DNA of 64,000 nucleotides, taken from contig JAUYKE010000021.1 in the NCBI GenBank assembly GCA_030700125.1, positions 2,492 to 66,491 of the forward strand. The letters run 5' to 3'. The notes beneath the pieces were generated by a model that ran no database searches, was not told where the DNA came from, and worked only from the letters and a program-made list of their open reading frames with translations. A program made the translations under genes and the position numbers. Source of the stretch: Candidatus Colwellbacteria bacterium (GTDB lineage Bacteria; Patescibacteriota; Minisyncoccia; UBA6257; Colwellbacteraceae). This document shows, in pieces, positions 1 through 64,000 of the stretch. Positions within the stretch are counted from its first letter, which is position 1, and each line of letters begins with the position of its first letter.

Positions 1-541
1 TAAAGGCAACGTTATTGATCCTTTGGGAGTAGCGGAGATTTATGGGACGGACGCCCTGCGGATGGCACTGACCGTCGGCAATATGCCCGGGAGTGATACG
101 GCTATCTCCGAAGACAAAATCCGAGGATACCGGAATTTTACGACCAAGATTTGGAATGCTTCGCGGTTTGTCATTTCAAGCTATGACAAAAAGCTGAAAG
201 TTAGACCAAGATATACAAAAGCTGATCGAGCACATTTAAAAAAGCTGCAAGAAATAAAGAAACAAGTAACAAGTGATTTGGAAAAATTTAGATTTCATCA
301 TGCCGCCGAAACTCTTTACCATTATTTCTGGCACACTTTTGCCGACAAGATTATTGAAGTAAATAAATCACGTTTGCAGGGAGACGATTTGGCGGACAGG
401 GCGGCGGCCCAAGCGGCACTTTTAGAGATTCTTGAAGAGAATCTAAAGATGCTCCATCCTTTTATGCCATATGTCACCGAAGAGATCTGGGCTAGATTGC
501 CTCATAAGCCACGGGGTATGCTCATGATTGAAAAATGGTAA
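1..541 (+). CDS. valS: valyl-tRNA synthetase, C-terminal fragment (5' end outside window)
   Basis: In-frame continuation upstream of the listed ORF (KGNVIDPLGVAEIYGTDALRMAL... class-I aaRS 'GxDALR' region plus anticodon-binding/coiled-coil tail); no upstream stop in frame to position 2. Confidence 0.7.
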   Translation, partial: KGNVIDPLGVAEIYGTDALRMALTVGNMPGSDTAISEDKIRGYRNFTTKIWNASRFVISSYDKKLKVRPRYTKADRAHLKKLQEIKKQVTSDLEKFRFHHAAETLYHYFWHTFADKIIEVNKSRLQGDDLADRAAAQAALLEILEENLKMLHPFMPYVTEEIWARLPHKPRGMLMIEKW

Positions 542-1206
542 TTATTCCTTCGATTTTAGGTCTTCTCCCGGCAGTTCTCTGGCTTATTTTCTTTCTCCGC
601 GAAGATGCTACTCGGCCGGAACCGAAAAGAATGATTATTTATGTGTTTATCGGCGGGGCTTTGGCAGCTGGCGTATCGGTTATCCCTGAATTTTATCTCC
701 AAAAATATTTTCCTCCCTCAATCGGCGAGCCGTCTTATGCCTCCCCACTTCTCGCAGCATTTGCTTTTATTGAAGAGCTTACTAAGTTCCTGATTGTTTA
801 CCTCATTATTAAGAAAAGTAAATATTTTGACGAAGGGGTGGATGGAATGATTTACATGATTACCGCCGGACTGGGATTCGCTGCGGTGGAGAACATATTG
901 AATTTAATCGGCGCTGAGTCGGTCTTTGAAACCTTTACCTTAAGAGCAATCGGAGCAACCTTGCTTCACGCCATGGCAAGCGGCATCCTCGGTTTTCACT
1001 GGGTTAGAGGGTACCTTATCCCGGGGATTGTGGCAGCCACCCTGCTTCACTGGGGATTCAATTACCTCGTTCTTCTTTTTCAAAATATAGAAATCTATAC
1101 TACGGGGTTGCTGCTTCTTGCCGCCATTTTTCTCTTTCATGATTTTGAAATCCTAAAAGCCCGAGACCGAATGATGGCTCGACTCAGACGCCCCCAGCAA
1201 CAATAG
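535..1206 (+). CDS. PrsW-family intramembrane protease (membrane protein)
   Basis: Multi-TM 223 aa; motifs FIEELTKF (EExxK), AAVENILN (FxxxN), HAMASGILGFHW (H-motif) typical of PrsW/CPBP-like proteases. Confidence 0.6.
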   Translation: MVIIPSILGLLPAVLWLIFFLREDATRPEPKRMIIYVFIGGALAAGVSVIPEFYLQKYFPPSIGEPSYASPLLAAFAFIEELTKFLIVYLIIKKSKYFDEGVDGMIYMITAGLGFAAVENILNLIGAESVFETFTLRAIGATLLHAMASGILGFHWVRGYLIPGIVAATLLHWGFNYLVLLFQNIEIYTTGLLLLAAIFLFHDFEILKARDRMMARLRRPQQQ

Positions 1207-1212
1207 TGTATA

Positions 1213-1251
1213 ACCCCGCACCTTTTCAAACAAAAAGGTGCGGGGTATAAT
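1213..1251. promoter_or_regulatory. 14-bp perfect inverted repeat (ACCCCGCACCTTTT-caaaca-AAAAGGTGCGGGGT) fused to a TATAAT box, immediately upstream of hsp20; terminator for prsW and/or operator/promoter of hsp20
   Basis: Seen directly; TATAAT at ~1246-1251, ATG of hsp20 at 1266. Confidence 0.5.
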
Positions 1252-1265
1252 ATTTCCATAAGACC

Positions 1266-1703
1266 ATGTTTAATAAACTTTTTGGTAAGCCCGGAAAATT
1301 AGAAACAAATAAGCTACGAGCTAAAGAAAGTGATCTGCCGGAAACGGGCATCGCTGAAGAAATGGAGGGGCAGCTGGCAATTGACGTTTATCAAACACCG
1401 GATGAAGTTGTCGTTGAGTCAACTATTGCCGGAGTTAGGATTGCCGATCTTGATATTGATGTTTCAAGCGAAAAGATAACGGTTAGAGGGGAACGTCATC
1501 GCGACAGTAAAATCGCCGGCCATGATTATTTCTGGCAAGAATGTTTCTGGGGAAAGTTTTCTCGTTCCGTTATTCTCCCTGAAGAAATTGATCCTGATAG
1601 GGCTCACTTCACACTAAAAAGAGGAGTGCTCACAATTCACCTGCCAAAAGTTCATAAAGACAGGGTAAGGAAAATCGAGGGGAAAGAGATCAAAGACGAC
1701 TAA
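1266..1703 (+). CDS. Hsp20/alpha-crystallin family small heat-shock protein
   Basis: 145 aa; AIDVYQT...VRGER...LTIHLPK alpha-crystallin domain pattern. Confidence 0.8.
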   Translation: MFNKLFGKPGKLETNKLRAKESDLPETGIAEEMEGQLAIDVYQTPDEVVVESTIAGVRIADLDIDVSSEKITVRGERHRDSKIAGHDYFWQECFWGKFSRSVILPEEIDPDRAHFTLKRGVLTIHLPKVHKDRVRKIEGKEIKDD

Positions 1704-1763
1704 AGCCCGCTGCTCCACAGCGGGAAATCCCAAATTACAAAATCCAAGTTACAAACCGTTTTG

Positions 1764-2573
1764 TTATTTGGTGCTTGGATCTTGGTGCTTTGAATGGGAA
1801 ATTCTATCAATGAAATTTCCCATGAGCTGGTGGGCTTTGCCTGCGTGCTTATCTACGGTAAAAACGTGATAAGAATTTTCAAAAAAGACGAGCTCTTTCT
1901 CTTTGGAACCGACGTTATCATAAAGATATTCCGAGCTTTTGGGCAGGACGATGCTATCCGGTCTTGAATGCATTATGAGAATTGGCGCCGTGATTTTAGG
2001 GATGATTTTCTTGGTGGGGGAAGTCATTCTAGAGGCTTCCAGTATGCTTCTTGGCGGAAATTCAGCATAATGTACTTTCTTCTGGGCAACTTCCCTATCT
2101 TCCCTCCTGCGATACATTTTCTTGAGCAATTTCCGATTTCTTAAAATCCAATAGAGGACTCTGATTATTACTCGCCATCGCAGTTTAGTAAAAATCGGTG
2201 TTCCCATGGCAATAATACCTTCGACTTCTCTTTTTTGAGAAAGATTTAAAGCCAGAAGGGAGCCGGTGGACATTCCGCCGACAACAATTTCGGAGGCATA
2301 TTGCGAGAACCAATCGTAAGCTCCGCAAACATCCTCCAGCCAATCCTCCCACTTTAAGCCGATTAAATCGCGCGGTTCTGTCCCGTGCCCCCGGAGAAGC
2401 GGAGCGTATACCGAATAGCCGAGACCGTTTAGATAATTAGCTGTGTTGCGAAGCTCTTGAGGGGTGGATGACCAACCGTGAATTAATAAGACGCCGGTTT
2501 TTTTGCTACCTTTCAAAAAAATCGGCTCTCCGCCTTTGAGAATTTCTTTATTAGTCCAAAGTGGGGGTTTCAC
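1764..2573 (-). CDS. alpha/beta-fold hydrolase (esterase/lipase-like)
   Basis: VLLIHGW...HG motif, GMSTG nucleophile elbow (GxSxG), 269 aa. Confidence 0.7.
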   Translation of the reverse strand: MKPPLWTNKEILKGGEPIFLKGSKKTGVLLIHGWSSTPQELRNTANYLNGLGYSVYAPLLRGHGTEPRDLIGLKWEDWLEDVCGAYDWFSQYASEIVVGGMSTGSLLALNLSQKREVEGIIAMGTPIFTKLRWRVIIRVLYWILRNRKLLKKMYRRREDREVAQKKVHYAEFPPRSILEASRMTSPTKKIIPKITAPILIMHSRPDSIVLPKSSEYLYDNVGSKEKELVFFENSYHVFTVDKHAGKAHQLMGNFIDRISHSKHQDPSTK

Positions 2574-2706
2574 TTTATCTGATACTTAATTTCCTCAAGC
2601 CCAATTTTCCCCAAAATGGCGACGAGGGCGGCAAAGACAGCGGCTAAGAGAGCATAAATAATCCAGGCAGGCATAAGCTTAATAATACCAGATTGATTTT
2701 ATTCTG

Positions 2707-2778
2707 TGCGCGCTCGAGGTATCGAACCCCGGACCTACTCGGTGTAAACGAGTCGCTCTACCACTGAGCTAAGCGCGC
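2707..2778 (-). tRNA. tRNA-Val (anticodon TAC)
   Basis: Cloverleaf on minus strand: GCGCGCT-TA-GCTCAGTGGTAGAGC-...anticodon loop TTTACAC...-GGTTCGATACC; no encoded CCA. Confidence 0.8.
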
Positions 2779-2781
2779 CCT

Positions 2782-2856
2782 TGGTCGGCCCGGTAGGACT
2801 CGAACCTACAACCGCCAAGATATAAGCTTGGTGCACTGCCATTGTGCTACGGGCCG
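2782..2856 (-). tRNA. tRNA-Ile (anticodon TAT, reads AUA) with encoded CCA
   Basis: CGGCCCG-TA-GCACAATGGCAGTGC-A-CCAAG-CTTATAT-CTTGG-...-GTAGGTTCGAGTCCTAC-CGGGCCG-A-CCA; anticodon loop gives UAU. Confidence 0.7.
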
Positions 2857-2871
2857 CACTTCAGGTTCAGA

Positions 2872-4728
2872 TTATGCCTTAATCCCTCTTAGTTTAAAAG
2901 GCTTAATAATGGCGTAGAATTCTTCTTGTTCCAGCACCTCTTTTTCAATAAGCGCCCTAGCTATCGCTTTAAGTGCCGCCTTGTTTTTAGTGACAATTTG
3001 GACCGCTTTTCTGTAGGCATTATCAATAAAACTTCTGACTTCTCTATCAATTTCCGCCGCTACTTCCTCTGAATAATTTTTTTCGGTTGTAATCTCTCTT
3101 CCCAAGAATATCAGATCCTCGGTCTTGCCAAAAGTTAAAGGGCCCATTTTTTCACTCATGCCGTATCGGGTAACAAGCCGCCGGGCTAAAGTTGACGCTT
3201 GCTTTAGATCGTTCGAAGCGCCGGTCGTAATCTCTTTAAACATTATTTTTTCCGAAGCGTAGCCGCCGAGCATCATCGCTAAATCAGCCAAGAACTGCGA
3301 TTTGGTAACAAGCCGCCGGTCTTCCAAGGGTAAATTAATGGTATATCCTCCGGCCTGCCCGCGGGCAATGATTGAAACTTTGCTTATCGGATCGGCGTCT
3401 TTCAAGCCGGCCGCGACAAGCGCGTGGCCGGCTTCGTGGTAGGCCGTAATCTCTTTTTCTTTATCTGAGACTATGCGGCTTCGCCTCGCCGGCCCTAAAA
3501 TAACTTTTTCAATTGATTCATAAAGCTGAAGCTGGCCGACCTCGGTATGCTTTTCCTGAACAGCGAGAATCGCCGCCTCGTTAACAAGATTTGCCAGATC
3601 AGCGCCGGAAAAACCGGGAGTTCTCGCCGCCACCCTGGAGAAATCAACGTCTTTTGCCAAGGGCTTACCTTTGGCGTGAATCTTTAAAATTTCTTCCCGC
3701 TCCCTAATGTCCGGCAGATCAAGCACCACCCTTCGGTCAAACCGCCCAGGGCGCAAGAGTGCCGCGTCAAGCACGTCAGGCCGATTGGTTGCCGCGAGCA
3801 CTATCACTCTGGTGCCCTGATCGAAGCCGTCCATTTCAACCAAAATTTGGTTTAGGGTCTGCTCCCTCTCATCATGTCCACCGCCTAAGCCGGCGCCTCT
3901 TTCCCGGCCAACCGCGTCAATTTCATCGATAAAGAGGATGGAAGGAGCCGCCTTTTTAGCTGTTAAAAAGGCGTCCCGAGTCCGGCTAGCTCCAACTCCG
4001 ACAAACATCTCTACGAACTCTGATGCCGAAATGTGAAAGAATGGCACCCCGCTCTCACCCGCGACTGCCCTCGCCAACAACGTCTTTCCGGTTCCCGGCG
4101 GCCCCATCAAAAGTACGCCGCGAGGGATTTTGGCTCCCATCTCAGTGTATTTTTTCGGCTCCTTCAGAAAATCAACAATCTCTTCAAGTTCTTTTTTGGC
4201 TTCTTTTAGGCCGGCCACGTCAGCAAAAGTAGTCTTCTCTTTTTGGCCGCCGAATAGATGAACGTTCGCTCGCCCAAAAGTGAAGGCTTGGTTAACTCCG
4301 GTTTTGGCTTGCCGAATGAGAAACCAGAAGATGGCCACGATAAAAATCAGGGGCAAAAGAGCCGGAAGAATAATGCTTAGCCAAAAGCCAATCCCCGATT
4401 GTTCTTTTGATTCTATTCCCACCCCGCCCAAAGCCTCGGGCGCGACCCCGTAGTTAACAAGGGTTTGGGTCAAGCCGGCTTCAACCTCCTTTTTGGAAAC
4501 GAGCTTCTCGCCGTTTTTAAGTTCAATTTTCAAGTTGTCTCCGGCGACTATAATCTTCATCACCTCACCGGCGGTGATCTTGTGAGCCAGTTCAGTAATA
4601 TTAATCGTTGCCGGTTCGTCCCGGGTTTCGTAAATCAAAGAGGAAACAAAAGCCAGCGCAATTAGCGCGATAACCACCCGAATGATGCCCCGATAAAATA
4701 TTTTTTTGTTGGGACCCTGGTCCTTCAT
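2872..4728 (-). CDS. ftsH: ATP-dependent zinc metalloprotease FtsH
   Basis: AAA+ Walker [24 protein letters not shown] region, HEAGHALVA zinc motif; start set at internal Met (MKDQG...) to avoid overlap with next gene; upstream Arg-rich extension in the ORF track unlikely. Confidence 0.9.
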
Positions 4729-4738
4729 GGACTTAAAA

Positions 4739-5944
4739 TTATTCAACCGCCACCGGAGGCTCTCCAATTGACGTGGCCTGCCCCGGCGGCGTCTTCGAGG
4801 TAAGTTTAAGAATAATCCTTTTTTCATCGGGCTTAACGGAGTCAATCAGAAACTCGTAGGATTTGCCCGGCTCGAGATTTTTCTTTAATTCCTCCACCGA
4901 GCCAAACTCGGAGACATGAATCAGTCCCATAATATCCTGGTCAAGCTTAATAAAAGCGCCGAAAGGATTAAGTTTGTGAACGATTCCATGCACCGTCACT
5001 CCTTCCTTGAAACGTTCACTCACTTTCTCCCAGGGGTTTGGTTGGAGAGTTTTGATTGAAAGGGATACTCGGCCGTCTTTGATCTCAATAATTTTGGCTT
5101 GAACCATATCGCCGATTGCCACTACTTCCTTAGGGTGGTCAATTATATTATGGCTTAGTTCAGAGATGTGAATCAGTCCTTCGATTTCGGGATTGTCGGC
5201 AAAACGGGCAAAAGCGCCGAAATTAGCCACCCCGGAGATAATCCCCGAAACAACTTGCCCTACCGAATACTGGACTAAGAGTTCCTTCACATTCTCGGTT
5301 ACCACTTCTCTCTCGGAAACTATTAATTTATTGTTTCGCGGATTGACGTTAATGATCTTTACCGTGAGTTCGGTGCCGATGAACTGATTCAGGGTCTCTA
5401 GTATCTTCTGGCGATTGCCGTCGGCGTTTTGAGGATAATGCTCGTTGGAGAGTTGAGAGGCCGGTAAAAAGGCCTGAAGACCGGCAATGGCGGAAATCAA
5501 CCCGCCGGTATTAGCCGCCGTAATCTGAACTTTAATCGGTTCTCCCTGATCCTTTAGTTCTTTGACTTCCTGCCAAGCCTTCTGTTTGCCTGCTTCGGTC
5601 AAAGATAATTCTACAAACCCCTCGTCGTTTTCCGGGGCAAGCACCTTAGCGGTTACGACCTCGCCGATCTCAAGTTTTTTTAGAATTCCTTTGGCATTTA
5701 AAAATTCCACTCCATAGACAATACCGGTTCCGATTTTGGGAATTTCAAAATAGGCCGCCCGGCCGCCCCTCTCCATTAGGGAAACATCAACAAGATCGCC
5801 TTCCTTAAGAAGAATCATGAGCGAGGGGTTCGCTTTGAGCATTTGCAGTTCTAGATGATTACCGTTCTTTTGCATTGCTTGGAGATTATAGAGAAATGGA
5901 TTTGTGTCTGCAAGTTTCAGAAGCTTGTCGAAAGCCCCAATCAT
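4739..5944 (-). CDS. S1 RNA-binding domain protein (ribosomal protein S1-like, ~4 S1 repeats)
   Basis: Repeated S1-domain signatures (G.V.G.V..F.L......GLIH.SE). Confidence 0.75.
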   Translation of the reverse strand: MIGAFDKLLKLADTNPFLYNLQAMQKNGNHLELQMLKANPSLMILLKEGDLVDVSLMERGGRAAYFEIPKIGTGIVYGVEFLNAKGILKKLEIGEVVTAKVLAPENDEGFVELSLTEAGKQKAWQEVKELKDQGEPIKVQITAANTGGLISAIAGLQAFLPASQLSNEHYPQNADGNRQKILETLNQFIGTELTVKIINVNPRNNKLIVSEREVVTENVKELLVQYSVGQVVSGIISGVANFGAFARFADNPEIEGLIHISELSHNIIDHPKEVVAIGDMVQAKIIEIKDGRVSLSIKTLQPNPWEKVSERFKEGVTVHGIVHKLNPFGAFIKLDQDIMGLIHVSEFGSVEELKKNLEPGKSYEFLIDSVKPDEKRIILKLTSKTPPGQATSIGEPPVAVE

Positions 5945-5961
5945 CCGGTAAAATTAATTGG

Positions 5962-6531
5962 ATGATAGTGAGCTTATCGTCTCCTGGCTGTAAGTGCCAA
6001 GTGGGAGACTTTGTTATGTTTGTTGACCCCGCCTCCGACAGGAAGGCCGATTTAATTTTGAAAACCAAAACTGACTTGCCGATCGGCTTCCCTCTTTCGC
6101 CGGAAGTTGTCGCCGGATCCGGTGAATATGAGATCGGAGGAGTGAGAGTGAAGGGTATGAGTTTAGAGAACGAAGCTAACGGCCAAACCATAAGGACGAT
6201 TTATGCGGTTCTACTTGAAGGAGTCAAGCTCGCCTTTCTGGGGGAGCTCCAAGACGAACCTGACGAAGAATCCTTAGGTAAATTGGGGAAAGCTGATATT
6301 CTATTTCTCTCGGCTGACTCAGGTAAGCTAAAAGCCAAACAACTCACCTCCCTCATTAAGCAAATTGATCCCAAAATTATCATTCCGATTAGCGATAAAA
6401 CAGCGAAATTGCTGGCTGAAGAGTTGGGGCAGAAGGTCAAAGCGGAAGAAAAATTAGTTATCAAGAAGAAGGATTTAGATAAAGAGCAAATTGTAAGTAA
6501 ATTAGTATGGCTAAAGAGCGGGACGAAATAA
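5962..6531 (+). CDS. hypothetical protein (weak resemblance to MBL-fold hydrolase segment, lacks HxHxDH)
   Basis: ORF; start moved to internal Met to avoid overlap with S1 gene; 3' end overlaps gyrA start by 25 nt. Confidence 0.4.
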
Positions 6532-8942
6532 ACAGAGGAGGCAAAATTGAGCCGAGAGAAATTACCGCGGAGTTGCGCGAGTCCTATTTGGATTATGCGA
6601 TGTCGGTTATCGTCGGTCGCGCCTTGCCCGACGTTCGAGACGGCCTAAAACCGGTTCACCGCCGGATTTTATGGGCAATGCAGGAGCTGGGATTAACTGC
6701 CGGCAGCAAATTTATGAAGTCCGCAAGAGTGGTTGGTGAAACTATGGGTAAATTCCATCCGCACGGGGATGCGGCGGTCTACGACGCCTTGGTAAGAATG
6801 GCCCAGCCGTTCTCATTACGTTATCCGCTTATTACCGGACAAGGAAATTTTGGGAGTGTTGATGGGGATGGAGCTGCGGCACAAAGGTATACCGAGGTAA
6901 AATTATCTCCAATCGCCGAAGAGCTTTTAACCGATATTGATAAAGATACCGTTGATTTCGCCCCTAACTACGACGACTCTCGCAAAGAGCCGGTAGTAAT
7001 GCCGGCCAAATTCCCCAATCTCTTAGTGAACGGTTCCGAGGGAATTGCCGTAGGAATGGCGACTAAAATTCCGCCCCACAACCTAAGCGAGGTAATTAAC
7101 GCCAGCATCCACTTGATTGATAGTCCGAAAGCTACCGCCGAGGAGCTAATGGGGTTTGTCCAAGGACCGGACTTTCCCACCGGCGGGATAATTTACGACC
7201 GGAAGGCAATTGTCGAGGCCTACATTTCCGGCCGGGGTAGTGTCACATGCCGAGCTACGGTTGAGGTTGAAGAGAAAAGAATCGTTATTAGCGAAATTCC
7301 TTACCAGGTTAACAAATCCGAACTTATCATACGGATGGCCGAGCTTGTCCAGGAGAAGCGAATTGAAGGGATTAGGGATCTTCGAGATGAATCCGATAAA
7401 GATGGATTGCGAATTACGATTGATCTGAAGTCCGATTCCGTCCCGGAAAAAGTATTAAACCAGCTCTGGCGGCATACCGACCTCCAGAAGGACTACCATC
7501 TAAACATGGTGGCCCTAGCTGAAGGGCTCCAACCCCAGACAATGTCCATTCGGGACGTTCTCTTGGGTTTTGTTCTACACCGCAAGGAAGTCGTCACTCG
7601 CCGAACCAAGTTTGAACTAAAGCGAGCCGAAGAGCGGGCCCATATTTTAGAGGGACTAGCCAAGGCCTTATCTCAAATTGATAAAGTGATTGCCGCCATT
7701 AAAAAATCGGCTGATAGAGCCGAGGCCCACACGAATTTAATAAAGCAGTTTGATTTAAGTGACCGCCAGGCAACGGCCATATTAGAAATGCGGCTCCAAA
7801 CCTTGGCGGCTCTCGAGCGGCAAAAGATTGCGGATGAGTTAAAAGAGAAACTCCAATTAATTAAGGACTTGAAGCTTCTTTTGAAGAGTCCGGAAAAAAT
7901 TCTGGGAATCATCAAAAGAGAATTGAAAGAACTTGATAGCCGTTTTGGCGACGAGCGCCGCACCAAATTGAAGGTCGGCGCGTTGAAAGAGTTGGCGGAT
8001 GAAGACATGATTCCTCAAGAAGAGGCGATTATCACGCAGACCCACGACGGCTACATTAAGCGTCTGCCCCCCGGAACTTTCAAGCATCAGCGGCGAGGAG
8101 GCAAAGGCGTGAAAGGTGGAATCACCAATGAAGCTGATGTTTTGACGCACTTCATCGGCGCCCATACCCACGATGATATTCTCTTCTTTACCGACAAAGG
8201 ACGTGTTTTTCAAACAAAAGTCTACGAAATCCCGTCCGCTTCGCGCGTGAGCAAAGGTCAGATGATTCATAATTTCTTGGGTATTCCAGCCAACGAAAAG
8301 GTTAGCGCTATTGTAGCTTACGGCAGCGAAGAGAAGAAAAACAACCCTTATTTAGTGATTGTCACCGCCGGCGGAGTAATAAAGAAAACCGGGCTTGATA
8401 AATTTGAGAATGTCCGGCGAAGCGGCATCCTCGCCGTGAACCTTAGTAAAGGAGATGAACTGAAGTGGGCCAAGCTCGCCGGGCCCAAGGACGAGATTGT
8501 GATGACTACCGCGGCAGGCCGGGCAATCAGATTTAAGGGAGGGGACGTAAGAGCTATGGGGAGGACGGCCGGAGGTGTCAGGGGCATCACTTTGAAAAAA
8601 GACGACAGAGTCAGTTCCTTTGACTTGGTGGCACCGATGAAAGCTGCGAGGTTCCTCACGGTGATGGTAAATGGATACGCTAAGCAAACCCCGCTTAAGG
8701 AATACAAGCTTCAGCGGCGCGGCGGTCAGGGGATTTTAACCGCCAAAGTGACCAGCAAAACCGGTCAAGTAGTTTCAGCTCATGTTATAATTGAACAGAC
8801 TGAACTGTTAGCGCTTTCAGCCAAGGGATTGGTGTTGCGCACAAGCATTAAAAGTATTAGATCTGCCGGCCGAGCCACCCAAGGAGTGCGTATCATGAAG
8901 CTCGGCGCCGGCGATAAAATTATCGGAACAGTTTGTCTTTAG
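6507..8942 (+). CDS. gyrA: DNA gyrase subunit A
   Basis: N-terminus ...[33 protein letters not shown] near-identical to canonical GyrA; 811 aa with C-terminal beta-pinwheel repeats. Confidence 0.95.
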
Positions 8943-8999
8943 ACATCAGACAACAGTAATCAGACATCAGAAGCCCCAATTACTAATAACTATTAATTA

Positions 9000-10283
9000 A
9001 TGTCTTTTACTCGTCAGCAACTTATCTTCCTCGGCGTTGTCGGCGCCATTGTTTTAATATTTCTCATCATCTTTTTTGCTGGAGGCAGGAGATCATCAAC
9101 TGAGAGAGTAGAACTCACTGTTTGGGGAATAGATGACAAAGTAGCTTGGCGTGACACTATTTTTCAGTACCGAAGGCTCCACTCAAACGTCAGAATAGAA
9201 TATACCCAGATTGACCCGGAAAATTATGAGAAGGAACTTGTAAATGCCCTGGCTGCGGATCGAGGTCCGGACATTTTTATGTTTAACAGTCGCTGGCTTT
9301 ATAAGCACGGCGATAAAATTGCCGCTTTTCCCTCGGAGACGATGAGTCTTAGCGCCTTTAGTGAACTCTTCCCGAAAGTGGCGGAACAGGACTTTCTTTA
9401 TAATGGGCAAATTTATGCCCTGCCTCTTTCAGTCGATACCCTGGCTCTTGTTTACAACCGGGATATTTTTGATGGGCGAGGCGTGGCTCTATCGCCGAAG
9501 ACCTGGGAAGAATTCCAATCTCTTGTTCCCCGCTTGAGAACTATTAATAAACAAGGAAGCTTGACGCTTGCCGCTGCTTCAATCGGCGGCCCTTCAGAGA
9601 ATATACCGAATGCTGCTGATATTTTATCCCTTTTAATGTTCCAGGCAGGTGCCACTCAAACGGATGAAGAGCTTGGCACGACCAGGATTAATCCTAACAC
9701 GAAGGAGGGCGAAAACGCTCTTAGCTTTTATGCTCAATTCGCCAGTCCAACCAGTACTTACTATGCTTGGAGTAATTCTTTTGAATCCTCTACCGAATCT
9801 TTTGCCGAGGGTAAAACAGCAATGGTTTTCGTTTATGCCTACCAACTCCCCCGGATTAAGGAAAAAAATCCTTTTCTGGATTACGCTATTGCGCCAGCAC
9901 CGCAAATCAATCCCGATAACCCAATAAACATTGCCAACTATTGGGGATTGGCAGTTTCTACGAAAAGCTTAAGCCAAAACGTGGCCTGGGATTTTGTGAC
10001 GTTTGCTGCAACCGACAAGGATAATGCGGCCAATTATCTCAAGACTACCTCCCGCCCGCCGGCTTTGAGATCCCTAATCAATGATCATCTAAGTGATAAA
10101 GATCTTGGCGTTTTTGCCAGTCAGGCGTTAACCGCCAGAACTTGGTTTCAGGTTGATGATATAGCTTTTCAAAGGATTCTTAACGGGGCGATAAAAAGAG
10201 CGCTGGGAGGAGCCCCTCTCTATCAAGTTTTAAGGCAGGTCGATGCCGAAATAATCCAACTGGAAAGAGAGTTAACAAGATGA
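9000..10283 (+). CDS. extracellular solute-binding protein (ABC transporter family-1 SBP), N-terminal membrane anchor
   Basis: 427 aa; signal-anchor then typical sugar-type SBP pattern (LTVWG...DIFMFNSRWL...); no permease/ATPase adjacent. Confidence 0.7.
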   Translation: MSFTRQQLIFLGVVGAIVLIFLIIFFAGGRRSSTERVELTVWGIDDKVAWRDTIFQYRRLHSNVRIEYTQIDPENYEKELVNALAADRGPDIFMFNSRWLYKHGDKIAAFPSETMSLSAFSELFPKVAEQDFLYNGQIYALPLSVDTLALVYNRDIFDGRGVALSPKTWEEFQSLVPRLRTINKQGSLTLAAASIGGPSENIPNAADILSLLMFQAGATQTDEELGTTRINPNTKEGENALSFYAQFASPTSTYYAWSNSFESSTESFAEGKTAMVFVYAYQLPRIKEKNPFLDYAIAPAPQINPDNPINIANYWGLAVSTKSLSQNVAWDFVTFAATDKDNAANYLKTTSRPPALRSLINDHLSDKDLGVFASQALTARTWFQVDDIAFQRILNGAIKRALGGAPLYQVLRQVDAEIIQLERELTR

Positions 10284-10654
10284 CGGATTTCCTAAGCTTT
10301 ATAGGGGTAAAAATAGCGCTGGCGCAAGGGCTTGTCCCCAATTGCTCTCCGACTGAATGCGGGGAAGAGCAGCTTCTTCAATTAGGCGTAAATGTCATCA
10401 ATTTTATGATTCAGTTTCTCGCTTTCCCCCTCGTCGTTGTCTTTTTCCTTTGGGGCGGCTTTCTTCTTCTCACCTCCGGCGGTTCGCCTAACCGGGTAGA
10501 GCAGGGTAAAAAAGCGATCACTGGTGCTATTATCGGATTGGTGATTGTTCTCACTTCGGTGGTAGTGATTAACACCCTTCTTGGTACCTTTACTAGCTGC
10601 GAAGTCAAATTGAGCCAAATCGGTAAAGTTAATTGTCCAGGTATCACAGATTAG
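10280..10654 (+). CDS. small two-TM protein, T4SS-pilin-like (TrbC/VirB2-type 'pilin' fold candidate), paralog 1
   Basis: 124 aa; hydrophobic helix - WGGFLLLTSGGSPNRVEQGKKAITGAIIGLVIVL - second helix; ATGA start overlap with SBP gene. Confidence 0.5.
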   Translation: MTDFLSFIGVKIALAQGLVPNCSPTECGEEQLLQLGVNVINFMIQFLAFPLVVVFFLWGGFLLLTSGGSPNRVEQGKKAITGAIIGLVIVLTSVVVINTLLGTFTSCEVKLSQIGKVNCPGITD

Positions 10655-10701
10655 CAATTTGTTATTATGAAATTAAGCCTCCACCGCCATAAGAGATAAA
10701 A

Positions 10702-11112
10702 ATGAAACATTCTATCCAGTCACTTTTCATTATTCTCCTAGCTTTGTTCGCATTCGGATTTCTAAATCCGGCTCTTAGTCCTGCCCAGGCTCAAGTAGGC
10801 GGCGGGAATCCTAACGGATTAGTTATCGAAAATCCCCTCAACTTCGGCACCATCCCAGAGATCCTTAATGCCGTTGCGGGATTTCTCTACGTAACTGCCC
10901 TTGCCGTAGTAACCGTTATGGTTCTTTGGGGAGGTTTCCAGATTCTTACTGCCGCCGGCAGTCCGGAAAGGATTGATAAAGGCAAGAAGACGCTTTTATA
11001 TGCTGTCATCGGGACAGTAGTTATCATCATCGCTGGCGGGATGGCCGATCTTACCGCTAATATTCTCGGAGGGGGAACCCAGCCGGGTCCTCCTGCTGGC
11101 TCACTACCATAG
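10702..11112 (+). CDS. small secreted two-TM protein, T4SS-pilin-like, paralog 2
   Basis: Signal peptide (…LNPALSPAQA/QV), then LWGGFQILTAAGSPERIDKGKKTLLYAVIGTVVIII motif shared with neighbours. Confidence 0.5.
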   Translation: MKHSIQSLFIILLALFAFGFLNPALSPAQAQVGGGNPNGLVIENPLNFGTIPEILNAVAGFLYVTALAVVTVMVLWGGFQILTAAGSPERIDKGKKTLLYAVIGTVVIIIAGGMADLTANILGGGTQPGPPAGSLP

Positions 11113-11182
11113 CCGTTCGCTCTCCACAAGGACTTTATGCTATCATTAGGGAAACCCAAAAGGTCGGAAGCTAAGATCGTGT

Positions 11183-11542
11183 TTGATGAGCAAGTTCAAC
11201 TTACAGAAACTGACAACGAAAATTAACTCCGCCTACGTTGGTGCTGTCCTTGTCCAACCAGCAAGAGCACTAGGAGAACCAACAGCACCCATTAAGACTG
11301 CTCAAGGGGTTGTAGACGCAATTAACCAAGTAGCCAATTTCTTATTTGCAGTCTTCCTTGCTTTGGCCGTTATCTTCTTGATTGTAGCGGCACTTTTTTA
11401 TCTGACTGCAGCAGGCAATCAGACCCAGCTTGATAAGGCAAAGAATACTTTAATTTATTCCATCGTCGCCATTGTAATCGCCTTGATTGCGGGCGGATTA
11501 ACAGCCTTTATCGGCGATATTTTAGGAACAAGAGCCTTGTAA
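11183..11542 (+). CDS. small two-TM protein, T4SS-pilin-like, paralog 3
   Basis: LFYLTAAGNQTQLDKAKNTLIYSIVAIVIALIAGG motif shared with the two upstream genes. Confidence 0.5.
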   Translation: MMSKFNLQKLTTKINSAYVGAVLVQPARALGEPTAPIKTAQGVVDAINQVANFLFAVFLALAVIFLIVAALFYLTAAGNQTQLDKAKNTLIYSIVAIVIALIAGGLTAFIGDILGTRAL

Positions 11543-11561
11543 TTATACTTGGATACTAGGA

Positions 11562-11602
11562 GGCCCCGGACACGCTTGTACGCGCCGGGGCCTTTCGTTT
11601 TT
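11562..11602. terminator. rho-independent terminator (GGCCCCGG...CCGGGGCC + TTTCGTTTTT), bidirectional between pilin-like operon and convergent GC-rich gene
   Basis: Hairpin plus T-run seen directly. Confidence 0.7.
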
Positions 11603-11624
11603 CATCACCTCCTTTCTAGCTGGT

Positions 11625-12536
11625 CTAGCTGGTCGTGACGGTGGCATCCTCCGCCCCTTGATTGTTGCGAAGACGGAAGATGCCGCGCTTGGTGCCAACG
11701 TACTGCGGCGCTCCCTGCTTGAAGACAAGCGCCGTCCCGTCCCAGAACTCGATTCCGGCCGTCGACCCAAGGGGGTCGAGGTCAACCCGATAGCTCGACC
11801 CTGGCGGGGTTGTGACCCATCCGGTCCAACACCCGCTCTGGAGCTGAACTGTGATCTGCGTCACTCCCTCGCCGAAGTTGTAGGAATCAGGCTCGCCGGG
11901 ACAGACATTGACGTCTATCCCTTTGACCTCCGCCGGCGCCGCCTTCGCGTTCTCGGTTTGCCAGTTCTGGTACCACGGCTCCTTGGAAAAGAAGTGGAGC
12001 GTGAGACCTACGAGAACGATGACGGGAAGCCAGAAAAAGATGATTCTCCAGCCCTTTGATAGACCCAAAGAGAAGAGCATGAGTGCAGCCAGGATCGGGA
12101 TCCCAAGGACAAGTCCCCTGTTGTTCTCGACCGGGACGAAGAAGAAGTACGCCCCGATGGCGATCTCCGTGAGGAGGATGATCCTCAATCCTCGCAATCC
12201 GCTCGCGATGAGGTTCCGGATATCGCCCAGCTTATTGACTGTCGCGATGCCGCCACCGACCACCAGCCCTCCAGCCAGGTAATCCTGGTAGCGAGGTTGG
12301 GTGATCGCCCAGATCACCCAACCGAGGGCGGCAAAGGCTGCGAAGATCACGAGCCCGGTAAGCGCGTGAATCCCCGTCAGGGCCGCCAATGTGAGGGCAA
12401 TTGGTAGCCCGACGATGACCACCGCCGTGTAGCGGATCGCCAGCCGGGCCCATCTGCCACCATGTTCCCATCCGAGCCGGAGGAAGCTAATGGCGTTCCG
12501 AAGCTCTTCGAATAGCCACTGTCCTATAGTTCTCAT
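11625..12536 (-). CDS. hypothetical polytopic membrane protein with Cys-containing C-terminal extracytoplasmic domain (GC-rich island)
   Basis: 303 aa, ~6 TM helices; GC-rich codon usage distinct from flanking genes. Confidence 0.5.
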   Translation of the reverse strand: MRTIGQWLFEELRNAISFLRLGWEHGGRWARLAIRYTAVVIVGLPIALTLAALTGIHALTGLVIFAAFAALGWVIWAITQPRYQDYLAGGLVVGGGIATVNKLGDIRNLIASGLRGLRIILLTEIAIGAYFFFVPVENNRGLVLGIPILAALMLFSLGLSKGWRIIFFWLPVIVLVGLTLHFFSKEPWYQNWQTENAKAAPAEVKGIDVNVCPGEPDSYNFGEGVTQITVQLQSGCWTGWVTTPPGSSYRVDLDPLGSTAGIEFWDGTALVFKQGAPQYVGTKRGIFRLRNNQGAEDATVTTS

Positions 12537-13213
12537 CGCATCCTCCTTTCTCGGAGCTCAGTGAGTCGCCGCTCCCGTTCCTCACGGGATTCCTGGAGTC
12601 GCTGTGCCGACTCGGTAGCCTTCGCGTCGAGTTTCCGAAGCAGCCCAGACTTCCGCTTGGTACCATGGAGTCGCTTTTTCGCACCGTTCTTGAGTCCTTG
12701 CCAGTCGGTCGGCCGACGAGGAGACTTCGGCGGTTTCATGGAATCGCTTAGCTCTTTAAGGAACCTTCGCGTTTCCATGCTCTCCTGCCACTCAGCCTTG
12801 AGCCGCTCGCGCTCAGCATCCTTGTCAGCCGCATTGCGGAGTCGCTCCGCCGCATCTTTGACAAACCGCTCCCCCTCCGTTTTCATGTAGTTCTCATAGA
12901 GGACGGTCCCCGGATCCTTCTTCTTCCGGAAATAGACAGTGCCGAAAATATCGCTAGCATCGCTAGCTATTGCCTCGACACTTGTACCTAGCCATCCTCC
13001 CCGAACTTCGGCTTTCTTCTCAGCCTCGTTGATAACGACAGTGAAAACACGTTCAGCTAGTCCCCCCCGCGACCAGTGGTCGTCCGGGTAACGAGCGGCA
13101 AGCCATTCTGCTCCCCGCTCGATATTCATTCTCATCTCTGGACGTACGGCACTGATGAACCCTCGTAGCGCTCTCGCGCCACCATCCTTTTTGTTTTCTT
13201 TCTCGTCTGGCAT
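12533..13213 (-). CDS. hypothetical protein with highly charged K/R/E-rich C-terminal coiled-coil tail (GC-rich island)
   Basis: 226 aa; 4-nt overlap (ATGA) with downstream membrane-protein gene implies operon. Confidence 0.5.
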   Translation of the reverse strand: MPDEKENKKDGGARALRGFISAVRPEMRMNIERGAEWLAARYPDDHWSRGGLAERVFTVVINEAEKKAEVRGGWLGTSVEAIASDASDIFGTVYFRKKKDPGTVLYENYMKTEGERFVKDAAERLRNAADKDAERERLKAEWQESMETRRFLKELSDSMKPPKSPRRPTDWQGLKNGAKKRLHGTKRKSGLLRKLDAKATESAQRLQESREERERRLTELRERRMR

Positions 13214-13226
13214 CTTAGTTCCCTTT

Positions 13227-13595
13227 CTACTCCGATTCCTCTTCGTCTGATTCTACAGCGGCATTTTCCATCTGGATTTCCACCAGACTGTCTATCTCCC
13301 AGCGAATCTCAGGACAGACATTGCCGCAGACCATGCAGACACCCAGCGTCACAAGCGATCCTTCAGGATCAATTGTGAATTCGGGCATCCAGAGAACAGA
13401 GTGGGTCCCTCGCTCCTCGCACTTAGCGCAAAGAGTTGAGAGAATTGTCCATTCGGGACGAGCCATCTCCCTCTCCTTTCGTCCGTCGTAAGTATTACAG
13501 AGGTGATATTGTTGATTGTTTTTAAAGACCCCCTGCCCATTGCTGGACAGCCTCTCGAGCACAAGGCTCAAGACACCCATTTCTACCATATCCAA
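13227..13595 (-). CDS. hypothetical Cys-rich protein (CxxC…CxxC zinc-ribbon-like) with acidic C-terminus (GC-rich island)
   Basis: 122 aa; CAKCEERG … CMVCGNVC motifs. Confidence 0.45.
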   Translation of the reverse strand: MDMVEMGVLSLVLERLSSNGQGVFKNNQQYHLCNTYDGRKEREMARPEWTILSTLCAKCEERGTHSVLWMPEFTIDPEGSLVTLGVCMVCGNVCPEIRWEIDSLVEIQMENAAVESDEEESE

Positions 13596-13601
13596 ACTTA
13601 T

Positions 13602-13631
13602 TTGTCAATGATTTAAAATTTGATGTATAAT
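13602..13631 (+). promoter_or_regulatory. sigma-70-like promoter (TTGTCA-18nt-TATAAT) driving leader + tRNA-Leu
   Basis: Consensus hexamers seen directly upstream of structured leader. Confidence 0.5.
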
Positions 13632-13653
13632 ATCGACACTGGGCAGGTGGCGA

Positions 13654-13708
13654 AATGGTATACCCCAGTAGTAGTCCGCCGGAGGCGGACACTACGGGGC
13701 AGGCGCGC
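13654..13708 (+). ncRNA. conserved structured leader element, copy A (AAUGGUAUA-CCCC(A)GUAG-UAG-hairpin-CA-CUACGGGG-CAGGCGCGC), directly 5' of tRNA-Leu
   Basis: Closing helix CCCC-A-GUAG/CUACGGGG plus inner hairpin UCCGCC-GGA-GGCGGA; two related copies elsewhere in window. Confidence 0.45.
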
Positions 13709-13712
13709 AATT

Positions 13713-13794
13713 GCCCCCGTGGCGGAACTGGTAGACGCGCATGGTTTAGGACCATGTCTCGAAAGAGGTAGGGGTTCAAATCCTCTCGGGGGCA
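13713..13794 (+). tRNA. tRNA-Leu (anticodon TAG), long variable arm, no encoded CCA
   Basis: GCCCCCG-TG-GCGGAACTGGTAGACGC-...CATGG-TTTAGGA-CCATG-variable arm-GGGGTTCAAATCCTC-TCGGGGGC-A. Confidence 0.85.
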
Positions 13795-13816
13795 CAAAAA
13801 TTTTATCAAAAAGAAA

Positions 13817-13849
13817 ACCCCACCAGTCCGGGACGGACTGGCGGGGCGC
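13817..13849 (-). terminator. hairpin (CCAGTCCG-GGA-CGGACTGG, extended) followed on the minus strand by T-runs; terminator for the metallophosphoesterase gene
   Basis: Seen directly. Confidence 0.5.
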
Positions 13850-15219
13850 TAGAAGTGACAAGAACTTTCACGGAGCTCACCCGGCCCGTCAAAGAGCATG
13901 AGGCAGGCCGAGGCGAATGTCTTTGTCTTCGCCTCGAATTCAACGAGGGCAAATCCGTAAAGCTGCTCTACCGCGTGAACGAAACCGCCGGCACCGCTCG
14001 TTCCCGGTGAGACAGAAATCACCGTACCGGATCTTTCAAAGAACTGACGGTGATCATGCCCCGAGACAAAAACGAGCGGCAACTCGATTTCCTCCGCGTA
14101 GCGTGCCGCACATTCACCGACCTCGGGATTGTGGACGAGGATAATCAGTGCATCTGTTTTCGCAAACTCCCTCTCGAGCTTGCGGCAGATTTCCGAAAAC
14201 GACATTTCTGCCAGTTTCGGATCCCGGTCGTCAATGCCTCCAAGCGGATCGCTCTCGCCGATGATTCTTATGCCGCGAATTTCGGTAAGAGCGCCGTTCT
14301 CGAGCAGGCGGATGTTGGACGCCTCCTTCACTCTCTGGATAGCCGCTTCGTCCTCGTGATTTCCGGCGACAAGGATGTAGGGTATCCCATTGTCGCTACT
14401 CCGGACGAAGAAATCGGCTTCCATTGCTGTTCCTCGATCGGTGAAGTCACCGGCATCGAGAACAGCATCTACCTTGAAGCTCTTCGCTAACTCGCGCGCC
14501 ATCGCCATCCCCAGCGGGTTATTGTGGAGGTCTGAAACGAGCAGGAACTTGACGGTTGGAGGTGTTGGCACCTCTGCCCCGGTTGTTACCTGTTCGTGGA
14601 GACGCACAAGCCCGGCGATCACTTCGTTGAAGGTAAGCTGCGCCTTATCCCAGTCTTCTTGGATTTCCGTCACTAGCCGGAAAATCCGCGGGGCATCTTG
14701 AATCGGCCCCCTATAGGACGGGTTGCGAAGCGATTGAGGGTTAAAGGTGAGGGCGGCTACAGTTCCGAGGATTGTCACAACGACAAAAGTCGAAACGATA
14801 GAGAGGGCGGCTCCGATAATCCGCCTCCGTGGCGGACCATTAATGGCGACTACTCCGAAGAGGCCGCCAAAGAGCAGAAGCCAGAGCAACTTAGCCCAGA
14901 TTAGCTTCCACGTCAGACCGCCGAAATCCTCCGGTTGGGGCAGAGTCTCGGCGCTATCTCCGACAACAAACACCGCCTCGACGTTCAAGGGGCCATAGTG
15001 GGTTCCCCAGGATAGCTCACCGAGCGGACCGAGACCGAGCTTGAGCTCGCCTCCGGGGATGGCTGGTGCCAGCCGTAATGAGAGCTTGCCCGTTTCAAGA
15101 TGAAACACCGTCGGGCTTACGAGCTCCACGCTGACGAAAACCAAAAAAGCCACCAGCACGATTCGAATGATTGCCGATTTCACATTCACCTCCTTCCTGT
15201 CAAAGGGCTTAATTACCAT
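13849..15219 (-). CDS. membrane-anchored calcineurin-like metallophosphoesterase (GC-rich island)
   Basis: N-terminal TM segments then LLVSDLHNN, GDFTDRG, VAGNHED, GHDHRQ metallophosphoesterase motifs. Confidence 0.75.
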   Translation of the reverse strand: MVIKPFDRKEVNVKSAIIRIVLVAFLVFVSVELVSPTVFHLETGKLSLRLAPAIPGGELKLGLGPLGELSWGTHYGPLNVEAVFVVGDSAETLPQPEDFGGLTWKLIWAKLLWLLLFGGLFGVVAINGPPRRRIIGAALSIVSTFVVVTILGTVAALTFNPQSLRNPSYRGPIQDAPRIFRLVTEIQEDWDKAQLTFNEVIAGLVRLHEQVTTGAEVPTPPTVKFLLVSDLHNNPLGMAMARELAKSFKVDAVLDAGDFTDRGTAMEADFFVRSSDNGIPYILVAGNHEDEAAIQRVKEASNIRLLENGALTEIRGIRIIGESDPLGGIDDRDPKLAEMSFSEICRKLEREFAKTDALIILVHNPEVGECAARYAEEIELPLVFVSGHDHRQFFERSGTVISVSPGTSGAGGFVHAVEQLYGFALVEFEAKTKTFASACLMLFDGPGELRESSCHF

Positions 15220-15295
15220 GCGGTAATAACTGCCAGGATGCTATTTTGTGCCTTCCACGTCAAGCCATTCCCTCCTCCGGCACAATTTCAAACCT

Positions 15296-15324
15296 TTGAC
15301 AAAAAAATTAAAAGTTGGTATCAT
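15296..15324 (+). promoter_or_regulatory. sigma-70-like promoter (TTGACA-17nt-TATCAT) for rpsO
   Basis: Seen directly 11 nt upstream of rpsO ATG region. Confidence 0.5.
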
Positions 15325-15334
15325 TAAAGTCCGT

Positions 15335-15610
15335 ATGATCACTCCAAAAAAGAAAAAGGAAATTATCAATGAATTCGGAATTCACGAGACAGACACCGGC
15401 TCAGCCCAAGTTCAGGTCGCTGTAAACACTCGTCGGATTAAGGAGCTCGTATCTCACCTAAAAAAACACCCCAAAGACAAACACTCTCGCAGAGGTCTTT
15501 TAGCTATGGTCAACCAGAGGAGAAAATTTTTAAATTATCTTTTTAGCACCTCGCCCAGAAGCTATAACGCCATTATTAAAAAGCTGGGACTTAAAAAGAG
15601 AACGTCTTAG
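15335..15610 (+). CDS. rpsO: 30S ribosomal protein S15
   Basis: …GSAQVQVAVNTRRIKELVSHLKKHPKDKHSRRGLLAMVNQRRKFLNYL matches S15; start at internal Met (MITPKKKKE) rather than the longer ORF. Confidence 0.9.
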   Translation: MITPKKKKEIINEFGIHETDTGSAQVQVAVNTRRIKELVSHLKKHPKDKHSRRGLLAMVNQRRKFLNYLFSTSPRSYNAIIKKLGLKKRTS

Positions 15611-15619
15611 CCCAGAGAA

Positions 15620-16225
15620 ATGTCACTTATTCCCAATAAGGAACAACGAGTCGGGATTTTCATTGATATTCAGAATCTCTACCACTCGGCTAAAAACCTC
15701 TATGGCGGCCGCGTCAACTATAATGAGCTTATCAAACAGCTTATCGACGGTCGCCGATTGGTAAGAGCCCTCGCTTATGTGGTAAAAAGCACTCCTGAAA
15801 CCGGCGAGGAAAGCTTTTTCGACGCCCTAGAGAAGTCCGGTATTGAACTCCGAAGCAAAGAAATTCAGGTTTTCTCAAGTGGCGTGAAGAAAGCCGATTG
15901 GGACGTTGGGATTGCCGTCGACGCCATCAGAATGGCCGACATGCTGGACGTTGTAATTCTTGTTTCCGGTGACGGCGATTTCCTCCCTCTGGTAAATTAC
16001 CTCCAGTGGGGATTAGGAAAAGGAGTGGAGGTGGCCGCTTTTGGCCGCACTTCCTCTTCCCGCCTTAGAGAATCGGCCGATCGGTTTCTTGACTTGGATA
16101 GCGCCCCTCGCATGGTGTTCAAAACAACTAGGAAAACGAATTTAAACTCAGGCATAGTAAGACCGACCCGAAAAATCCGCATTCCGCGCGCCGCCGAAGG
16201 CGGGCCTCGCCAAAGGCAGGAATAA
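15620..16225 (+). CDS. NYN-domain (LabA-like, PIN-fold) protein
   Basis: GIFIDIQNLYHS…VILVSGDGDFLPLV pattern typical of NYN/LabA. Confidence 0.65.
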   Translation: MSLIPNKEQRVGIFIDIQNLYHSAKNLYGGRVNYNELIKQLIDGRRLVRALAYVVKSTPETGEESFFDALEKSGIELRSKEIQVFSSGVKKADWDVGIAVDAIRMADMLDVVILVSGDGDFLPLVNYLQWGLGKGVEVAAFGRTSSSRLRESADRFLDLDSAPRMVFKTTRKTNLNSGIVRPTRKIRIPRAAEGGPRQRQE

Positions 16226-16295
16226 CCCGCAGTTGCTTTTGGATAACTCCGATACGGTCGGTTATTAGGGTTGTCATTAAGAATATTTAGAAGAA

Positions 16296-18404
16296 ATGGA
16301 TTTAAAAAGAAAAAAATTTACTAAGAAAATAGCTGATCAAGATCTTACTCTTGAGATTTCCCCATTAGCGGAGAGAACCAACGCGGCAGTACTCGCCACT
16401 TATGGCGAAACATCAGTGCTCGTAACCGCCGTTATGGAGCCGAAAGATCGAGAGATTAATTACCTGCCGCTCGCCGTTGATTACGAAGAAAAATTCTACG
16501 CCGCCGGAAAAATCTTGGGCAGTCGCTTTATTCGGCGGGAAGGGAGGCCATCGGATGAAGCCATTTTATCCGGCCGGGTGATTGACCGGACGATTAGGCC
16601 CCTTTTTGACCATCGGATTAGGCGACCTCTCCAAATAGTGGTAACCGTTCTTTCCTATGACGAAGAAAACGATCCGGTTTTTCCGGCGCTTATCGCCGCC
16701 TCCACCGCACTGGGCATTTCAGATATTCCTTGGAATGGCCCGGTTGCGGGTGTAGGAGCGGCTAAAGTTGGTGATCAAATCATTCTTAATGCGAGGAATA
16801 GCGACCTAAGGAACGGCGGCTTGGAGTTTGACGCTTTTATTGCCGGCACGGATAGCGCCATTAACATGATCGAGCTTGCCGGGGACTCTGCCCAAGAAGC
16901 GAATGTTGTGGAAGCCGCCGGCAAGGCTCTCGCTAGCATCAACGAATTAGTTTCTTGGCAGAACGAAATTATTAGAGAGATTGGCCAGCCCAAAGCAGAA
17001 TTGAAACTTAAAGAGCCGAAAGCGGAACTCGTAGAAGCGGTAAAATCATTTTTGCGAGATAAGCTCGAGGCCGCGGTTTACGTAAAAGGAGATGGGCATT
17101 ACTCCGAAGCATTAAATAAAGTCAAAGCTGATCTAATCGACCACCTGCAATCATTGAACCTCGGCAATGAAGATCTAGAGGATGCTGATTCGCTTTTTGA
17201 GGATGAATTAGAAGAATTGGTCTCGCGGAATGTTCTTGACTCCGGCCGACGCCCCGACGGGCGGAAACCGAATGAAGTTCGACTTCTCCACTCCGAAGTG
17301 GCGCTTTTCCCGCGAGTCCACGGTTCGGCCCTTTTTATTCGGGGAAATACCCAGGCTTTGGCTATGAGCACCTTAGGAGCGCCCGGCGCCGAGCAATTAA
17401 TTGAAACAATGGAGCTCTCCGGTAAAAAAAGATTCTTGCTCCACTACAATTTCCCTCCATATTCAGTTGGAGAAGCAAGATCTTTCCGAGGGCCGGGAAG
17501 AAGAGACATCGGCCACGGAGCACTCGCGGAAAAAGCCATCCTTCCCCTTATTCCCACGGCAGATAAGTTTCCTTATACGGTGCGGGTTGTCTCAGAAATT
17601 TTATCCTCTAATGGTTCCTCCTCAATGGCTACCGTTTCAGCGGTGAGTTTAAGCTTGATGGACGCCGGCGTGCCGATTAGAGAACCGGCGGCTGGCATTG
17701 CTATCGGACTGATCACTGCCGCTGACGGCCGCTATAAATTACTGACTGATATTCAAGGCCCCGAAGACCACCACGGTGATATGGATCTCAAGGCCGCTGG
17801 TACAAAGAACGGTATTAACGCCATTCAAATGGATGTGAAGATTAACGGCATTACTTTAGAGATATTAAAAGGAGCGCTTGATGAGGCGAAGAGTGCCCGG
17901 CTTCATATTTTGGACCATATGGGTCAAGTCCTCCCCAAGCCAAGAGCCGAACTATCTAAATACGCTCCTAAGATTATTACTTTCAGCATTGACCCGACTC
18001 GTATCGGCGAGGTTATCGGTCCGGGCGGAAAAATAATTAATGGCATCATCGCGAGAACCGGAATCAAGTCAATTGACATTGACGACAACGGCCAGGTGTT
18101 CGTCTCCGGTCACGATATGGAACTTGTTAATCAGGCCGTTTCAGAGATTAAAGCCATAGTAAAAGAGTTTGAAGTGGGCGAAATAGTTAAAGGAAAAGTA
18201 TTTAAAGTTTTCGACTTCGGGGCATTGGTGGACATCGGTGGAGGCAAAAGCGGTCTAATCCACGTTTCCGAACTGAAAAACGAATTCGTCAAAGAAGTAA
18301 CTGACGTAGTGAAGATCGGCGACTCTGTCACCGCCAAGGTAATTAAGATAGAGAACGGAAGAGTGGATCTTTCCCTCAAGCGAATGGAATCTACCCAATC
18401 TTAA
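16296..18404 (+). CDS. pnp: polynucleotide phosphorylase
   Basis: Two RNase PH domains, KH and C-terminal S1 domain; 702 aa; downstream of rpsO. Confidence 0.95.
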   Translation: MDLKRKKFTKKIADQDLTLEISPLAERTNAAVLATYGETSVLVTAVMEPKDREINYLPLAVDYEEKFYAAGKILGSRFIRREGRPSDEAILSGRVIDRTIRPLFDHRIRRPLQIVVTVLSYDEENDPVFPALIAASTALGISDIPWNGPVAGVGAAKVGDQIILNARNSDLRNGGLEFDAFIAGTDSAINMIELAGDSAQEANVVEAAGKALASINELVSWQNEIIREIGQPKAELKLKEPKAELVEAVKSFLRDKLEAAVYVKGDGHYSEALNKVKADLIDHLQSLNLGNEDLEDADSLFEDELEELVSRNVLDSGRRPDGRKPNEVRLLHSEVALFPRVHGSALFIRGNTQALAMSTLGAPGAEQLIETMELSGKKRFLLHYNFPPYSVGEARSFRGPGRRDIGHGALAEKAILPLIPTADKFPYTVRVVSEILSSNGSSSMATVSAVSLSLMDAGVPIREPAAGIAIGLITAADGRYKLLTDIQGPEDHHGDMDLKAAGTKNGINAIQMDVKINGITLEILKGALDEAKSARLHILDHMGQVLPKPRAELSKYAPKIITFSIDPTRIGEVIGPGGKIINGIIARTGIKSIDIDDNGQVFVSGHDMELVNQAVSEIKAIVKEFEVGEIVKGKVFKVFDFGALVDIGGGKSGLIHVSELKNEFVKEVTDVVKIGDSVTAKVIKIENGRVDLSLKRMESTQS

Positions 18405-18460
18405 AAAAGAAGACGCCCTCGTTTTGCTCTTCGGGGTTTGTCATTTGGTGCTTGTGATTT

Positions 18461-19543
18461 GTGATTTTCCAAAACTGTCCACAGTTTTGGTGTGCTATCA
18501 TTAACCTAATGAATGGAGAGAATAAGCCGATAGGGCCGGCACCTTTGCCCGACAATACACCTTCACCATTTGGCGGACCGCCTACGCCACCCCCGCCACC
18601 GTCATCGGGGTCAAGTAGATCTACCCCAGCCGGAGCGTCGGGACCTCCGCCTCCGCCTCAAATTGATATTAGGACCATGGCCAGTGATAGAGAATCACTC
18701 CAGCGGAGCGGCGGCCTCGGCACCGAACCAAAAACTTTCAGCCCGGCTGATCTGTCCAAAGAGCCAGTCTTCAATACAGGGATTACATCCCCTGCCGGCG
18801 TTGTCGAAAAAGGTGCGGGTGGTAAGAAAATAGGGATAGCAGTCGGCGCTATTGCCATTCTCGCCCTCGCCGGCGCTATCGGTTATTACCTTGTTTGGCC
18901 CAACTTTTCCGGCAAAGAAGAGCCACAAGTTACTAAAGTCACTCCTCCGGCACTTCTTCCCGCCGAACCAACCCCACCCGCCCCAACTTCTCAAAGCTTC
19001 TTCACTAAGCCAGCGGCTAGCACTGAGCAGATAAACTTAAGTACCTTAACGCTTGCGGAGCTCTCTGGTGCTTTGAAGACTCAACCGGGAGAAGAATCAA
19101 TGGCTGCCGGAACAGTTAAAGAAGTTATTTTGAAAGTTAATAATGCCTCGGCGACCTCTTCAGCCCTACTTAATGTTCTCGTTCCGGGAACCGGTCTTGA
19201 ATCAATGCTTGAGTCAGGCGCTACGAACTTCGTCTATTACGACGCTAAAGGAGCTTGGCCCGGCTACGTCTTCAAGCTTAAAAGCGGCACCAACCCTGCT
19301 GCCGCCCAAACATCAACCGCAAAAATAGAGCAGTCAACAAGTCTCGCCGCTCTCTACCTAGCGAGTCCTGGCACGGCAAGCACGGGTGGTTTTAAGAACG
19401 GCTCTGCCGGCGCAATAAAGACTCGCTACCTCTCCTTCGCTAGCGGCGCCTCATTTAATTACGGCTGGGTCAATAATTACTTAGTGATAAGTACTTCTTT
19501 CGACGGCTTCAAGAAAGCGGCTGCATTACTGCCATCCCAATAG
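18461..19543 (+). CDS. hypothetical proline-rich membrane-anchored protein (start uncertain, possibly Met17 at ~18509)
   Basis: PPTPPPPPSSG low-complexity N-region, one TM, ~200 aa extracytoplasmic domain. Confidence 0.5.
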   Translation: MIFQNCPQFWCAIINLMNGENKPIGPAPLPDNTPSPFGGPPTPPPPPSSGSSRSTPAGASGPPPPPQIDIRTMASDRESLQRSGGLGTEPKTFSPADLSKEPVFNTGITSPAGVVEKGAGGKKIGIAVGAIAILALAGAIGYYLVWPNFSGKEEPQVTKVTPPALLPAEPTPPAPTSQSFFTKPAASTEQINLSTLTLAELSGALKTQPGEESMAAGTVKEVILKVNNASATSSALLNVLVPGTGLESMLESGATNFVYYDAKGAWPGYVFKLKSGTNPAAAQTSTAKIEQSTSLAALYLASPGTASTGGFKNGSAGAIKTRYLSFASGASFNYGWVNNYLVISTSFDGFKKAAALLPSQ

Positions 19544-19621
19544 GTTTGACTTTTCGTTAAAGTTAAATTACACTGTTGCTATTGATGAAAGTCCGCTTTA
19601 AGCGGACTTTCTACTTTAATC

Positions 19622-20926
19622 ATGGACCTAAAAGCATTAGTTCAAACAGTTAATCAAATTGCCGAAGAAAAAGGGATTGAATCGGCACGAGTGCTCGAGG
19701 CAATCGAGAGCGCTCTCGCTTCCGCTTACAAAAAAGAATACGGCAAGAGAGAATACAACATTAAAGCCAAACTGGATTCAGAAACCGGTGAGGTAAACTT
19801 CTTTCAGGTTAAGGAAGTGGTTGATGAGACTACTGTTAATACTTCTGTCGATGAGGAAGAAATCGAAAGCGCTGAAACGCATCCGTCTCCGCCAGCTGAC
19901 GGATCGGGCGGAGAAGTAAAGCTGCCTCGCTACAACGAACACCGGCATATCTTCTTAAAAGAAGCCCTAGAAATTAAGCCCGATGCCAAACTTGGTGATG
20001 AACTGGAATTTCCTTTACCTGAAGAGGCAAATTTTGGCCGGATTGCGGCGCAAACGGCCAAGCAAACCATTCTCCAGCGCTTGCGAGAGGCCGAGCGGGA
20101 GTCAATTATGTCCGAGTTCAAAGACAGAGAAGGCGACATTGTAAGCGGCGTAATTCAGCGGTTTGAACGAGGTAACGTCTACATTGATCTGGGGCGCACC
20201 AACGGCATTATGTTTGCCAATGAATCCATCCCGGGCGAGCATTATCGAGTGGGAGAGAGATTAAGATTTTATGTTCTGGGAGTTCAGAGCGAGTCAAGAA
20301 CCCCCGGCATTATTCTCTCGAGAGCCCATCCTAATTTTGTAGCCAAGCTTTTTGAACGGGAGATTCCGGAAATTACCGACGGCGTAGTGGAGATTAAAGC
20401 AATTGCGAGGGAGGTCGGATCCCGAACCAAGGTAGCTGTTAGGTCAAATACTGAAGGAGTTGACCCTGTGGGCAGTTGCGTCGGCCAGCGGGGCACAAGA
20501 ATCATGGCAATTACCAACGAGATTGGCCAAGAAAAGCTTGATGTTGTTTTATGGTCCGATGACCCGGCCGAATTTGTCGGCAACGCTTTGAATCCCGCTA
20601 AGGTAAAATCCGTAGAGGTTAGCGGTGCGAGAGAGGCGAGAGTCCTTGTGATCGATGATCAGTTGAGTTTAGCCATTGGAAAAGGCGGTCAGAACGTTCG
20701 ACTAGCGGCTAAATTAACCGGCTGGAAAATTGATGTAAGGCCGCAAGCCAGGCCGGAAGAAGTGCAAGCTGGCGGAGTGGCTGAAAGAGAGGTAGAAGCC
20801 GAAGATAGTGAAACCACGGAAGCCATGGATTCGGCCCATTCAACAAGTTCAGGGCAAGCAAGCTCACCACGGGTTGAAGAAGAAGAGAAACCAATCTATC
20901 ATAAGCCTGTTGAAGACGACGAATAG
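19622..20926 (+). CDS. nusA: transcription termination/antitermination factor NusA (acidic C-terminal tail)
   Basis: N-terminal NusA domain, S1 and two KH domains. Confidence 0.9.
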   Translation: MDLKALVQTVNQIAEEKGIESARVLEAIESALASAYKKEYGKREYNIKAKLDSETGEVNFFQVKEVVDETTVNTSVDEEEIESAETHPSPPADGSGGEVKLPRYNEHRHIFLKEALEIKPDAKLGDELEFPLPEEANFGRIAAQTAKQTILQRLREAERESIMSEFKDREGDIVSGVIQRFERGNVYIDLGRTNGIMFANESIPGEHYRVGERLRFYVLGVQSESRTPGIILSRAHPNFVAKLFEREIPEITDGVVEIKAIAREVGSRTKVAVRSNTEGVDPVGSCVGQRGTRIMAITNEIGQEKLDVVLWSDDPAEFVGNALNPAKVKSVEVSGAREARVLVIDDQLSLAIGKGGQNVRLAAKLTGWKIDVRPQARPEEVQAGGVAEREVEAEDSETTEAMDSAHSTSSGQASSPRVEEEEKPIYHKPVEDDE

Positions 20927-20948
20927 CTCGACAAACTCATCATAAATA

Positions 20949-21419
20949 ATGACCATCGAAGTTCTCATAGAAATTCCCCGGGGATCTCGCAATAAATACG
21001 AACTGGATAAAAAGAGCGGCCGAATTAGATTAGATAGAGTTCTTCACAGCTCCGTTACCTATCCAGCTGATTATGGTCTTATCCCTGACACGGAATCTGC
21101 AGACGGTGATCCGTTAGATGTATTGGTAATTACTCGGTTCCCAACCTTCCCCGGCTGCGTAGTTGAAGCAAGACCTATCGCTTTAATAGACATGATTGAC
21201 ACTAAACAAGGGGATGAGAAAATTATTGCCGTCCCGGAAGGCGATCCTCAATTTGCTTCCTGGAACGATTTAAGCGATATCCCCGAAGCGCTCAAGAACG
21301 AGATAAATGAGTTTTTCAGGACCTATAAAAATCTCGAACCGGACAAATTCGTCGAAATTCAGGGTTGGAAAGGGAGAAAGGAGGCCGAAGAGATGGTAAA
21401 GAAATCAATGAAATCATGA
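20949..21419 (+). CDS. ppa: inorganic pyrophosphatase
   Basis: [15 protein letters not shown]…[10 protein letters not shown] family-I PPase motifs. Confidence 0.9.
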
Positions 21420-22060
21420 ATCCGAAAAACTTCGAACAATTCAATCAATACCTAATCCCTACCGTTATTGAAAAATCCCCTTCTGGCGAGCGGGCTTATG
21501 ACATTTATTCCCGCTTGCTCAAAGACAACATTATTTTCTTGGGTGGTCCCATTAACGACCCTGTGGCTAACGCCGTTATTGCCCAAATGCTTTTCTTGCA
21601 GAGTCAGGATCCGAAAAAAACCATTCAGCTCTACATTAATTCCCCGGGCGGGTCAGTGACGGCCGGCATGGCCATTTACGACACCATGCAATATGTGAAA
21701 CCCGACATAAGCACTCTTTGTATCGGTATTGCCGCCTCCATGGGAGCGTTTCTCTTAGCCGCTGGTGCTAAAGGAAAACGGCATGCTCTACCGAATTCAG
21801 AAGTTTTGCTCCACCAAGTGATGGGAGAGGCCGGCGGACAAGCAGCTGACATTGAAATTACCGCTCGGCAGATCGTGAAAACCAAGGAGAAGATGAATAA
21901 ACTTCTAGCCAAGCACACCGGCCAGCCGTTATCTAGAGTTGAGAAAGACACCGATCGTGACTTCTGGCTCTCCGCCGAAGAAGCTAAAAAATATGGCCTC
22001 ATTGATGAAGTGATTCTGAACGCCGCTAAACTCACTCCCGCAAAAAGCAGTAAAAAATAA
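21416..22060 (+). CDS. clpP: ATP-dependent Clp protease proteolytic subunit
   Basis: [21 protein letters not shown]…[15 protein letters not shown]…HQVMG (Ser-His-Asp triad context); ATGA overlap with ppa; start at internal Met. Confidence 0.9.
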
Positions 22061-22066
22061 TTCCTG

Positions 22067-23296
22067 ATGAAGGTTGACACCAACCCTCGAAAGATTAAAG
22101 CGCTAGTTGATAGCCGCTTTATTGATAAGATTTATCCTTCTCGTGCCAAGCTTGAAGAAGCACTCCGCTCCGGAAAGCGACTCACTATTTATCACGGCGT
22201 AGATCCCACTGCGCCGGATCTCCACTTAGGCCACTCCACTAATTTTTTACTCCTTCGTGAACTCCAAAAACTTGGCCATCGCATCATTTTATTAGTCGGA
22301 GATTTCACCGCTCGCATTGGTGATCCAACAGATAAGTTGTCTGCCAGAAAACCTTTTACTGAAAAAGAGGTTAAAAATAACAGTAAAACTTATAAAAATC
22401 AGGCCGGTAAAATTCTAAGCTTTACTGGCGCCAATCCTGCCGAAATTGCTTTCAATAGCCGCTGGTTAAAGCGGATGAATTTTGAGGACCTGATTAAATT
22501 GAGCGCTAAATTAACACACGCTCAAATTATTAAGCGCGACATGTTCCGTCGCAGGATAAAAGAGGATAAAGAGATTTTTCTCCACGAATTTCTTTATCCC
22601 CTAATGCAAGGATATGATTCAGTCGCTCTAAAAACTGACGCGGAGGTTGGCGGTACGGATCAAACGTTCAACATGCTGGTCGGTCGCGATTTAGAAAAAG
22701 CCTATTTGAATAAAGAGAAGTTTGTAATCACGACTCCCCTGCTTGAAAATCCGAAAACTGGCAGAAAATTGATGTCCAAAAGCGAAGGCGGCTACATCAG
22801 CCTGCAGGACTCTCCAGCAGAAATGTATGGCAAATTGATGGCTTTACCAGATGAAGTTATTATCCCCTGTCTTGAATTGTGTACTGAGTACCCCCAAGAG
22901 CAGATTGAGGGGATCAAAAAGGGATTTAAGAGGGATCCAACCAACCCGCGAGACGCAAAGCTTATATTGGGATATGAAGTAGTTAAGATTTACTACGGAA
23001 AAGAAAAGGCACAAGACGAACAAAATAAATTCATAAATACCATTCTAAAAAAAGGCTTACCAAAAGAAAAAGCGGTCCATTCTTTAACACTTGAGCTTCC
23101 TTTTAGAGATATCATTTATGTATTAGTAAACGGAGGCCTTGCTTCCAGTAAAAGTAGTGCTTGGAGACTTGTGAATCAGGGAGCAGTTAAAATCGACAGT
23201 GAGAGAATTGATAATCCTAAGCATATGCTCGCAGGCGGTGAGTTAATCGAGGTAGGAAAAAAGCGGCATTTTCTGCGAGTAAGATACAGGAAGTAG
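22067..23296 (+). CDS. tyrS: tyrosyl-tRNA synthetase
   Basis: HIGH-type DLHLGH, GDFTARIGDP, KLMSKSEGG (KMSKS), C-terminal S4-like domain. Confidence 0.85.
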   Translation: MKVDTNPRKIKALVDSRFIDKIYPSRAKLEEALRSGKRLTIYHGVDPTAPDLHLGHSTNFLLLRELQKLGHRIILLVGDFTARIGDPTDKLSARKPFTEKEVKNNSKTYKNQAGKILSFTGANPAEIAFNSRWLKRMNFEDLIKLSAKLTHAQIIKRDMFRRRIKEDKEIFLHEFLYPLMQGYDSVALKTDAEVGGTDQTFNMLVGRDLEKAYLNKEKFVITTPLLENPKTGRKLMSKSEGGYISLQDSPAEMYGKLMALPDEVIIPCLELCTEYPQEQIEGIKKGFKRDPTNPRDAKLILGYEVVKIYYGKEKAQDEQNKFINTILKKGLPKEKAVHSLTLELPFRDIIYVLVNGGLASSKSSAWRLVNQGAVKIDSERIDNPKHMLAGGELIEVGKKRHFLRVRYRK

Positions 23297-23303
23297 AAAT
23301 AAT

Positions 23304-23377
23304 TGGCGGGAGTTGAGGGAATCGAACCCCCGACCGCGGTTTTGGAGACCGCCGTTATGCCACTTAACTAAACTCCC
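23304..23377 (-). tRNA. tRNA-Trp (anticodon CCA), encoded CCA
   Basis: Anticodon loop CTCCAAA; standard cloverleaf. Confidence 0.8.
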
Positions 23378-23380
23378 AAC

Positions 23381-23454
23381 TGGAGCGGGGTACGAGAATT
23401 GAACTCGCGTCTCGACGTTGGCAACGTCGCATACTACCACTGTACTAACCCCGC
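23381..23454 (-). tRNA. tRNA-Gly (anticodon GCC), encoded CCA
   Basis: CGACG-TTGCCAA-CGTCG anticodon arm; GTTCAATTC T-loop. Confidence 0.8.
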
Positions 23455-23524
23455 CTCTGGATTCACTTAATAAGTTAAGTTAGTATTTATCTGTTGTAAA
23501 GGACGTCTGACGTCCCAGAACTGT

Positions 23525-24169
23525 ATGAACGTCAAAAAAGTCAGTGGCTTTATCAGAAAATATTTAAAATCCACCGGCCGGCGGAGGAAAGCATTATATG
23601 TCGCCGGTTTGGCGGCTATTCTTCTAGCCGGCGGCTGGTATTGGTACGACCAAAGTCAGGGGGCTTACGTCCCGCCGGATTTTTTTGAAGCCAGGAATCG
23701 CGCTGGTGAAGTCTCAGTGAGAATATTGCAACTTACCGATGCCTCGGTGCAAACCCTGCGACTCATTAGCACCGCCGATGAAAAAGGCAATTATAAGCGC
23801 GGCCTGGATTTAGTTTTAGAAGAAGTTGATAGAAACGAAGCAACAAGAGCTGAAGCGATTAAATTATCGGAAGAATTAAAAAATATGGCCATTAATCTCG
23901 GCGCAATTCGGCCAGAGAAAGCAGCTCAGGTTGGACTTCAGACCACCACCAGCGGTCTGGAGCTGGTCCAGCACTTAATTAATTACAACAATTACACTCA
24001 AGAATTACTAGGCGTTCTCCAAACACGGCTTAAAAGCAACGGCTCTCCTGAAACCAGGCAAAGGATTGAACAAATTATTTTGAGAATGAATCAAGAGGCA
24101 GAAGCCGTGAATGAATTGAATGATCGGTACAAGGAAGAGATGAGAGAATTCGACCGGCTGACTTCTTAG
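23525..24169 (+). CDS. hypothetical membrane-anchored protein
   Basis: 214 aa, single N-terminal TM. Confidence 0.5.
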   Translation: MNVKKVSGFIRKYLKSTGRRRKALYVAGLAAILLAGGWYWYDQSQGAYVPPDFFEARNRAGEVSVRILQLTDASVQTLRLISTADEKGNYKRGLDLVLEEVDRNEATRAEAIKLSEELKNMAINLGAIRPEKAAQVGLQTTTSGLELVQHLINYNNYTQELLGVLQTRLKSNGSPETRQRIEQIILRMNQEAEAVNELNDRYKEEMREFDRLTS

Positions 24170-24182
24170 TACTTTTATTTAG

Positions 24183-24253
24183 TCGGGGCGCCGAGACTCG
24201 AACTCGAACTAAATCCTCCCAAAGGACTCGTGCTGCCATTACACTACGCCCCG
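24183..24253 (-). tRNA. tRNA-Pro (anticodon TGG)
   Basis: CGGGGCG-TA-GTGTAATGGCAGCAC-G-AGTCC-TTTGGGA-GGATT…TTCGAGTC…CGCCCCG-A. Confidence 0.8.
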
Positions 24254-24670
24254 ATACTTATATTTGTTTTTCAATAATTCCTCTAATCTACTGCTTAGCT
24301 TCAGGTAGGTGGCTTTATCGGAATATCTAATTTTACATGTTCCCATACTTTTCCCGACCTTATTACCTTGAGGTCTAACTATAGTTTTTGTAAATCTATT
24401 TTTTGGAATTCTAGTTACTTCTGACCAATAATTCTCTATGTATTCTTTGTCATCTCCTTCGTGAATTTGAAGTTGTAATTTTAAACGTGGCTCATCTATC
24501 CTGATATCGTTCCTTAAGAAATCTAAGAACAATTTTATTATGTCCGGATTTGTATTAGTAACGTCAACATTGCGTATCCAGGTGTTTTTCCACCGTTTAT
24601 CTTTATATGCTTTAGTCCCTTCTGTCCACCAAATTATTATACCTATAACTTCTCTCAGACTATATCCCAT
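24239..24670 (-). CDS. AT-rich hypothetical protein inserted within a tRNA operon (3' end overlaps tRNA-Pro by ~15 nt)
   Basis: 143 aa, K/N/I/Y-rich, composition distinct from the neighbourhood. Confidence 0.45.
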   Translation of the reverse strand: MGYSLREVIGIIIWWTEGTKAYKDKRWKNTWIRNVDVTNTNPDIIKLFLDFLRNDIRIDEPRLKLQLQIHEGDDKEYIENYWSEVTRIPKNRFTKTIVRPQGNKVGKSMGTCKIRYSDKATYLKLSSRLEELLKNKYKYRGVV

Positions 24671-24737
24671 ATACTACTATCCTAGCATAGCACATGCTAT
24701 TCAGCAAGTTGATAAATGCATAATAATCAGCCCAGCA

Positions 24738-24806
24738 CGCGCCTGCCCCGTAGCGAGCCATGCCGTGTGGCGAGCTTTGCTCTGCTACTGGGGTACCACC
24801 ATCACC
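24738..24806 (-). ncRNA. conserved structured element, copy C (GGUGAUGGUGGUA-CCCC(A)GUAG-CAG-hairpin-CUACGGGG-CAGGCGCG), between tRNA-Arg(TCT) and the AT-rich ORF
   Basis: Same closing helix and flanks as copy A at 13654. Confidence 0.45.
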
Positions 24807-24855
24807 TTCCTGCGCTAAAGCTACGAACGGGCACAGTACGCCAGCCCGTTCTTTG

Positions 24856-24927
24856 TCTCCCCGGCAGGAATCGAACCCGCATTTAGAGGTTAGAAACCTC
24901 TTGTTCTGTCCGTTGAACTACGGGGAG
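24856..24927 (-). tRNA. tRNA-Arg (anticodon TCT)
   Basis: AGAGG-TTTCTAA-CCTCT anticodon arm; D/T arms identical to tRNA-Arg(GCG) at 47211. Confidence 0.8.
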
Positions 24928-24933
24928 GGCCTG

Positions 24934-25005
24934 TGCCGGAGCGGTGAATCGAACACCGGACGCTCGCCTCTTCAGGGCGACGCTCTACCACTGAGCTACT
25001 CCGGC
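24934..25005 (-). tRNA. tRNA-Phe (anticodon GAA)
   Basis: GCCGGAG-TA-GCTCAGTGGTAGAGC…TCGCC-CTGAAGA-GGCGA. Confidence 0.85.
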
Positions 25006-25079
25006 AAGCGTAAAAATTTTAGCGAGCTTTATTAAAAATTGCAATTGATTGAAGATTTGAATATATTTTGAATAGCTTC

Positions 25080-25152
25080 GCCCTTGTAGTTCAACGGATA
25101 GAACGCGGGTTTCCTAAACCTGAAATCGAGGTTCGATTCCTCGCAGGGGCAC
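25080..25152 (+). tRNA. tRNA-Arg (anticodon CCT)
   Basis: CGGGT-TTCCTAA-ACCTG anticodon arm. Confidence 0.8.
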
Positions 25153-25196
25153 AATTGATTTTAATATCCCAAATTGTTATTCTCAGCTTGAAATTA

Positions 25197-25273
<77 letters not shown>

Positions 25274-25299
25274 AAAATTAAATCTGGTATAATTTTAAT

Positions 25300-25434
25300 A
25301 TGATGAACTGGGGAGGAGGATACGGAATGATGGGCGGAGGATGGGGCCTTTGGGGTTCTATCTTCTGGCTCGTGCTTCTCGTAGACCTCGTTTTGTTAGG
25401 CGTCTGGCTTTGGAAGCAGATCAATAAGAAATAG
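25300..25434 (+). CDS. putative 44-aa Gly/Trp-rich single-TM peptide (MMNWGGGYGMMGGGWGLWGSIFWLVLLVDLVLLGVWLWKQINKK)
   Basis: Below the ORF-track size cutoff; TATAAT box ~7 nt upstream suggests leaderless start; no SD. Confidence 0.3.
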   Translation: MMNWGGGYGMMGGGWGLWGSIFWLVLLVDLVLLGVWLWKQINKK

Positions 25435-25550
25435 AGATTGCGTTTCTAAAAAGAAGATGCCCCGCCCCTCCTTCGTCTGCTGGTTGGCGGACTTCGGACG
25501 GGCGAGGCGTGCTGCGGAGTAACAGAGCGTCTCCTCCGTGCTGGGCGAGA

Positions 25551-25781
25551 CTAGTGACCGACGGGGGTCTTGGAGGACTCCCTTTTCGCTTTGCGGAGCG
25601 CCATCATGCTTTGGATATCCCCTAGCGCAAAGGCTCCTAGAGACAATGGGACAAGGATGATTCCGCCGAAAAAGCGCCGAAGGAAAGCGAGTCTCCCATC
25701 CCCTCGGTGCTGCAAGAACCAGACGCTGATGAAACCCAGCACAAGCCAGACGGTAACGAGTATCAATGCCCACTGAGGCAT
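25551..25781 (-). CDS. small two-TM membrane protein (GC-rich)
   Basis: 76 aa; strong GAGGGAGG Shine-Dalgarno 7 nt upstream of ATG. Confidence 0.55.
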   Translation of the reverse strand: MPQWALILVTVWLVLGFISVWFLQHRGDGRLAFLRRFFGGIILVPLSLGAFALGDIQSMMALRKAKRESSKTPVGH

Positions 25782-25868
25782 GTTTAACCTCCCTCGGATA
25801 GACGAAGAGCTATCTTATTTATTAAGCAAGAGGCTGATTCAGTCAAATTGTGGTAGAATTGGGAACCT

Positions 25869-26552
25869 ATGAATAGAAGAAATTTAATTTTACTGCTCGT
25901 CGTTATTTTAATTATTGCCGGTGGGGCGGGATATTACTTTTGGAATAAAAAGGGTATATCAGATGTTCCCGATGCCTCCAGTGAAGGAGGGGCTGTATCG
26001 CAAGAAGGCCCCTCGTTCTTTGACACTTTTTTTGAAAAGCTTGGGTCCTCTGACGAGTCGAAAAAACAAGCGGGCCTCAAAGAATACAAAGATCCTACTG
26101 GCACATTCAGAATTATGCACCCTCCCGCTTGGATTGTGCGCGGCGAAGAGGGAAGATTGTTAAAAGGGGCGAGCTTGACCTCTCCCGAGCTACTCAACCA
26201 ATACTCCGCTGAAGAACAGCAATTCGTAAAGGGGTTAGTTGTTGCCGCTGCTGAATCCGAAGAAACACCCGAGGCCTACTATAAGAATCTGATAGCCGGG
26301 GCGGAGACCGGCCAAACCGAAGCCAGGAACTTAACTGTTAACGACTACCCCGCCTATCTTGTAAAAGGAAGTGTTAGGGGTATCTCTTACACAATTTACA
26401 TCGTCTCTCATAATAACCGGATTGTTTACTTCAACTATCGCAGCCTGGAAGAGACAAGCGCTCACCAAAATGACATCAAGAGGGCCATTGATTTCGGTCC
26501 ATATCTCACGGACTTTGAGGCCGCCGTTAACTCCATTAAGTTTCTTAAATAA
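25869..26552 (+). CDS. hypothetical membrane-anchored extracytoplasmic protein
   Basis: 227 aa, N-terminal TM. Confidence 0.5.
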   Translation: MNRRNLILLLVVILIIAGGAGYYFWNKKGISDVPDASSEGGAVSQEGPSFFDTFFEKLGSSDESKKQAGLKEYKDPTGTFRIMHPPAWIVRGEEGRLLKGASLTSPELLNQYSAEEQQFVKGLVVAAAESEETPEAYYKNLIAGAETGQTEARNLTVNDYPAYLVKGSVRGISYTIYIVSHNNRIVYFNYRSLEETSAHQNDIKRAIDFGPYLTDFEAAVNSIKFLK

Positions 26553-26573
26553 GCGACCTGGTATAATTAAAGG

Positions 26574-27152
26574 GTGATGAAGATTAAGTATCCCAATATC
26601 ACTCTCTTTGTCTTGTCGCTTGTTATAGCCGTCATTTTGTCTTGGACCGGCGTGTTTGACTCCTTCGCCGAGCTTGGTAAATTAGATTATTTAGGAGCCC
26701 TCATTGCCGGACTTCTCTGGCCCTTTACGTTCGCTACCCCCTTGGCAGCCGCCAGCTTTTTCTATTTAGGACAGACCGCCAATATCTGGATGATTGTTGC
26801 TGTTGGTAGTATCGGTTCTCTTTTTTCGGATATAATTATCTGGAAGTTTTTTAAGGGAGGTATTTTTACCGAATTCGAAAAAATCTGGGAAGATTATAAG
26901 AATCATCACCGCCGCCCTTTCCGCCGTGAACACCGGTTTCACTTGATTCAACTTTTCCACTCACGTCCCTTCCATTTCATCACCCTCTTTTCGGGCGTTA
27001 TCGTACTATTTTCTCCTTTACCGGATGAAATCGGGCTGGAGATGCTTGCTTATTACAAGCTAAGCCCAGCAAAATTTGTCTTTCTTTCCCTGGCTTCAGC
27101 CGCTTTTGCTATCTGGGTTGTAACGGGCGCCGGCCGTCTGGCTTTAGGCTAG
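26574..27152 (+). CDS. hypothetical polytopic membrane protein
   Basis: 192 aa, 4-5 hydrophobic helices. Confidence 0.5.
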   Translation: MMKIKYPNITLFVLSLVIAVILSWTGVFDSFAELGKLDYLGALIAGLLWPFTFATPLAAASFFYLGQTANIWMIVAVGSIGSLFSDIIIWKFFKGGIFTEFEKIWEDYKNHHRRPFRREHRFHLIQLFHSRPFHFITLFSGVIVLFSPLPDEIGLEMLAYYKLSPAKFVFLSLASAAFAIWVVTGAGRLALG

Positions 27153-27174
27153 AATCTGGTCTAATCTAAATCCA

Positions 27175-27852
27175 ATGTCGTCCTACGAAGTAGAGATTAA
27201 GTGTCTTTTGGGAGGGAAAGAAAGCGCTGACGGCTTGCTCGCGCGCATGAAAGAAAAAGATCCCGGCCTGCAGCAGGTAAGCTCTCACAAACAGCTAAAT
27301 CATTATTTTATGGGCGGCGACCTGAATCAGCTTTATGAAAACATTGCCCCACTTCTTAAAGAAGAAGAGAAAGAGGCCATCCAGGCCCTTCTCAAAAATG
27401 CAAAAAACTTCTCCCTAAGAACTAGGCAGGCCGATGAAAAGGTGATTCTGGTGCTTAAGGTTTCGGTGGACGAGGGGACGAGCGCCAATACCGTCGGCCG
27501 TATTGAATTTGAAGCAGAAACCCCAAAATTATCTTTGGAAGAACTGGACCAACTGGTGCTCAAATCCGGCCTTGAGTACCAAGCCAAGTGGTCCCGGGAA
27601 CGAACCGAGTATAAATATCTTGGAGCCAATGCCACAATCGATAAAAACGCCGGCTACGGCTACCTAGCTGAATTTGAAAAAATAATTAATGACGAAGCTA
27701 AGGTGGCTGAAGTAAAAACCCAGTTGAGAAAGATAGTTAACGAACTCTCGCTGGAAGAGCTGGATCAGGCGCGCCTTGAGCGGATGTTCGCATATTATAA
27801 CGCCAACTGGCAGGACTATTATGGAACCGATAAAGTTTTTGTAGTGGAATGA
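27175..27852 (+). CDS. CYTH-domain protein (triphosphate tunnel metalloenzyme)
   Basis: N-terminal EVEIK (ExExK) signature and acidic patches. Confidence 0.6.
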   Translation: MSSYEVEIKCLLGGKESADGLLARMKEKDPGLQQVSSHKQLNHYFMGGDLNQLYENIAPLLKEEEKEAIQALLKNAKNFSLRTRQADEKVILVLKVSVDEGTSANTVGRIEFEAETPKLSLEELDQLVLKSGLEYQAKWSRERTEYKYLGANATIDKNAGYGYLAEFEKIINDEAKVAEVKTQLRKIVNELSLEELDQARLERMFAYYNANWQDYYGTDKVFVVE

Positions 27853-28859
27853 TGGTTCGACAAAGCTCACCACAGGCGGATCACCCGGAGTATCAATATT
27901 TAAATCTCCTAAAAGAGATCATTGCCGATGGTGTGAAAAATGTTGACCGCGGCACAGGGATGGCTTCATATAGCTTATTCGGCAGACAAACCCGGTACGA
28001 CTTATCAAAAGGGTTCCCGCTTCTAACGACGAAAAAAACCTACTGGCACGGGATTCTGCATGAGCTTTATTGGTTCTTGTCCGGCCAAACAAATATTAAA
28101 TATCTAATTGATAATAACGTCCATATTTGGGACGACTATCCTTACAAGATTTATAAAAAGAAGGCTAAGGGAGCGGATATAAAAGAGCTAAGCAAGGAAG
28201 AGTTTATCAATAAAATCGCGACTGATGCTAAGTTTGCTAAGGAGCACGGAGAACTACCTCGAATTTACGGAGAGATGTGGCGCAAGTGGCCCACTCGTAC
28301 ACCGGGCCGCACTATCGATCAGCTAAAGTGGGTAATTGATGAGATTAAGGAAGACCCATACGCCAGAAATGCGATAGTCACTTCTTGGAATCCGGAATAT
28401 CTCTACACAATGGCAACTCGTGAAGATACGAGCTACTTCCCAATTTGCCACAACATGTACCAGATTAGTGTTAAAGACGGCAAGTTATCCCTACAACTCT
28501 ATCAAAGAAGCGCCGATATGTTTTTGGGAGTACCGTTCAATATTGCGAGCTACGCTCTCTTAACTCATATTCTAGCTCGCGTGACCGGATACGAGCCGGG
28601 AGATTTTATCCACACTTTTGGCGATGTTCATATCTACGAAAATCATCTAGAGCAATCAAAGGAGCAGATCACTCGCGAGCCAAGACCTCTCCCCTCTTTA
28701 AAAATTAATCCATCAGTGAGAAGCTTTGACGACTTTAGGCCGGAGCACGTGATTCTCGAAGGATATGACCCTCACCCGCCAATTAAAGGAGATTTTACAG
28801 TCGCCGGCGGCTTTTATGAATCAGAAACAGCTAGACAGAATCTAGAATTTAGAAAATAG
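27849..28859 (+). CDS. thyA: thymidylate synthase (ThyA)
   Basis: …SWNPEYLYTMA…FPICHNMYQISV…LYQRSADMFLGVPFNIASYALLTHILA core motifs; ATGA overlap with upstream gene. Confidence 0.9.
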   Translation: MMVRQSSPQADHPEYQYLNLLKEIIADGVKNVDRGTGMASYSLFGRQTRYDLSKGFPLLTTKKTYWHGILHELYWFLSGQTNIKYLIDNNVHIWDDYPYKIYKKKAKGADIKELSKEEFINKIATDAKFAKEHGELPRIYGEMWRKWPTRTPGRTIDQLKWVIDEIKEDPYARNAIVTSWNPEYLYTMATREDTSYFPICHNMYQISVKDGKLSLQLYQRSADMFLGVPFNIASYALLTHILARVTGYEPGDFIHTFGDVHIYENHLEQSKEQITREPRPLPSLKINPSVRSFDDFRPEHVILEGYDPHPPIKGDFTVAGGFYESETARQNLEFRK

Positions 28860-28872
28860 AATCTAGAATATT
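28838..28872. repeat. TCTAGAAAATAGAA-type repeat block, copy 1 (overlaps thyA stop, upstream of folA)
   Basis: gaatctagaatttagaaaatagaatctagaatatt; related copies at 30022 and 30597. Confidence 0.6.
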
Positions 28873-28875
28873 GTA

Positions 28876-29367
28876 ATGCGACCGAAAGTCTCTATCATTG
28901 CTGCTATCTCTGAAAATGGAGCGATTGGAAAAGATAATCAGCTTTTATGGCACATTCCAGGGGACATGCGCCGCTTCAAGGAACTGACCACGGGCCACGT
29001 GGTCATCATGGGTCGAAAGACATATGAGACAATCGGAAAACCGCTTCCGAATCGAACCAATATCATCCTTACAAGGGATAAAAACTACAGCGCCCCTGAC
29101 TGCCTTGTAGTCCCCTCTTTGGAAGAGGCCCTAGAGAAAGCTAAAGAGATAGAAAACGACGAAATCTTCATTATGGGCGGCGGGGAGATTTACCGTCAGG
29201 CGATCGGCAAAGCCCACAAGCTTTATCTCACCTTGGTCCACCAGAATTTTGAAGGAGATGTTTTCTTCCCTGATCATTCGCAATTTAAAAAGGAGGTCTT
29301 TCGCGAAGAAGGCGAATCCGCTAACGGACTCAAATTCACTTTCCTGGAACTTGAAAAGTTGCTATAG
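28876..29367 (+). CDS. folA: dihydrofolate reductase
   Basis: ISENGAIGKDNQLLWHIPGDMRRFKELTTGHVVIMGRKTYE…IMGGGEIY. Confidence 0.9.
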   Translation: MRPKVSIIAAISENGAIGKDNQLLWHIPGDMRRFKELTTGHVVIMGRKTYETIGKPLPNRTNIILTRDKNYSAPDCLVVPSLEEALEKAKEIENDEIFIMGGGEIYRQAIGKAHKLYLTLVHQNFEGDVFFPDHSQFKKEVFREEGESANGLKFTFLELEKLL

Positions 29368-29371
29368 CTCA

Positions 29372-29411
29372 CTACTAAACAAATTCCGCGATCGCGGAAT
29401 TTGTTTAGTAG
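29372..29411. terminator. 40-nt perfect palindromic hairpin (CTACTAAACAAATTCCGCGATCGCGGAATTTGTTTAGTAG) between convergent folA and dcd; bidirectional terminator
   Basis: Seen directly. Confidence 0.65.
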
Positions 29412-29414
29412 ATG

Positions 29415-30008
29415 TCATTTTCCCTTCTTTATTTCTTGCTTAACTTCTTTTCCGAGCTTGGAGGCATCGGCGTTCTTCGCCCCGGCGTATTTGGCGCCCT
29501 TCTTTTTGGAATAAGGCACCTCTACTTTGCTAGAAACCTCCTCAAAAGTGAAGGCGCAGATTCTCATTCCCGGATAAAGCGTCACTGGCATCACTCCTAA
29601 ATTCCCGAGCTCCATCGTTGGTTTGCCGTCCCAGCCAGGATCAAAAAGCCCGGCGGTGCTGTGGACAATAATTCCCAGTCGCCCCAGCGAACTTCTGCCC
29701 TCAATCCGACCGGCAATGTCCGAGGCGAGCTTCAAGCGCTCGACCGTGGTGGCAATGGCAAAATCCCCCGGTTGAAGAATAAAGGGCTTCCCCTTGGGTA
29801 TCACGACTTCTTCCATAATGCTTGCCACATCAACATCGCCCATTAAATCAATGAAAGGATGAGTCGAATGTTTAAAGACACGGAAACGGTTTCCCAAATG
29901 AAAATCAATGGAGCAGGAGCCCAGCTGCTTTGAATAATCCGGTTTGGGGGTGATTTTTATTCTGCCTGAAGCGATGGCTTTTTTGATGTCCCTGTCAGAG
30001 AGAACCAT
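29415..30008 (-). CDS. dcd: dCTP deaminase
   Basis: MVLSDRDIKKAIASGRIKI… dUTPase-fold dCTP deaminase signature. Confidence 0.85.
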   Translation of the reverse strand: MVLSDRDIKKAIASGRIKITPKPDYSKQLGSCSIDFHLGNRFRVFKHSTHPFIDLMGDVDVASIMEEVVIPKGKPFILQPGDFAIATTVERLKLASDIAGRIEGRSSLGRLGIIVHSTAGLFDPGWDGKPTMELGNLGVMPVTLYPGMRICAFTFEEVSSKVEVPYSKKKGAKYAGAKNADASKLGKEVKQEIKKGK

Positions 30009-30021
30009 GGACCAATTGTAG

Positions 30022-30049
30022 CTAGAAAATGGAATCTAGAAAATAGAAG
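30022..30049. repeat. TCTAGAAAATAGAA-type repeat block, copy 2 (between divergent dcd and GC-rich ORF)
   Basis: ctagaaaatggaatctagaaaatagaag. Confidence 0.6.
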
Positions 30050-30123
30050 ACTGCTTTACGAGAAGAAACGAATGTGGTAAACGTGAGGGCTGTACCGTAA
30101 CACAATTTTGAGGAGGAACAACT

Positions 30124-30543
30124 ATGTCGGGAGTCAGTGGAGCAAGTCTCTTCCGTAACAAATTGAGGGAGAGAGGATTGCTCCCCGTTCAGATCGCAGC
30201 AAAACCAGTTCCCATCAGTGCCCTCGAGCTTGTCCCCATCTGCGGGGACGACGAACTCTGGATCTCCGGCGAGGATCTGCTGATGCGAGCTCGGGAAGTC
30301 GAGGCTGATTTCGGCCAAGATCAGATCGAGTACATGTTGGAACGCCGCGATGAGTTTCCGGAAGAATGGGGGATCATCTCCTTCCTTCTCTTTCCAGACG
30401 TAGTCAGGAGAGACCAGCCCGGGAACCTGTATTTCCCCTTCATCTACTGGAACGGGGAGTGGAATCTGGAGTTCTGCTTACTCGATAGTCGTCACCCCCC
30501 GAGTGGGCGACTGGTCCGGCGTCGTAAGCGTCCACGCGAGTAG
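30124..30543 (+). CDS. GC-rich orphan hypothetical protein (139 aa, W/F-rich, Arg-rich tail)
   Basis: Strong GAGGAGG SD 8 nt upstream; followed by compound hairpin terminator (~30556-30592); GC content clearly above that of flanking nucleotide-metabolism genes. Confidence 0.55.
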   Translation: MSGVSGASLFRNKLRERGLLPVQIAAKPVPISALELVPICGDDELWISGEDLLMRAREVEADFGQDQIEYMLERRDEFPEEWGIISFLLFPDVVRRDQPGNLYFPFIYWNGEWNLEFCLLDSRHPPSGRLVRRRKRPRE

Positions 30544-30596
30544 CTGAACCCTCAACCGAAGCCCGTCCCGATGCACTGTCATCGGGCGGGCTTCTC

Positions 30597-30635
30597 TACT
30601 TCTAGATTCTATTTTCTACTTTCTAGATTTTTGCT
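30597..30635. repeat. TCTAGAAAATAGAA-type repeat block, copy 3 (inverted relative to copy 2; upstream of glyA)
   Basis: tacttctagattctattttctactttctagattttt. Confidence 0.6.
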
Positions 30636-30646
30636 ATTCTTGACCC

Positions 30647-31903
30647 ATGGCTTTTCGCGACCCGATTTTAGAGAATTTAATAAAAAAGGAAATTAAGCGG
30701 CAAAGGGAGACCTTGGCTTTAATCCCTTCTGAAAATTTCGCTCCCCTAGAAACGCTGAAAATTTTAGGTACTCCTCTATCCAATAAATACTCCGAAGGGT
30801 ATCCCGGAAAGCGCTATTATCCCGGTAATTTTTATTACGATAAAATTGAAACTCTTGCCCAGAAGCGAGCTTTAAAAGTTTTTGGTTTAGATCCAAGAAA
30901 ATGGCACGTGAATGTTCAGCCCTATTCCGGTTCGCCGGGAAACCTCGCAGTTTATTTTGCCTTGGCAGAACCGGGCGAAACGATTATGGGGATGAAGCTT
31001 GCCGATGGCGGACACCTCACTCACGGGCATAAAGTTTCGGCTACCGGAAAATTTTGGAAGAGTGTTCAGTTTGGCATCAATCCTAAAACGGGATTGATTA
31101 ACTACGCTGAGGTGGCAAAGCTGGCAAGGAAACATAGGCCCAAAGTTATTGTTTCAGGATTTACCGCTTATCCCAGAAAAGTTAATTTCAAAAAATTCGG
31201 CGAGATTGCAAAGAGTGTCGGGGCATATCACCTAACCGATATCTCTCACATTGCGGGGCTCATAGCCGGCGGAGTGCATCCTGCGCCTTTTCCCCACGCC
31301 GACGTGGTAATGACTACCACTCACAAATCACTCCGAGGACCCAGGGGAGCTATTCTTTTTATTAATCGGGCGTCCCCCGTCGCAAAGAAAAACAAAGTTG
31401 ACCTCCCGGCTTTAATTGACAGGGCAGTTTTCCCGGGTCTCCAAGGCGGGCCACATAATAACACCACCGCCGCCATGGCAATGGCCTTTTTGGAAGCCAG
31501 TCAGCCCTCTTTTAAGGCTTATGCCAGGCAAATCGCTAAAAACGCAAAAGCCCTCGCGGCAGAGCTTAAGCAACTGGGCTTTAATCTGGTAAGCGGAGGA
31601 ACAGACAGCCATCTTATTCTCATGGATGTGAGAAACTTTGGCCTTGACGGCATGGAGGCGGAAAAACAACTAGAGAAAGCAGGTATTATTGCTAACAGAA
31701 ATTCGGTTCCCGGAGATCCTTCACCTTTTAAACCCTCCGGCATAAGAATGGGAACGCCGGCTCTCACTTCGCGCGGGATGAAAGAAAAAGAAATGGTTGA
31801 AGTGGCACGACTCATCCATCAAGCGCTCCACAAAAAGGCGGGAGCAAAAGCAGCTGTCTTAAAGCTCTGTCGTAAATTCCCGGCCAGAAGATTTTTAGGA
31901 TAA
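30647..31903 (+). CDS. glyA: serine hydroxymethyltransferase
   Basis: …LIPSENF…SNKYSEGYPGKRYY…TTTHKSLRGPRG (PLP-Lys region). Confidence 0.95.
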   Translation: MAFRDPILENLIKKEIKRQRETLALIPSENFAPLETLKILGTPLSNKYSEGYPGKRYYPGNFYYDKIETLAQKRALKVFGLDPRKWHVNVQPYSGSPGNLAVYFALAEPGETIMGMKLADGGHLTHGHKVSATGKFWKSVQFGINPKTGLINYAEVAKLARKHRPKVIVSGFTAYPRKVNFKKFGEIAKSVGAYHLTDISHIAGLIAGGVHPAPFPHADVVMTTTHKSLRGPRGAILFINRASPVAKKNKVDLPALIDRAVFPGLQGGPHNNTTAAMAMAFLEASQPSFKAYARQIAKNAKALAAELKQLGFNLVSGGTDSHLILMDVRNFGLDGMEAEKQLEKAGIIANRNSVPGDPSPFKPSGIRMGTPALTSRGMKEKEMVEVARLIHQALHKKAGAKAAVLKLCRKFPARRFLG

Positions 31904-32265
31904 TGCCAAAAGAAAAGAGGTTAGCTAAAGGCTTTGGAGCTGCCCTCGACGGCTTTAGAGAAACTATCCTCTACGAAAAAAGCTTTAAGGTGATGCTAGT
32001 TATCGCTGCCGTTGTTGTCGCAGCTATGTTCTATTTTCCCACCGGCCCTCTTGAAAAAGTAGTGCTTCTCGCTGCGATCTTTGCTGTTTTGGTGCTTGAG
32101 CTTTTGAACTCTGTCGTTGAACGAGTAATGGATTTTTTGTCGCCGGAATACAATGAGCAGGCAAGAATAGTAAAGGACTTAATGGCCGCCATCGTGTTTT
32201 CGGCTTCCGTCGGCGCCGTTATTATTGGATTAATGATTTTCGTCCCTTATATACTAAGTTGGTGA
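31903..32265 (+). CDS. dgkA: diacylglycerol kinase family protein (DgkA/undecaprenol kinase-like)
   Basis: 120 aa, 3 TM, ELLNSVVE motif. Confidence 0.7.
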   Translation: MPKEKRLAKGFGAALDGFRETILYEKSFKVMLVIAAVVVAAMFYFPTGPLEKVVLLAAIFAVLVLELLNSVVERVMDFLSPEYNEQARIVKDLMAAIVFSASVGAVIIGLMIFVPYILSW

Positions 32266-33074
32266 AAATAGACGGTCATTCTATCTCGAAAGAGATAATC
32301 GAACATCTTAAAAAATTACCAAAACCGGAAAAGATTTTTGCGGCCATTCTTGTCGGTGATGATCCCCGTTCAGCCAGTTTTCTAAAACAAAAGGAACGGG
32401 TGGCTAAAGAGCTGGGAGTTGATTTCCGGCTCTATAATCTACGGGCTGAACTTGGCAATGACGGTTTGCGGCAGGAGGTAAGGCGGCTCGTGGGAAAAAA
32501 CCCGGTCGGCGGAACCGTTTTCCAGCTGCCTCTTCCGCAAGGACTCAATCCCCACTATGTTTTGAATGCCATTCCGCGCAAGAAGGACGTTGATGTCTTG
32601 ACCGAGCGAGCACTAGGCGCCCTTTACAATGGCCGAAATCCGGTTTTTCCTCCGGCAGTCGCGACTGTAAAAACTATTTTAGAAAAAGTTAATTTTGACT
32701 TAGAGAAAGCAGAAGTAGCAGTAGTCGGGCTGGGTAATTTGGTAGGTAAGCCGGTTAGTGTCTGGCTCACAAGAAAGTGTAAAAACCTCTTTTTATTGAG
32801 GAGGGGCAGCGATTTGGAATTGCTTAAGCGGGCGGATCTTATTATTACTGGAGTCGGCCAGGCAGGACTCATTAAATCAGATATGCTAAAATCCGGCGCA
32901 GGCGTTATCGACTTCGGATATTATTATTCTCCCGATGGCGAAGTGTCCGGCGATTTTTCGGCGGAAGATGGGGGAAAACTAAGTTTTTACACCCCCACGC
33001 CGGGAGGCACAGGCCCGATTTTAGTAGCCGAGCTGTTTCGTAATTTTTATATTTTGAATAGTCAAGAAAGATGA
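32259..33074 (+). CDS. folD: bifunctional methylenetetrahydrofolate dehydrogenase/cyclohydrolase
   Basis: AAILVGDDPRSASFLKQKERVAKELG…VVGLGNLVGKPVSVWL… typical FolD. Confidence 0.8.
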   Translation: MVKIDGHSISKEIIEHLKKLPKPEKIFAAILVGDDPRSASFLKQKERVAKELGVDFRLYNLRAELGNDGLRQEVRRLVGKNPVGGTVFQLPLPQGLNPHYVLNAIPRKKDVDVLTERALGALYNGRNPVFPPAVATVKTILEKVNFDLEKAEVAVVGLGNLVGKPVSVWLTRKCKNLFLLRRGSDLELLKRADLIITGVGQAGLIKSDMLKSGAGVIDFGYYYSPDGEVSGDFSAEDGGKLSFYTPTPGGTGPILVAELFRNFYILNSQER

Positions 33075-33946
33075 GAAAAACCTTAGTTATTTTTACTTTG
33101 GCTGCGGTGGCAGGACTCCTAATCGGCGGGATATTATTCTGGCAAAGAGTCTATTTTTTTAACGGCAAAATCGGAATAAGCCAGGATTTGGCTCTACTAG
33201 TTCTGGGACAAGTTTCTCCCGGAGAAGGAGGCCAGTGGCACAATGCTCCCGAGCTGGCTGATTCCATTGTCCTTGTTTACTACAACGCCGACACAAAAAC
33301 GGTAAACCTTATTTCTTTACCCCGCGACCTCTACGGCACTTTCGGCGGCGAGAGTTTTAAATTAAACGAAGTTGCTAAACGTAAAAAAGTTGATGATCTT
33401 CTCGTCAAGATGCCCGAAATAACCGGAGTGGAAACGGAAAAATATGTCATCGTTAACTTGGGAATCGTGGAGAAAGTAGTTGATAACTTGGGCGGGGTGG
33501 ATGTTGTCCTTGAAGCTCCGGTTACTGATCCGGTAAGCGGCTTTACCCTTAAAAAGGGCTTAAATCATTTAAACGGTAACCAGGCGGCTTTCCTCGTTAG
33601 AAATAGATTCGCGCCGGAAGGAGATTTCTTCCGGGAAAGACACCAGCACCTTTTGATAAAAGCTATTTTTGACAAACTAAGCGAGCAAGGTTCCGCCGAC
33701 CGCACAAAATTTTTCTTCCAGATTTTGCCGGAAGTCGCTAGATCCCAATCAAACTTTAGTGTTGGAGAGCTTATTCCCCAGTTAGGTAATATTAATGTAG
33801 AGAAATTTAATAGCATCACCCTGGATTTCCAAACCGGTGTTCTTGTGAGTTCCCAAGACCCAATCGGCGCCTACATCCTAATCCCCAAAGAAGGAATCGA
33901 TAACTACGCCGGCGTAAGAAAATTTATTGAGAGCAAGCTGAAGTAG
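33071..33946 (+). CDS. LytR-CpsA-Psr (LCP) family protein
   Basis: N-terminal TM then LCP core (…ADSIVLVYYNADTKTVNLISLPRDLY…). Confidence 0.75.
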   Translation: MRKTLVIFTLAAVAGLLIGGILFWQRVYFFNGKIGISQDLALLVLGQVSPGEGGQWHNAPELADSIVLVYYNADTKTVNLISLPRDLYGTFGGESFKLNEVAKRKKVDDLLVKMPEITGVETEKYVIVNLGIVEKVVDNLGGVDVVLEAPVTDPVSGFTLKKGLNHLNGNQAAFLVRNRFAPEGDFFRERHQHLLIKAIFDKLSEQGSADRTKFFFQILPEVARSQSNFSVGELIPQLGNINVEKFNSITLDFQTGVLVSSQDPIGAYILIPKEGIDNYAGVRKFIESKLK

Positions 33947-33948
33947 CT

Positions 33949-34452
33949 CTAGATATATCTGTCTGCCACCGAGGAGGCGGCGTAGGCCTCGGGCTTAGTT
34001 TTGACCTCAAGGTTGTTGGCGCGAATCATTCCCACCAATTCTTGGATCATTTTACTTGATTGGCCGTTAGTGCCGACATCAACGTGAACTTCTAGATCAT
34101 ATTGAGGAGTATCAAATTGTCTTAGATAACTCAAAACTGTTTTCGCAATTTCAATAGATACAATCACCTCCTGCATTATTCTGTCTCTCATCGTGTAGAG
34201 CTTGTGAAGCTCATCTCGCCGCCAAAAGAATCGGCCGCCGTTGCCGATGCGATGAACAACGATGGCGGTGACAAAATCAGCCGAGGTTTTATCAAATACT
34301 TCCGAATCAGTACCAATAGTTACCTTGTAAGAACGGCCGGGCTCCGCCTGCATAAAGGCGATAACTTCAGTTGCCGCTTCCTTGACGGTAAGCTTGCCGC
34401 CGCTGGAATTGTTAAAAAGGGGTTCTGTCATTCTGGCCTCTATGGTAAGCAC
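33949..34452 (-). CDS. hypothetical protein (possibly YkuK/DUF458 RNase-H-like family)
   Basis: 167 aa; weak family recollection only. Confidence 0.35.
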   Translation of the reverse strand: MLTIEARMTEPLFNNSSGGKLTVKEAATEVIAFMQAEPGRSYKVTIGTDSEVFDKTSADFVTAIVVHRIGNGGRFFWRRDELHKLYTMRDRIMQEVIVSIEIAKTVLSYLRQFDTPQYDLEVHVDVGTNGQSSKMIQELVGMIRANNLEVKTKPEAYAASSVADRYI

Positions 34453-34489
34453 AGTTTAAATTAAAGGCAATAGCTGTTAAATTTAAGAG

Positions 34490-36571
34490 GTGGCAAGAAA
34501 AAGAAGGAAGAGACGAAATAAATTTCCGGAGCCGAATCTTCCTAAGAAGACTTTGCATAGCGAAACCAAAATGAGCATTGTGGCTATCGCCCTTTTGGGC
34601 TTAGCTATTCTTCTTGTCCTCGCAGGTTTCGAGGCAGCCGGGCCAGCGGGTGATTTTATCTTTAGCGCTCTTCAAAAACTCCTCGGCTGGGGCTATTTTC
34701 TCGCCCCTCTAATCCTCTTTCTGATTGGATTAAATCTCCTTACTCAAGCCAAGCGGGTGGTGATGGGTCCAGCGCTTATCGCTTCCGCTTTCTTTGTGAT
34801 GGCTGGCTTGGGGGTTATTGATCTTATCTCCTCCGAAAGCGGAGGCCTTTTGGGTAGCACCTTAGGCAGCTTAGGTCTTCTTTTCGGCACCGCCGCGGCC
34901 TTAGTCATCAACTTTACGATTCTCATAGTAACTGTCCTCGTCATTTTAAATGCTCCTTTAAATCTCCACCTCCCATTCTTAAAACCTAAAGAGCCGAAGA
35001 TTATTATGCCGGGGGCGCCCCCGACGGGTGCTTCTGACGAGGTTCAGTCAGAAGAAAAGAAAGAGGAGATTGAAAAGCCGAGGATAGTTGAGCCCTCTAC
35101 CTCCGTTGCCGCATCCTCGCCGCTCCCCTTGGCACTTGAGAAAGAAGTGATCCACAAAAGCCGAACCTACGTGCCGCCGCCCTTGAATCTTTTAAAATCA
35201 TCGACCGAAAAGCCAGTCGTCGGCGACTTGCGAGCCAATGCCAATATCATTAAAAGAAGCCTGGAGAGTTTCGGTATCCCGGTAGAGATGGGAGAAATTA
35301 CTATCGGCCCCAAGGTTACCCGCTACACTTTAAAACCGGCCGAAGGAGTAAAACTCTCCCGCATTATCGCTCTCCGGTCTGATCTAAGCCTAGCTTTAGC
35401 CGCCCATCCTATCAGGATTGAAGCTCCTATTCCCGGCCGTTCTTTAGTCGGAATTGAAATTCCAAATAAAGTCGGCAGCATTGTCCGGCTTGGCGCCATC
35501 CTCGCTTACCCCGAGTTTAAAAAATCGGCTAATCTGGGCTTTCCTTTAGGGAGGGACGTCGCCGGTGAGCCGATTTTCGTAAATCTCTCCCGCATGCCTC
35601 ACTTTTTGATCGCCGGGTCAACCGGCTCCGGAAAATCCATTGCCATCCACTCCCTTATTCTCTCCATGCTCTATAAAAACTCACCCGAGATTCTCCGCTT
35701 TATTCTTATTGACCCCAAGCGAGTGGAGCTCTCCGTCTACGAAGGCATTCCTCATCTTCTGACACCTGTCATTATCGATGGTAAAAAAGCCATCGCAGCT
35801 CTCGGATTTGCCATTCACGAGATGGAACGGCGCTACGAAGTGTTACTCAAAGCCGGCAAAAGAGACATTGCCGGTCATAATGCCGAGCGGCGTAACGACC
35901 CTATGCCATATCTTGTAATCATCATAGATGAATTGGCCGACCTTATGAGCGCTTACGGCAGAGAGATTGAAGGGTCAATTGTTCGGTTGGCGCAGATGGC
36001 GCGAGCTACGGGTATTCACTTGGTTGTCTCCACCCAAAGACCTTCGGTGGAAGTCATCACGGGGCTAATCAAGGCCAACATTTCTTCAAGAATGGCTCTC
36101 CAGGTTGCGAGTCAGGTTGACTCCCGCACTATACTGGACATGGCCGGGGCGGAAAGCCTCTTGGGCGGAGGAGATATGCTATTTCTTTCGGCCGAGATGA
36201 GTAAGCCCAGAAGAATTCAAGGGACCTATGTAGGCGAGGAGGAAGTGAAGAGCGTAGTTGAATTTATTCGGAGAGAGAATCCGGCTTTTGAGAGTAACCA
36301 TCTTGGCGAAGAGGCAGCCAGAAGCTTAAGTCGGCCAAGGGTTGATCATTTTGGAGAGGAAAATGGTATAGACGACGATCTTTACGAAGAGGCGATAAGA
36401 GTCGTAAAAGAGGCCAAGAAGGCCTCGGCCTCTCTCCTCCAGCGACGGCTAAAAATTGGTTACGCCAGGGCCGCCAGATTAATTGATATAATGGAAGAGC
36501 GCGGCATAGTGGGCTTCGCCGAGGGAGCTAAACCCCGTCCGGTTTTTATCAATGAGGAAAATCAGGAATAG
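34490..36571 (+). CDS. ftsK: DNA translocase FtsK/SpoIIIE
   Basis: N-terminal TM domain, linker, motor domain with Walker A GSTGSGKS, C-terminal gamma (winged-helix) domain. Confidence 0.9.
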   Translation: MARKRRKRRNKFPEPNLPKKTLHSETKMSIVAIALLGLAILLVLAGFEAAGPAGDFIFSALQKLLGWGYFLAPLILFLIGLNLLTQAKRVVMGPALIASAFFVMAGLGVIDLISSESGGLLGSTLGSLGLLFGTAAALVINFTILIVTVLVILNAPLNLHLPFLKPKEPKIIMPGAPPTGASDEVQSEEKKEEIEKPRIVEPSTSVAASSPLPLALEKEVIHKSRTYVPPPLNLLKSSTEKPVVGDLRANANIIKRSLESFGIPVEMGEITIGPKVTRYTLKPAEGVKLSRIIALRSDLSLALAAHPIRIEAPIPGRSLVGIEIPNKVGSIVRLGAILAYPEFKKSANLGFPLGRDVAGEPIFVNLSRMPHFLIAGSTGSGKSIAIHSLILSMLYKNSPEILRFILIDPKRVELSVYEGIPHLLTPVIIDGKKAIAALGFAIHEMERRYEVLLKAGKRDIAGHNAERRNDPMPYLVIIIDELADLMSAYGREIEGSIVRLAQMARATGIHLVVSTQRPSVEVITGLIKANISSRMALQVASQVDSRTILDMAGAESLLGGGDMLFLSAEMSKPRRIQGTYVGEEEVKSVVEFIRRENPAFESNHLGEEAARSLSRPRVDHFGEENGIDDDLYEEAIRVVKEAKKASASLLQRRLKIGYARAARLIDIMEERGIVGFAEGAKPRPVFINEENQE

Positions 36572-36583
36572 TTTAAAATAATC

Positions 36584-37213
36584 TTGGAACGGGAAGAACG
36601 TCAAAACATAACATCAATCTTGAAGGAGCTCATGGAATCCAAGGGGATGGACGCCGGTAAGCTTTCTGATCTAACTGACGTGCCGCAACGTTTTATCGTA
36701 TCTTTGGTCAGCGGCGACTTCAAAAATCTCCCTTCCGAGCCCTATATCAGAGGGTATCTTTTTAAGGTCGCCGGCGTCCTAGATGCTGATCCCAACTTTC
36801 TCTGGCGGAGTTTCCGCCAGTCCTCCGAGATCCATTCTTCTGGCTCTGCGGATTTACTGCCCGCCAACCGCTTTAGCCTGCAAAGAATTAGCAGCAAGAA
36901 AGTTTGGATTGTCTTCATAGTTCTCATCGTGCTGGGCTTCCTTGGCTTCCGGGTAGACAGCATCTTGGGAATGCCGACTCTTGATGTAACTCTCCCTGAA
37001 ACAACTACCAGTCAGACTATTAACGTCACTGGCAAAGTAAATCCCGGAGACACTCTTACCTTAAACAACGAAGTGGTTTATCCTGACGAGAGAGGTCAAT
37101 TTGAAAAGGAAGTTCAGCTGGAAACGGGCTTAAATACCCTGGAGTTTAGAGCCAAACGTTTCCTCGGTCGGGAAACGAGGATAGTAAAACAGGTGTTCTA
37201 CCAACCCCAATAA
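36584..37213 (+). CDS. RodZ-like cytoskeletal protein (N-terminal XRE-type HTH + TM + C-terminal domain)
   Basis: [35 protein letters not shown] then [18 protein letters not shown]. Confidence 0.6.
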
Positions 37214-38214
37214 TGGTTAAAAAAGAAAAAGTGCAAGAAAAATCAGGTGATCTGGATTCACTTCTCCAGGCTCTGCGAACCAAGTTTGGCGAAGAAGCAG
37301 TTATGAAGTTAGGGGAAATTCGGGGCGTAAATGTTGAAGTTATTCCGACGGGTTCATTGTCGCTTGACCTCGCCTTGGGGGTCGGCGGTCTGCCTAAGGG
37401 GCGAATCGTTGAAATCTTTGGTCCCGAATCTTCCGGCAAAACCACCTTGGCGTTGAATGTCATCGCCCAAGCGCAAAAGCAGGGTGGCCGCGCGGCTTTT
37501 ATTGACGCCGAGCACGGCATGGATCCGGATTACGCCAAGCGCATAGGCGTGAATGTGAATGAACTTTTAGTCTCTCAGCCCTCGAGTGGAGAAGAGGCGT
37601 TAAATATTCTGGAGAGTTTAGTCCGCTCCGGAATTATCGATGTTATCGTGGTTGACTCTGTGGCAGCGTTAACTCCCCAGCGAGAAATCGACGGTGAGAT
37701 GGGAGACCAGCACATAGGACTCCAAGCTCGGATGATGTCCCAAGCCCTAAGGAAGCTCACTGCCATCGCGGCGAAGAGTGGAACTATGATTGTCTTTATC
37801 AATCAGCTAAGAGAAAAGATAGGCGTAATGTGGGGGAACCCGGAAACGACTCCCGGCGGCCGGGCGCTTAAATTTTATTCTTCAGTGAGAATTGATATTC
37901 GCCGAATAGCTCAAATAAAGAAGGGAGATCAGGCAGTTGGAAATCGGGTAAAAGCCAAAGTAGTTAAAAATAAAGTTGCTCCGCCTTTTAGGGTAGCGGA
38001 GTTCGATATTATCTTCGGCGAAGGGATTTCTTACGAAGGTGATGTGTTGAATATGGCCCTGAATCAAGGAGTGGTGAAAAAGAGCGGCGCGAGCTACAGC
38101 TTCGGCGAGGAAAAGCTCGGTGTAGGCCTTGAGACCGTCCGCAAAAAACTTGAAGAAGATAAAAAACTGCTGAATCAGATCAAGAAGAAAGTTTTAGAGG
38201 TGGTAAAATCATAA
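37213..38214 (+). CDS. recA: recombinase RecA
   Basis: …[17 protein letters not shown]… and full-length RecA core. Confidence 0.95.
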
Positions 38215-38234
38215 TTTTTGCTACCCCATTTTCT

Positions 38235-39440
38235 ATGGAGAAAGTCTATCTTGACTATTCCGCCTCCACCCCAGTAGCTCCGGAAGTAAGAGAAGCGATG
38301 GAGCCATATTTTAGCGAGCATTTTGGTAATCCCGGCTCAATTCATTCCTGGGGACAAAAGGCGCAGGCCGCCTTAGACCATTCCCGAGAAATTATTGCCG
38401 ATGAATTAAATGTAAAATTCAGCGAAGTTGTTTTTACCGGTTCGGCCACCGAGGCTAATAACTTAGTAGTTAGAGGAGTAGCGGCAGGCAGCAAGGGAAT
38501 TGATAAACCAAGAATTATAGTTTCGGCGATTGAGCATCCTTCAGTTTTGGAAACCGCCCGTACGCTCACGGCCGACGGAGTAGAAGTGGTCTGTCTCGGA
38601 GTAAACAGGGAGGGATTCATAGATCCCCAAGCGCTAAAAAATTCCCTGAACGAGCGGACGGTGCTTGTTTCTATCATTTATGCCTCAAACGAGATTGGCA
38701 CCATCCAGCCAATTAAAGAAGTCGCGAGAATAATTTCCGAATTTCGGGAAAGCAAGAAAAAACTTTCTTTGGGGCAGCGCAGCGGGTTGAGGGAAGAAAA
38801 TTTTCTCTTGCAGTACCCTCTCTTTCACACCGATATTGTTCAAGCTTTTCAGTTCTTTAAGATGGACTTGCAAGAGCTTGGGGTGGATGCGTTTTCAATC
38901 TCCGGTCATAAAATTTATGGTCCCAAAGGGGTGGGGATATTAGTTTTAAGAAACGAATGGGAGCCTTATCTCGGCCGGATTATTACCGGCGGCCACCAGG
39001 AGCTCGGCCTCCGCGCCGGAACAGAAAATGTGCCGGCAATTGTCGGCTTAGGTAAGGCGGTAGAGCTCGTGAGCCACGATCGCGAAGAAGAAGCAAAGAG
39101 AATTGGGAGTTTAAGGGATTATTTTTGGGAAAAGCTGAAGAGAGCCGTACCGGAGATTGAGCTTAATGGCTCACTGGGCAACCGCCTGCCGAATAACCTC
39201 AACATCTGTTTTCCTAACAAAGAGGGTGGGGATCTCTTGATTAAGTTAGATCAAGCGGGGGTGGCGGTCTCCGCGGGTTCGGCGTGTTCAGCAAAAGCGC
39301 CAAAGCCCTCCCATGTTATCACCGCCCTGGGAATGGGCGAGAAACGAGCAAAGCAGAGTTTACGTTTCACTTTAGGTAGACCGACCACAAAAGAAGAAAT
39401 TGATATGGCGCTAGAACGCATCATTAAGTTAGTAAGTTGA
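38235..39440 (+). CDS. cysteine desulfurase (class-V aminotransferase, IscS/NifS-like)
   Basis: YLDYSASTP…SISGHKIYGPKGVGIL (PLP-Lys)…catalytic Cys region SAGSACS. Confidence 0.85.
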   Translation: MEKVYLDYSASTPVAPEVREAMEPYFSEHFGNPGSIHSWGQKAQAALDHSREIIADELNVKFSEVVFTGSATEANNLVVRGVAAGSKGIDKPRIIVSAIEHPSVLETARTLTADGVEVVCLGVNREGFIDPQALKNSLNERTVLVSIIYASNEIGTIQPIKEVARIISEFRESKKKLSLGQRSGLREENFLLQYPLFHTDIVQAFQFFKMDLQELGVDAFSISGHKIYGPKGVGILVLRNEWEPYLGRIITGGHQELGLRAGTENVPAIVGLGKAVELVSHDREEEAKRIGSLRDYFWEKLKRAVPEIELNGSLGNRLPNNLNICFPNKEGGDLLIKLDQAGVAVSAGSACSAKAPKPSHVITALGMGEKRAKQSLRFTLGRPTTKEEIDMALERIIKLVS

Positions 39441-39483
39441 ACTTGACATTTTAAGAAATTTACTCTAATACTGTTCTTATAAG

Positions 39484-42126
39484 ATGAATCCTTTTAATCG
39501 TTTCACTATAAAAGCTCAAGAAGCTCTCCAGCGGGCCCAAGATCTGGCTGTGGCCCAAAACCACGGTGAGTTTAAAGCCCTCCATCTCTTGTCAGCCCTC
39601 ATCGCTGACCCTGACTCCTTAGTCAGGCCTATTATTACTCATGCCGGCGTCAATTTAGAGGTCTTAAACGACGCGATTGATGAGGAGCTAAAGAAGCTTC
39701 CAAAAGTTTTTTCAACGGCTGCCGTTGGTCAGCTTTATCTTTCGCAGGAGGTAATGCTTGTTATCGATCGAGCCGCTAAAGCTGCCGCGGGCGCCAAGGA
39801 TGAATTTATTTCACCCGAGCACCTGCTTCTGGGAATCTTGACGGTGGAGTCAGCCGCCCAACTTATTCTTGAGCGTTTCGGATTAAGGCGGGAGTCAGTT
39901 CTCCGTAGTGTAGCCAAGCTTCGCGGCGGAGCTCGGATTACTGATGAAATGCCTGAGAGTAAGTTTCAAGCGCTTGAGAAATATTCAATCAACCTCACCG
40001 ATTTTGCGAGAGACGGCAAACTCGATCCGGTTATCGGTCGAGAGGAGGAATTGCGCCGAGTGATTCAGATTCTCTCTCGCCGAACCAAAAACAACCCGAT
40101 TCTAATCGGTGAACCGGGAGTTGGTAAAACCGCTATTGTTGAAGGCTTGGCACAGAGGATTGTCTCCGGCAACATTCCTGAAACACTCAAAGACAAAGAA
40201 GTGGTCACTCTTGATTTAGGGGCCTTGATTGCCGGCACCAAATTTAGGGGCGAATTTGAAGATCGCCTGAAGGCCTTCATCCGTGAAATCCAGAATTCTG
40301 CCGGCCGAATCATTCTTTTCATTGATGAGATTCACACTATTGTCGGCGCTGGAGCGGCCGAAGGGGCAATTGACGCTTCTAATCTTTTAAAACCCGCTTT
40401 GGCACGAGGCGAGCTTCATGCTATTGGCGCCACTACTCTTAAAGAATTTCAACGCCATATTGAAAAAGACCCGGCCCTAGAGCGCCGGTTCCAGCCGGTC
40501 TTAGTGGAGGAGCCGACCATTGAAGATAGCATTACTATCCTCCGCGGTCTCAAGGAAAAATATGAGCTCCACCATGGTCTTCGCATTAGCGACGAGGCAT
40601 TAATTTCAGCAGTCAACCTCTCTGCCCGTTACATCAGCAACCGCTTCTTGCCGGACAAGGCAGTGGACGTAATAGACGAAGCAGCCGCGGCAAGAAAACT
40701 GGAAAGCGCCAGCTTACCGAAAGACATTGGTGAGGTTCGCCGCGAAATCACCTCCTTAGAGATAGAAAAAGCCGCTCTTAAAAGTGAGACTAGTAAGGCG
40801 GGCACTCTAAGAGTCAAAGTAATTGAGAAGCGGCTAGAAGAGTTACGAAGCGAGAATGAAGACCTCTCAGCTGAATGGGAGGCCGAGAGAATGCTATTCG
40901 AAAAATTAAACGCCCTCCGAGAACGGGTGGATGTTCTAAAAAGAGAAAAGGAAGTGGCCGAGCGGGAAGGCGACTTGGAGCGGGTGGCAAGAATCATTTA
41001 TGGCGAGTTACCAGCCGCCACTAAAGAGTATAAATCGTTTGAGAAGAAATATTTCTCTAAGCCGGCCCAAGGAAAGAGTAGGGGGAAGCGCCAGTTTTTG
41101 AAACAAGAAGTTGACGAAGAGGATGTGGCGGAAGTGATTACCCGCTGGACAGGCGTTCCAATGCAAAATATTTTGGAATCCGAAGGTCAGAAACTGAAGA
41201 GAATTGAAGAGGTTTTGAGAGAGCGAGTTATCGGCCAAGACGAAGCCATTAGAGGCGTTTCAAGCGCTCTCCGGAGAGCGAGAACGGGGCTAGCTCCTCT
41301 TGATCGGCCGCTGGGATCATTTATGTTCCTGGGGCCAACTGGAGTTGGAAAAACCGAGCTAGCAAGGGCTCTAGCCGAATTTATGTTTGATGACGAAAAA
41401 GCGCTTGTCCGAATTGACATGTCCGAATACATGGATCGCCACACCACTTCTCGGCTTGTAGGAGCCCCGCCCGGATACGTTGGTTTTGAGGAAGGCGGAC
41501 AGCTCACAGAGATCATTCGCCACCGCCCTTACAGCTTGATTCTTTTTGATGAGATTGAAAAAGCTCATCCGGAAGTTTTTAACATGCTTCTCCAAGTGCT
41601 GGATAACGGCCGATTAACCGACGGCAAGGGGCGAACGGTAAACTTCCGTAACACTATCATCATTATGACCTCTAATGTCGGCAGTGAATTCTCCCGCGCC
41701 ATGTCGCGCATGGGTTTTGCCGCCTCGGAGGAATCAAACGATAAAGCTAAAGAGGAAGAGTATCGAAGTCGCATTCAAGAATCACTCCGAAGCCAGTTTC
41801 GACCGGAATTCTTAAACCGCTTGGATGAAACCATTATTTTTAATGCGCTTGACAGGAAGGTCATCTCCCAGATTGTAGAGATTCAACTGAAACAACTTAC
41901 CGAACACCTGAAGGATCGGGGAATGAAATTGGCCATTGACTCCTCAGCTAAGAAATATATTACCGAGCATGGATTTGACCCCGAATACGGCGCTCGACCC
42001 ATCAAGCGACTCATTCAAAAGGCGATTCTCGACAATTTAGCCGACAGAATAATTAAGGGAGAGATTAAGGATGGCAGCAAAATTAGAGTTAGGGGGGAGG
42101 CATCCGGTATTAGGGTTACTGCTTAA
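39484..42126 (+). CDS. clpB: chaperone ClpB (AAA+ disaggregase)
   Basis: N-domain, two AAA+ modules ([15 protein letters not shown]; [15 protein letters not shown]) and long middle coiled-coil. Confidence 0.95.
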
Positions 42127-42787
42127 GACCCTCGTCGTTGCTTTTGGGATCTACTTCCTCCGGCGAGGAGGTCCCGAGTGGGGGGCGCTTTTTTTGTTTT
42201 TTGCTCTCTTCTTGGTTGTCTACCTCCGACCCCCTCTTAACAATCGGAAGTTTTTGGTTTCAGCACTGGGTCTTATGGCTCTGCCGATTCTTCTCCCGCC
42301 GATGGGAGTTGGGTTAGAGAGGATTTTAATCATTGTATGGACTGGTGCTTTATTTTTCCTCCTCGGAGTTAAAAACTTAATCCTTCTCCGAAGACAAGGG
42401 AGCTATGAGATTGTCCATCTCCTTGTCGTCTTCGGATTAGGAGCTTTATACCTCTTAAATTTTATTCCCTTCGCCCCCCAAATTATTCTTTTCCTTGCCT
42501 TTTTTCTCCTTTTTAGGGAGTTTTATTTTGTCTTGGCGCCTCATTATCCCCAGCGGTTGACCTTGGTTGCGGTTGTTGAGGCCTTCCTATTAGTAGAGGT
42601 CGCTTGGATCCTGTTTTTCCTGCCGATTAACTTCTTGGCTGGGGCCGCCCTCTTGGCGCTTATCACATTTATTTTCCACGATCTTATCCTTCATCATCTC
42701 CAAGGGACGCTCTCCCGCCAAATCATTCTCCGCAACGTCACTTTATTCGTTGCCCTCTCAATTCTCCTCGCCATCCTCCCCGCTTGA
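42071..42787 (+). CDS. hypothetical polytopic membrane protein (start uncertain; listed ORF overlaps clpB 3' end)
   Basis: Very hydrophobic 238 aa. Confidence 0.45.
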   Translation: MAAKLELGGRHPVLGLLLKTLVVAFGIYFLRRGGPEWGALFLFFALFLVVYLRPPLNNRKFLVSALGLMALPILLPPMGVGLERILIIVWTGALFFLLGVKNLILLRRQGSYEIVHLLVVFGLGALYLLNFIPFAPQIILFLAFFLLFREFYFVLAPHYPQRLTLVAVVEAFLLVEVAWILFFLPINFLAGAALLALITFIFHDLILHHLQGTLSRQIILRNVTLFVALSILLAILPA

Positions 42788-42881
42788 TACCCTCTTTAGG
42801 GTTGGGCGACCTTTTGACAAGTTTGAGCTGCCCCTATATTATTATTTCGTCCAATGAAAAAATTAATTACTTATAACAACT

Positions 42882-44405
42882 ATGACCTACACACTACCTT
42901 TTGTGGCCGGCTTGGTTATTGTCGGCATAATTGCAGGCTACTTCGTTCGCTACTTATTCGCCGCCCGGCGAATTGATTCTCTTGAGCGCCGCCTAAAAGA
43001 AGACATCCGTAAAGCCAAAAGCGAGGCTCAGGACATCGTACTAGAGGCCAAGAATAAGGCAGTTGGTCTTTTAGACGAAACCAAAGAAGATCTTAAAGAA
43101 CGAAAGACAGGCCTCGACCGGCTAGAAGAGCGTCTCTTCAAGAAAGACGAAGAGTTAGTTAAGCGTGAAGGTGGACTAAGGACTGAAAGAGAAGAGCTTG
43201 CAGGAGAGATAAAAAAGATAGAGGGAAGAAACCTGGAGTTAGAAGAGATTAAGACCAATGTCCGTGAAGAACTCTCGCGGGTTGCCGGACTCACCTCCGA
43301 AGAAGCCAAAGAGAAATTAATGAAGGAGGTAGAGGAGAAGCACAGCGAAGATTTAACAAAAGCGCTTGCCGCGCTTACTAGGGAAAAACGGGAAGAGATC
43401 GAAAAGAGAAGTTTGGGGATTATGACTGAGGCGATTCAGCGCTACGCCAGGAGTCACGTGGCCGAGATGACTACCTCGGTCCTTACCCTCCCATCGGAGG
43501 ACTTAAAAGGGAAAATCATTGGCCGGGAAGGAAGAAATATCCGGACATTGGAGCGATTAACTGGGGTGGAGCTCATCATTGATGAAACACCGGAAACAAT
43601 TATCATTTCCTCTTTTGATCCGATGCGACGCGAGGTCGCCAGATTAGCCCTTCAGAAATTAATTAAAGACGGCCGAATCCAGCCGGCAAAAATTGAGGAA
43701 AAAGTAGAAGAAGCCAAAGCGGAAATTGACACACGGATTTTTGAGATCGGCGAAGAAGCCTCATATGAGGTTGGCATCTTGGGTTTGCCAAGAGAGATTA
43801 TTCAGCTTTTGGGGCGGTTAAGCTTCCGGACCAGTTTTGGCCAGAACGTTTTAGTCCATTCGATAGAAATGGCTCACCTAGCCGGCATGATGGCCGCCGA
43901 GCTGGGGGTAAATGTTGAGGTTACTAAAACCGGGGCACTCCTGCACGACATTGGTAAAGCCATTGACCACGAAGTCCCGGGGACACACGTTGAGCTGGGA
44001 AGAAAAATATTGAAAAAGTATGGCATTGATGACCAAATCATCGCCGCCATGGAATCACACCATGAGGAGTACCCCTTCTCAACTCCTGAATCGTTTATCG
44101 TAGCAGCAGCCGACATTCTCTCCGCCGCCCGGCCGGGAGCAAGGCGCGGCACCTTAGAGAACTACTTAAAACGACTGGAAGACCTGGAAAAGATTGCCAC
44201 TAGTTTTGACGGTGTTAAGCAGGCCTACGCCCTTTCCGCCGGCAGAGAAGTTCGAGTTTTCGTTGTCCCTGAGAAAATTGATGATTTTCGGGCCCTCCAG
44301 CTGGCCAGAGACATTGCCAATAAGATTGAATCGGAACTCAAGTACCCGGGCGAGATTAAAGTGAACGTTGTTCGGGAGAGCCGGGCTGTGGAGTACGCCA
44401 AATAG
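42882..44405 (+). CDS. rny: ribonuclease Y
   Basis: N-terminal TM, coiled-coil, KH domain, HD domain (LLHDIGKAIDHE). Confidence 0.9.
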   Translation: MTYTLPFVAGLVIVGIIAGYFVRYLFAARRIDSLERRLKEDIRKAKSEAQDIVLEAKNKAVGLLDETKEDLKERKTGLDRLEERLFKKDEELVKREGGLRTEREELAGEIKKIEGRNLELEEIKTNVREELSRVAGLTSEEAKEKLMKEVEEKHSEDLTKALAALTREKREEIEKRSLGIMTEAIQRYARSHVAEMTTSVLTLPSEDLKGKIIGREGRNIRTLERLTGVELIIDETPETIIISSFDPMRREVARLALQKLIKDGRIQPAKIEEKVEEAKAEIDTRIFEIGEEASYEVGILGLPREIIQLLGRLSFRTSFGQNVLVHSIEMAHLAGMMAAELGVNVEVTKTGALLHDIGKAIDHEVPGTHVELGRKILKKYGIDDQIIAAMESHHEEYPFSTPESFIVAAADILSAARPGARRGTLENYLKRLEDLEKIATSFDGVKQAYALSAGREVRVFVVPEKIDDFRALQLARDIANKIESELKYPGEIKVNVVRESRAVEYAK

Positions 44406-44473
44406 TCCCGCACCCTTCGAGGATTTGCGCTTCGCGCATTTGGTACGGAGTACTCATCCTCGAAGGGTGCGGG
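44406..44473 (+). other. long stem-loop immediately after rny stop (19-bp stem TCCCGCACCCTTCGAGGAT…ATCCTCGAAGGGTGCGGGA, ~30-nt loop); terminator or processing/regulatory structure
   Basis: Seen directly; no clear U-tract. Confidence 0.45.
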
Positions 44474-44556
44474 ATAGCGTGTTTAAGCCATTTTTGCTAT
44501 AATGGCTTCACGAATTGGCTTAAATAAAGGTCGGATTTATTTTTCGGAATAAGCAG

Positions 44557-44832
44557 ATGAAGAAATCAGAATTAGCAGAAGCAGTAATGTCTAAAGCTAG
44601 CCTTGAGTCCAAGCGTCAAGCCGAGGCCGTTGTTGATGCAGTTTTCGACACCATTACTAAGGCCATGAGCCAAGGTGAGGATGTTGCCATTACAGGTTTC
44701 GGTACCTTTAGAGTAAGGAAGAGAGCGGCAAAGATCGGTATTAACCCGAGAACCGGAGAAAAACTTCAGGTTCCGGCAAAAACTGTTCCTAAATTCTCAG
44801 CTGGCAAGGCCCTAAAAGAGGCCGTCGCCTAG
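44557..44832 (+). CDS. hup: DNA-binding protein HU
   Basis: 91 aa; …GFGTFRVRKRAAKIGINPRTGEKLQVPA… HU/IHF signature. Confidence 0.9.
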   Translation: MKKSELAEAVMSKASLESKRQAEAVVDAVFDTITKAMSQGEDVAITGFGTFRVRKRAAKIGINPRTGEKLQVPAKTVPKFSAGKALKEAVA

Positions 44833-44844
44833 CAAATAAAAAAA

Positions 44845-44869
44845 CCTCTGGGATTCCAGAGGTTTTTTT
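44845..44869. terminator. rho-independent terminator (CCTCTGG-GATT-CCAGAGG + T7), bidirectional between hup and convergent gene
   Basis: Seen directly. Confidence 0.8.
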
Positions 44870-44879
44870 ATTTCAAAAC

Positions 44880-45665
44880 TTATATCCCGAGGGCCTCTTT
44901 GACTAATTGATTGAGTTCAAGGAATATCCCGTAAACGGTTTTAACGTTATTCAAGCTTTGCTCAATCATGTCTTTAGCTGAGGGTTCTTCGCTTTTTCCT
45001 GGATCAGTGGAAGTAGCTAAGATTATTTTTTTGGCTTCTCCTTGGAGGTCGGCGGCTTCTTTAAGAAGACTGGTCACCTCGTCTAGTTTCTCTTGGAAAT
45101 CACCTTCTCTGACTACGCCTAGTTTATCGAGTTTCTTGATATCGGCCCCGATTTTACTAAACCGGTCGTTGGCCACCCCCAAAACTTCTTCGTTATAAAA
45201 AACTAAGATAAACCTTATGGTCTCCTCAACCCCCGGGGTGTAGGTAGTATCGCGGTATTCCTTGATCTCTTTAGCCAGATCTTTTACTTCGTCCAAACTC
45301 CCCTTCTTATCCAAATTTTCCTTGGCGTTCAAGTAATACTCGGCATAAGTATCAAGGTCGCCCAACGCTTCGTTCTTCAACGTTTGCTCCCGGCTATCCT
45401 CAGGGAAATTTAGCTCGTTTAGCCTGTTCTTTAAGCTCTCCACTTTCTTTAAAGATAAATCGAGGGCCCTAACCAAATCTTCTTTGGCCTTGGCTAATTT
45501 CTCTTCAGGAGCCAGGGAGGCGCTATCAACTGAAAGAAGATCAACCGAAAGAAGAGTTGAACTGGTGCTCTCGGCTCGGGCCGTTCCTACGTTGAAACTC
45601 ACAAACGCTCCCGTCAAAGGAATTGCTAGCCCAACCAGTAAGATGGTTCGCTTGAGCCGCCTCAT
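44880..45665 (-). CDS. secreted coiled-coil protein (DUF5667-like; commonly downstream of ECF sigma/anti-sigma pairs)
   Basis: Signal peptide, acidic/K-rich helical repeats. Confidence 0.5.
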   Translation of the reverse strand: MRRLKRTILLVGLAIPLTGAFVSFNVGTARAESTSSTLLSVDLLSVDSASLAPEEKLAKAKEDLVRALDLSLKKVESLKNRLNELNFPEDSREQTLKNEALGDLDTYAEYYLNAKENLDKKGSLDEVKDLAKEIKEYRDTTYTPGVEETIRFILVFYNEEVLGVANDRFSKIGADIKKLDKLGVVREGDFQEKLDEVTSLLKEAADLQGEAKKIILATSTDPGKSEEPSAKDMIEQSLNNVKTVYGIFLELNQLVKEALGI

Positions 45666-46156
45666 TAGTATTCGTTAATTACCTGATTTAATAGTTTATC
45701 GATTTCTTGATCGGTGACGGCTTCGGTGAGAAGAAGCTTTTCTTTCTGGGATTGAACCCTTTCAGCATCAAGAGCCACCACTCTTTCAGTACTTGTTTTA
45801 TGAACGCCGAAGTAAGCAATCTCATTTAGCTGAAGATTGATATCTTCATTAATGGCATCAGCTTCGGTGAGAAGCGCTTTCTCATCAATTCCCTGAAGAG
45901 GGGGGAGAAAAAAAGACTTTGATAAACCGAAGAGTCCGCCAAGAATCACCACCAGGAAAAGTGCCGCTACCAAAGTAGTCTCAAAAGCGAAGCTAAAACT
46001 TCGAACTACCTGAACCAAAATGCCCGGTTGCGGTTCGCGGTAGTCCGCTCTCTGCGTCAAGATTAAGCGACGCGAATTACGGATATATTCGGCATCCGGT
46101 TCTATTCTCCGTAATCCTTGCAGATTTTTAGTTATTTCTTCGTTAGTTAATCTCAT
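45665..46156 (-). CDS. putative anti-sigma factor (single-pass membrane protein)
   Basis: 163 aa, central TM, position between ECF sigma and DUF5667-like gene, ATGA-type overlaps on both sides. Confidence 0.5.
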   Translation of the reverse strand: MRLTNEEITKNLQGLRRIEPDAEYIRNSRRLILTQRADYREPQPGILVQVVRSFSFAFETTLVAALFLVVILGGLFGLSKSFFLPPLQGIDEKALLTEADAINEDINLQLNEIAYFGVHKTSTERVVALDAERVQSQKEKLLLTEAVTDQEIDKLLNQVINEY

Positions 46157-46691
46157 TTTTTTTGAGAATTCCTTTTAGGTTTTTGAGGGCCCGGTGCTGG
46201 ATGAGCTTTACCGCTCCCTCACTCTTGCCGACTATTAGAGCTGCTTCCTGGTGAGTCAAATCTTCAACGAATCGCAGAATGAGTACCTCCTGTTCAACCT
46301 CTTTTAATTCTCTCATTGCCGTAAGAAGCAATTCCCACTCAATTTTCATATCCAGAAAATCTGACTGTGATTGCTCCTCGGCGGCTAAGTAAGAGGTAAC
46401 CTCTTCGATATTCACTTGCGGATTGGCTTTCCGGTGACTGTCAATAATGGTGTTTCTGGCAATCCGGTAAAGCCAGCTGCCAAAGGGATATCCTTTAGAC
46501 TCGTACTGCTCGATCCGCTCCCAGGCTTTTAAAAAAGTTTGGTGGGTGATGTCCTCAGCTTCCTCACGATGGCTTACTCGAAACAAGACGAAACGATAGA
46601 TCGGGGGCAAATAATGATCATAAAGTAAGCCAAAAGCCTCGGCCTCCCCACCTTTTGCCCGTTCAACTATCCTCGGCTCGTCCTCTATCAT
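46143..46691 (-). CDS. ECF-type RNA polymerase sigma factor (sigma-70 regions 2 and 4)
   Basis: …YRFVLFRVSHREEAEDITHQTFLKAWERIEQY… (region 2), …LTHQEAALIVGKSEGAVKLIQHRALKNL (region 4 HTH). Confidence 0.85.
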   Translation of the reverse strand: MIEDEPRIVERAKGGEAEAFGLLYDHYLPPIYRFVLFRVSHREEAEDITHQTFLKAWERIEQYESKGYPFGSWLYRIARNTIIDSHRKANPQVNIEEVTSYLAAEEQSQSDFLDMKIEWELLLTAMRELKEVEQEVLILRFVEDLTHQEAALIVGKSEGAVKLIQHRALKNLKGILKKNEIN

Positions 46692-46746
46692 TTAAAACGA
46701 AATTTAGCTCTATTTAGTTACTAGATTTAGACCCCATGGTCAAGGG

Positions 46747-47046
46747 TTATTCGATCGGATTTTTTAGAAGATCGAGGCCGGCTTTGATGCCTTCCAGCCC
46801 CTCCTGGAGTTCGTTCTCTTTGAATCCCCCTAAAGAAGGAGTGGTGGTTGCGGATGAGTTCGCGGCTAATTTCTCGTCCGGGGTTTTTGGGGCGGCTGAT
46901 TCCTCATTATTAAAATCAGCAATTGTTGCCGTTTGAGGAAGGAGTGAATCGACCTTCCTCTCCGAAAGATGCGAATAAGCGTAAAAGAAGGCAATAAAGA
47001 TAATTATAATCGTGAGGGATCCTAATATGGCAGTGGGTAATTTCAT
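46747..47046 (-). CDS. small membrane-anchored hypothetical protein
   Basis: 99 aa, N-terminal TM. Confidence 0.45.
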   Translation of the reverse strand: MKLPTAILGSLTIIIIFIAFFYAYSHLSERKVDSLLPQTATIADFNNEESAAPKTPDEKLAANSSATTTPSLGGFKENELQEGLEGIKAGLDLLKNPIE

Positions 47047-47070
47047 ACTCTTATTTTAACAAATTAACTA

Positions 47071-47144
47071 TGGAGCGGGTAAGGGGAGTCGAACCCCTGT
47101 CAACAGGTTGGAAACCTGTGGTAATGCCGTTATACCATACCCGC
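47071..47144 (-). tRNA. tRNA-Gly (anticodon TCC), encoded CCA
   Basis: ACAGG-TTTCCAA-CCTGT anticodon arm. Confidence 0.8.
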
Positions 47145-47154
47145 TTTTACACGT

Positions 47155-47205
47155 GCCCCCGAGAGGAATCGAACCTACATTATGAGCTCCGCCCCGCACC
47201 ATGCT
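47155..47205 (-). pseudogene. tRNA 3'-half-like fragment (T-arm + 3' acceptor: GTAGGTTCGATTCCTCTCGGGGGCA) without a 5' partner; last 14 nt identical to 3' end of tRNA-Leu(TAG) at 13713
   Basis: Cannot be folded into a full cloverleaf; only ~55 nt available between flanking tRNAs. Confidence 0.4.
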
Positions 47206-47210
47206 TTTTG

Positions 47211-47282
47211 TACCCCCAGCAGGAATCGAACCCGCATCACGAGCTCCGCAAGCTCGCATTCTGTCCGTTGAACTATGGGGGC
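47211..47282 (-). tRNA. tRNA-Arg (anticodon GCG)
   Basis: CGAGC-TTGCGGA-GCTCG anticodon arm; D and T arms identical to tRNA-Arg(TCT). Confidence 0.7.
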
Positions 47283-47347
47283 ATGTGCGGGATTACGGTT
47301 TTTATCTCCGACTTACGTCAGAGAAAAACCGGGAACAATCTTCGTGT

Positions 47348-47399
47348 TCTGCCTGCCCCGCACCGAACTTCGTTCTGGTGCTGGGGTCCATTAAACTAC
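47348..47399 (-). ncRNA. conserved structured element, copy B (UAAUGGA-CCCC(A)GCA-CCAG-GAAC-GAA-GUUC-GG-UGCGGGG-CAGGCAG), ~65 nt upstream of tRNA-Arg(GCG)
   Basis: Closing helix shows compensatory change (GCA/UGC instead of GUAG/CUAC) relative to copies A and C. Confidence 0.45.
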
Positions 47400-47434
47400 G
47401 AGGGCAGGACTCTCTTATTATTCACGTCTTACGA

Positions 47435-47559
47435 CAGCGAATCAATATCTCTTTTCCCAAACCCCCAAATAATAAACCAGGAGCCCAGTAGCTTGCTGTC
47501 GTGCGGAAGCTCTTATAGCAGCTAAGCGAAACCAATATCTCTTCTCCGAAACCTCCGGA
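47435..47559. repeat. pair of ~31-nt direct repeats (GCGAAtCAATATCTCTTtTCCcAAACCcCC / GCGAAaCCAATATCTCTTcTCCgAAACCtCC) 89 bp apart in an ORF-poor 650-bp region
   Basis: Seen directly. Confidence 0.5.
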
Positions 47560-47973
47560 GGCGAGCGGGCATGGTTCGAGCAATAGCGAGAGAGCGAGCC
47601 GAGGACAAGCGCAGTTTCCTCGCTGGGGAAACAAGCGGGTTGAGGGAAGAAATATTGGTGAGCGGTTTCTCATAGACAGCGAGATGCTGGACGACCAAAC
47701 TCTTATCCACATCCCCCAATTGACTTTCAAGCAAGATCAGGGTAAAAAGAGAATTGAACATTAAAAGGGTTCCTCGAAGAAGAATTCTGGAAAGGAAAGG
47801 GGAGTTTCACTGCAATTGCCATCTGGCCGCTATAGCTTATCAGTAATCCATAGTTATCAGATGGCAGTTGCAGAAACCGCCACTCTATCCCTAAGAGCGC
47901 TTTGGCGTCGGGGATTAGAAATGGCGGTTTTTGCGTTTTTATATGGCCACCGCTGGATTACAGGGAGGCGAAG

Positions 47974-48183
47974 ATGTCTATCAGTCAGAGACTCCGCGAA
48001 GACCAGCTCGGGCCTACTCAAGAAGTTCTTGACTGGCGTTTCCAGGTGCTCCTGGAAGCCCGCTATCCGAGGGAGGATGCGTGGGAGATTGCGAGTGAAC
48101 TTTCTGTCGACCTCCATGAGGCAGCGGACCTAGTAGTAAAGAAAGGGTGTCCGCCAGAGATGGCGGCAGCTATCCTTCTATGA
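47974..48183 (+). CDS. GC-rich small hypothetical protein (69 aa)
   Basis: GGGAGG SD 5 nt upstream of ATG; compositionally distinct. Confidence 0.45.
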   Translation: MSISQRLREDQLGPTQEVLDWRFQVLLEARYPREDAWEIASELSVDLHEAADLVVKKGCPPEMAAAILL

Positions 48184-48196
48184 GAAGGGGGCGGTC

Positions 48197-48433
48197 ATGT
48201 CGAGCCAGGTAAGGCCAACCATCGGAGAGGTGGTGGACGACTGTCGGATGGTGCTAACTTGCCCGGAACTTGATGAGGCTTCGATGAACGGAGTCACATC
48301 TTCCGGGCTGGATAGAAGAGACATGGTTTCCATCATTTGCAGTCACACCCATTCTCCTGATGCAGGATGCGGGTGTGCCCAGAAGATCGATCCGAACACT
48401 CTCACTTCCTATGCGGAGGAGGTAGGGCTATAG
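48197..48433 (+). CDS. GC-rich small Cys/His-rich hypothetical protein (78 aa; C17,C22,C48,H49,H51,H53,C58,C60)
   Basis: AAGGGGGCGG SD before ATG; followed by hairpin terminator ~48458-48487. Confidence 0.45.
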   Translation: MSSQVRPTIGEVVDDCRMVLTCPELDEASMNGVTSSGLDRRDMVSIICSHTHSPDAGCGCAQKIDPNTLTSYAEEVGL

Positions 48434-48593
48434 AGTAAACCGTCAACAACTAAGAAAAGGGGACAACCGAGGTATGTCCCCTTTCGAACATTTATGAGAT
48501 CTGGCGCTTGTCTGTTTGAAAATATCCCTGCCTACCGGCAGGCAGGCGAACTGAACTGGCTGGGCCCCGCGGGCGGAGTAAATGACAAAAAAA

Positions 48594-48884
48594 TCAATCA
48601 GTGATAAATAAAGAATGGAAAATGATAAAAAGAATCACACACAACCCTAAAAGAATAGATAGGAGAACTGAAATAGAGCCATCTTGATATTTCCTTTTAG
48701 CAATTATTCCGATGATAAAGGCAATGATGCTTGCGGAGAACACAATAGGCACGGTTACATCCCACCAATGATCATCAAAATTTAGTACTTTCAAAATTTG
48801 AGCAAGAAAGATTGAAGCGATAATTGCGATCAGGAAAAAGATGTGTAGTCCAACTGACCATTTACCTAATTTAGTTCTTGGCAT
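48594..48884 (-). CDS. small AT-rich membrane protein (3 TM)
   Basis: 96 aa hydrophobic. Confidence 0.45.
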   Translation of the reverse strand: MPRTKLGKWSVGLHIFFLIAIIASIFLAQILKVLNFDDHWWDVTVPIVFSASIIAFIIGIIAKRKYQDGSISVLLSILLGLCVILFIIFHSLFITD

Positions 48885-48969
48885 AAATTACCCTTATTAT
48901 ATGTGTTCCACTTCAAAGTTTTTCTTCCTAGAGCGTTCCGAGCAACGCTCGGAGTAGCTTGGCGGCAAA

Positions 48970-49278
48970 TTACTTTAACTCAACTATCAAAACATGGGTC
49001 TCGGTTTCTCCAATATTTTCACCTATATGAATTTGGGCCTCAGACCAAATAATGTCACCGGCTTTGAATTCGCGCGGTATAACTTTTCCATTGTCTAAAT
49101 GTATGTTCCGCTTGAAAGCACCTAAAGCATAGAGCACAAAAGCAGGATGTTTATGTCTATTTGTCTTTTCGCCAGGCTTATCGCGATAATCTAATACCCG
49201 TACCCGTTCATTTTCGTATATAACCTTATACTTATCAGGATCAGTTGTTACTGCATCTTGAACTGGTTGTGTATCCAT
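48970..49278 (-). CDS. cupin-domain protein
   Basis: 102 aa; …HKHPAFVLYALGAFKRNIHLDNGKVIPREFKAGDIIW… cupin-2-like beta-barrel pattern. Confidence 0.55.
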   Translation of the reverse strand: MDTQPVQDAVTTDPDKYKVIYENERVRVLDYRDKPGEKTNRHKHPAFVLYALGAFKRNIHLDNGKVIPREFKAGDIIWSEAQIHIGENIGETETHVLIVELK

Positions 49279-49456
49279 ATTTTTTATTTCCTTTTAGTTT
49301 AATTTTATATAATCGACCTTTTCGTTATACCAAATCTTCCATTGGAACGCCTAACGCTTTGGCGACTAATCTTTAAATGAATTTTTATCGAGGCAACTCG
49401 GTCGCTGACTCGCCTCGGCTGAGTCGGTCCCTCGATAAAAAATGTTGTCTGGCTAA

Positions 49457-49480
49457 ATCAAAATTCTTAAGAATTTTGAT
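49457..49480. promoter_or_regulatory. 24-bp perfect palindrome ATCAAAATTCTTAAGAATTTTGAT in the ATPase upstream region; candidate operator
   Basis: Seen directly. Confidence 0.5.
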
Positions 49481-49494
49481 CGCCCGATCGCTTA

Positions 49495-49610
49495 TAGCGA
49501 TTTAGGGCGGGACATTCGGGTTAAGTAGCCGGAGTATCCAATCAGTATAAGGGTTTTCGAGAGGTTATTCCAGAAAGCAATTTGAGGTGTCTCGGTCAAG
49601 ATTAAGCGAG
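49495..49610 (+). repeat. ~110-bp direct repeat, copy 1 (…GGGCGGGACATTCGGGTTAAGTAGCCGGAGTATCCAATCAGTATAAGGGTTTTCGAG…ATTTGAGGTGTCTCGGTCAAG…), leader of the P-type ATPase gene
   Basis: ~80-90 % identical to 53375-53485; contains a possible -10 (TATAAG). Confidence 0.6.
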
Positions 49611-52319
49611 ATCGCGGTTTCTGGTAAACTTAGCCGAATGGGAAATAATTGGTCAATGAAGCCAGTTGTAAAAATTATGGAGCAATTTGCTTCCAGCGAA
49701 CGCGGATTAGATGCCCAAGAAGCAAAGCGACGTTTACAAGAATACGGACCCAATAAATTACCAGCAGGGAAAACAAGCAGCTTAGCTCTTATATTTTTAA
49801 GACAGTTTCAAAGCCCTTTAATTTACATCCTCTTTATAGCAAGCTTGATTGTTTTTGTGATAGGAGAAGTAACTGACGGTTCTATTATTCTCTTCGTTCT
49901 TTTATTTAATGCGGTTGTGGGCACTTTTCAGGAGGGTAAAGCCCAGAATACGCTTTTAGCGTTAAAGAAACTTATCAGGGCCGACTCGGCAGTTTTACGA
50001 GGCGGAAAAGAAGTGTTATTACCGGACGAGGAAGTGGTACCAGGAGACATCCTTGTTCTTCAGGCCGGCGAGATGATCGCGGCTGACGCTAGAATAATTA
50101 CAGCTAAAAATCTTAAGGTAGACGAAGCGATATTAACTGGTGAGTCAGAACCAGTTCATAAAGTTTCCGAAATACTGGCAAGAAAAAAGAAATCGGCGCT
50201 CAATCCGAGTAATATAGTTTTTCAGGGCACTTATGTTGTCGCCGGCAATGGCAAGGCCGTAGTGGTAGCCACGGGCACCGAGACTGCGATTGGGAAAGTT
50301 GCTAAAAAAATTACGACCATTGACACCGAAATCCCTCTTAAGGTTAACATCCGCCATCTTTCTCGGCTGATTATCCTCGCGGTTGCAGGTATCGTTACTT
50401 CATTATTTTTCCTCGGTATTGCTTTGGGGAAATCGGCGAGGGAGATGTTCACTACGGCTGTATCCCTATCTGTGTCAATCATTCCTGAAGGACTGCCGAT
50501 TGTTATAACCCTGGTGTTGGCGACAGGAGTTTGGCGGATGAGCAAGAGAAATGCTTTGGTAAAGCGGCTCCAGGCAGTGGAGGCATTAGGGCAGGCGCGC
50601 ATTATCGCCATAGATAAAACCGGGACAATCACCAAAAACGAGATGGTGATTCAAAGAGTCTATATAGAGGACAAGCTTTTCGAAGTTACCGGTACTGGTT
50701 ACGACCCTAAAGGAGAAGTAAGGATTGAAGGTAACATTGTTAATCCACCTAATCATCCCGAGTTGCTCCTAGCCGGGAAAATAGCGGCTTTTTGCGCTAA
50801 CAGCCGGGTTGTAAATGATGAAAAGACTAATCAGTGGCGGATAGTTGGCGATCCGACAGAGGCAGCCATGCTTGTCTTCGCTGAAAAAATGGGATTTCAC
50901 AAAGATGATTTAGAGCGGGAGTCGCCGGAGACTGACGAAATCCCCTTTGATTATAAGCTTAAATATCACGCTACAGTCCATAAAGTCGGCAGCAAGAGAT
51001 TCCTTGCTGTAGTTGGCACACCAGAAGTCATCTTAGATCTTTCGTCAAGGATATGGCAAAAAGGCGAAGCTCATTCTCTATTTAAAGAGGAGAAAGAGGA
51101 GCTTGAAAAAACATTTATTAGGCTCTCCGAAGAAGGATTTCGGGTTTTAGCTTTTGCGATAAGTCACGATGTACCGGAGAATATCACTCCGGAGAAGATC
51201 CAGAAGCTCACTTTTGCGGGATTCTTCGGTATGAAAGATGCCCTTAGGCCGGAAGTTAAGGAGGCAGTGGAGAAAGCCAAGTCAGCCGGCATCAGGGTGA
51301 TAATGATTACCGGGGATCATAAAATTACTGCTCAGGCTATTGGGAAAGAAGCCGGCATTTACAGGGATGGCAGTGAGGTTTTGATTGGCGAGGAGGTTGA
51401 TAAGCTTTCTGACGCTGAACTTGCGTTTCGTCTTCCAAAAATCTCGATCTTTGCTCGAGTAACTCCCGATCATAAATTAAGGATTATTAATGCCTATAGA
51501 GCCCGGGGTGAGATTATTGCCATGACGGGAGACGGGGTCAATGATGCGCCGTCGTTAGTAGCCGCCGATCTTGGCATAGCGATGGGTAAAATCGGCACCG
51601 AAGTAGCCAAAGAGGCATCCGACATTGTTCTTTTGGACGATAATTTCACCAGCATTGTCTCGGCCATAGAAGAGGGGAGAAATATTTATAAGACCATTAA
51701 AAAGGTTGTCCTCTATTTGTTTTCAACGAGCGTCGGTGAAGTTCTTACGATTTCCGGAGCTCTCTTTCTCGGCTACCCCTTACCGCTGTTGGCTGCTCAA
51801 ATTATTTGGTTAAACTTGGTAACTGACGGCTTTTTGGATGTCGCTCTAGCGATGGAACCCAGGGAGAAAGGACTGCTTCAAGGTAATTTTGAACGACCCA
51901 AAAAGTATCTGATAGATCGGTTGATGGGAAAGCGGATAATTATAATGGCCATTTCGATGGCGATAGGAACCTTGTTTCTTTTCAAGGGATATTTTGAGGC
52001 TGATATTACTAAGGCCTGGACAATATCGCTTACAACTCTGGCAGTTTTTCAATGGTTTAATGCTTGGAACTGTCGCTCTGAAGAAAAATCTATTTTCCAG
52101 ACGAATCCGTTTTCAAATAGGTTCTTAGTGGGAGCAACGGTCATTGTAGTTCTCCTTCAATTGTTAGCAGTCTATAACCCTTTAATGCAGAAAATTTTGC
52201 ACACCACCTCACTTGAATTACGCGAATGGTTGCTGATTATTGCCGTAGCGGCCTCTATTATCCTTGTAGAGGAGATAAGAAAAAATTTCTATCGCAGGAG
52301 GTTGGCTTTATCCCGTTAG
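49587..52319 (+). CDS. P-type cation-transporting ATPase (type IIA/Ca2+- or Mg2+-ATPase-like); true start probably at an internal Met (~49638/49656)
   Basis: Cation_ATPase_N-like N-term (LDAQEAKRRLQEYGPNKL), TGES, DKTGTIT phosphorylation site, MTGDGVNDAPSL hinge, 10 TM. Confidence 0.9.
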   Translation: MSRSRLSEIAVSGKLSRMGNNWSMKPVVKIMEQFASSERGLDAQEAKRRLQEYGPNKLPAGKTSSLALIFLRQFQSPLIYILFIASLIVFVIGEVTDGSIILFVLLFNAVVGTFQEGKAQNTLLALKKLIRADSAVLRGGKEVLLPDEEVVPGDILVLQAGEMIAADARIITAKNLKVDEAILTGESEPVHKVSEILARKKKSALNPSNIVFQGTYVVAGNGKAVVVATGTETAIGKVAKKITTIDTEIPLKVNIRHLSRLIILAVAGIVTSLFFLGIALGKSAREMFTTAVSLSVSIIPEGLPIVITLVLATGVWRMSKRNALVKRLQAVEALGQARIIAIDKTGTITKNEMVIQRVYIEDKLFEVTGTGYDPKGEVRIEGNIVNPPNHPELLLAGKIAAFCANSRVVNDEKTNQWRIVGDPTEAAMLVFAEKMGFHKDDLERESPETDEIPFDYKLKYHATVHKVGSKRFLAVVGTPEVILDLSSRIWQKGEAHSLFKEEKEELEKTFIRLSEEGFRVLAFAISHDVPENITPEKIQKLTFAGFFGMKDALRPEVKEAVEKAKSAGIRVIMITGDHKITAQAIGKEAGIYRDGSEVLIGEEVDKLSDAELAFRLPKISIFARVTPDHKLRIINAYRARGEIIAMTGDGVNDAPSLVAADLGIAMGKIGTEVAKEASDIVLLDDNFTSIVSAIEEGRNIYKTIKKVVLYLFSTSVGEVLTISGALFLGYPLPLLAAQIIWLNLVTDGFLDVALAMEPREKGLLQGNFERPKKYLIDRLMGKRIIIMAISMAIGTLFLFKGYFEADITKAWTISLTTLAVFQWFNAWNCRSEEKSIFQTNPFSNRFLVGATVIVVLLQLLAVYNPLMQKILHTTSLELREWLLIIAVAASIILVEEIRKNFYRRRLALSR

Positions 52320-52530
52320 GTCGCTTGATAGTTCGATAGGCTCACCGCAAGTAAAAAATGTTGTCTGCGGAGGAGTAGTGGACGATGTTAGAACCTATTG
52401 GATGACCACTGCCGAGAGGTTTTTCATTCCAAGCTTAACGTTAGAGGTCGCTCGAATCAAATAATGATTTCCTACCCTTCTTTTCGTGAGCCAGAATTTT
52501 TACCCTATTATTGATTATAAAGTGAAAAAT

Positions 52531-53349
52531 TTATGTAATAAAAATTGATAACCACTCTGGATGATGGGCTTCAATAAGCGCCAGAAAGAGGATTAAATCA
52601 AGCGTCAAGTGAATCGTAATTATATAAAGGAGAGATTTGGTTTTCATAAAGATGTAACCTTGAGTAAGAGCAAAGATAAATATTAAAATAAAACCCCAGC
52701 CGGTGAAGCCAAGTTCATATAAAAATGAAGTGAACAAGACGCTTTGAATTAAGTTTGCCCAGCCAAATTTTATATGCCGGATGAGTATTCCAAGAACAGT
52801 ATTTACGAAGAAAAGTTCATCCCAAATACCCAGCGCATTAGTTCCGATAAAGAGCCTGATGATATTACTTAAGCCCGGTTCTACATTCCAATTCAGATAT
52901 GCCCCCGTATTTAGAAGGTAGAAAGGGAGTAAAAAGTAGGAAAGAATAGCTGTTATAACAATATAGAGAATTTCACTCCGAAACCAACGTCGCCCATGAT
53001 GAAACGTGTAAGGAATTAATGCCTTATCTTTATAGAATTTGCGGGCGATAGTTAACGGAATTATGAGAACTAAGACAAGGGCTAATCCCATCTCGAACAT
53101 GTGTCGATAGCTGATATCAGTGGTGATGGCAGTAATACCAAGAAGAGCTATAGCCACATAAACAAGTAAGAGATGCTTGGCGAATTGCCGCTCGGCAAAA
53201 ACTAAAGATAGTAATCCAGCGCCATATACTAGCCAGCCATAGGGCTTAACTTGCAGGGCAATAAGAATTATGCCGGTAGCCGAAAGGAGGATAAGCGAAA
53301 AGATATTAAAAATTTTAGTTCGCATTGAAGATACAAATAAGCATATCAT
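52531..53349 (-). CDS. CPBP-family (CAAX/Abi-like) intramembrane metalloprotease-like protein
   Basis: Polytopic; WDELFF (EExxxR-like), HLTLDL (HxxxD) motifs; AT-rich. Confidence 0.5.
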   Translation of the reverse strand: MICLFVSSMRTKIFNIFSLILLSATGIILIALQVKPYGWLVYGAGLLSLVFAERQFAKHLLLVYVAIALLGITAITTDISYRHMFEMGLALVLVLIIPLTIARKFYKDKALIPYTFHHGRRWFRSEILYIVITAILSYFLLPFYLLNTGAYLNWNVEPGLSNIIRLFIGTNALGIWDELFFVNTVLGILIRHIKFGWANLIQSVLFTSFLYELGFTGWGFILIFIFALTQGYIFMKTKSLLYIITIHLTLDLILFLALIEAHHPEWLSIFIT

Positions 53350-53374
53350 TTAAGGTATGCCCATTCTGCATTTG

Positions 53375-53485
53375 CGGGACGTTCGGGTTAAGTAGCCAGA
53401 GTATTCAATCAGTATAAGGGTTTCTCGGGGCTCGGGCGAGGAGCTATTTTGAGGCACGTGGGTCAGGGTTAAATGGGACAAATGG
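53375..53485 (+). repeat. ~110-bp direct repeat, copy 2, upstream of helicase gene; followed by AAATGGGACA tandem and GGGACAC…GTGTCCC hairpin
   Basis: Seen directly. Confidence 0.6.
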
Positions 53486-53629
53486 GACACGAAAACAGGG
53501 TTTTTGGGAGTGTCCCATTTTGCAACCTGAGTAGTTGCCAGGCGGTTGACTAATGGCATTAAATATGCCATTCTTTGGTGTCCTTTAATAGCGTATTCTC
53601 TCCACCGAAAGCGAAAGGAGGTGGTCGAC

Positions 53630-56017
53630 ATGATCCCAATGCTACACCAGCAGGACTGCCTGGACCGCCTCCAGGCGGTTCGTAAGCAAGGCCATGAACG
53701 TGCCCTCATCGTGGTTGCAACTGGCCTTGGTAAGACTGTCATTTCGGCTCTCGACATAAAGCAGTTTCGGAAGCTGAAGCGTGGTGGTCGAGTGCTCTAC
53801 CTCTGTCACCAGAAGGATATCCTCCGGCAGGCTCGGAGGACCTTCGAGCTCGTGCTCGGAGAGGAGGCGACCTACGGGTATTTCCACGGCATGGAAAAGC
53901 ATTTCCACGACGTGGATTGTCTCTTTGCCTCGTTCCAAAGCATGCGCGAGTGGCGTGAGGCTTTCCTTCCGGATGAGTTCGACTACATCGTGATTGATGA
54001 GAGTCATCATGGTCCGGCGCCGACTTACCGCCCCACGATCGAGTACTTTGAACCCAAGTTCTTGCTTGGAATCACCGCTACTCCGGATCGGACCGATCTC
54101 CAGGATATTCGGGAGATCTACGGACGGGAGGTCTACTCGCTTCCCATCGAGGAGGCTCTAGCCAAGGGGCTTCTCACAAGGGTGGACTATCGACTCATCA
54201 CAGATGAACTCGTCGATCTCAAGGTACTCGAGACGCCAGTTGGTAAGCTCAGCATAACCGAGCTCAACAAGAGGCTCTTCGTACCGAAGCGAGACGAGGA
54301 AATCGCACAGATCATCCAGAAGCGCATCAAGAAGATCAAGGACCCTCGGGTTATGATTTTCTGTCCTTCAGTGGACTACTGTATTCGACTCTCGGCGCTC
54401 TTGCCAGAAGCGATACCCATCCATTACCGGCTTTCCGGGAAAGACCAGGAAATTCGGCTTGAGTTATTCCGGCAGGGCCGGGTCAGGTCAGTCCTCACGG
54501 TCGATAAGTTCAACGAAGGGATTGATATCCCAGAAGCGAACGTAATTGTCTTCCTCCGCTCGACTGCTTCTCGGATGCTCTTCTTCCAGCAGCTTGGGAG
54601 GGGACTCCGGAAAGTTGAGGGGAAGAAGAAGGTTCTCGTGCTCGACTTCGTGGGTAACTGCGAGCGGCTCGAGCTGGTCCACTATCTGTGGTCTGAGGTG
54701 ATGACGTATCACTCTCATAAGATCTCGGGTAATGGACCGGCTCCAATCGAGATTGATGTCGGAAGCCTCAAATTCTCCGAGGTGACCAAGAACGTTCTGG
54801 ACGTCATCATGGCGGTTCGGGGCGGTTACACTAAGGAGATTTTGATCAAGCAGCTCAGGCAACTTGCCGAGCGGATCGGACGAATCCCTAGAAGAGTCGA
54901 CGTAGACAAGGCATCTCATGAAGGTCGATGCGCACACAGCGTGACTTTCACAAGGGTCTTTGGATCATTCCCTAAAGCTCTGCTGGCAGCGGGGTTTGAG
55001 CCGAACTATATTCGCTCTCTCCTCCCAAGTAAAGAGGAAATGATTCGTCTCCTCCGGGAACTCGGAGATAAACTGAAAAGAGTTCCCAGTCGGGAAGACA
55101 TTCGGCAGGCAAACAAGGAAGGGTTCTGCCCAAGCTGCTGGTACTACGAGCAACAGTTTGGATCACTTCCAGAAGCTCTCACACGTGCCGGCTTTAATCC
55201 TCGGAGATCAATCCGGCACACTCCGGAAGAGCTCATCGAAAGGCTCCAGTGGCTCACCAGAGAGCTAGGTCATCAGCCTTCGCATAGAGAGTTAAGGAAA
55301 GTAAGTAAGGAGATCAATGGTTTCCCGACCATTCTTCCTTTCCTGCGTGCTTTTGGCAATCTTGATGAGGCATTCGAAGCAGCAGGCCTCAGTAGAAGGC
55401 GAGGTATCGAGAAATATAAATCCTCGTACACGGAAGATGAGATTGTCTCTTACCTTCAGAGTCTTGCCAAGCAACTTGGTAAGACACCTAGCGCAGCTGA
55501 CGTAGGCCAAGCAAGTGCCGGCGGCAAGGGGCCAGGATCCTCCGCTATCGCCCGACGCTTTGGCAGTTTCAATGCAGCGCTTGAAGCAGCTGGATTACTA
55601 CCATTAAAGAGAAACTACACCGACGAAGAGCTTATTGATCTGCTCCGGCAGTGTGCTGAGGAGATCGGTAAAGTTCCCGGAAAGCAAGACCTCCTACACC
55701 ACGGCTGGCCAAGCCCTAACACATACCGACAACACTTCGGCTCGTATGCCATCGCGCTTGAGAGAGCTGGGCTTACGCCGACTGCTCGAAGCATCGCAAG
55801 AAGCATCTATAGCTTCGAGGATATAGTCAGGGCTGTCCGAAAGGTAGCGGAAAACCTAGGCCGAGTTCCTACTCTAGGTGAGTACGAATCACTCCGTGCC
55901 GTTGGCGAACCTACTCGCTACACGATTAGTAGGCGACTAGGCGATTGGAAGTCTGTACTAAAAGCCGCTGATCTTACAGGGGAAAACGAATCCCTGAACA
56001 CCCGGTTGGAGGGATAA
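53630..56017 (+). CDS. SF2 (ResIII/DEAH-like) helicase fused to six C-terminal homing-endonuclease-associated (HEAR-type) repeats; GC-rich
   Basis: Walker A ATGLGKT, Walker B DESHH, motif III GITATP, helicase-C motifs; C-terminal six ~50-aa repeats ending …FGS(F/W/L)xxALExAGL; AAGGAGG SD before ATG at 53630. Confidence 0.8.
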   Translation: MIPMLHQQDCLDRLQAVRKQGHERALIVVATGLGKTVISALDIKQFRKLKRGGRVLYLCHQKDILRQARRTFELVLGEEATYGYFHGMEKHFHDVDCLFASFQSMREWREAFLPDEFDYIVIDESHHGPAPTYRPTIEYFEPKFLLGITATPDRTDLQDIREIYGREVYSLPIEEALAKGLLTRVDYRLITDELVDLKVLETPVGKLSITELNKRLFVPKRDEEIAQIIQKRIKKIKDPRVMIFCPSVDYCIRLSALLPEAIPIHYRLSGKDQEIRLELFRQGRVRSVLTVDKFNEGIDIPEANVIVFLRSTASRMLFFQQLGRGLRKVEGKKKVLVLDFVGNCERLELVHYLWSEVMTYHSHKISGNGPAPIEIDVGSLKFSEVTKNVLDVIMAVRGGYTKEILIKQLRQLAERIGRIPRRVDVDKASHEGRCAHSVTFTRVFGSFPKALLAAGFEPNYIRSLLPSKEEMIRLLRELGDKLKRVPSREDIRQANKEGFCPSCWYYEQQFGSLPEALTRAGFNPRRSIRHTPEELIERLQWLTRELGHQPSHRELRKVSKEINGFPTILPFLRAFGNLDEAFEAAGLSRRRGIEKYKSSYTEDEIVSYLQSLAKQLGKTPSAADVGQASAGGKGPGSSAIARRFGSFNAALEAAGLLPLKRNYTDEELIDLLRQCAEEIGKVPGKQDLLHHGWPSPNTYRQHFGSYAIALERAGLTPTARSIARSIYSFEDIVRAVRKVAENLGRVPTLGEYESLRAVGEPTRYTISRRLGDWKSVLKAADLTGENESLNTRLEG

Positions 56018-56056
56018 CCAACCCCGGTCTGGCATCGACGACTAGATCGGGCTACT

Positions 56057-56098
56057 GGCCCACCGAGGATTAATTCCAAAGTGGGCCTTTTCGTTTTT
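56057..56098 (+). terminator. rho-independent terminator after helicase gene (GGCCCAC…GTGGGCC + TTTTCGTTTTT)
   Basis: Seen directly. Confidence 0.7.
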
Positions 56099-56305
56099 AT
56101 AATACTTTAGATACAACCGCTAAATTAATTTGGTTCTAACGTCCCACTCGGGGTATTGAAAGAAGTCTCTGAAATTGAGGTTAATTCTCTGGTGGAGGAG
56201 GTGGGAATCTCACTACTCACTTGTTTCACTCGTTGCGCTTTCAGAACCCTCGGTTCTAAATAATCTCCAACACGGAGGGGGCCCGGTGGCTTCCCCTCCG
56301 ACCCA

Positions 56306-56325
56306 CCCCTCGTTCAAATCCCACC
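56306..56325 (+). pseudogene. inverted partial copy of the tRNA-Ser 3' region (CCCCTCGTTCAAATCCCACC vs CCCCCTCGTGGGTTCGAATCCCACC)
   Basis: Seen directly ~45 bp from the 3' end of tRNA-Ser. Confidence 0.35.
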
Positions 56326-56369
56326 AAGTACAAAATAAATACATCGCAAGGATGTACTTATTTTGTACG

Positions 56370-56455
56370 CGGAAGGGGTGGGATTCGAACCCACGAGGGG
56401 GACAAGCCCCCACGGGTTAGCAACCCGTCGCTTTGGACCGCTCAGCCACCCTTCC
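56370..56455 (-). tRNA. tRNA-Ser (anticodon GCT), long variable arm
   Basis: GGAAGGG-TG-GCTGAGCGGTCCAAAGC-G-ACGGG-TTGCTAA-CCCGT-variable arm-GTGGGTTCGAATCCCAC-CCCTTCC-G. Confidence 0.85.
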
Positions 56456-56561
56456 AGGCAATAAAAGTTTAGTTGAATCGTGTTTTTTATTCAATAAATC
56501 TTGCATGGGGCACCTCGAGATGCTTGCGCTGAGTGTGCCGAAATGATAGTTTTCTAAAACA

Positions 56562-58046
56562 ATGCCTGTTAAGAATCAAGAGAAAAATTTCCAGCATCGT
56601 CCCCCGGTAGTAGCTGTGGTGGGGCATGTTGATCACGGCAAAACCACTCTTTTGGACTACATTAGAAAAACCAATGTCGCTACCAAAGAGGTCGGCGGCA
56701 TTACTCAATCGACCGGTGCCTATGAGATAGAACACTCTTCGACAAGCTCAGGGCAAGCTCACAAAATTACCTTCATTGATACCCCGGGGCATGAGGCATT
56801 TTCCCTGATGCGGGCTCGGGGTGCTGCCGCCGCCGACTTGGCTATCTTAGTGGTAGCGGCTGATGAAGGGATAAAGCCCCAAACAACGGAAGCGATCGGA
56901 ATTTTAAAAAGCACGGAAACACCGTTTATCGTTGCCATAACCAAGATTGATAAACCAAACGCCAACATTGATAAAGTTAAAAACGAACTTCAGAGCGCCG
57001 AGGTTTTACTCGAGGGCTACGGGGGTGATGTTAGCTGGCACGGTGTCTCCGGAGTTTCCGGCGAAGGGGTTAATGAACTTCTTGATTTAATTGTGCTTAC
57101 CGGTGAGGTTGCCGGTCTTACTTTTGATCCAGAAGCCAAGGCAAGAGGGTTCGTTATTGAATCGAGGAAAGAAAATCGACGGGGAATTATTGCTCACCTT
57201 GTTTTGAAGGACGGAGTGCTCAAGGCGGGAGAGAACATCGCTACTCCTAGCGCCTCGGGCAAAATAAAAATACTGGAAGATTTTCTTGGCCACCGAGCTA
57301 AGGAACTTTGGCCATCCGCTCCGGCACTCGTAGTCGGATTTGAAAAACTTCCTCGAGCCGGAGAGGAGTTTACGGTTGGCAAGACTAATACGCCTCAAGT
57401 TAAAATTACGCCGGCACCAAAAACTGCCGCCCCCAAGAGAGGCAAGCCTCTCAACTTTAGAGTAATTCTAAAAGCTGATACCACCGGCTCATTAGAAGCG
57501 ATGGAAGCACTACTCAAGAATTTAGTGGAGATTGGAGAAGCGTCGGTCGGTGAGATTTCAGACAGTGACGTGAATTTTGCCAAATCTACCAAGAGTGTGA
57601 TCGTCGGATTCAATGTTCTGCCCGGCAAGTCCGCTGCCCGACTAGCCGATGCCCAGCGAGTTAAGATTATTACTTCAAGCATTATCTACAAAGTGGCAGA
57701 TGCGGTCTCCGAAATGCTGAAAGCGGAGGAAGAAGAAAAAATCAAAGGGTCACTGGAGGTCATGGCTGTCTTTAGTATTGCCCGCGCGAGAAAAACAATC
57801 GGAGGCAAAGTGTCAGAGGGCGTACTTAGGGTCGGCAATAATGTTGAGATCGAGCGAAACACGGCCGCCCCTGATGGGGGCGAGCCTCGCCCAGAAGCTG
57901 GGCGGGAGGTAGTCGGAAAGGGTAAAATCACGAATCTTCAGCGTGACAAGGAAGATGCAAGAGAAGTGCCTCAAGGGAATGAGTGCGGACTTGTTGTTGA
58001 GACCCCCGTTAATATAGAAGTTGGAGACACCTTAAAAGTGGTTTAA
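56562..58046 (+). CDS. infB: translation initiation factor IF-2 (short form lacking long N-terminal region)
   Basis: G-domain VVAVVGHVDHGKTTLLD, DTPGHEAF, ITKIDK; beta-barrel domains; followed by rbfA. Confidence 0.85.
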   Translation: MPVKNQEKNFQHRPPVVAVVGHVDHGKTTLLDYIRKTNVATKEVGGITQSTGAYEIEHSSTSSGQAHKITFIDTPGHEAFSLMRARGAAAADLAILVVAADEGIKPQTTEAIGILKSTETPFIVAITKIDKPNANIDKVKNELQSAEVLLEGYGGDVSWHGVSGVSGEGVNELLDLIVLTGEVAGLTFDPEAKARGFVIESRKENRRGIIAHLVLKDGVLKAGENIATPSASGKIKILEDFLGHRAKELWPSAPALVVGFEKLPRAGEEFTVGKTNTPQVKITPAPKTAAPKRGKPLNFRVILKADTTGSLEAMEALLKNLVEIGEASVGEISDSDVNFAKSTKSVIVGFNVLPGKSAARLADAQRVKIITSSIIYKVADAVSEMLKAEEEEKIKGSLEVMAVFSIARARKTIGGKVSEGVLRVGNNVEIERNTAAPDGGEPRPEAGREVVGKGKITNLQRDKEDAREVPQGNECGLVVETPVNIEVGDTLKVV

Positions 58047-58387
58047 TGAAACCGTATCGCAGAGAACAATTATCCAGTTTAATCCAGAAAGAGTTAGGTG
58101 AGCTCGTTATAAGAAACATAGAATTTCCACCAGGATCCCTGGTCACGATAAGTGAAGTTGAGATATCGAGGGACTCCAAAAGAGCCGCAGTTTGGATAGG
58201 GGTTATCCCCGGAGAAATGAGCGATACGGTCTTAGGAATTTTAGAAAAAGCGAGAGGATCTCTTCAGTATGAATTAGGCGAGATGTTACGAGCGAGGATC
58301 GTCCCAAGAATAGAATTTGTGATTGATCGAGGTGCGGAGCACGCTGCCCTGATAGAGAAGATCTCGCTTGAGAAAGATAAAGAATAG
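58046..58387 (+). CDS. rbfA: ribosome-binding factor A
   Basis: 113 aa; RREQLSSLIQKELGELV… KH-like RbfA pattern; start overlaps infB stop. Confidence 0.8.
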   Translation: MKPYRREQLSSLIQKELGELVIRNIEFPPGSLVTISEVEISRDSKRAAVWIGVIPGEMSDTVLGILEKARGSLQYELGEMLRARIVPRIEFVIDRGAEHAALIEKISLEKDKE

Positions 58388-58411
58388 TTATAAGTTTTAG
58401 TTGTAAGTTTT

Positions 58412-58483
58412 GGCCTGGTAGCCAAGTGGTAAGGCAGGGGACTGCAAATCCCCTACACGCGGGTTCGATTCCCGCCCAGGCCT
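58412..58483 (+). tRNA. tRNA-Cys (anticodon GCA)
   Basis: GGGGA-CTGCAAA-TCCCC anticodon arm. Confidence 0.8.
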
Positions 58484-58550
58484 CCCTGGAACAATTGCTT
58501 TGCAATTGTTCGGGCGATCAAGCGCCTACGCTTGATTTAGCCGTTGATTT

Positions 58551-58631
58551 GCCTGGGTGGTGGAACGGTATACACGCATCACTTAAAATGATGTGCCGAA
58601 AGGCATGTGGGTTCGAGTCCCACCCCGGGCA
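58551..58631 (+). tRNA. tRNA-Leu (anticodon TAA), long variable arm
   Basis: CATCA-CTTAAAA-TGATG anticodon arm; spacer to tRNA-Cys contains two perfect hairpins. Confidence 0.8.
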
Positions 58632-58733
58632 CTGCTAAACAACTCAAGGAAATTTTCCCAGAATTTTCGCGCGATTATTTTTAATTAGCGGAGATGCTGG
58701 ATGCTCTTATATCACATATGATATACTTGCCGT

Positions 58734-60251
58734 ATGACGCATATTTCGGAATGGGCAAAAATTGGCAGTAAAATTACCGCACATCGTGAGCAGAAGGGTA
58801 TGACCCAAGCTGGGCTTGCCCGGCTTCTAAAAACGAGTCAAAGCGCCGTTGCCCGAATGGAGGCAGGCGAACAAAATTTCAGCACCGGGACGCTTTTAAA
58901 AATCGGCAAGATTCTTGATAAAGAGTTAATTACTCTTTCCGATGAAACAGTTAATTTTAAAGTTGAAGGCGGCCACAAGCTAAAAGGGGAGGTAAAAGTA
59001 AATACCTCAAAAAACGCCGCTGTCGCGCTGCTTTGCGCTTCGCTCCTCAACAAAAATAAAACCGTCTTAAAGCGAATGCCTCGAATTGAAGAAGTCTATC
59101 GAGTGATTGAAGTGCTCGTTAGCTTGGGTGTTTCGATTAGATGGCTTGGCAATGATGTTGAAATTATTCCGCCGAAGAAAATCAATCCGCGGCATATCAA
59201 TGTTGAAGCGGCAATGAAAACCCGGAGCGTGCTTCTTCTCTTGGGGCCGCTAATTCATTTATTGCCGGCCTTTAGAATTCCTCAACCGGGGGGGTGTAAG
59301 CTCGGCGGGAGAACTGTCCGACCCCATCTTCTTGCCCTGGAGAAACTGGGAATAAAGATTGATACCAAAGCGAATTATTACGAAGTCTTGCACAAGAGAC
59401 TTCGACCGGCGGAGATTGTGCTCTACGAATCGGGCGACACAACTACGGAAAATGTTTTAATGGCGGCCGCCAAGATAAAGGGTAAAACTGTAATCAAGTT
59501 TGCTTCGGCTAACTATATGGTCCAGGATCTTTGCGACTTCCTTACCCAATTGGGGGTAAAGATAGACGGGGTCGGGACAACTACCCTTACGGTCTATGGC
59601 ACTCCGGAAATAGACAAGCCGATTACTTACTACCCGAGCGAAGATCCGATTGAGGCGATGCTTTTCCTCTCAATCGCCGCCACCACCAACTCTTCAATAA
59701 CCATAAAGGGCTGTCCGATTGATTTTCTCGAGCTTGAACTCTTGAAGTTGGAAAAAATGGGCTTCAAATTCAAAATCTTGAGGCGCTATAAATCCGCCAA
59801 CAATTTCACTAACTTGGTAGATATCCGGACTCTCCCTTCGAAGCTCCATGCCCTGGAAGAGAAAATTTACGCCCGGCCTTTTCCGGGACTAAATATCGAT
59901 AATCTCCCTTTCTTCGTGCCGATTGCCACCCAAGCGGAAGGTCAAACTCTGATTCACGACTGGGTGTACGAAAATAGGGCCATCTATTATATGGAGCTAA
60001 ATAAGCTTGGGGCTGACATTATTCTGGCTGATCCGCACCGCATCTATGTTAATGGACCGACCAGACTAACCGGAGCTGAAATAATCTGCCCGCCGGCTCT
60101 CCGGGCAGCGGCTATTATTTTAACCGCCATGCTCGCCGCCTCCGGCACCTCGGTTTTGCGGAATGTTTATTCAATTAATCGCGGCTACGAGGATCTGGCT
60201 AACCGATTAGGTAAACTGGGAGCGCGGATTAAAACATTACGTAGTTTTTAA
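58734..60251 (+). CDS. murA: UDP-N-acetylglucosamine 1-carboxyvinyltransferase (MurA) with an N-terminal XRE-type helix-turn-helix domain fusion
   Basis: N-terminal ~65 aa GMTQAGLARLLKTSQSAVARMEAG HTH; then full MurA (KLKGEVKVNTSKNAAVALLCASLL…, active-site loop PQPGGCKLGGRTVRPH, C-term …RGYEDLANRLGKLGARI). Confidence 0.8.
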   Translation: MTHISEWAKIGSKITAHREQKGMTQAGLARLLKTSQSAVARMEAGEQNFSTGTLLKIGKILDKELITLSDETVNFKVEGGHKLKGEVKVNTSKNAAVALLCASLLNKNKTVLKRMPRIEEVYRVIEVLVSLGVSIRWLGNDVEIIPPKKINPRHINVEAAMKTRSVLLLLGPLIHLLPAFRIPQPGGCKLGGRTVRPHLLALEKLGIKIDTKANYYEVLHKRLRPAEIVLYESGDTTTENVLMAAAKIKGKTVIKFASANYMVQDLCDFLTQLGVKIDGVGTTTLTVYGTPEIDKPITYYPSEDPIEAMLFLSIAATTNSSITIKGCPIDFLELELLKLEKMGFKFKILRRYKSANNFTNLVDIRTLPSKLHALEEKIYARPFPGLNIDNLPFFVPIATQAEGQTLIHDWVYENRAIYYMELNKLGADIILADPHRIYVNGPTRLTGAEIICPPALRAAAIILTAMLAASGTSVLRNVYSINRGYEDLANRLGKLGARIKTLRSF

Positions 60252-61213
60252 TTTGAAGCGCACGTATTAAACGCAGCTATCTGGTTGTTATATCGACTAA
60301 TTATAGTTCTGGTTTCGCCTATAAGGTTGTTGTACTCCTTAACAAGTAAGTTGTAGGTTTCGACTTTAGTGTTGTAATCGGGATCCGTATCGGGGTCACT
60401 TGCCTCAATTTCCGACTTTAAAACGACCAGTTTGTCTCTCATGTCGGCTAGCTCAAGTTTATTCTCGTCAATCGAGCGGCTGAGGGCGGCATCCGGCCTG
60501 GGGCAATCGGAAACGGGCTTGCCAAAATGCTGGACTGCGAGCCAAGTTGATCGTCCTTCAAAAACGCATCTTGTTACCCCGACTCCGATTTCGGTGAAGC
60601 GGGAGTTTAGAATATTGGCTCGGTGGCCGGGACTATTCATCCAAGCTTCAACCACAACTTGGTCGCTGGTAAAAGAGCCAAGGGCCAAATTTTCCCCAAC
60701 TGAAAGATAGTCATAGCCAAAACTGTCAGCTAAATCCCCTGATCCAACCCCGCTTGGTGAAGTGTGGGCAAAGTATTGTTTCTCGCACATATCGTCAGCT
60801 TTCTTTCCAGCCATGGCATTTAAGATAACGTTTTCTTTAAGAAACCCTATGCTGTTTTCTTGTCTTTGAAGATTAGTTTGGAGGATAATGCCCGATTGGG
60901 TTAAGCCGGAGACAGGTCCCGGCTCCGGCGTTGGCTCTGGCGTCGGCGGCGGAGTGGTAACACGGAGAGGTGCGGGAGCAGAAACTTCTTTTTTGGGTTC
61001 TATCGGTTTTGCTCCGGGAGCTTTGGGTAAAGAAGGGAGCTCTTGTTGAATTAAACCTTTTCTATCGGCCTCCTGGTTACCCTGGGTTGCCTCTTTTTCT
61101 ACCCTCGCGTTTTGTCCATCTTCGAGGCTCCCTGATGGTGCTTTTTCCTTTTGGTAAATTAAAACGGCCCCTAGGAGGACAATGAAAATGGTAAATAAGA
61201 GTCGCAGTTTCAT
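60248..61213 (-). CDS. secreted CAP/SCP (PR-1-like, YkwD-type) domain protein with Pro-rich linker
   Basis: Signal-anchor, PPPTPEPTPEP linker, CAP motifs (…AHTSPSG…SPGHRANILN…). Confidence 0.65.
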   Translation of the reverse strand: MKLRLLFTIFIVLLGAVLIYQKEKAPSGSLEDGQNARVEKEATQGNQEADRKGLIQQELPSLPKAPGAKPIEPKKEVSAPAPLRVTTPPPTPEPTPEPGPVSGLTQSGIILQTNLQRQENSIGFLKENVILNAMAGKKADDMCEKQYFAHTSPSGVGSGDLADSFGYDYLSVGENLALGSFTSDQVVVEAWMNSPGHRANILNSRFTEIGVGVTRCVFEGRSTWLAVQHFGKPVSDCPRPDAALSRSIDENKLELADMRDKLVVLKSEIEASDPDTDPDYNTKVETYNLLVKEYNNLIGETRTIISRYNNQIAAFNTCASN

Positions 61214-61229
61214 GGCTGGTATTTTAATA

Positions 61230-61790
61230 CTATGACTTAATACTTATCGCAAGCTTAAGTGTCTTTTCTATTAGTTTTTTAAGAGTTTCCAGGGTCTTAG
61301 CCTCCGTCAATGAACCGTCGGGCCTAAAAGCTTCTTCGGCTCTCGAGATAAGAACTTGGGGCTGGGGGAGAATTAAGACGTTGACTGAAGCCAGAATCTG
61401 GCGAAGCTGAAATTGACCTCGGAGGGTGCCAAACCTGCCGGTGGAAGCGCCAAAAACTACCGCAACTTTGCCGCTTAGCGAATTGCCTTCCCGCGAAGCC
61501 CAGTCGATCGCGTTTTTTAATGCACCGGAGACAGAATAGTTATATTCCGGTGAAGCAATTATTAAAACATCAGTGCCCTCAACGGTTTTTTTTAGTTTTT
61601 GGACAGATTCCGGCAGGCCTTGATCCTGAATATCTTTGTCATAAATCGGCAAATCAAGTTCTCGCAGGTCCAGCTCTGTAACCTCGGCGCCTAAATCAGC
61701 CGCAATACGCATGGCAATTTGGAGCGCTTTGCGATTGTAAGATTCGCTTCGCAGACTTCCGGAAATAGCTAAGACTTTTAAATTGTTCAC
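61230..61790 (-). CDS. NAD(P)H-dependent FMN reductase family protein
   Basis: KVLAISGSLRSESYNRKAL… flavodoxin-like FMN_red signature. Confidence 0.75.
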   Translation of the reverse strand: MNNLKVLAISGSLRSESYNRKALQIAMRIAADLGAEVTELDLRELDLPIYDKDIQDQGLPESVQKLKKTVEGTDVLIIASPEYNYSVSGALKNAIDWASREGNSLSGKVAVVFGASTGRFGTLRGQFQLRQILASVNVLILPQPQVLISRAEEAFRPDGSLTEAKTLETLKKLIEKTLKLAISIKS

Positions 61791-61907
61791 TGAAAGAGTC
61801 CTTTGACTATAAAATAAAGACCGACGAGCACCGCGAGAAAGATAAGAAGCGGCCCCAGCTGATCTACAATTTCCAAAATCATTTCTTTATTCTAGTATAC
61901 TCGAAGT

Positions 61908-62609
61908 ATGGCTAAAATTCTCTCGCCCCGACACGTTGCTATTATCCCTGACGGAAATCGGCGGTGGGCGAAGCGCCGCGGGTTTCCCAGCTGGAGGGGA
62001 CACTTCGAAGGCGCTAAGCGGATGGAAGAAATTGCCCGAGCGGCAGTTGATCTAGATATCAAATACTTCACCCTTTGGGGCGGATCTTATGACAACCTCA
62101 CTAAGCGGTCAAAAGGGGAAATTATTGTTTTAAACCGGGTCTACAAAGAGCTGGTGCGAAAACTGCTTAAGGATAAAACTATCCATGAAAATAAGGTAAG
62201 AGTGAGGTTTCTAGGTGAGTGGCCGAAGTTATTGGATAAAGGAGTGGTTGAAGCCATTAAGAGAGCCGAGAGAGAAACTGCCCGATACACAGGTTATGAA
62301 CACTCATATCTTATTGGATATAACGGGGATCGGGAGATGTTGGATGCCATGAATCGGCTTTTAAAAACCGGCCACGGGCGGGTCACCGCTCCACTATTAA
62401 AATCATATCTCTGGACTGCTGATCTGCCACCGGTTGACCTAGTAATAAGGACTGGCGGCGAGCCTCATCTTAGTAATGGCTTTATGATGTGGGATGCGAG
62501 AGATGCCCAGCTCTATTTTACCGATAAGTTTTGGCCTGACTTTACCAAGAAAGAGCTCATCCTCGCACTTGAAGATTATTCTCATCGGGAACGGAGGTTT
62601 GGCCGGTAG
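61908..62609 (+). CDS. uppS: undecaprenyl diphosphate synthase (cis-isoprenyl transferase)
   Basis: HVAIIPDGNRRWAKRRG… and C-terminal RFG motif. Confidence 0.9.
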   Translation: MAKILSPRHVAIIPDGNRRWAKRRGFPSWRGHFEGAKRMEEIARAAVDLDIKYFTLWGGSYDNLTKRSKGEIIVLNRVYKELVRKLLKDKTIHENKVRVRFLGEWPKLLDKGVVEAIKRAERETARYTGYEHSYLIGYNGDREMLDAMNRLLKTGHGRVTAPLLKSYLWTADLPPVDLVIRTGGEPHLSNGFMMWDARDAQLYFTDKFWPDFTKKELILALEDYSHRERRFGR

Positions 62610-62698
62610 AATTTCATGGGGAAATAGTGTGGAAATCATTCGGAAATTTCCGAATTAATTTCCGAATGAGGTTTTATGGGACGATCGGGTTCTTGGCG

Positions 62699-62870
62699 AC
62701 TAAAAACCCGATCGTCGCATAGATACTAGCTTTTTGGAAATCTTGTGAAACATTGACGAACCTTGTGAAACATCGTGAAAATTGCAAAACCCGATCGTGG
62801 CTTAAATACTAGAGATTTGACAATGTATTCTAAAAAGGGTGTTTTGTGAAACAATGCTTGACTGTTAAAC
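62699..62870. repeat. repeat-dense region: two copies of AAAACCCGATCGTnGCnTAnATACTAG (first within a 12-bp-stem hairpin) interleaved with at least three CTTGTGAAACA iterons plus degenerate TTAAACAATG copies
   Basis: Seen directly; a fourth CTTGTGAAACA copy in inverted orientation lies at ~63341-63351 on the other side of the LAGLIDADG-like ORF. Confidence 0.6.
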
Positions 62871-63329
62871 AATGAATTTTTTAAACAATCCGCCTCGGCA
62901 GAGCTCCTTCCTAAAATAGCCAGATTTGTGGAGACGGTAGAGAAGTTTATAGCTTTCGGGCACAAACGGATCAGTCTCTATCCTTTCTAGCCACTCACTA
63001 AATTGCTCTGCTCTGGCACCTATCAACCTGTCGTAAAATAAAGGGATAATTATATTTTTTAGTGATCCGAGCTCCCTAATTATTAAAATTGCGACCGGCC
63101 TTCTCTTTGCTTTATCTTTTCCGGGGTAGTGATAAATATAGATTTTATTTTTTAACTTGAGCTTATTTCTAATTGCCTTGAGTAGCTCTTCATCTTCGGC
63201 CGGCATTCTTAGCTGAAATGATGGAATTCTTCTTGGTTTCAAACTGCCAAGGTTACTGGAGGTTGTAAAAGTAAATGTCCCTGTGCCCTGGACTAGCCCC
63301 CGGATGTAGTCATAGCTGATGTTTGTCAT
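62865..63329 (-). CDS. LAGLIDADG-family homing-endonuclease-like protein (single-motif type; motif reads IRGLVQGTG, second acidic residue not conserved)
   Basis: 154 aa AT-rich; N-terminal LAGLIDADG-like helix followed by pattern consistent with the I-CreI-like fold. Confidence 0.5.
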   Translation of the reverse strand: MTNISYDYIRGLVQGTGTFTFTTSSNLGSLKPRRIPSFQLRMPAEDEELLKAIRNKLKLKNKIYIYHYPGKDKAKRRPVAILIIRELGSLKNIIIPLFYDRLIGARAEQFSEWLERIETDPFVPESYKLLYRLHKSGYFRKELCRGGLFKKFIV

Positions 63330-63492
63330 AGTTGTTTCACAAGCAACTCGATATGACGTTTACCTGGTAAACACTTTAATTATACCAAATTGTGGATAAA
63401 TTGTTAAGAATTAGGTAGTAGCCCGCCTAAGGTGGATCACTGCCCGGTGTAAACAAAATCAACCCATAAATGGGCTGATTGAAAACTGCGGG

Positions 63493-63522
63493 GCTGCGGG
63501 GCGCTCAAGGGCGCCCCGCAGC
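63493..63522 (-). terminator. GC hairpin (CTGCGGGGCGC-tcaag-GCGCCCCGCAG) downstream of minus-strand GC-rich ORF
   Basis: Seen directly. Confidence 0.5.
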
Positions 63523-63549
63523 AGCTCTTCTGGTCAAGGACGACTTTCC

Positions 63550-63861
63550 CTACCGTTGGCGAGGGTGGTGAAAGCCGATCTTGAACTGGGGAGGCAGATG
63601 GGGTAGGTGGGGGTGAGTCAGGTGGTCCAGAGCTTCTCGAACCCGGTGATGATGGCCGTGCGATGGGATATAGATGATGATCTTGTCACCGTACCCGTAG
63701 AAGGTATGGGTGGTGAGCTCGTGGTCACCCCGACCACGAGTTATCCCTTCCCAGACCACTTTCACGTTTTGTTTTCCTCTGTGGTCTGCATAGATCACCG
63801 CCAATTCTGCCGAAGTGGGCCTGCGGTCAGCGATAAAGTAGATTATCGTTTCCGGCGACAT
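63550..63861 (-). CDS. GC-rich hypothetical protein with His-rich C-terminus
   Basis: 103-aa ORF with downstream hairpin; an overlapping plus-strand ORF (63607-63978) is the alternative reading. Confidence 0.3.
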   Translation of the reverse strand: MSPETIIYFIADRRPTSAELAVIYADHRGKQNVKVVWEGITRGRGDHELTTHTFYGYGDKIIIYIPSHGHHHRVREALDHLTHPHLPHLPPQFKIGFHHPRQR

Positions 63862-64000
63862 ATCTCTTCCTCTCTTTTCTTTGTCTTAAGGGACGGTTCC
63901 GATCTAGTTGCAATCGGGTTGAAGCGCTATATACTGGCATGTTTCGGTCTCTTTGCGCAGATCTTGTGCCACTCGTAGCTCTGCACGGTCACAACCATAC

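What the first reader, a model, noticed from the sequence alone, without database searches (positions are those of the whole stretch)
9000..11542. Orphan solute-binding protein co-operonic with three paralogous T4SS-pilin-like two-TM proteins
An ABC-type family-1 SBP (no permease or ATPase nearby) overlaps by ATGA the first of three tandem small genes (124, 136 and 119 aa). The three products share a conserved core between two hydrophobic helices: WGGF(L/Q)(L/I)LT(S/A)(A/G)GSP(N/E)R(V/I)(E/D)(Q/K)GKK…(I/V)IG(L/T)V(I/V). The second has a clear signal peptide. This resembles TrbC/VirB2-type T4SS pilins, a family I recall as abundant in CPR and Gram-positive genomes. However, no VirB4, VirD4 or other T4SS genes are present in the window. 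The operon ends in a clean bidirectional terminator right at the edge of a GC-rich island. The set may be a surface-filament or adhesion module, or a variable surface-protein set, rather than a conjugation system.
Basis: partly seen in the sequence, partly recalled or inferred. Interest (0 to 1): 0.6.

Follow-up and report, generated by a model that had tools for sequence, protein, structure and literature searches.

The report
Sugar-binding protein with three pilin-like partners
In an ultra-small Patescibacteria (candidate phyla radiation, CPR) bacterium, a membrane-anchored sugar-binding protein is encoded in one operon with three distinct VirB2-type "pilin" proteins; the four-gene unit recurs in all 69 related species with enough downstream sequence to judge, which points to an undescribed cell-surface complex rather than a stray transporter part.

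Summary
Window 9000-11542 encodes a MalE-like family-1 solute-binding protein (SBP) with an uncleaved N-terminal membrane anchor. Three paralogous two-helix proteins follow, and the first overlaps the SBP stop by ATGA. All three pass Pfam's own threshold for PF18895 (T4SS_pilin). The 64-kb window holds no VirB4, VirB6, ABC permease or ABC ATPase.

The organism is a Candidatus Colwellbacteria (Patescibacteria, class Paceibacteria). The arrangement gyrA-SBP-pilinA-pilinB-pilinC is conserved:
- All 70 loci with enough downstream sequence (the window plus 69 related species) have pilin-like genes directly after the SBP, and 59 have three or more.
- The three pilins are fixed orthologous groups in a fixed order (119 of 123 best cross-species hits keep their position). 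They are not a variable antigen set.
- B and C occur as natural fusions.

VirB2-like pilin arrays in Patescibacteria are already published, mostly next to virB4. I found no report of the link to an SBP or of the fixed triad.

My best reading is a hetero-oligomeric envelope complex that presents a glycan-binding receptor, probably assembled by a T4SS encoded elsewhere. This mechanism is inferred, not shown.

Verdict: new variant of a known kind, moderate interest.

The parts
6507..8942 (+). gyrA (811 aa), the conserved upstream neighbour and probably the head of the same transcription unit
   Evidence: The translation is GyrA-like (assigned by reading, not put through Pfam). An orthologous ~814-aa gene lies directly upstream on the same strand in 67 of 79 loci. 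It is separated from the SBP by 57 nt, and no terminator-like site was found between them.
9000..10283 (+). Membrane-anchored family-1 (MalE-like) solute-binding protein, 427 aa
   Evidence: PF01547 8e-29 and PF13416 7e-26. The nearest solved structures are sugar SBPs (4qrz, 9e-14). One N-terminal TM at residues 8-26. The anchor motif M-x-[FL]-[TS]-[RK]-x-Q ... (I/L)PG(L/R)(R/K) recurs, with variation, in most of the 80 orthologues and has no Gly at -1. At least 900 homologues, and every source-given organism name among the 120 listed is Patescibacteria.
10280..10654 (+). Pilin-like protein A (124 aa), the Cys-bearing first subunit
   Evidence: PF18895, 40.6 bits against a cutoff of 26.6. ATGA overlap with the SBP stop. 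TM helices at 46-64 and 79-97. The position-1 orthologous group has conserved Cys before TM1 (GLVPxC..C) and after TM2 (W....C).
10702..11112 (+). Pilin-like protein B (136 aa), with a clear signal peptide
   Evidence: PF18895, 42.3 bits; TrbC, 24.4 bits, below the 27.9 cutoff. AF2 model: helices 3-21 (signal peptide), 51-82 and 88-121, with hairpin pLDDT 86-89. Belongs to the position-2 orthologous group.
11183..11542 (+). Pilin-like protein C (119 aa from TTG, or 118 aa from the ATG at 11186)
   Evidence: PF18895, 34.2 bits. The position-3 orthologous group is the most uniform (median 115 aa; motif AAF.YLTA.GD.EK...AK). Natural B-C fusions exist.
11559..11602 (+). Intrinsic terminator closing the operon: hairpin 11559-11595, then UUUCGUUUUU
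   Evidence: RNA fold -26.7 kcal/mol, z = -3.57, 0 of 200 shuffles fold as well. There is no U tract on the - strand.

Best explanation
Window 9000-11542 is a chromosomal operon conserved across the Colwell-, Wolfe- and Liptonbacteria part of class Paceibacteria (Patescibacteria/CPR). It encodes four envelope proteins that most likely work as one hetero-oligomeric complex.

Shown here:
- The SBP is a complete MalE-type carbohydrate-binding protein. An uncleaved N-terminal helix with conserved flanking motifs holds it close to the membrane.
- A, B and C are three non-redundant VirB2/TrbC-like (PF18895) subunits.
- The gene order is fixed.
- SBP and A are tightly or translationally coupled.
- B and C occur as natural fusions.

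Inferred from sequence: each subunit is exported by Sec and inserts as a two-helix hairpin, with N and C termini outside and the basic GSP.R...GKK loop inside.

Inferred mechanism: the three pilin-like subunits form a membrane-embedded base or short VirB2-type fibre. Their outward-facing termini are display sites, and relatives carry Cys-rich or beta/gamma-crystallin domains there. The SBP sits in or beside this assembly and supplies glycan recognition, either for contact with a host cell surface or for capturing sugars. Assembly probably uses the VirB4-type T4SS encoded elsewhere in the genome. The unit is not a conjugation system, and it is not a set of interchangeable antigenic variants.
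For: Family assignments:
- All three pilin-like proteins pass the PF18895 threshold, and the SBP is family 1.
- The SBP's nearest solved relatives are sugar-binding proteins.
- Many aromatic residues are invariant across 23 SBP orthologues (W42, Y68, Y76, W99, W169, Y255, W257, Y279, Y314).

Linkage:
- All 70 distinct loci with more than 1.5 kb downstream (the window plus 69 species, SBP 39-50% identical) have pilin-like genes directly after the SBP. 64 have two or more and 59 have three or more (corrected as described in the report).
- The first pilin gene overlaps the SBP stop in 20 of 78 loci and starts within 30 nt in 44 more.
- In the reverse direction, 18 of 26 metagenome loci found through a C-type pilin motif have the SBP upstream.

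Non-redundancy of the subunits:
- In three-gene loci the best cross-species hit keeps its position in 119 of 123 cases.
- Each group has its own motifs.
- B-C fusions occur (L075, L039, P0140, P0147).

Display role:
- Relatives carry Cys-rich and Gly-rich N-terminal domains, beta/gamma-crystallin domains or about 150-aa C-terminal domains on the outward-facing ends.

T4SS elsewhere:
- VirB4 is present in 7 of the 8 operon-carrying genomes listed in Table S1 of PMC12102498.

No transporter partners nearby:
- Among 1281 predicted genes in the 80 loci plus the window, none has an EAA-motif permease signature and only one looks like an ABC ATPase.
Against: - There is no direct evidence that the SBP touches the pilins. 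Adjacency could reflect co-expression only.
- The anchor-to-domain linker is short (about 10 residues). This keeps the SBP at the membrane and argues against a role at the tip of a long pilus.
- The TrbC model (PF04956) is below threshold for all three proteins.
- Two other Paceibacteria have their own single PF18895 pilin next to virB4. The T4SS may therefore not need this triad.
- A few metagenome loci have the triad with no SBP within 1.6 kb or more upstream.
- Polypeptides with up to 8 fused pilin modules exist. These fit a static membrane assembly better than an extruded pilus.
- ABC permease and ATPase genes elsewhere in the genome cannot be excluded from a 64-kb window.
Confidence: 0.45

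Rival explanations
1. There are two unrelated functions that merely share a housekeeping transcription unit. A, B and C are pilins for the T4SS encoded elsewhere. The SBP is an ordinary ABC-importer binding protein whose permease and ATPase genes lie elsewhere in the genome.
For: SBP genes are sometimes encoded apart from their transporters (general knowledge). VirB4 is present in 7 of 8 listed operon-carrying genomes. The unit sits behind gyrA in 67 of 79 loci, which would suit any constitutively needed gene. The SBP keeps a full, conserved two-lobe sequence.
Against: The adjacency has survived divergence to 39-50% SBP identity in all 69 related species with enough downstream sequence, in very small genomes. 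The stop and start overlap or lie within 30 nt in 64 of 78 loci. The SBP's membrane anchor has conserved flanking motifs, which a passive tether does not need. No importer permease was detected near any of the 80 loci.
Confidence: 0.27
2. This is a T4SS-independent membrane machine. The three two-helix proteins (six TM helices in all) form a small hetero-oligomeric channel or platform in the cell's own membrane, and the SBP docks onto it. It would be either a new kind of binding-protein-dependent uptake conduit or a bacterial counterpart of the archaeal bindosome, built from VirB2-like instead of type IV pilin-like proteins.
For: Fixed 1:1:1 gene order and B-C fusions. Polypeptides with 2-8 covalently joined pilin modules would be hard to thread into a helical pilus. 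The SBP linker is short. In many loci SPFH/Band_7 scaffold genes and their small TM partners lie next to the arrays, and in L079 they lie inside the array. At least some Paceibacteria have a separate pilin at virB4. Precedent: Sulfolobus sugar-binding proteins depend on three small pilin-like proteins, BasABC (PMC3047682).
Against: No energy-coupling component is linked to the operon. No known transporter is built from VirB2-like hairpins. The helices are 32-34 residues long, as in pilins, which is longer than a simple TM span. The bindosome's defining class III signal peptides are absent.
Confidence: 0.17
3. The three pilins are a variable surface-antigen or host-range set: interchangeable paralogues that diversify by duplication, as proposed for other patescibacterial and Bartonella/Anaplasma VirB2 arrays.
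For: The paralogues are only 30-36% identical, similar to the published arrays (mean 25%; PMC12102498). The copy number ranges from 1 to 6 among species. Variable Cys-rich extensions occur in close relatives.
Against: Position-specific orthology holds in 119 of 123 cases, and first, middle and last identities are kept in longer arrays as well. This means three old, separately conserved genes rather than recent turnover.
Confidence: 0.04

Closest known systems
VirB2-like pilin arrays of Patescibacteria (Quinonero-Coronel et al. 2025, PMC12102498; essential pilin series in the Southlakia epibionticum T4SS cluster, Wang et al. 2023, PMC10633639)
   Same: Same Pfam family (PF18895). Tandem arrays of divergent paralogues in CPR chromosomes. 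No relaxase, so a non-conjugative role is suspected.
   Different: The published arrays are described relative to virB4 and are reported as most abundant in Microgenomatia and Saccharimonadia. This array lies behind gyrA and an SBP, with no T4SS gene recognised within 10 kb in 80 species. It is a fixed triad of orthologous groups. Neither paper mentions an SBP: there were 0 text hits for solute-binding or substrate-binding in either, and 0 hits in the held supplement text of PMC12102498.
TrbC/VirB2 conjugative pilins (PF04956; T-pilus, F-like TraA)
   Same: Small size, signal peptide, two long hydrophobic helices joined by a short basic loop, and both termini outside.
   Different: Scores are below the PF04956 threshold. 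There is no profile hit to any solved pilin. The genes are not next to virB3/virB4. There are three obligatory paralogues rather than one major pilin. An SBP is co-encoded.
Sulfolobus bindosome / Bas system (Zolghadr et al. 2011, PMC3047682)
   Same: Sugar-binding proteins whose surface deployment is tied to three small pilin-like proteins (BasABC). This is the only known precedent for 'SBP plus three pilin-like proteins'.
   Different: Bas proteins and their SBPs carry class III (type IV prepilin) signal peptides and need the BasE ATPase and the BasF membrane protein. Here the SBP has a plain signal anchor with no Gly at -1, the small proteins are of the T4SS (VirB2) type, and no assembly ATPase is linked. 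The resemblance is by analogy only.
MalE-type binding proteins of carbohydrate ABC importers
   Same: Family-1 fold signature and conserved aromatic residues. It is membrane-tethered, as in monoderm bacteria and archaea.
   Different: No permease or ATPase genes in the 64-kb window or near any of the 80 orthologues. It is translationally coupled to a pilin-like gene instead.

Membership tests
Pfam PF18895 T4SS_pilin | HMM score at or above the gathering threshold (26.6 bits) | tested here: met
   A 40.6, B 42.3 and C 34.2 bits. The public gene calls carry the same annotation.
TrbC/VirB2 pilin (PF04956) | HMM score at or above the gathering threshold (27.9 bits) | tested here: not met
   A 14.6, B 24.4 and C 21.7 bits. 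Several close homologues of B do carry a precomputed PF04956 hit.
TrbC/VirB2 pilin (PF04956) | Signal peptide followed by a two-helix hydrophobic hairpin with a short basic connecting loop | tested here: met
   Hydropathy scan. AF2 model of B with helices 51-82 and 88-121 at pLDDT 86-89. The loops are GSPNRVEQGKK, GSPERIDKGKK and GNQTQLDKAKN.
TrbC/VirB2 pilin (PF04956) | Encoded inside a T4SS cluster next to virB3/virB4 | tested here: not met
   No VirB4, VirB3 or VirB6 in the 64-kb window. None appears among the recurrent neighbours within 10 kb in 80 species.
TrbC/VirB2 pilin (PF04956) | Structural or sequence relationship to solved conjugative pilins | tested here: inconclusive
TrbC/VirB2 pilin (PF04956) | Polymerises into an extracellular pilus in a VirB4-dependent way | not testable with these tools
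   Needs microscopy or biochemistry.
Patescibacterial VirB2-like pilin array (PMC12102498) | Two or more PF18895/PF04956 genes in tandem, or separated by one non-pilin gene | tested here: met
   Three in tandem.
Patescibacterial VirB2-like pilin array (PMC12102498) | Located within 20 CDS of virB4 | tested here: not met
   About 9 CDS upstream and more than 50 downstream lie in the window, and none is virB4.
ABC importer family-1 solute-binding protein | SBP_bac_1 / SBP_bac_8 domain | tested here: met
   PF01547 at 102 bits and PF13416 at 92 bits.
ABC importer family-1 solute-binding protein | Works with cognate permeases (EAA loop) and an ABC ATPase, usually in the same operon | tested here: not met
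   None in the window. None with an EAA motif among 1281 genes of the 80 loci plus window. Genome-wide absence could not be tested.
Bindosome (Bas) system | Class III (prepilin-type) signal peptides on the SBP and the small proteins | tested here: not met
   In the 80 orthologue N-termini the common M-x-[FL]-[TS]-[RK]-x-Q start has no Gly at -1. The small proteins have AxA-type Sec signal peptides.
Bindosome (Bas) system | Linked assembly ATPase and membrane protein (BasE/BasF) | tested here: not met
   No ATPase gene in or next to the operon.

The most novel reading that the evidence does not exclude
The SBP and the three VirB2-like proteins form a self-contained machine that does not need the T4SS. 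It would be a bacterial 'bindosome', or a binding-protein-gated conduit made of pilin-type hairpins. Through it these metabolically minimal episymbionts would recognise and take up host-derived sugars. This would be a new use of the VirB2 fold and a new class of SBP partner.
Probability: 0.17. Interest if true: 0.8.

Novelty: new variant of a known kind. Interest (0 to 1): 0.55.

Why it matters
Patescibacteria make up a large share of uncultured bacteria and live attached to other cells, yet how they recognise hosts and acquire nutrients is mostly unknown. VirB2-like pilins are essential in the one species tested genetically, but their role is unclear because relaxases and coupling proteins are missing. 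A conserved operon that ties three specific pilin-like subunits to a sugar-binding protein gives a concrete, testable handle. The SBP ectodomain can be expressed and screened for ligands. The four proteins can be modelled and co-purified. The operon's presence can be compared with VirB4 and with ABC permeases across complete genomes. The result also argues against reading every patescibacterial pilin array as antigenic variation.

Tried and rejected
- A profile of 89 pilins against PDB sequences gave no hit at E <= 10.
- I tested whether the SBP N-terminus (FTRxQ + hydrophobic + PG) is a type IV prepilin/class III signal, as in the bindosome. I rejected this: the common M-x-[FL]-[TS]-[RK]-x-Q start has no Gly at -1 among the 80 orthologues, and the motif sits at the very N-terminus.
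- I guessed that the C-terminal domain on some A-type pilins (VTGGTE..H..D..HWD) is an M15-like peptidoglycan peptidase. It has no Pfam, NCBIfam or PDB sequence support, so the guess is dropped.
- I suspected that window 30647-33946 was a second SBP plus permeases. It is SHMT, diacylglycerol kinase, FolD and LytR.
- I asked whether L023 has a second SBP ahead of its extra pilin array. It does not; that gene is a Band_7 protein.
I replaced it with a degenerate DNA pattern.
- I tried to read the T4SS component list (Table S3 of PMC12102498) for operon-carrying genomes. The stored file is cut before they appear.
- Literature searches for 'T4SS pilin' plus CPR, for SBP plus pilin plus Patescibacteria, and for Parcubacteria SBP plus permease found nothing.
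- Rfam over the whole window found only tRNAs.
Full report
**What is in the sequence.**
- the SBP at 9000-10283 (427 aa);
- pilin-like A at 10280-10654 (124 aa);
- pilin-like B at 10702-11112 (136 aa);
- pilin-like C at 11183-11542 (119 aa from a TTG; a public gene call uses the ATG at 11186).

The start of A overlaps the SBP stop as ATGA. The operon ends in a strong hairpin at 11559-11595 (-26.7 kcal/mol, z = -3.6), followed by UUUCGUUUUU on the + strand. On the - strand the same hairpin has no U tract, so it is not clearly bidirectional. GC content rises from 0.459 over the operon to 0.564 over the next 3.6 kb.

**Family assignments.**
The SBP matches PF01547 (8e-29) and PF13416 (7e-26). Its nearest solved relatives are sugar-binding proteins such as 4qrz (9e-14) and the MalE group. 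It has one N-terminal TM helix and no lipobox or AxA cleavage site, so it is a signal-anchored protein.

All three small proteins pass Pfam's gathering score for PF18895 T4SS_pilin (40.6, 42.3 and 34.2 bits against 26.6). Their hits to TrbC/VirB2 (PF04956) and to NCBIfam's Mbov_0395 pilin-like family are below threshold.

They are true paralogues: A-B 35% identity at 4e-14, B-C 36% at 2e-15, A-C 30% at 5e-6.

**Is the SBP orphan, and is a T4SS nearby?**
The ten largest ORFs of the window are FtsH, PNPase, FtsK, ClpB, a P-type ATPase, a helicase with HNH repeats, RNase Y, IF-2, a MurA-like enzyme and NusA. A scan of every ORF found Walker A motifs only in FtsH, FtsK, RecA, ClpB and IF-2. The multi-TM proteins are a PrsW protease, a CAAX protease, DUF5656 and others. 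None is an ABC permease or VirB6. I did not put every ORF through Pfam.

**Organism and conservation.**
The SBP is 100% identical to an NCBI protein from a Candidatus Colwellbacteria MAG. A published table places that group in GTDB class Paceibacteria.

A scan of one genome per species found 428 SBP relatives, and I fetched the best 80 loci (SBP 39-50% identical). They come from Colwell-, Wolfe- and Liptonbacteria, from 'Parcubacteria', and from some evidently mislabelled MAGs.

I built an HMM from the three window pilins and iterated it on six-frame ORFs of these loci. It found 259 pilin-like ORFs, almost all directly downstream of the SBP on the same strand. I corrected for three things: L001 is a duplicate of the window, the SBP of L066 is split into two ORFs, and L054 has an ORF-start artefact. 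After that, all 70 distinct loci with more than 1.5 kb downstream (the window plus 69 species) have at least one pilin gene after the SBP. 64 have two or more, and 59 have three or more.

The first pilin gene overlaps the SBP stop in 20 of 78 loci and starts within 30 nt in another 44. gyrA is the immediate upstream gene on the same strand in 67 of 79 loci. It is itself preceded by an MBL-fold gene in 64 loci. I did not recognise VirB4 or an ABC permease or ATPase among the recurrent neighbour clusters within 10 kb. A motif scan of all 1281 predicted genes found no EAA-loop permease.

For the reverse direction I searched metagenome contigs with a DNA pattern for the C-type motif AAFxYLTAAGDxEK. 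All 79 matches lay inside pilin-like ORFs. Of the 26 with at least 2.6 kb upstream, 18 had the SBP upstream. Most of the remaining 8 are longer arrays interrupted by a small anchored protein, and they run off the contig. A few (L082, L112, L102) truly lack the SBP within 1.6 kb or more. The link is strong but not absolute.

**Three subunits, not three variants.**
In loci with three pilin genes, the best cross-species BLAST hit of each gene occupies the same position in 119 of 123 cases. The window's A, B and C each score highest against their own position.

Each group has its own signature:
- A has conserved cysteines before TM1 (GLVPxC..C) and after TM2 (W....C). By the positive-inside rule both sit on the outer face, which would allow disulfides between the two ends.
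- B has an NPL motif and the G.PE....GKK loop.
- C has AAF.YLTA.GD.EK...AK.

B and C occur as single fused polypeptides in the order B-C (L075, L039, P0140, P0147). This is classic evidence that two proteins act side by side. These facts speak against the 'variable surface-protein set' reading and against the antigenic-variation interpretation suggested for other arrays.

**What the wider family shows.**
An exhaustive profile search found 42,958 representative proteins at E <= 1e-3 and 3,203 at E <= 1e-10. Some carry 2-8 pilin modules in one chain, for example P0137 (820 aa, eight modules, no internal stops). Others carry extra outward-facing domains:
- Cys-rich domains on Gly-rich linkers in close relatives of B;
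- beta/gamma-crystallin domains;
- a ~150-aa C-terminal domain of unknown family on some A-type proteins.

The termini therefore behave as display sites.

**Literature.**
Quinonero-Coronel et al. 2025 (PMC12102498) used PF18895 and PF04956 to find VirB2-like pilins in 1,948 VirB4-positive Patescibacteria assemblies. The pilins lay near virB4 in 1,135 of them. The authors found 441 arrays of 2-11 genes, mostly in Microgenomatia and Saccharimonadia, and suggested host-range versatility. Wang et al. 2023 (PMC10633639) found an essential pilin series inside the T4SS cluster of Southlakia.

Neither paper mentions a solute-binding protein. Full-text searches combining SBP, pilin and Patescibacteria returned nothing.

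Their Table S1 lists VirB4 as present in 7 of the 8 operon-carrying genomes that I could match. A T4SS therefore usually exists elsewhere in these genomes. The readable part of Table S3 shows two other Paceibacteria with a single PF18895 pilin right beside virB4, TrsD and VirB3. This hints that the T4SS locus may have its own pilin. I could not see the entries for genomes that carry this operon.

**Mechanism.**
Shown here:
- family membership;
- predicted topology (from hydropathy and an AF2 model, not experiment);
- tight coupling of the SBP and A genes;
- fixed orthologous groups in fixed order;
- B-C fusions;
- lineage-wide conservation.

Inferred:
- The four proteins form one envelope complex.
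- A, B and C build a VirB2-type base or short fibre.
- The membrane-proximal SBP supplies glycan recognition for host contact or sugar capture.
- Assembly is probably by the distant T4SS.

I put this at 0.45. The rivals:
- Co-location without physical interaction, 0.27. The SBP would serve a distant ABC importer and the pilins a distant T4SS.
- A T4SS-independent machine, 0.17. This would be bindosome-like or a binding-protein-gated conduit. It is favoured by the multi-module polypeptides, the short SBP linker and the recurrent SPFH/Band_7 neighbours. It is weakened by the lack of any energy source.
- A variable antigen set, 0.04, largely refuted.

The Sulfolobus bindosome (sugar-binding proteins plus three small pilin-like proteins, BasABC; PMC3047682) is the nearest functional precedent, but by analogy only. 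Its class III signal peptides and its BasEF assembly proteins are absent here.

**Verdict.**
The pilin-like assignment is supported. The 'variable set' idea is not. The finding is a new variant of a known kind: a published pilin family and array type, in a previously unreported, conserved partnership with a sugar-binding protein and away from the T4SS. Interest is moderate (0.55). It is a clean, testable lead into host recognition or nutrient capture in CPR bacteria, but the function remains inferred.

Noticed in passing
window 11543-15219: GC-rich stretch (0.53-0.58 against about 0.46) right after the terminator. It holds tRNA-Leu(tag) at 13713-13795, three - strand ORFs with no Pfam family (303, 226 and 122 aa) and a 3-TM metallophosphoesterase (13849-15219). 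The GC jump of +0.105 is the largest among 44 comparable loci (mean +0.012). The phosphoesterase has a homologue only in L016. The C-terminal ~100 aa of the 303-aa ORF match the small TM proteins found at this position in 14 other loci, so the region is only partly foreign.
   Followed up: partly
L079 11827-13177; L023 13867-15629; convergent downstream genes in about 34 loci: SPFH/Band_7 genes, each with a small TM partner protein, recur next to the pilin arrays. In L079 the pair sits inside the array on the same strand (SBP - pilin A - Band_7 - 155 aa - five pilins). In L023 the pair heads a second, five-gene pilin array. This may be a membrane scaffold for the pilin-like proteins.
   Followed up: partly
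P0137 (820 aa), P0138, P0139, P0256 (933 aa): Single polypeptides with 6-8 tandem PF18895 pilin modules (up to 16 predicted TM helices) and no internal stops. These are hard to reconcile with subunits of an extruded helical pilus unless they are cleaved.
   Followed up: partly
L021 11051-11917, L042 10048-10938, L080 7720-8736, L070 460-1281, L053 1998-2804: Pilin-like proteins, mostly the first (A-type) of their array, with a ~150-aa extracellular C-terminal domain sharing VTGGTE...H..G..D(I/F)...HWD(V/I). There is no Pfam, NCBIfam or PDB sequence match. Others (L022, L026, L029, L034, L048) have long Cys-rich extensions. Some family members carry beta/gamma-crystallin domains (P0175, P0176, P0193).
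   Followed up: partly
L136 632-1267, L121 493-1116, L137 7906-8442, L048 10797-11303, L053 2801-3319: A ~170-210-aa N-terminally anchored protein (motif VNNFY...) is inserted within longer pilin arrays of some lineages. It is absent from the window and was not checked against Pfam.
   Followed up: no
window 5875-6531: An MBL-fold (PF13483) gene overlaps the gyrA start by 25 nt. It is the conserved partner upstream of gyrA in 64 related loci, often with a ~104-aa TM protein between them that the window lacks.
   Followed up: partly
window 53546-56017: An 823-aa protein combining a ResIII/Helicase_C helicase with six copies of the 'homing endonuclease associated repeat' (PF18780, 4e-80), in a locally GC-richer stretch (0.52-0.54).
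   Followed up: no
window 58734-60251: One ORF joins an N-terminal HTH_3 domain (residues 17-65) to a full EPSP_synthase/MurA-type domain (77-491). It is either a real fusion or two in-frame genes merged by my ORF calling.
   Followed up: no
L066 5155-6474: The SBP orthologue is split into two adjacent ORFs (a frameshift, a pseudogene or an assembly error), yet the three pilin genes still follow it.
   Followed up: no
L019, L068 and many 'uncultured Candidatus Saccharibacteria' TPA MAG loci: Contigs carrying this Paceibacteria-type gyrA-SBP-pilin locus are labelled Gammaproteobacteria, Spirochaetia or Saccharibacteria in their records. This probably reflects binning contamination or generic labels.
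   Followed up: no

Follow-up and report, generated by a model that had tools for sequence, protein, structure and literature searches.

A GC-rich variable locus around tRNA-Leu(TAG) in Candidatus Colwellbacteria with two accessory slots, probably laterally filled

The DNA analysed here (64 kb in total, hereafter the window) comes from Candidatus Colwellbacteria, a groundwater bacterium with a tiny genome, and contains a conspicuously GC-rich segment at 11543-15220. GC content reaches 56.1% in this segment compared with 47.0% in the remainder of the window; other non-overlapping stretches of equal length do not exceed 51.6% (z ~5.6 for 11543-15220). The segment is also the strongest tetranucleotide outlier, with the three most atypical 3-kb stretches starting at 11001-12001. 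Synonymous sites share the excess: GC3 is 0.749 in P1, 0.634 in the metallophosphoesterase (MPE) gene, 0.597 in P2 and 0.55-0.57 in P3, compared with 0.480 ± 0.063 in 58 other open reading frames. These values bear out the initial annotation, which had by eye judged this DNA GC-rich relative to its neighbours, and mark the segment as foreign in composition. The GC profile steps at 11550, and the steps coincide with intergenic regions. On the left, the GC-rich zone begins at a GC-rich hairpin with a T-run (11558..11600), read from the sequence, that ends a VirB2-like pilin array; on the right, the variable zone ends at the rpsO promoter (15284..15324, plus strand, likewise read directly), and homology with the related locus L005 stops at 15295. 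All four protein genes of the segment lie on the minus strand, P3, P2 and P1 on one side of tRNA-Leu(TAG) (slot 1) and MPE on the other (slot 2).

P3 (13227-13466, minus strand, 79 aa) is situated between a 5′ leader and P2, and carries two CxxC pairs and an acidic tail. Its cysteines (C13/C16 and C44/C47/C51) are spaced as in a zinc ribbon, with two CxxC knuckles (C13-x2-C16 and C44-x2-C47) ~20-30 residues apart, suggesting a small zinc-ribbon protein. P3 is an orphan with no family-level match in Pfam, PHROG, PADLOC, NCBIfam or 1.84 billion representatives, the last search returning P3 itself and spurious repeat-protein matches only; by alignment, it is missing from L005, L006 and L007. P2 (12533-13213, minus strand, 226 aa) is a soluble, highly charged helical protein (R+E+K = 35%), probably cytoplasmic, with homologues in L005/L006, L007 and L024. 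P1 (11625-12536, minus strand, 303 aa) is a polytopic membrane protein with 5-6 hydrophobic helices and a β-rich C-terminal domain bearing Cys212 and Cys236. Its only homologues are in L007 (43-50% identity) and L027, it has no match in Pfam, PHROG, PADLOC or NCBIfam, and its structure model (pLDDT 48) is unusable. P1 probably exposes a small disulfide-bonded β domain. Thus, the three proteins are near-orphans in database searches, in line with the initial annotation, which did not recognise them, and P1 and P2 are rare families confined to CPR bacteria. The three genes had also been called overlapping, which holds for one junction: the P2 stop and P1 start share ATGA (4 nt), suggesting translational coupling of P1 to P2, but P3 and P2 are 13 nt apart.

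Upstream of P3 lies the cassette-operon promoter (TTGACA-17-TAGAAT) with its 5′ leader (13467..13623, minus strand), delineated by alignment, nhmmer and a centroid fold. The leader comprises a 5′ hairpin and a AACAAYATCACCTC box able to pair with the Shine-Dalgarno region. It is matched in L004, L005, L006 and L007 (nhmmer E 1e-30 to 1e-42), with 81-85% identity across related contigs, while the genes downstream differ. As judged from these alignments, strains differ in the cassette that they keep under the control of a single conserved promoter and leader. The tRNA-Leu promoter (TTGTCA-18-TATAAT; 13602..13631, plus strand) diverges from the cassette promoter, and the interval 13584-13620 forms a 37-nt imperfect inverted repeat with the rpsO promoter region.

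The tRNA-Leu(TAG) gene (13713-13795, plus strand) is native to the locus, since it is syntenic in relatives; its allele, with acceptor GCCCCCG, is common only to L004. The transcript from its promoter begins with an element first described as a structured leader, copy A (13641..13712, plus strand), consisting of a 5′ 16-nt stretch followed by a hairpin element (CCCCAG...CGGGGCAGG). Nucleotides 1-16 of copy A are identical to the 5′ end of tRNA-Leu(tag) in L088 and L038, and the local alignment score is 32, compared with 17.9 ± 2.2 (maximum 27) for shuffled sequences. Because it begins with the 5′ 16 nt of the relatives' allele, copy A looks like the relic of an older, displaced tRNA-Leu left under the tRNA promoter. 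A copy of the tRNA-Leu 3′ end far away in the window, given earlier as 14 nt at 47.16-47.20 kb, does exist; it is a 23-nt degenerate T-arm and acceptor fragment (47153-47175, minus strand; 2 mismatches, BLAST E 0.018). Its position in the spacer of a tRNA-Arg/tRNA-Gly cluster makes it weak evidence, and it is probably a tRNA relic within that cluster rather than an att site.

Across the tRNA lies the MPE gene (13849..15219, minus strand), which encodes a membrane-anchored calcineurin-like metallophosphoesterase (Pfam Metallophos 1e-12; 49.3 bits versus a PF00149 gathering cut-off of 21.5) and has as its terminator a 14-bp hairpin with a T-run (13817..13847, minus strand; sequence read). GTG at 15183 is the more likely start codon on sequence grounds, because a GGAGG box precedes it and the same start is used in L004. 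The motifs DxH, GD, GNHE, H and GHxH are intact (D230/H232, D258, N287/H288, H363 and H388/H390), and these metal ligands occupy invariant or nearly invariant alignment columns. The predicted structure matches the superfamily fold (Foldseek probability 1.0), while the N-terminal module (a transmembrane helix, a five-strand β domain, two more transmembrane helices and a helical linker) is unmatched by any structure hit; sequence searches with MPE give no solved relative. MPE would be a monocistronic, binuclear enzyme. The positive-inside rule and conserved cysteines place its catalytic domain probably outside the cell, and it may therefore act as an ecto-phosphoesterase in phosphate or nucleotide scavenging. 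The family comprises ~75 clusters, and its members that carry names are from Actinomycetota; two such clusters that were looked up come from contigs of 65-68% GC, where their chromosomal surroundings are unrelated. The best match is 46% identical, with no closer donor among 5.8 billion protein clusters. CPR MPEs branch near the base of a neighbour-joining tree. As this tree is without support values, distribution alone indicates which way the transfer went.

The order gyrA-SBP-pilin array-tRNA-Leu(tag)-rpsO-NYN-pnp recurs in related Patescibacteria, with ~20 loci in which tRNA-Leu(tag) lies ≤6 kb from rpsO, and variation is confined to the two slots flanking the tRNA. Slot 1 holds Band_7/SPFH genes and assorted membrane proteins in relatives. 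Slot 2 holds a Phage_integrase/SAM_1 recombinase, convergent with the tRNA and exactly at the MPE position, in 15 of the 17 relatives examined. Conservation of the four genes at this place is partial: MPE is found in this slot, and is GC-rich there too, on two further CPR contigs (L004, 82% identity; L088, 42%), and P2/P1 homologues occur in L005, L024 and L027 (P2 in L024 and P1 in L027 by profile iteration, both in the same slot), but none of the four is found in 80 PNPase-anchored relative loci (tblastn 1e-4). L004 has MPE, tRNA, leader and then an SPFH-like gene; L005 has an inverted tRNA, a Y1 transposase, the leader and then P2; L088, whose PNPase is 64.5% identical, has MPE, TerC and then the tRNA. 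These recurring junctions also bear on the idea that a GC-rich fragment of another organism was joined to a CPR contig during assembly or binning. The sequence does come from a metagenome-assembled genome, and its GC steps fall between genes, as such a chimera would have it. However, an independent assembly of run SRR13727534 yielded the same 7-kb arrangement (L001), L004 and L088 from other samples repeat the rpsO-MPE, MPE-tRNA and tRNA-leader junctions, and L005, L006 and L007 repeat those of leader-P2 and P2-P1, leaving a chimera extremely improbable.

The distribution can also be read as vertical inheritance, with fast-evolving resident genes that owe their GC-richness not to foreign origin but to influences acting on individual genes, for example codon and amino-acid constraints on membrane proteins, or GC-biased gene conversion where recombination has a hot spot. 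Same-slot MPEs in L004 and L088, same-slot P2/P1 homologues in L005, L024 and L027, and GC3 that stays high across lineages separated beyond synonymous saturation agree with this reading, as does purifying selection on all the genes (dN/dS 0.17-0.22; 0.17 for P2 versus L005), which together with the intact MPE motifs indicates that the genes are real. We nonetheless consider vertical descent unlikely: the families are missing from the great majority of relatives sharing the locus, the genes that follow this leader vary among similarly diverged strains, named members of the MPE family are otherwise actinomycetotal, relatives show no GC excess in the homologous interval, P2 reaches only 57% protein identity compared with 84-93% for the flanking core proteins, and the tRNA allele itself has been replaced. 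Some observations also weigh against lateral filling, among them this missing GC excess in relatives. Moreover, a simple recent import, not yet ameliorated, does not explain how MPE has kept its high GC3 in two CPR lineages that share only 42% MPE identity and have saturated dS; this pattern requires repeated imports or some gene-specific bias. In the cassette, GC3 is 0.62-0.71 in every low-GC Colwellbacteria-level contig, matching the genome-wide GC3 of higher-GC relatives.

The initial annotation had instead seen a single acquired block, the remnant of an integrative element or defence-like cargo. For a decayed self-mobile element of this kind, a tRNA-targeting island with a tyrosine integrase, one can cite the foreign composition, the adjoining tRNA gene, the tRNA-Leu relic upstream of the present gene, the 3′-end copy at 47.15 kb, a weak PADLOC PDC-S10 match to MPE and the tyrosine recombinase of relatives, which directly adjoins the 3′ end of the tRNA and is separated from rpsO by 0-3 variable genes. 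That recombinase, however, is kept in place and sequence like a housekeeping Xer. No integrase was detected anywhere in the window by tblastn with the relatives' recombinases, and Pfam finds no recombinase domain in P1, P2, P3 or MPE. Searches for attL/attR-like direct repeats bounding the block gave nothing beyond chance, the sole shared 10-mer being two Shine-Dalgarno boxes; phage, plasmid and IMG/VR relatives were likewise not found, and 33 kb of housekeeping genes separate the tRNA from its distant partial copy. Composition is atypical and distribution patchy, as in an island, but GC-rich accessory genes flank a native, syntenic tRNA on both sides rather than one, and the two sides differ in distribution and history, which does not fit a single block. 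As for defence, P1-P3 have no match in PADLOC-DB 2.0 and the PDC-S10 match of MPE is a domain-level one of 23 bits. An integrative element thus seems decidedly improbable.

Based on these findings, we favour, with moderate confidence, a recombination-prone variable locus around a native tRNA-Leu(TAG) whose two independent accessory slots were filled laterally, and not one inserted element. The locus lies between the conserved pilin array and the rpsO-NYN-pnp operon. In slot 1, from the pilins to the tRNA, the conserved sigma-70-type promoter and leader, divergent from the tRNA promoter, would drive whichever cassette is resident; slot 2, from the tRNA to rpsO, holds an Xer-type recombinase in relatives and MPE in this lineage. 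Genes probably entered both slots by lateral import and then recombined at the conserved flanks, which are the promoter/leader, the tRNA and the promoter of rpsO. Other, higher-GC CPR lineages would be the source of the cassette genes, and an Actinomycetota-type donor the ultimate source of MPE. Such a gene-swapping hot spot with a few foreign accessory genes is an ordinary way for bacterial genomes to vary and constitutes neither a new mobile element nor a new defence system.

MPE shares five metal-binding motifs and the predicted fold with the PF00149 superfamily (Rv0805, GpdQ, LpxH, YfcE and Mre11/SbcD), from which it differs in its unmatched N-terminal module and in a family made up mainly of Actinomycetota with a few CPR members. 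The cassette resembles SPFH (Band 7)/NfeD-type operons: in relatives, a promoter of similar type precedes a Band_7 gene in the same slot, and a gene for a membrane protein whose C-terminal domain is β-structured comes next. P2-P1 repeats this two-gene logic, with P2 as the soluble helical partner and P1 as the polytopic membrane protein coupled to it. P3-P2-P1 looks like an envelope module, and its position and architecture suggest functional analogy to those pairs. P2, however, has no detectable SPFH similarity (hhalign probability 0.1% against the relatives' proteins, no Band_7 match in Pfam), and P1, which matches neither NfeD nor any other Pfam family, aligns with the membrane proteins of similar architecture found in most relatives only at hmmsearch E 0.3-0.5 and hhalign 65% over 34 columns, values that do not demonstrate homology.

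VirB2-like pilin arrays are reported to be common and highly variable in Patescibacteria (PMC12102498), and three PF18895 genes directly adjoin the segment here; the accessory genes are not pilins and converge with the array, and a functional link between the two is speculative. In L005, a PF01797 protein of IS200/IS605 or RAYT type lies directly upstream of leader-P2, beside the inverted tRNA-Leu. Matches to this Y1_Tnp protein are confined to L005 and L006, with none in the L001 copy of the locus; Pfam finds no Y1_Tnp domain in any of the four proteins here, and no terminal hairpin pairs were identified around them. Genomic islands are common in Patescibacteria and have been reported from groundwater members, and most detected transfers come from other Patescibacteria (PMC12455944). 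The present locus has in common with such tRNA-linked islands and hypervariable regions an anomalous composition, tRNA proximity, patchy content, orphan cargo and mostly intra-phylum exchange. Unlike them, it lacks an integrase, att repeats and mobility genes; its tRNA is central rather than at an edge, between two independently evolving slots, and non-homologous cassettes reuse a conserved promoter and leader.

The stretch from 11543 to 15220 has a GC content of 56.1%, compared with 47.0% in the rest of the window, and no non-overlapping window of equal length elsewhere exceeds 51.6%. Each of the top three outlier 3-kb tetranucleotide windows overlaps it. GC at third codon positions (GC3) is also enriched in P1 (0.749), the metallophosphoesterase gene MPE (0.634), P2 (0.597) and P3 (0.55–0.57), relative to 0.480 ± 0.063 for 58 other ORFs, indicating that amino-acid content alone does not explain the GC excess. 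The compositional island described in the initial annotation is real. GC-biased gene conversion as a locus-wide property was rejected, since relatives show no GC excess at the locus. Assembly chimerism was ruled out because each junction recurs in independent samples; the same 7 kb was recovered in an independent Logan assembly (L001, run SRR13727534). A second GC-rich zone (53546–56017, plus strand; 52–54% GC, GC3 0.58) encodes an 823-residue ResIII/DEAD helicase with six HNH_repeat (homing-endonuclease-associated) repeats, likely another accessory gene.

The gene inventory stands as initially described, with three corrections, two of which concern gene boundaries. In place of three overlapping genes, only P2 (12533–13213) and P1 (11625–12536) overlap, at an ATGA, with P3 at 13227–13466. 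MPE (13849–15219), which like these lies on the minus strand, probably starts at a GTG at 15183, preceded by a GGAGG box, the same start as in the Hainich groundwater relative L004. P3-P2-P1 are driven by a minus-strand cassette promoter (TTGACA-17-TAGAAT) with a leader of ~100 nt, divergent from the plus-strand promoter (TTGTCA-18-TATAAT) of tRNA-Leu(tag) (13713–13795); transcription is predicted to start near 13566 and 13639, respectively. MPE is monocistronic, ending in a 14-bp hairpin and T-run (13847–13817), and is divergent from the rpsO promoter (15296–15324). On the left, the island adjoins three divergent PF18895/VirB2-like pilin genes (10280–11542, plus strand), an array whose position is kept across relatives. 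Just past the P1 stop, on the minus strand of 11543–11615, an ORF of 19 codons, MKNERPRRVQACPGPPSIQV, with a strong Shine-Dalgarno box, AAAGGAGGTGA, extends across the terminator hairpin.

Anchoring on PNPase and scanning a single genome for each GTDB species yielded 80 Patescibacteria loci (47–60% identity). rpsO and the NYN gene lie alongside pnp in 76–77 of them, and ~20 have a tRNA-Leu(tag) no more than 6 kb upstream of rpsO; P1, P2, P3 and MPE were found in none of the 80 by tblastn at 1e-4. Contigs of sufficient length show gyrA, then the gene for a solute-binding protein, the VirB2-like pilins, tRNA-Leu and finally rpsO-NYN-pnp. Between tRNA and rpsO, 15 of 17 examined relatives encode a Phage_integrase/SAM_1 (Xer-type) recombinase of ~300 residues, convergent with the tRNA (for example, L024:5411–6346 and L022:7602–8546), in the exact position and orientation that MPE has here. 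No Xer-type tyrosine recombinase occurs within the 64-kb window or in L005, another Colwellbacteria MAG. The slot between pilins and tRNA holds, in relatives, Band_7/SPFH genes and varied membrane proteins with a Cys-bearing, beta-rich end domain. By this gene order, the tRNA-Leu gene is native, with a variable accessory slot on either side.

The contents of both slots turn over rapidly among close relatives. Read from the rpsO side, L004 carries MPE (82% identity), a tRNA-Leu identical to that of the window, the leader in common and, in place of P3-P2-P1, an SPFH-like gene. L005, with identities to the window of 84% (PNPase), 93% (NYN) and 89% (S15), lacks MPE; it carries an inverted tRNA-Leu, a 240-residue Y1_Tnp protein, the leader and then directly a P2 homologue that is just 57% identical. 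In this closest relative (segment L005:8028–9169), the Y1_Tnp (IS200-like) gene, low in GC (39%) and directly upstream of the leader, may have driven rearrangement here. In the related locus L007, the leader is followed by P2-like and P1-like genes. The C-terminal domain and terminator of the latter are 81% identical to those of the window in DNA while the whole protein is just 43–50% identical, so this gene is a mosaic. L088 (PNPase 64.5%) has pnp-NYN-rpsO, MPE (42% identity), TerC and tRNA-Leu. The cassette promoter (13584–13620) and the rpsO promoter (15284–15320) together form an imperfect inverted repeat of 37 nt (73% complementary). Its arms enclose precisely the stretch, tRNA plus MPE, in which the window and L005 differ; such a repeat could mediate inversion.

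The most conserved piece is the cassette promoter with its leader (nhmmer E 1e-30 to 1e-42 in L004–L007), which precedes three different first genes in these loci. Changes in the 5′ hairpin of the leader are partly compensatory, and the centroid fold pairs the AACAAYATCACCTC box with the Shine-Dalgarno region. Overall folding energy showed no significant excess (z = −0.08), and no Rfam family matched the leader.

The tRNA-Leu allele itself has changed. Its acceptor is GCCCCCG in the window and L004, and GGGCAGG in the nearest relatives (L005, L088 and L038). The structured leader immediately 5′ of the tRNA (13641–13712, plus strand), transcribed from the tRNA promoter, opens with GGGCAGGTGGCGAAAT, an exact match to the initial 16 nt of the tRNA in L088 and L038, followed by a hairpin element and then the present tRNA. 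The leader-versus-tRNA alignment scored 32, against 17.9 ± 2.2 (maximum 27) for shuffles. We read this start as the stump of the ancestral tRNA-Leu, displaced on arrival of new DNA; the relic is direct evidence of replacement here, not of its mechanism. The third correction concerns a supposed remote 14-nt copy of the tRNA-Leu 3′ end, which proved to be 23 nt with two mismatches (E = 0.018) inside a tRNA cluster. This fragment (47153–47175, minus strand), a degenerate T-arm and acceptor 3′ strand between tRNA-Arg(gcg) and tRNA-Gly(tcc), resembles the 3′ end of the adjoining tRNA-Arg as well as that of tRNA-Leu, and is probably a decayed tRNA duplicate.

The structured leader is also one of three copies in the window of a repeat, CCCCAG...hairpin...CGGGGCAGGC, each beside tRNA genes (13641–13712, plus; ~24742–24835 and ~47352–47415, minus), with a further copy at L004 1812–1885. 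Its outer stem covaries between copies (GUAG/CUAC versus GCACC/GGUGC), and the inner hairpin in L004 carries compensatory C>T/G>A changes. The repeat matched no Rfam family and was not found in the loci of the 80 more distant relatives. Between tRNA-Arg(tct) with the second repeat copy and tRNA-Pro lies a low-GC 143-codon ORF (24239–24670, minus strand) with no Pfam match, overlapping the tRNA-Pro gene by 15 nt.

MPE has ~75 full-length cluster-level relatives sharing its whole architecture. Besides the query's own, all named clusters of the main clade are from Actinomycetota (best identity 46%), and two traced clusters lie on contigs of 65–68% GC in unrelated chromosomal contexts. In a neighbour-joining tree without support values, two CPR protein pairs (P0060/P0028 and P0001/P0002) branch apart near the base of the main clade; looking up the basal MPE clusters gave no taxon names. 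The breadth of the distribution favours, but does not prove, transfer of MPE into CPR. MPE GC3 is 0.62–0.71 in all three CPR contigs, even though synonymous divergence (dS) from the window to L088 has reached saturation; this persistent GC3 is better, if not fully, accounted for by repeated imports than by one recent import.

The P1 and P2 families are rare and CPR-only, occurring always in the same slot (P1 in the window, L007 and L027; P2 in the window, L005/L006, L007 and L024). Apart from the queries themselves, large-database searches found a single homologue for P1 and a single one for P2; for P3, an orphan, they returned only itself and artefactual summed matches to eukaryotic Ig-repeat proteins. 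Pfam, PHROGs, PADLOC and NCBIfam scans of P1–P3 gave noise-level matches only; searching IMG/VR with alignments of the P2 and P1 families gave nothing, and neither did two JGI metagenome scans. Cassette genes have a GC3 of 0.6–0.7 regardless of host genome, matching the background of higher-GC relatives such as L024 and L027. This agrees with the report that Patescibacteria are themselves the source of most transfers into the phylum (PMC12455944).

With dN/dS of 0.17–0.22, compared with 0.05–0.09 for core genes, all four genes are under purifying selection that is more relaxed than that on the core. The MPE structure model (pLDDT 85.8) comprises a TM helix (13–34), a five-strand beta domain (37–86), two further TM helices (102–125 and 130–157) with an RRR loop between them, a pair of linker helices and a catalytic domain (222–455) that retains every metal ligand. 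Judged by the positive-inside rule and by four conserved cysteines, the catalytic domain is probably outside the cell, where an ecto-phosphoesterase would be of use to an episymbiont that scavenges. Searches of the PDB by sequence and by fold gave superfamily-level matches only. In the L004 orthologue (L004:319–1665), two nearly invariant ligands are changed (DLH to DLQ and GHDH to GHTE), suggesting that this strain has lost catalysis.

The initial annotation had proposed an integrative-element remnant or defence-like cargo. The window contains no integrase, and att-like repeats are absent, the sole shared 10-mer being two Shine-Dalgarno boxes; phage tblastn and plasmid blastn found nothing except the tRNA, and IMG/VR yielded no relatives. 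The island is not an integrative-element remnant, and it is not a defence island either, the only match there being a generic MPE-domain one. On balance, we favour a locus that is variable and prone to recombination, in which a native tRNA is flanked by two accessory slots filled by lateral import. A more elaborate proposal, which we regard as improbable, is a dedicated cassette-exchange site: the conserved promoter and leader, divergent from tRNA-Leu and next to the pilin array, would serve as expression signal and recombination anchor for non-homologous envelope cassettes exchanged between CPR strains, tuning the surface for host attachment, with the outward-facing MPE taken from Actinomycetota because these are the hosts. 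If true, MPE would be a molecular clue to the identity of the Colwellbacteria host.

The value of the locus is mostly as a worked example that accessory genes of ultra-small CPR genomes can cluster in a small syntenic hot spot, and that integrative elements are not the only explanation for a compositional island across a tRNA. Three leads emerge: one conserved promoter and leader that serves unrelated cassettes; the replacement of a functional tRNA-Leu allele, of which the older gene persists as a relic; and a membrane-anchored, probably extracellular phosphoesterase family common to Actinomycetota and a narrow CPR clade, which hints at a host or donor relationship and at an enzyme for scavenging nutrients.

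P1 showed no significant similarity to the membrane proteins of like architecture that most relatives carry (hmmsearch E 0.3–0.5; hhalign 65% over 34 columns), and its AlphaFold model from a two-sequence alignment (pLDDT 48) was left out of the fold search. P2 resembles neither SPFH proteins nor their partners of 195–201 residues. The P2-P1 pair is like the SPFH and membrane-partner pairs of relatives in gene logic and position only. The three leads leave current views standing; earlier work has already described genomic islands in Patescibacteria and exchange within the phylum.

Follow-up and report, generated by a model that had tools for sequence, protein, structure and literature searches.

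The window analysed here, a 64,000-nucleotide stretch of a Candidatus Colwellbacteria contig, carries three related hairpins close to tRNA genes: copy A between a sigma-70-like promoter and tRNA-Leu(UAG), copy B between tRNA-Arg(UCU) and an open reading frame (ORF) that precedes tRNA-Pro, and copy C 69 nt upstream of tRNA-Arg(GCG) (Table 1). All three share the core CCCC-A-GYASY-A-(variable stem-loop)-RSURC-GGGG-CAGG, or in a looser form CCCC-A-GNNNN-A-(variable stem-loop)-NNNNC-GGGG-CAGG. The foot, in which CCCC(A)GYASY pairs with RSURC GGGG, is conserved and is followed by the 3' tail CAGG; the tip is freely variable and always paired. Two A's, 5 bp apart, are bulged out of the 5' strand, rather than the single A that a first-pass annotation of this DNA had described in the closing helix. 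The minimal element is an imperfect palindrome of 35 nt in intergenic position, and it comes in two subtypes, one with GUAG paired to CUAC inside the stem and the other with GCAC. All three copies fall within the coordinates given in the first-pass annotation, which had also placed copy A correctly between a good sigma-70 promoter (11/12 consensus match) and tRNA-Leu(TAG). Its descriptions of B and C were swapped relative to their coordinates: the copy at 24738-24806 has a GUAGC/GCUAC helix and not GCA/UGC, and is the one that lies between tRNA-Arg(TCT) and the ORF before tRNA-Pro, while the copy at 47348-47399 has a GCACC/GGUGC helix and not GUAG/CUAC, and is the one that lies upstream of tRNA-Arg(GCG).

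Table 1. Hairpins, tRNA genes and tRNA remnants in the window, in order of position.
Feature	Position	Strand	Evidence or remark
Bulge-less foot hairpin CCCC-GCACC ... GGUGC-GGGG	1214..1245		8 nt after the stop codon of a PrsW-like gene
Sigma-70-like promoter TTGTCA-18-TATAAT	13602..13631	+	11/12 consensus match; upstream of leader plus tRNA-Leu
Dead tRNA-Leu 5' part (about positions 1-21: acceptor position, D-stem 5' strand, D-loop)	13641..13662	+	alignment
Hairpin copy A: CCCC-A-GUAGU-A-GUCCGCC GGA GGCGGAC-ACUAC-GGGG-CAGG	13663..13703	+	z = -3.8; 54 bits
Dead tRNA-Leu continuation CGCGCA (D-stem 3' strand and about positions 26-28)	13704..13709	+	alignment continuous across the junction
Intact tRNA-Leu(UAG)	13713..13795	+	9 nt after the hairpin element
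Hairpin copy B, GUAGC/GCUAC type, enlarged distal part	24742..24793	-	56 bits
Bulge-less foot hairpin UCCC-GCACC-CUUCGAGGAU ... AUCCUCGAAG-GGUGC-GGGA	44406..44474		begins at the base after the RNase Y stop codon
Dead tRNA-Arg(GCG) 3' half (anticodon loop to acceptor 3' strand CGGGGGC-A)	47154..47191	-	32/40 identity to the inner tRNA
Right arm GGUGCGGGG, identical to the copy C 3' arm	47192..47200	-	sequence
Intact inner tRNA-Arg(GCG)	47210..47282	-	tRNA call
Left arm CCCGCAC of the foot bracketing the intact tRNA-Arg(GCG)	47285..47291	-	pairs with 47192-47200, 9 bp, one bulge
Separate A+U-rich long hairpin in the spacer	47296..47331	-	sequence
Dead tRNA-Arg continuation CAGAACACGA (about positions 21-30)	47342..47351	-	alignment
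Hairpin copy C: CCCC-A-GCACC-A-GAAC GAA GUUC-GGUGC-GGGG-CAGG	47352..47386	-	z = -2.8; 59.8 bits
Dead tRNA-Arg 5' part GCCCUCGUAGUUUAAUGGA (acceptor 5' strand, D-stem, D-loop)	47387..47405	-	alignment

The first-pass view of these sites as three copies of a recurrent structured RNA motif is supported by their folds and by searches of the window. The composite pattern occurs three times in the window, compared with a mean of 0.0 in 300 Markov-1 simulations, and a covariance model recovers exactly A, B and C (E about 1e-11 to 1e-13), two of the three having been in its training set. RNAalifold independently gives the same structure. Covarying homologues, whose absence had been named as evidence against the motif, are found at about 30 other Patescibacteria loci: 7 of the 13 pairs change on both sides and 99.4% of the alignment cells are standard pairs, the observed covariation score is reached in 0 of 500 shuffles, and the signal collapses once the partners are slid. 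The compensatory change described at first, an exchange of GUAG for GCA, does preserve pairing, but covariation extends beyond that swap to three of the five pairs of the GYASY/RSURC helix across about 25 homologues. Conservation falls in the paired bases and not in the loops or junctions, the loops being variable. The hairpin could be assigned to no known RNA family, nor had the first-pass annotation assigned it to one. A search of the whole window with Rfam 15 at the gathering threshold returned 15 tRNAs and no hairpin family, the E-value mode up to 10 over A, B and C gave nothing beyond noise overlapping the hairpin, and Rfam likewise gave no hairpin match on 20 related loci and no group I intron match. 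No description of the element was found in the literature searched. We also considered HDV-like, hammerhead, twister and pistol ribozymes, group II domain V, SRP RNA, Y RNA, box C/D RNA and attC/dif sites, and rejected them on the blank Rfam result and on core features unlike those of these classes.

The boundaries of the hairpin element are exact, as is seen at copy A when the hairpin is removed. The rejoined flanks, GTGGCGAAATGGTATA followed directly by CGCGCA, match positions 7-29 of tRNA-Leu(UAG) at 20/22 across the junction (z = 8.0 against shuffles). Copy A thus interrupts the D-loop of a truncated tRNA-Leu gene, just as copy C interrupts that of a truncated tRNA-Arg gene; the conserved flanks AUGG..UA, which had been taken as part of the motif, are the D-loops of these truncated genes, into which the hairpin is precisely inserted. 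Both truncated genes lie just upstream of an intact tRNA gene of the same kind, behind the only predicted promoter. The transcription start predicted at A is about 3-5 nt before the tRNA-like fragment, and the dead tRNA-Leu has no 3' part at all. In L051, an orthologue of copy A, the distal stem has changed in a compensated manner to GUCUGCC/GGCAGAC. The other relatives of the metallophosphoesterase gene neighbouring A are from Actinomycetota, so that no orthologous A loci were found by way of that gene.

The arrangement at copy C is more elaborate. Without the hairpin, the flanks match positions 1-29 of tRNA-Arg(GCG) at 23/29 and tRNA-Arg(UCU) at 24/27 across the junction, and a promoter-like site lies just upstream of the dead 5' part. 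The intact tRNA-Arg(GCG) that follows is itself enclosed by the same kind of foot as in copy C, in the form CCCGCAC/GUGCGGGG, and the exact 10-mer GGTGCGGGGC is found only in the right arm of this enclosure and in copy C. Beyond the right arm comes the other half of the old tRNA, whose acceptor strand pairs 7/7 with GCCCUCG at 47399-47405. The minimum free energy fold of 47412-47150 reproduces this nested architecture (z = -3.7). The outer tRNA-Arg lacks positions 31-33 and has a T-stem mismatch.

Copy B has flanks that are not tRNA-like, and the orthologous spacers in L193-L198 are about 100 nt shorter and have no hairpin. The 143-aa ORF that follows it was considered as cargo or as a homing endonuclease. 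This was rejected, as the ORF has no Pfam or PDB match and is conserved in Patescibacteria, where it invariably adjoins tRNA-Pro(UGG) whether the hairpin is there or not.

At least two further hairpins in the window have the same foot and do not have the bulges; these two directly follow the stop codons of protein-coding genes (Table 1). This brings the total to five foot hairpins in 64 kb, in addition to the foot split around tRNA-Arg(GCG). The statement that the copies always lie beside tRNA genes therefore holds for A, B and C and does not hold as a description of a motif specific to tRNA leaders. In this window, 5' tRNA fragments upstream of tRNAs are present only where a hairpin is present; tRNA fragments without a hairpin also occur in other genomes. 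Among the approximately 65 ORFs of the window Pfam revealed no transposase, integrase, reverse transcriptase or HUH enzyme, and no match to Y1_Tnp (RAYT), and no such enzyme was seen next to the copies examined elsewhere. A terminator scan of the window called none of A, B and C. We also asked whether parts of the hairpin are general sequence signals. GGGCAGG as a box (KOPS, uptake sequence or binding site) was rejected with 11 found and 7.5 expected in the window, as were the arm words as an uptake sequence: they are about 7-fold enriched, but amount to 6-9 copies in 64 kb, nearly all inside hairpins.

Outside this genome the hairpin is patchily distributed: several Patescibacteria lineages have it, and the genomes that carry it contain anything from one copy to many. 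Near-identical cores are found in metagenome-assembled genomes labelled Saccharibacteria, Berkelbacteria, Andersenbacteria and 'Patescibacteria group', in addition to the Colwellbacteria described here, and about 161 kb from nine other Parcubacteria genomes that have the same tRNA genes contained 0 foot hairpins. The majority of copies (~70%) run in the sense direction and lie near predicted promoters, and roughly 10 of 36, about a quarter to a third, are antisense to the downstream or local gene calls. Copies are nested in each other at L046 and L038 and form tandem arrays at L061, where at least 9 occur in 12 kb; these repeats were compared with TIGR arrays and rejected as such, since their variable part is self-complementary and therefore unlike a guide. 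A viral origin was also rejected, with 1 canonical copy among the 120 viral-contig matches listed.

Comparison of flanks across loci extends what is seen at A and C. In 11 of 29 copies the flanks rejoin as tRNA sequence across the junction (z = 4.6-19), a proportion to be read with the collection scans in mind, as these required ATGG within 6 nt upstream and so enriched for D-loop flanks; among copies found without that requirement 0 of 6 had tRNA-like flanks. At the 11 junctions for which an uninterrupted tRNA is available as reference, the insertion point follows an A and is otherwise clean, with no target-site duplication. Removing the hairpin alone restored a full tRNA in 0 of 28 loci, and an unusual tRNA or a tRNA intron was rejected on this ground. 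When both the hairpin and the segment consisting of arm, inner tRNA and arm are removed, ARAGORN, which is lenient about the anticodon arm, calls a tRNA at window C, L052 and L060, one of the three looking functional, within a body of nested-tRNA evidence that covers a handful of loci. At L052 the double deletion leaves a clean 70-nt tRNA-Pro(UGG) (acceptor 7/7, anticodon stem 5/5, T stem 5/5), and the large insertion there terminates in the reverse complement of the hairpin ends, tail included. Inner tRNAs are flanked by inverted repeats of 9-14 bp at L032, L199, L205, L001 and L052, and at L205 a tRNA-Ile is nested between arms that end in ...GGGAGGG-CAAG. The differences between inner and outer acceptor stems are compensated within pairs. 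The outer tRNAs are mostly decayed, L060 and L205 having degenerate anticodon stems. Two other ways of reading the loci were rejected: an alternative pairing, in which the hairpin 3' arm joins either the acceptor strand of the tRNA or sequence further downstream, is inconsistent across loci, and a small leader peptide from the ATG of AUGG is at odds with a frame that varies between copies relative to the hairpin.

Our results suggest, at about even odds (a probability of roughly 0.5), that these sites are copies of a discrete hairpin-forming insertion element, similar to REP sequences and MITEs, that lands in tRNA loops. Of the possibilities raised in the first-pass annotation, a small mobile element targeting tRNA loci fits best, in view of the exact insertions, the antisense and nested copies and the absence of B in relatives. 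The element would be mobile, now or formerly, at the DNA level, and its landing sites in the cases that can be mapped would be DNA coding for tRNA loops (D, anticodon and T). Larger relatives appear to carry a working tRNA gene themselves, and we found no description of such an arrangement. An insertion that destroys a single-copy tRNA gene would survive only when the element brings a working copy with it, and copies without cargo would survive only in tRNA copies that are already dead (A and C) or in spacers (B and the two post-stop hairpins); A and C would therefore form part of the pre-tRNA leader transcript and be lost during tRNA maturation by RNase P. A putative protein that moves the element, processes its RNA, or does both, as with REP, may recognise the folded foot and its pair of bulged A's, and the hairpin would stay paired because of this recognition. 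Tentatively, and with more doubt, the foot could mark a whole set of tiny mobile elements of the CPR that invade tRNA loops, the larger of them carrying a replacement tRNA ('disrupt and rescue') so that the host cannot lose them and tRNAs are swapped between lineages; the 35-nt hairpins of the window would then be the cargo-less form and the foot the site of a putative recombinase or nuclease. Several observations count against this explanation. No mobility enzyme is encoded in the window or was seen beside copies elsewhere, target-site duplications are absent, most copies are in sense near predicted promoters, none of the 6 copies found without the ATGG requirement has tRNA-like flanks, tRNA fragments without the hairpin occur in other genomes, and the disrupt-and-rescue step draws on a handful of loci and on lenient ARAGORN calls. 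The copies within this genome differ from one another and are few, which argues against a recent burst. In addition, orthologous leader copies (window A, L051, L044 and L017) keep the foot and the D-arm-like flanks with a wholly changed tip, which looks like purifying selection on RNA or DNA structure and not like junk.

This last pattern also counts in favour of a structured RNA that acts in cis within the leaders of pre-tRNAs and some mRNAs, and in which a hairpin closed by a D-stem-like helix is bound by a protein or RNase and controls the processing, stability or transcription of the downstream tRNA. The covariation and the RNAalifold structure agree with such a role, as do a few G-U pairs on the sense strand, the position of A and C within a few nucleotides of predicted transcription starts, and the sense orientation of 13 of the 13 tRNA-linked copies that lie upstream of a tRNA. 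The foot and the D-arm-like closing helix of orthologous tRNA-Leu leaders are also kept, with compensated changes (GUG/CAC in L028 against GCG/CGC in its tRNA; likewise in copy C, GUUU/GAAC against GUUC/GAAU), and at L011 the hairpin is 11 nt before a trpS-like start codon. However, the foot and the CAGG tail are retained in copies that are antisense (L024 twice, L118, L035, L061, L044- and L030), there are nested and tandem copies, B is missing from the orthologous spacer and the element from the nine related genomes with the same tRNA genes, no expression platform is visible, and conservation sits in paired bases instead of loops and junctions. We therefore regard this as unlikely to be the explanation, and a dedicated tRNA-leader processing or regulatory RNA, which the first-pass annotation had also proposed, did not hold up as the main reading in the face of the antisense, nested, post-stop and absent-in-relatives copies. 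The post-stop hairpins behind the PrsW-like and RNase Y genes instead bring to mind a generic hairpin that serves the host without any mobility, acting through a lineage-specific factor as a 3' end, terminator, or stabilising or processing stem, much like the working face of REP. A copy at L061 that overlaps a gene end, with a U-rich run behind it on the strand of that gene, the L056 hairpin followed by UUUUUUU, and the bracketing of tRNA-Arg(GCG) in the manner of a processing stem could all be accounted for in this way. The U tract is absent from most copies, though, and such a role leaves unexplained the exact insertions at D- and T-loop positions of dead tRNAs, the nested copies, and the patchy spread of a near-identical core in distant lineages; we consider it quite improbable.

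The nested loci bear on two other explanations. If the hairpins were folded recombination sites of small tRNA-targeting integrative elements, used in the manner of attC or CTX, then the tRNA halves flanking the inserted segment would be remnants of att sites. The conserved foot, the extrahelical bases on one strand and the variable tip do resemble attC, and exact 19-20 nt repeats of tRNA 3' ends occur near integrase genes at the CPR loci L201 and L203. On the other hand, the attC R/L box sequences (GTTRRRY) are missing, no integrase was found in the vicinity of the copies examined, the inserts are very small at 35-190 nt, and the remnants are 5' parts located upstream instead of the usual 3' parts located downstream, all of which makes a relic of site-specific recombination very improbable. 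Splicing is the least credible alternative: the hairpin and the larger insertion holding a tRNA would be cut out of the transcript, for instance at the foot or through the action of RNase P/Z on the inner tRNA, and ligation would yield functional outer tRNAs. The ends of the element do pair with each other and would bring the exon ends together, the mapped insertions are in loops or at stem-loop junctions, and the outer tRNA-Pro(UGG) of L052 is flawless after both removals. Yet none of the 28 loci yields a tRNA on removal of the hairpin alone, most outer tRNAs are decayed (window C, L060 and L205, with A lacking a 3' part), the motif is neither a bulge-helix-bulge nor a group I intron, and an intact cognate tRNA, which would be needless if splicing worked, is always present.

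Whichever reading is correct, the hairpin is a conserved structured element of a large and poorly understood bacterial radiation that is absent from Rfam and from the literature searched. Its recognition explains several odd leaders before tRNA genes as dead tRNA copies, and reveals tRNA genes nested in older copies of themselves where standard tRNA finders report a single normal gene. Disrupt-and-rescue, if true, would be a new route by which a selfish element becomes indispensable in genomes with single-copy tRNA genes and a route for horizontal tRNA replacement, and the conserved foot could be used to track down the enzyme by which it is recognised. If an RNA function is true instead, the hairpin would be a new protein-binding structure of CPR transcripts.

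Several known systems share some of these features. An intrinsic terminator would call for a U tract, which is present only at L056 and on the reverse strand of the L061 copy, with A, B and C not being called. A T-box or other leader riboswitch, with its expression platform and a binding pocket of conserved unpaired nucleotides, does not match variable loops without an alternative terminator/anti-terminator, and at A the tRNA starts 9 nt after the hairpin. Like integron attC sites, the element folds into a hairpin whose base is conserved, whose extrahelical bases lie on one strand, and whose central part differs in length and sequence; the foot is CCCC/GGGG with a CAGG tail in place of R''/L''/L'/R' boxes (RYYYAAC/GTTRRRY), and there is neither an integron integrase nor a cassette array. 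Patescibacteria tRNA genes are also interrupted by group I introns, self-splicing ribozymes of 200-400 nt in the anticodon loop, which occur in the same phylum and leave interrupted tRNA genes that annotation tools miss (PMC13011429); the hairpin lacks a ribozyme core and matches no intron family in Rfam. The disrupted tRNA genes of archaea (bulge-helix-bulge introns at non-canonical positions, split and permuted genes) resemble our loci in having insertions in the D, anticodon and T loops with ends that pair. They differ in geometry, the hairpin having no bulge-helix-bulge and carrying bulges of 1 nt and 4 nt on the 'wrong' sides, and also in that the host here is bacterial, the outer genes are mostly decayed and an intact copy lies alongside.

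The hairpin also resembles the REP and REPIN sequences that RAYT transposases mobilise in enterobacteria and pseudomonads, which are short (about 35 nt), imperfect, extragenic palindromes with bulges that orient the hairpin, and which lie after stop codons or in operon spacers, in tandem or inverted pairs, with compensated changes. REP palindromes carry, at one of their ends, a GTAG or CGTC tetranucleotide that stays unpaired (PMC3733652). Our hairpin has no such unpaired tag, GUAG being inside the stem in subtype 1 and absent in subtype 2, and no RAYT was found among the ~65 ORFs of the window. REP copies number tens to hundreds per genome; the numbers here, 5-6 for the 64 kb of the window and 9 or more within 12 kb at L061, are from parts of genomes and look low. 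Our core is common to class-level lineages instead of being species-specific. The hairpin also sits precisely inside tRNA-derived sequence, and some members enclose a whole tRNA gene. The ends of the hairpin form inverted repeats, as in MITEs, but unlike them it leaves no target-site duplication at the 11 junctions. Rickettsia palindromic elements, the GC clusters of yeast mitochondria and the double-hairpin elements of Allomyces are selfish GC-rich hairpins of reduced genomes, small palindromic insertions that have no encoded transposase, are patchily distributed, land within genes encoding proteins or structured RNAs, and are tolerated where harmless. Their sequences differ from that of the hairpin, and they are not known to carry tRNA genes or to lie within cognate ones. 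The tRNA-targeting integrative elements, in common with the hairpin family, target a tRNA gene and supply sequence that keeps a functional tRNA. Those elements are kilobases in length, encode an integrase, and supply a new 3' part alone, with a 3' repeat remaining at their distal end. In the hairpin family the insert measures 35-190 nt, appears in its larger members to bring an entire tRNA, and has both halves of the interrupted gene still standing around it.

The same hairpin is present at all three sites in the window, as the first-pass annotation had proposed with the right coordinates, its descriptions of copies B and C being swapped relative to those coordinates. In place of the single bulged A that it had described, two were found: CCCC is followed by a bulged A, a 5-bp helix, a second bulged A and a variable stem-loop (the tip), and the hairpin closes with GGGG and an unpaired CAGG (the tail). 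The window has three matches to this composite pattern, against none in 300 simulated sequences. RNAalifold independently predicted the same structure from aligned copies, and the hairpin sites matched no Rfam family at the gathering threshold or at E up to 10.

Positions of the hairpin copies and of neighbouring features (L-numbers, loci from other genomes or metagenome contigs)
Feature	Sequence	Position	Strand	5-bp helix
Copy A	window	13663-13703	+	GUAGU/ACUAC
Copy B	window	24742-24793	-	GUAGC/GCUAC
Copy C	window	47352-47386	-	GCACC/GGUGC
Bulge-less hairpin after PrsW-like gene	window	1214-1245		
Bulge-less hairpin after RNase Y gene	window	44406-44474		
Inner tRNA-Arg(GCG)	window	47210-47282		
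A+U-rich hairpin	window	47296-47331	-	
T4SS_pilin/TrbC genes	window	10280-11542	+	
Terminator-like hairpin	window	13817-13847		
Metallophosphoesterase gene	window	13849-15219	-	
tRNA-Pro(UGG)	window	24182-24253		
143-aa ORF	window	24239-24670	-	
823-aa helicase gene	window	53546-56017	+	
154-aa ORF	window	62865-63329	-	
Palindrome	window	63493-63522		
Truncated tRNA-Leu	L019	~170-275	-	
tRNA-Lys pseudogene	L030	2036-2175		
LOOT RNA (RF03000)	L033	4724-4844	+	
~3.3-kb duplication	L061	1179-2327 and 4469-5617; 6230 and 10305		
tRNA-Gly 3′-end copy	L201	~8811		
tRNA-Gly 3′-end copy	L203	~8461		

When one genome from each of 185,579 species was scanned with a strict pattern that placed no constraint on the 5-bp helix, 27 loci were obtained, which is near the chance expectation, and seven of these contain the full hairpin. 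Two of the seven are short Gammaproteobacteria-binned contigs; the rest are MAGs with the labels Patescibacteria group, Saccharibacteria (two), Andersenbacteria and Berkelbacteria. Metagenomes contributed 38 further loci, of which about 24 are true copies, and viral contigs only one canonical copy among the 120 matches listed. One hairpin-bearing metagenome contig also carries a strong match (95 bits) to the LOOT RNA family. Across 25 distinct copies, standard pairs fill 99.4% of cells and 7 of 13 pairs change on both sides, which bears out the compensatory change noticed earlier; the covariation of the 5-bp helix is real but not blindly sampled, because copies were gathered with a pattern fixing CCCC/GGGG and retained only where the helix pairs. 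None of 500 shuffles matched the observed covariation, and the signal was lost on sliding the partners. The helix takes few forms (GUAGY/RCUAC, GCACC/GGUGC, rarely GUACC/GGUAC), the tip can be any sequence provided that it is paired, and copy A differs from its close orthologue L051 by a compensated C-G to U-A change.

The AUGG..A that precedes the hairpin is the D-loop of a tRNA, and in silico removal of CCCC...CAGG joins the flanks as a continuous tRNA sequence. At A, GTGGCGAAATGGTATA joined to CGCGCA has 20/22 identity to positions 7-29 of tRNA-Leu(UAG), an intact copy of which begins 9 nt beyond; at C, GCCCTCGTAGTTTAATGGA joined to CAGAACACGA has 23/29 identity to tRNA-Arg(GCG) and 24/27 to tRNA-Arg(UCU). 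The flanks of copy B have no tRNA likeness. Flanks are significantly tRNA-like across the junction in 11 of 29 copies (z = 4.6-19), in a collection whose pattern demanded ATGG just upstream and thus favours D-loop flanks; the six copies identified independently of ATGG all lack them. All 11 adjoin an intact tRNA of the same kind (Leu several times, Glu, Thr, Pro, Arg, and Lys, antisense). Deletion of the hairpin alone restored a whole tRNA at 0 of 28 loci, so these are truncated tRNA copies. The insertion points lie after position 16/17, 20/21, 21/22 or 24/25 in the D-arm and at 53/54 in the T-arm (L030), with boundaries exact in every case and no target duplication at the hairpin junctions.

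At locus C, an insertion carrying a whole tRNA-Arg has split an old tRNA-Arg gene close to the anticodon loop, and the D-loop of the old gene contains a second hairpin, this one cargo-less. The intact inner tRNA-Arg(GCG) is flanked by ..UCCCGCACAU and AUGGUGCGGGGC..., a bracket equal to the foot of copy C (its conserved paired base) without the tip, and the 10-mer GGTGCGGGGC occurs in only two places in the window, copy C and this bracket. The right arm of the bracket is directly followed by part of another tRNA-Arg(GCG), its 3′ half, which begins at the anticodon loop and ends with the acceptor strand CGGGGGC-A. Three further observations lead to the nested reading: the 5′ fragment carrying copy C begins with GCCCUCG, to which CGGGGGC pairs 7/7; ARAGORN, which is lenient on anticodon arms, calls a tRNA once the hairpin and the arm-inner tRNA-arm unit are removed; and the minimum-energy fold of the 263-nt stretch has the same nested layout (z = -3.7). 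Between the acceptor stems of the inner and outer copies, pairs have changed in a compensated way (A7-U66 against G7-C66), from which it follows that each once worked as a tRNA and that the two differ in descent. The long A+U-rich hairpin (CGGUUUUUCUCUGAC GUAA GUCGGAGAUAAAAACCG) between the dead 5′ part and the inner tRNA is not a member of the family.

Similar nesting is found elsewhere. In L052, deletion of the hairpin (24/25) and of a 140-nt insertion (33/34) yields a flawless 70-nt tRNA-Pro(UGG), and the ends of this insertion, CUUGUCCCGUAC...GUACUGGGG, match those of the hairpin in reverse complement, tail included. In L060 the hairpin interrupts the outer tRNA-Leu at 16/17, and at about 21/22 there is an insertion that carries a tRNA-Leu between the arms CCCCGCAUAGCUGG/CCACUUGUGCGGGG; L205 has a tRNA-Ile within a tRNA-Ile, with 14-bp arms ending ...GGGAGGG-CAAG. 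Inverted repeats of 9-13 bp, several beginning CCCG/CCCC, flank the inner tRNAs in L032, L039, L001 and L199. Preservation of the outer copies varies: that of L052 is perfect, those of window C, L060 and L205 have decayed badly, and that of window A is half-deleted, with the 5′ part alone left.

Other tRNA remnants were also seen. L019 has a second truncated tRNA-Leu (positions 1-38), whose D-arm holds a different small hairpin, GCCUGCC-GGU-AGGCAGGC, likewise ending GGCAGG, followed by an AT-rich spacer and an intact tRNA-Leu(CAA). In L030 a near full-length tRNA-Lys pseudogene adjoining an intact tRNA-Lys carries the hairpin at the T-loop (antisense) and two further small hairpins at the anticodon-loop position. 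Perfect 19-20-nt tRNA-Gly 3′-end copies lie about 118 nt downstream of the gene in L201 and L203, with tyrosine-recombinase genes a few kb away, and look like classical att-site remnants.

The window is a bacterial chromosome segment (G+C ~48%) with 15 tRNA genes and housekeeping genes including those for PNPase, TyrRS, GyrA, RecA, FtsK, NusA, IF-2 and RNase Y; it encodes no transposase, integrase, reverse transcriptase or HUH enzyme. Two of its proteins are 99-100% identical to proteins encoded on a 93.6-kb contig of a Candidatus Colwellbacteria MAG, which makes the host a member of the Patescibacteria (CPR). The window contains five foot hairpins, compared with none in 161 kb, rich in the same tRNA genes, from nine other Parcubacteria genomes. 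The arm words GGTGCGGG and CTACGGGG are about 7-fold over-represented, among the highest of its 8-mers, and the two bulge-less hairpins with the same foot come right after stop codons. In relatives whose ORF product is 86% identical, the copy B spacer is about 100 nt shorter and the hairpin is absent. One copy lies within another in L046 and L038, and in L061 a stretch of 12 kb contains at least nine, some of them in head-to-tail arrays with a 34-nt unit; this genome is unusually repeat-rich for a CPR bacterium, with a ~3.3-kb duplication that includes a 382-aa ORF and, in addition, long repeated AT-rich intergenic blocks.

Several neighbouring features of the window deserve record. The tRNA genes read (Leu-UAG, Arg-UCU, Arg-GCG) do not encode the 3′ CCA. 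A bidirectional terminator-like hairpin separates tRNA-Leu(UAG) from the convergent metallophosphoesterase gene, which lies in a ~55% G+C region at 12-14 kb and was probably acquired horizontally, its closest named homologues being from Actinomycetota, not CPR (38-47% identity), save one 82% relative. The 143-aa ORF has no match in Pfam or PDB, is 56-86% identical across the 120 Patescibacteria homologues listed, and overlaps with its end the 5′ end of tRNA-Pro(UGG) by a few nt at every locus examined, with or without the hairpin. The 154-aa ORF, near which no intron or rRNA was recognised, matches LAGLIDADG_1 homing endonucleases (E = 2.7e-5); a 10-bp perfect palindrome, GCTGCGGGGC...GCCCCGCAGC, lies about 160 nt away. 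The helicase (ResIII/Helicase_C) is fused to six 'homing endonuclease associated' HNH_repeat units, and three consecutive small genes have T4SS_pilin/TrbC matches.

These observations are best fitted by a discrete hairpin element that inserts into DNA, resembles REP elements and MITEs in size and habits, and is patchy among CPR lineages. Its association with tRNA genes can be explained by survivorship: in genomes with single-copy tRNA genes, insertion into one of them would be tolerated only where a functional copy of the same tRNA exists, the larger members of the family would supply such a copy, and cargo-less copies would persist only in the resulting dead tRNA copies or in spacers, a 'disrupt and rescue' idea based on about eight loci. 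The main rival is a role of the hairpin at the RNA level, which is favoured by the D-arm-like closing helix kept in orthologous tRNA-Leu leaders and by the sense orientation of most copies; a rough gene call places about 10 of 36 antisense to the gene that follows, most clearly both L024 copies, which follow the stop codons of opposite-strand genes and keep the tail. The promoters ahead of A and C seem to belong to the dead tRNA copies, and the hairpins would therefore be transcribed in the leader and, by standard RNase P processing, removed at tRNA maturation. Conservation of the foot would most likely reflect protein recognition, either of a folded DNA strand (mobilisation) or of RNA (processing, 3′-end protection). 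Protein recognition is known for REP elements.

The decay of most outer genes, and the constant presence of an intact cognate tRNA beside them, make a true tRNA intron unlikely. The literature searches on the element returned only a recent report on group I introns in Patescibacteria tRNA genes, a different phenomenon.
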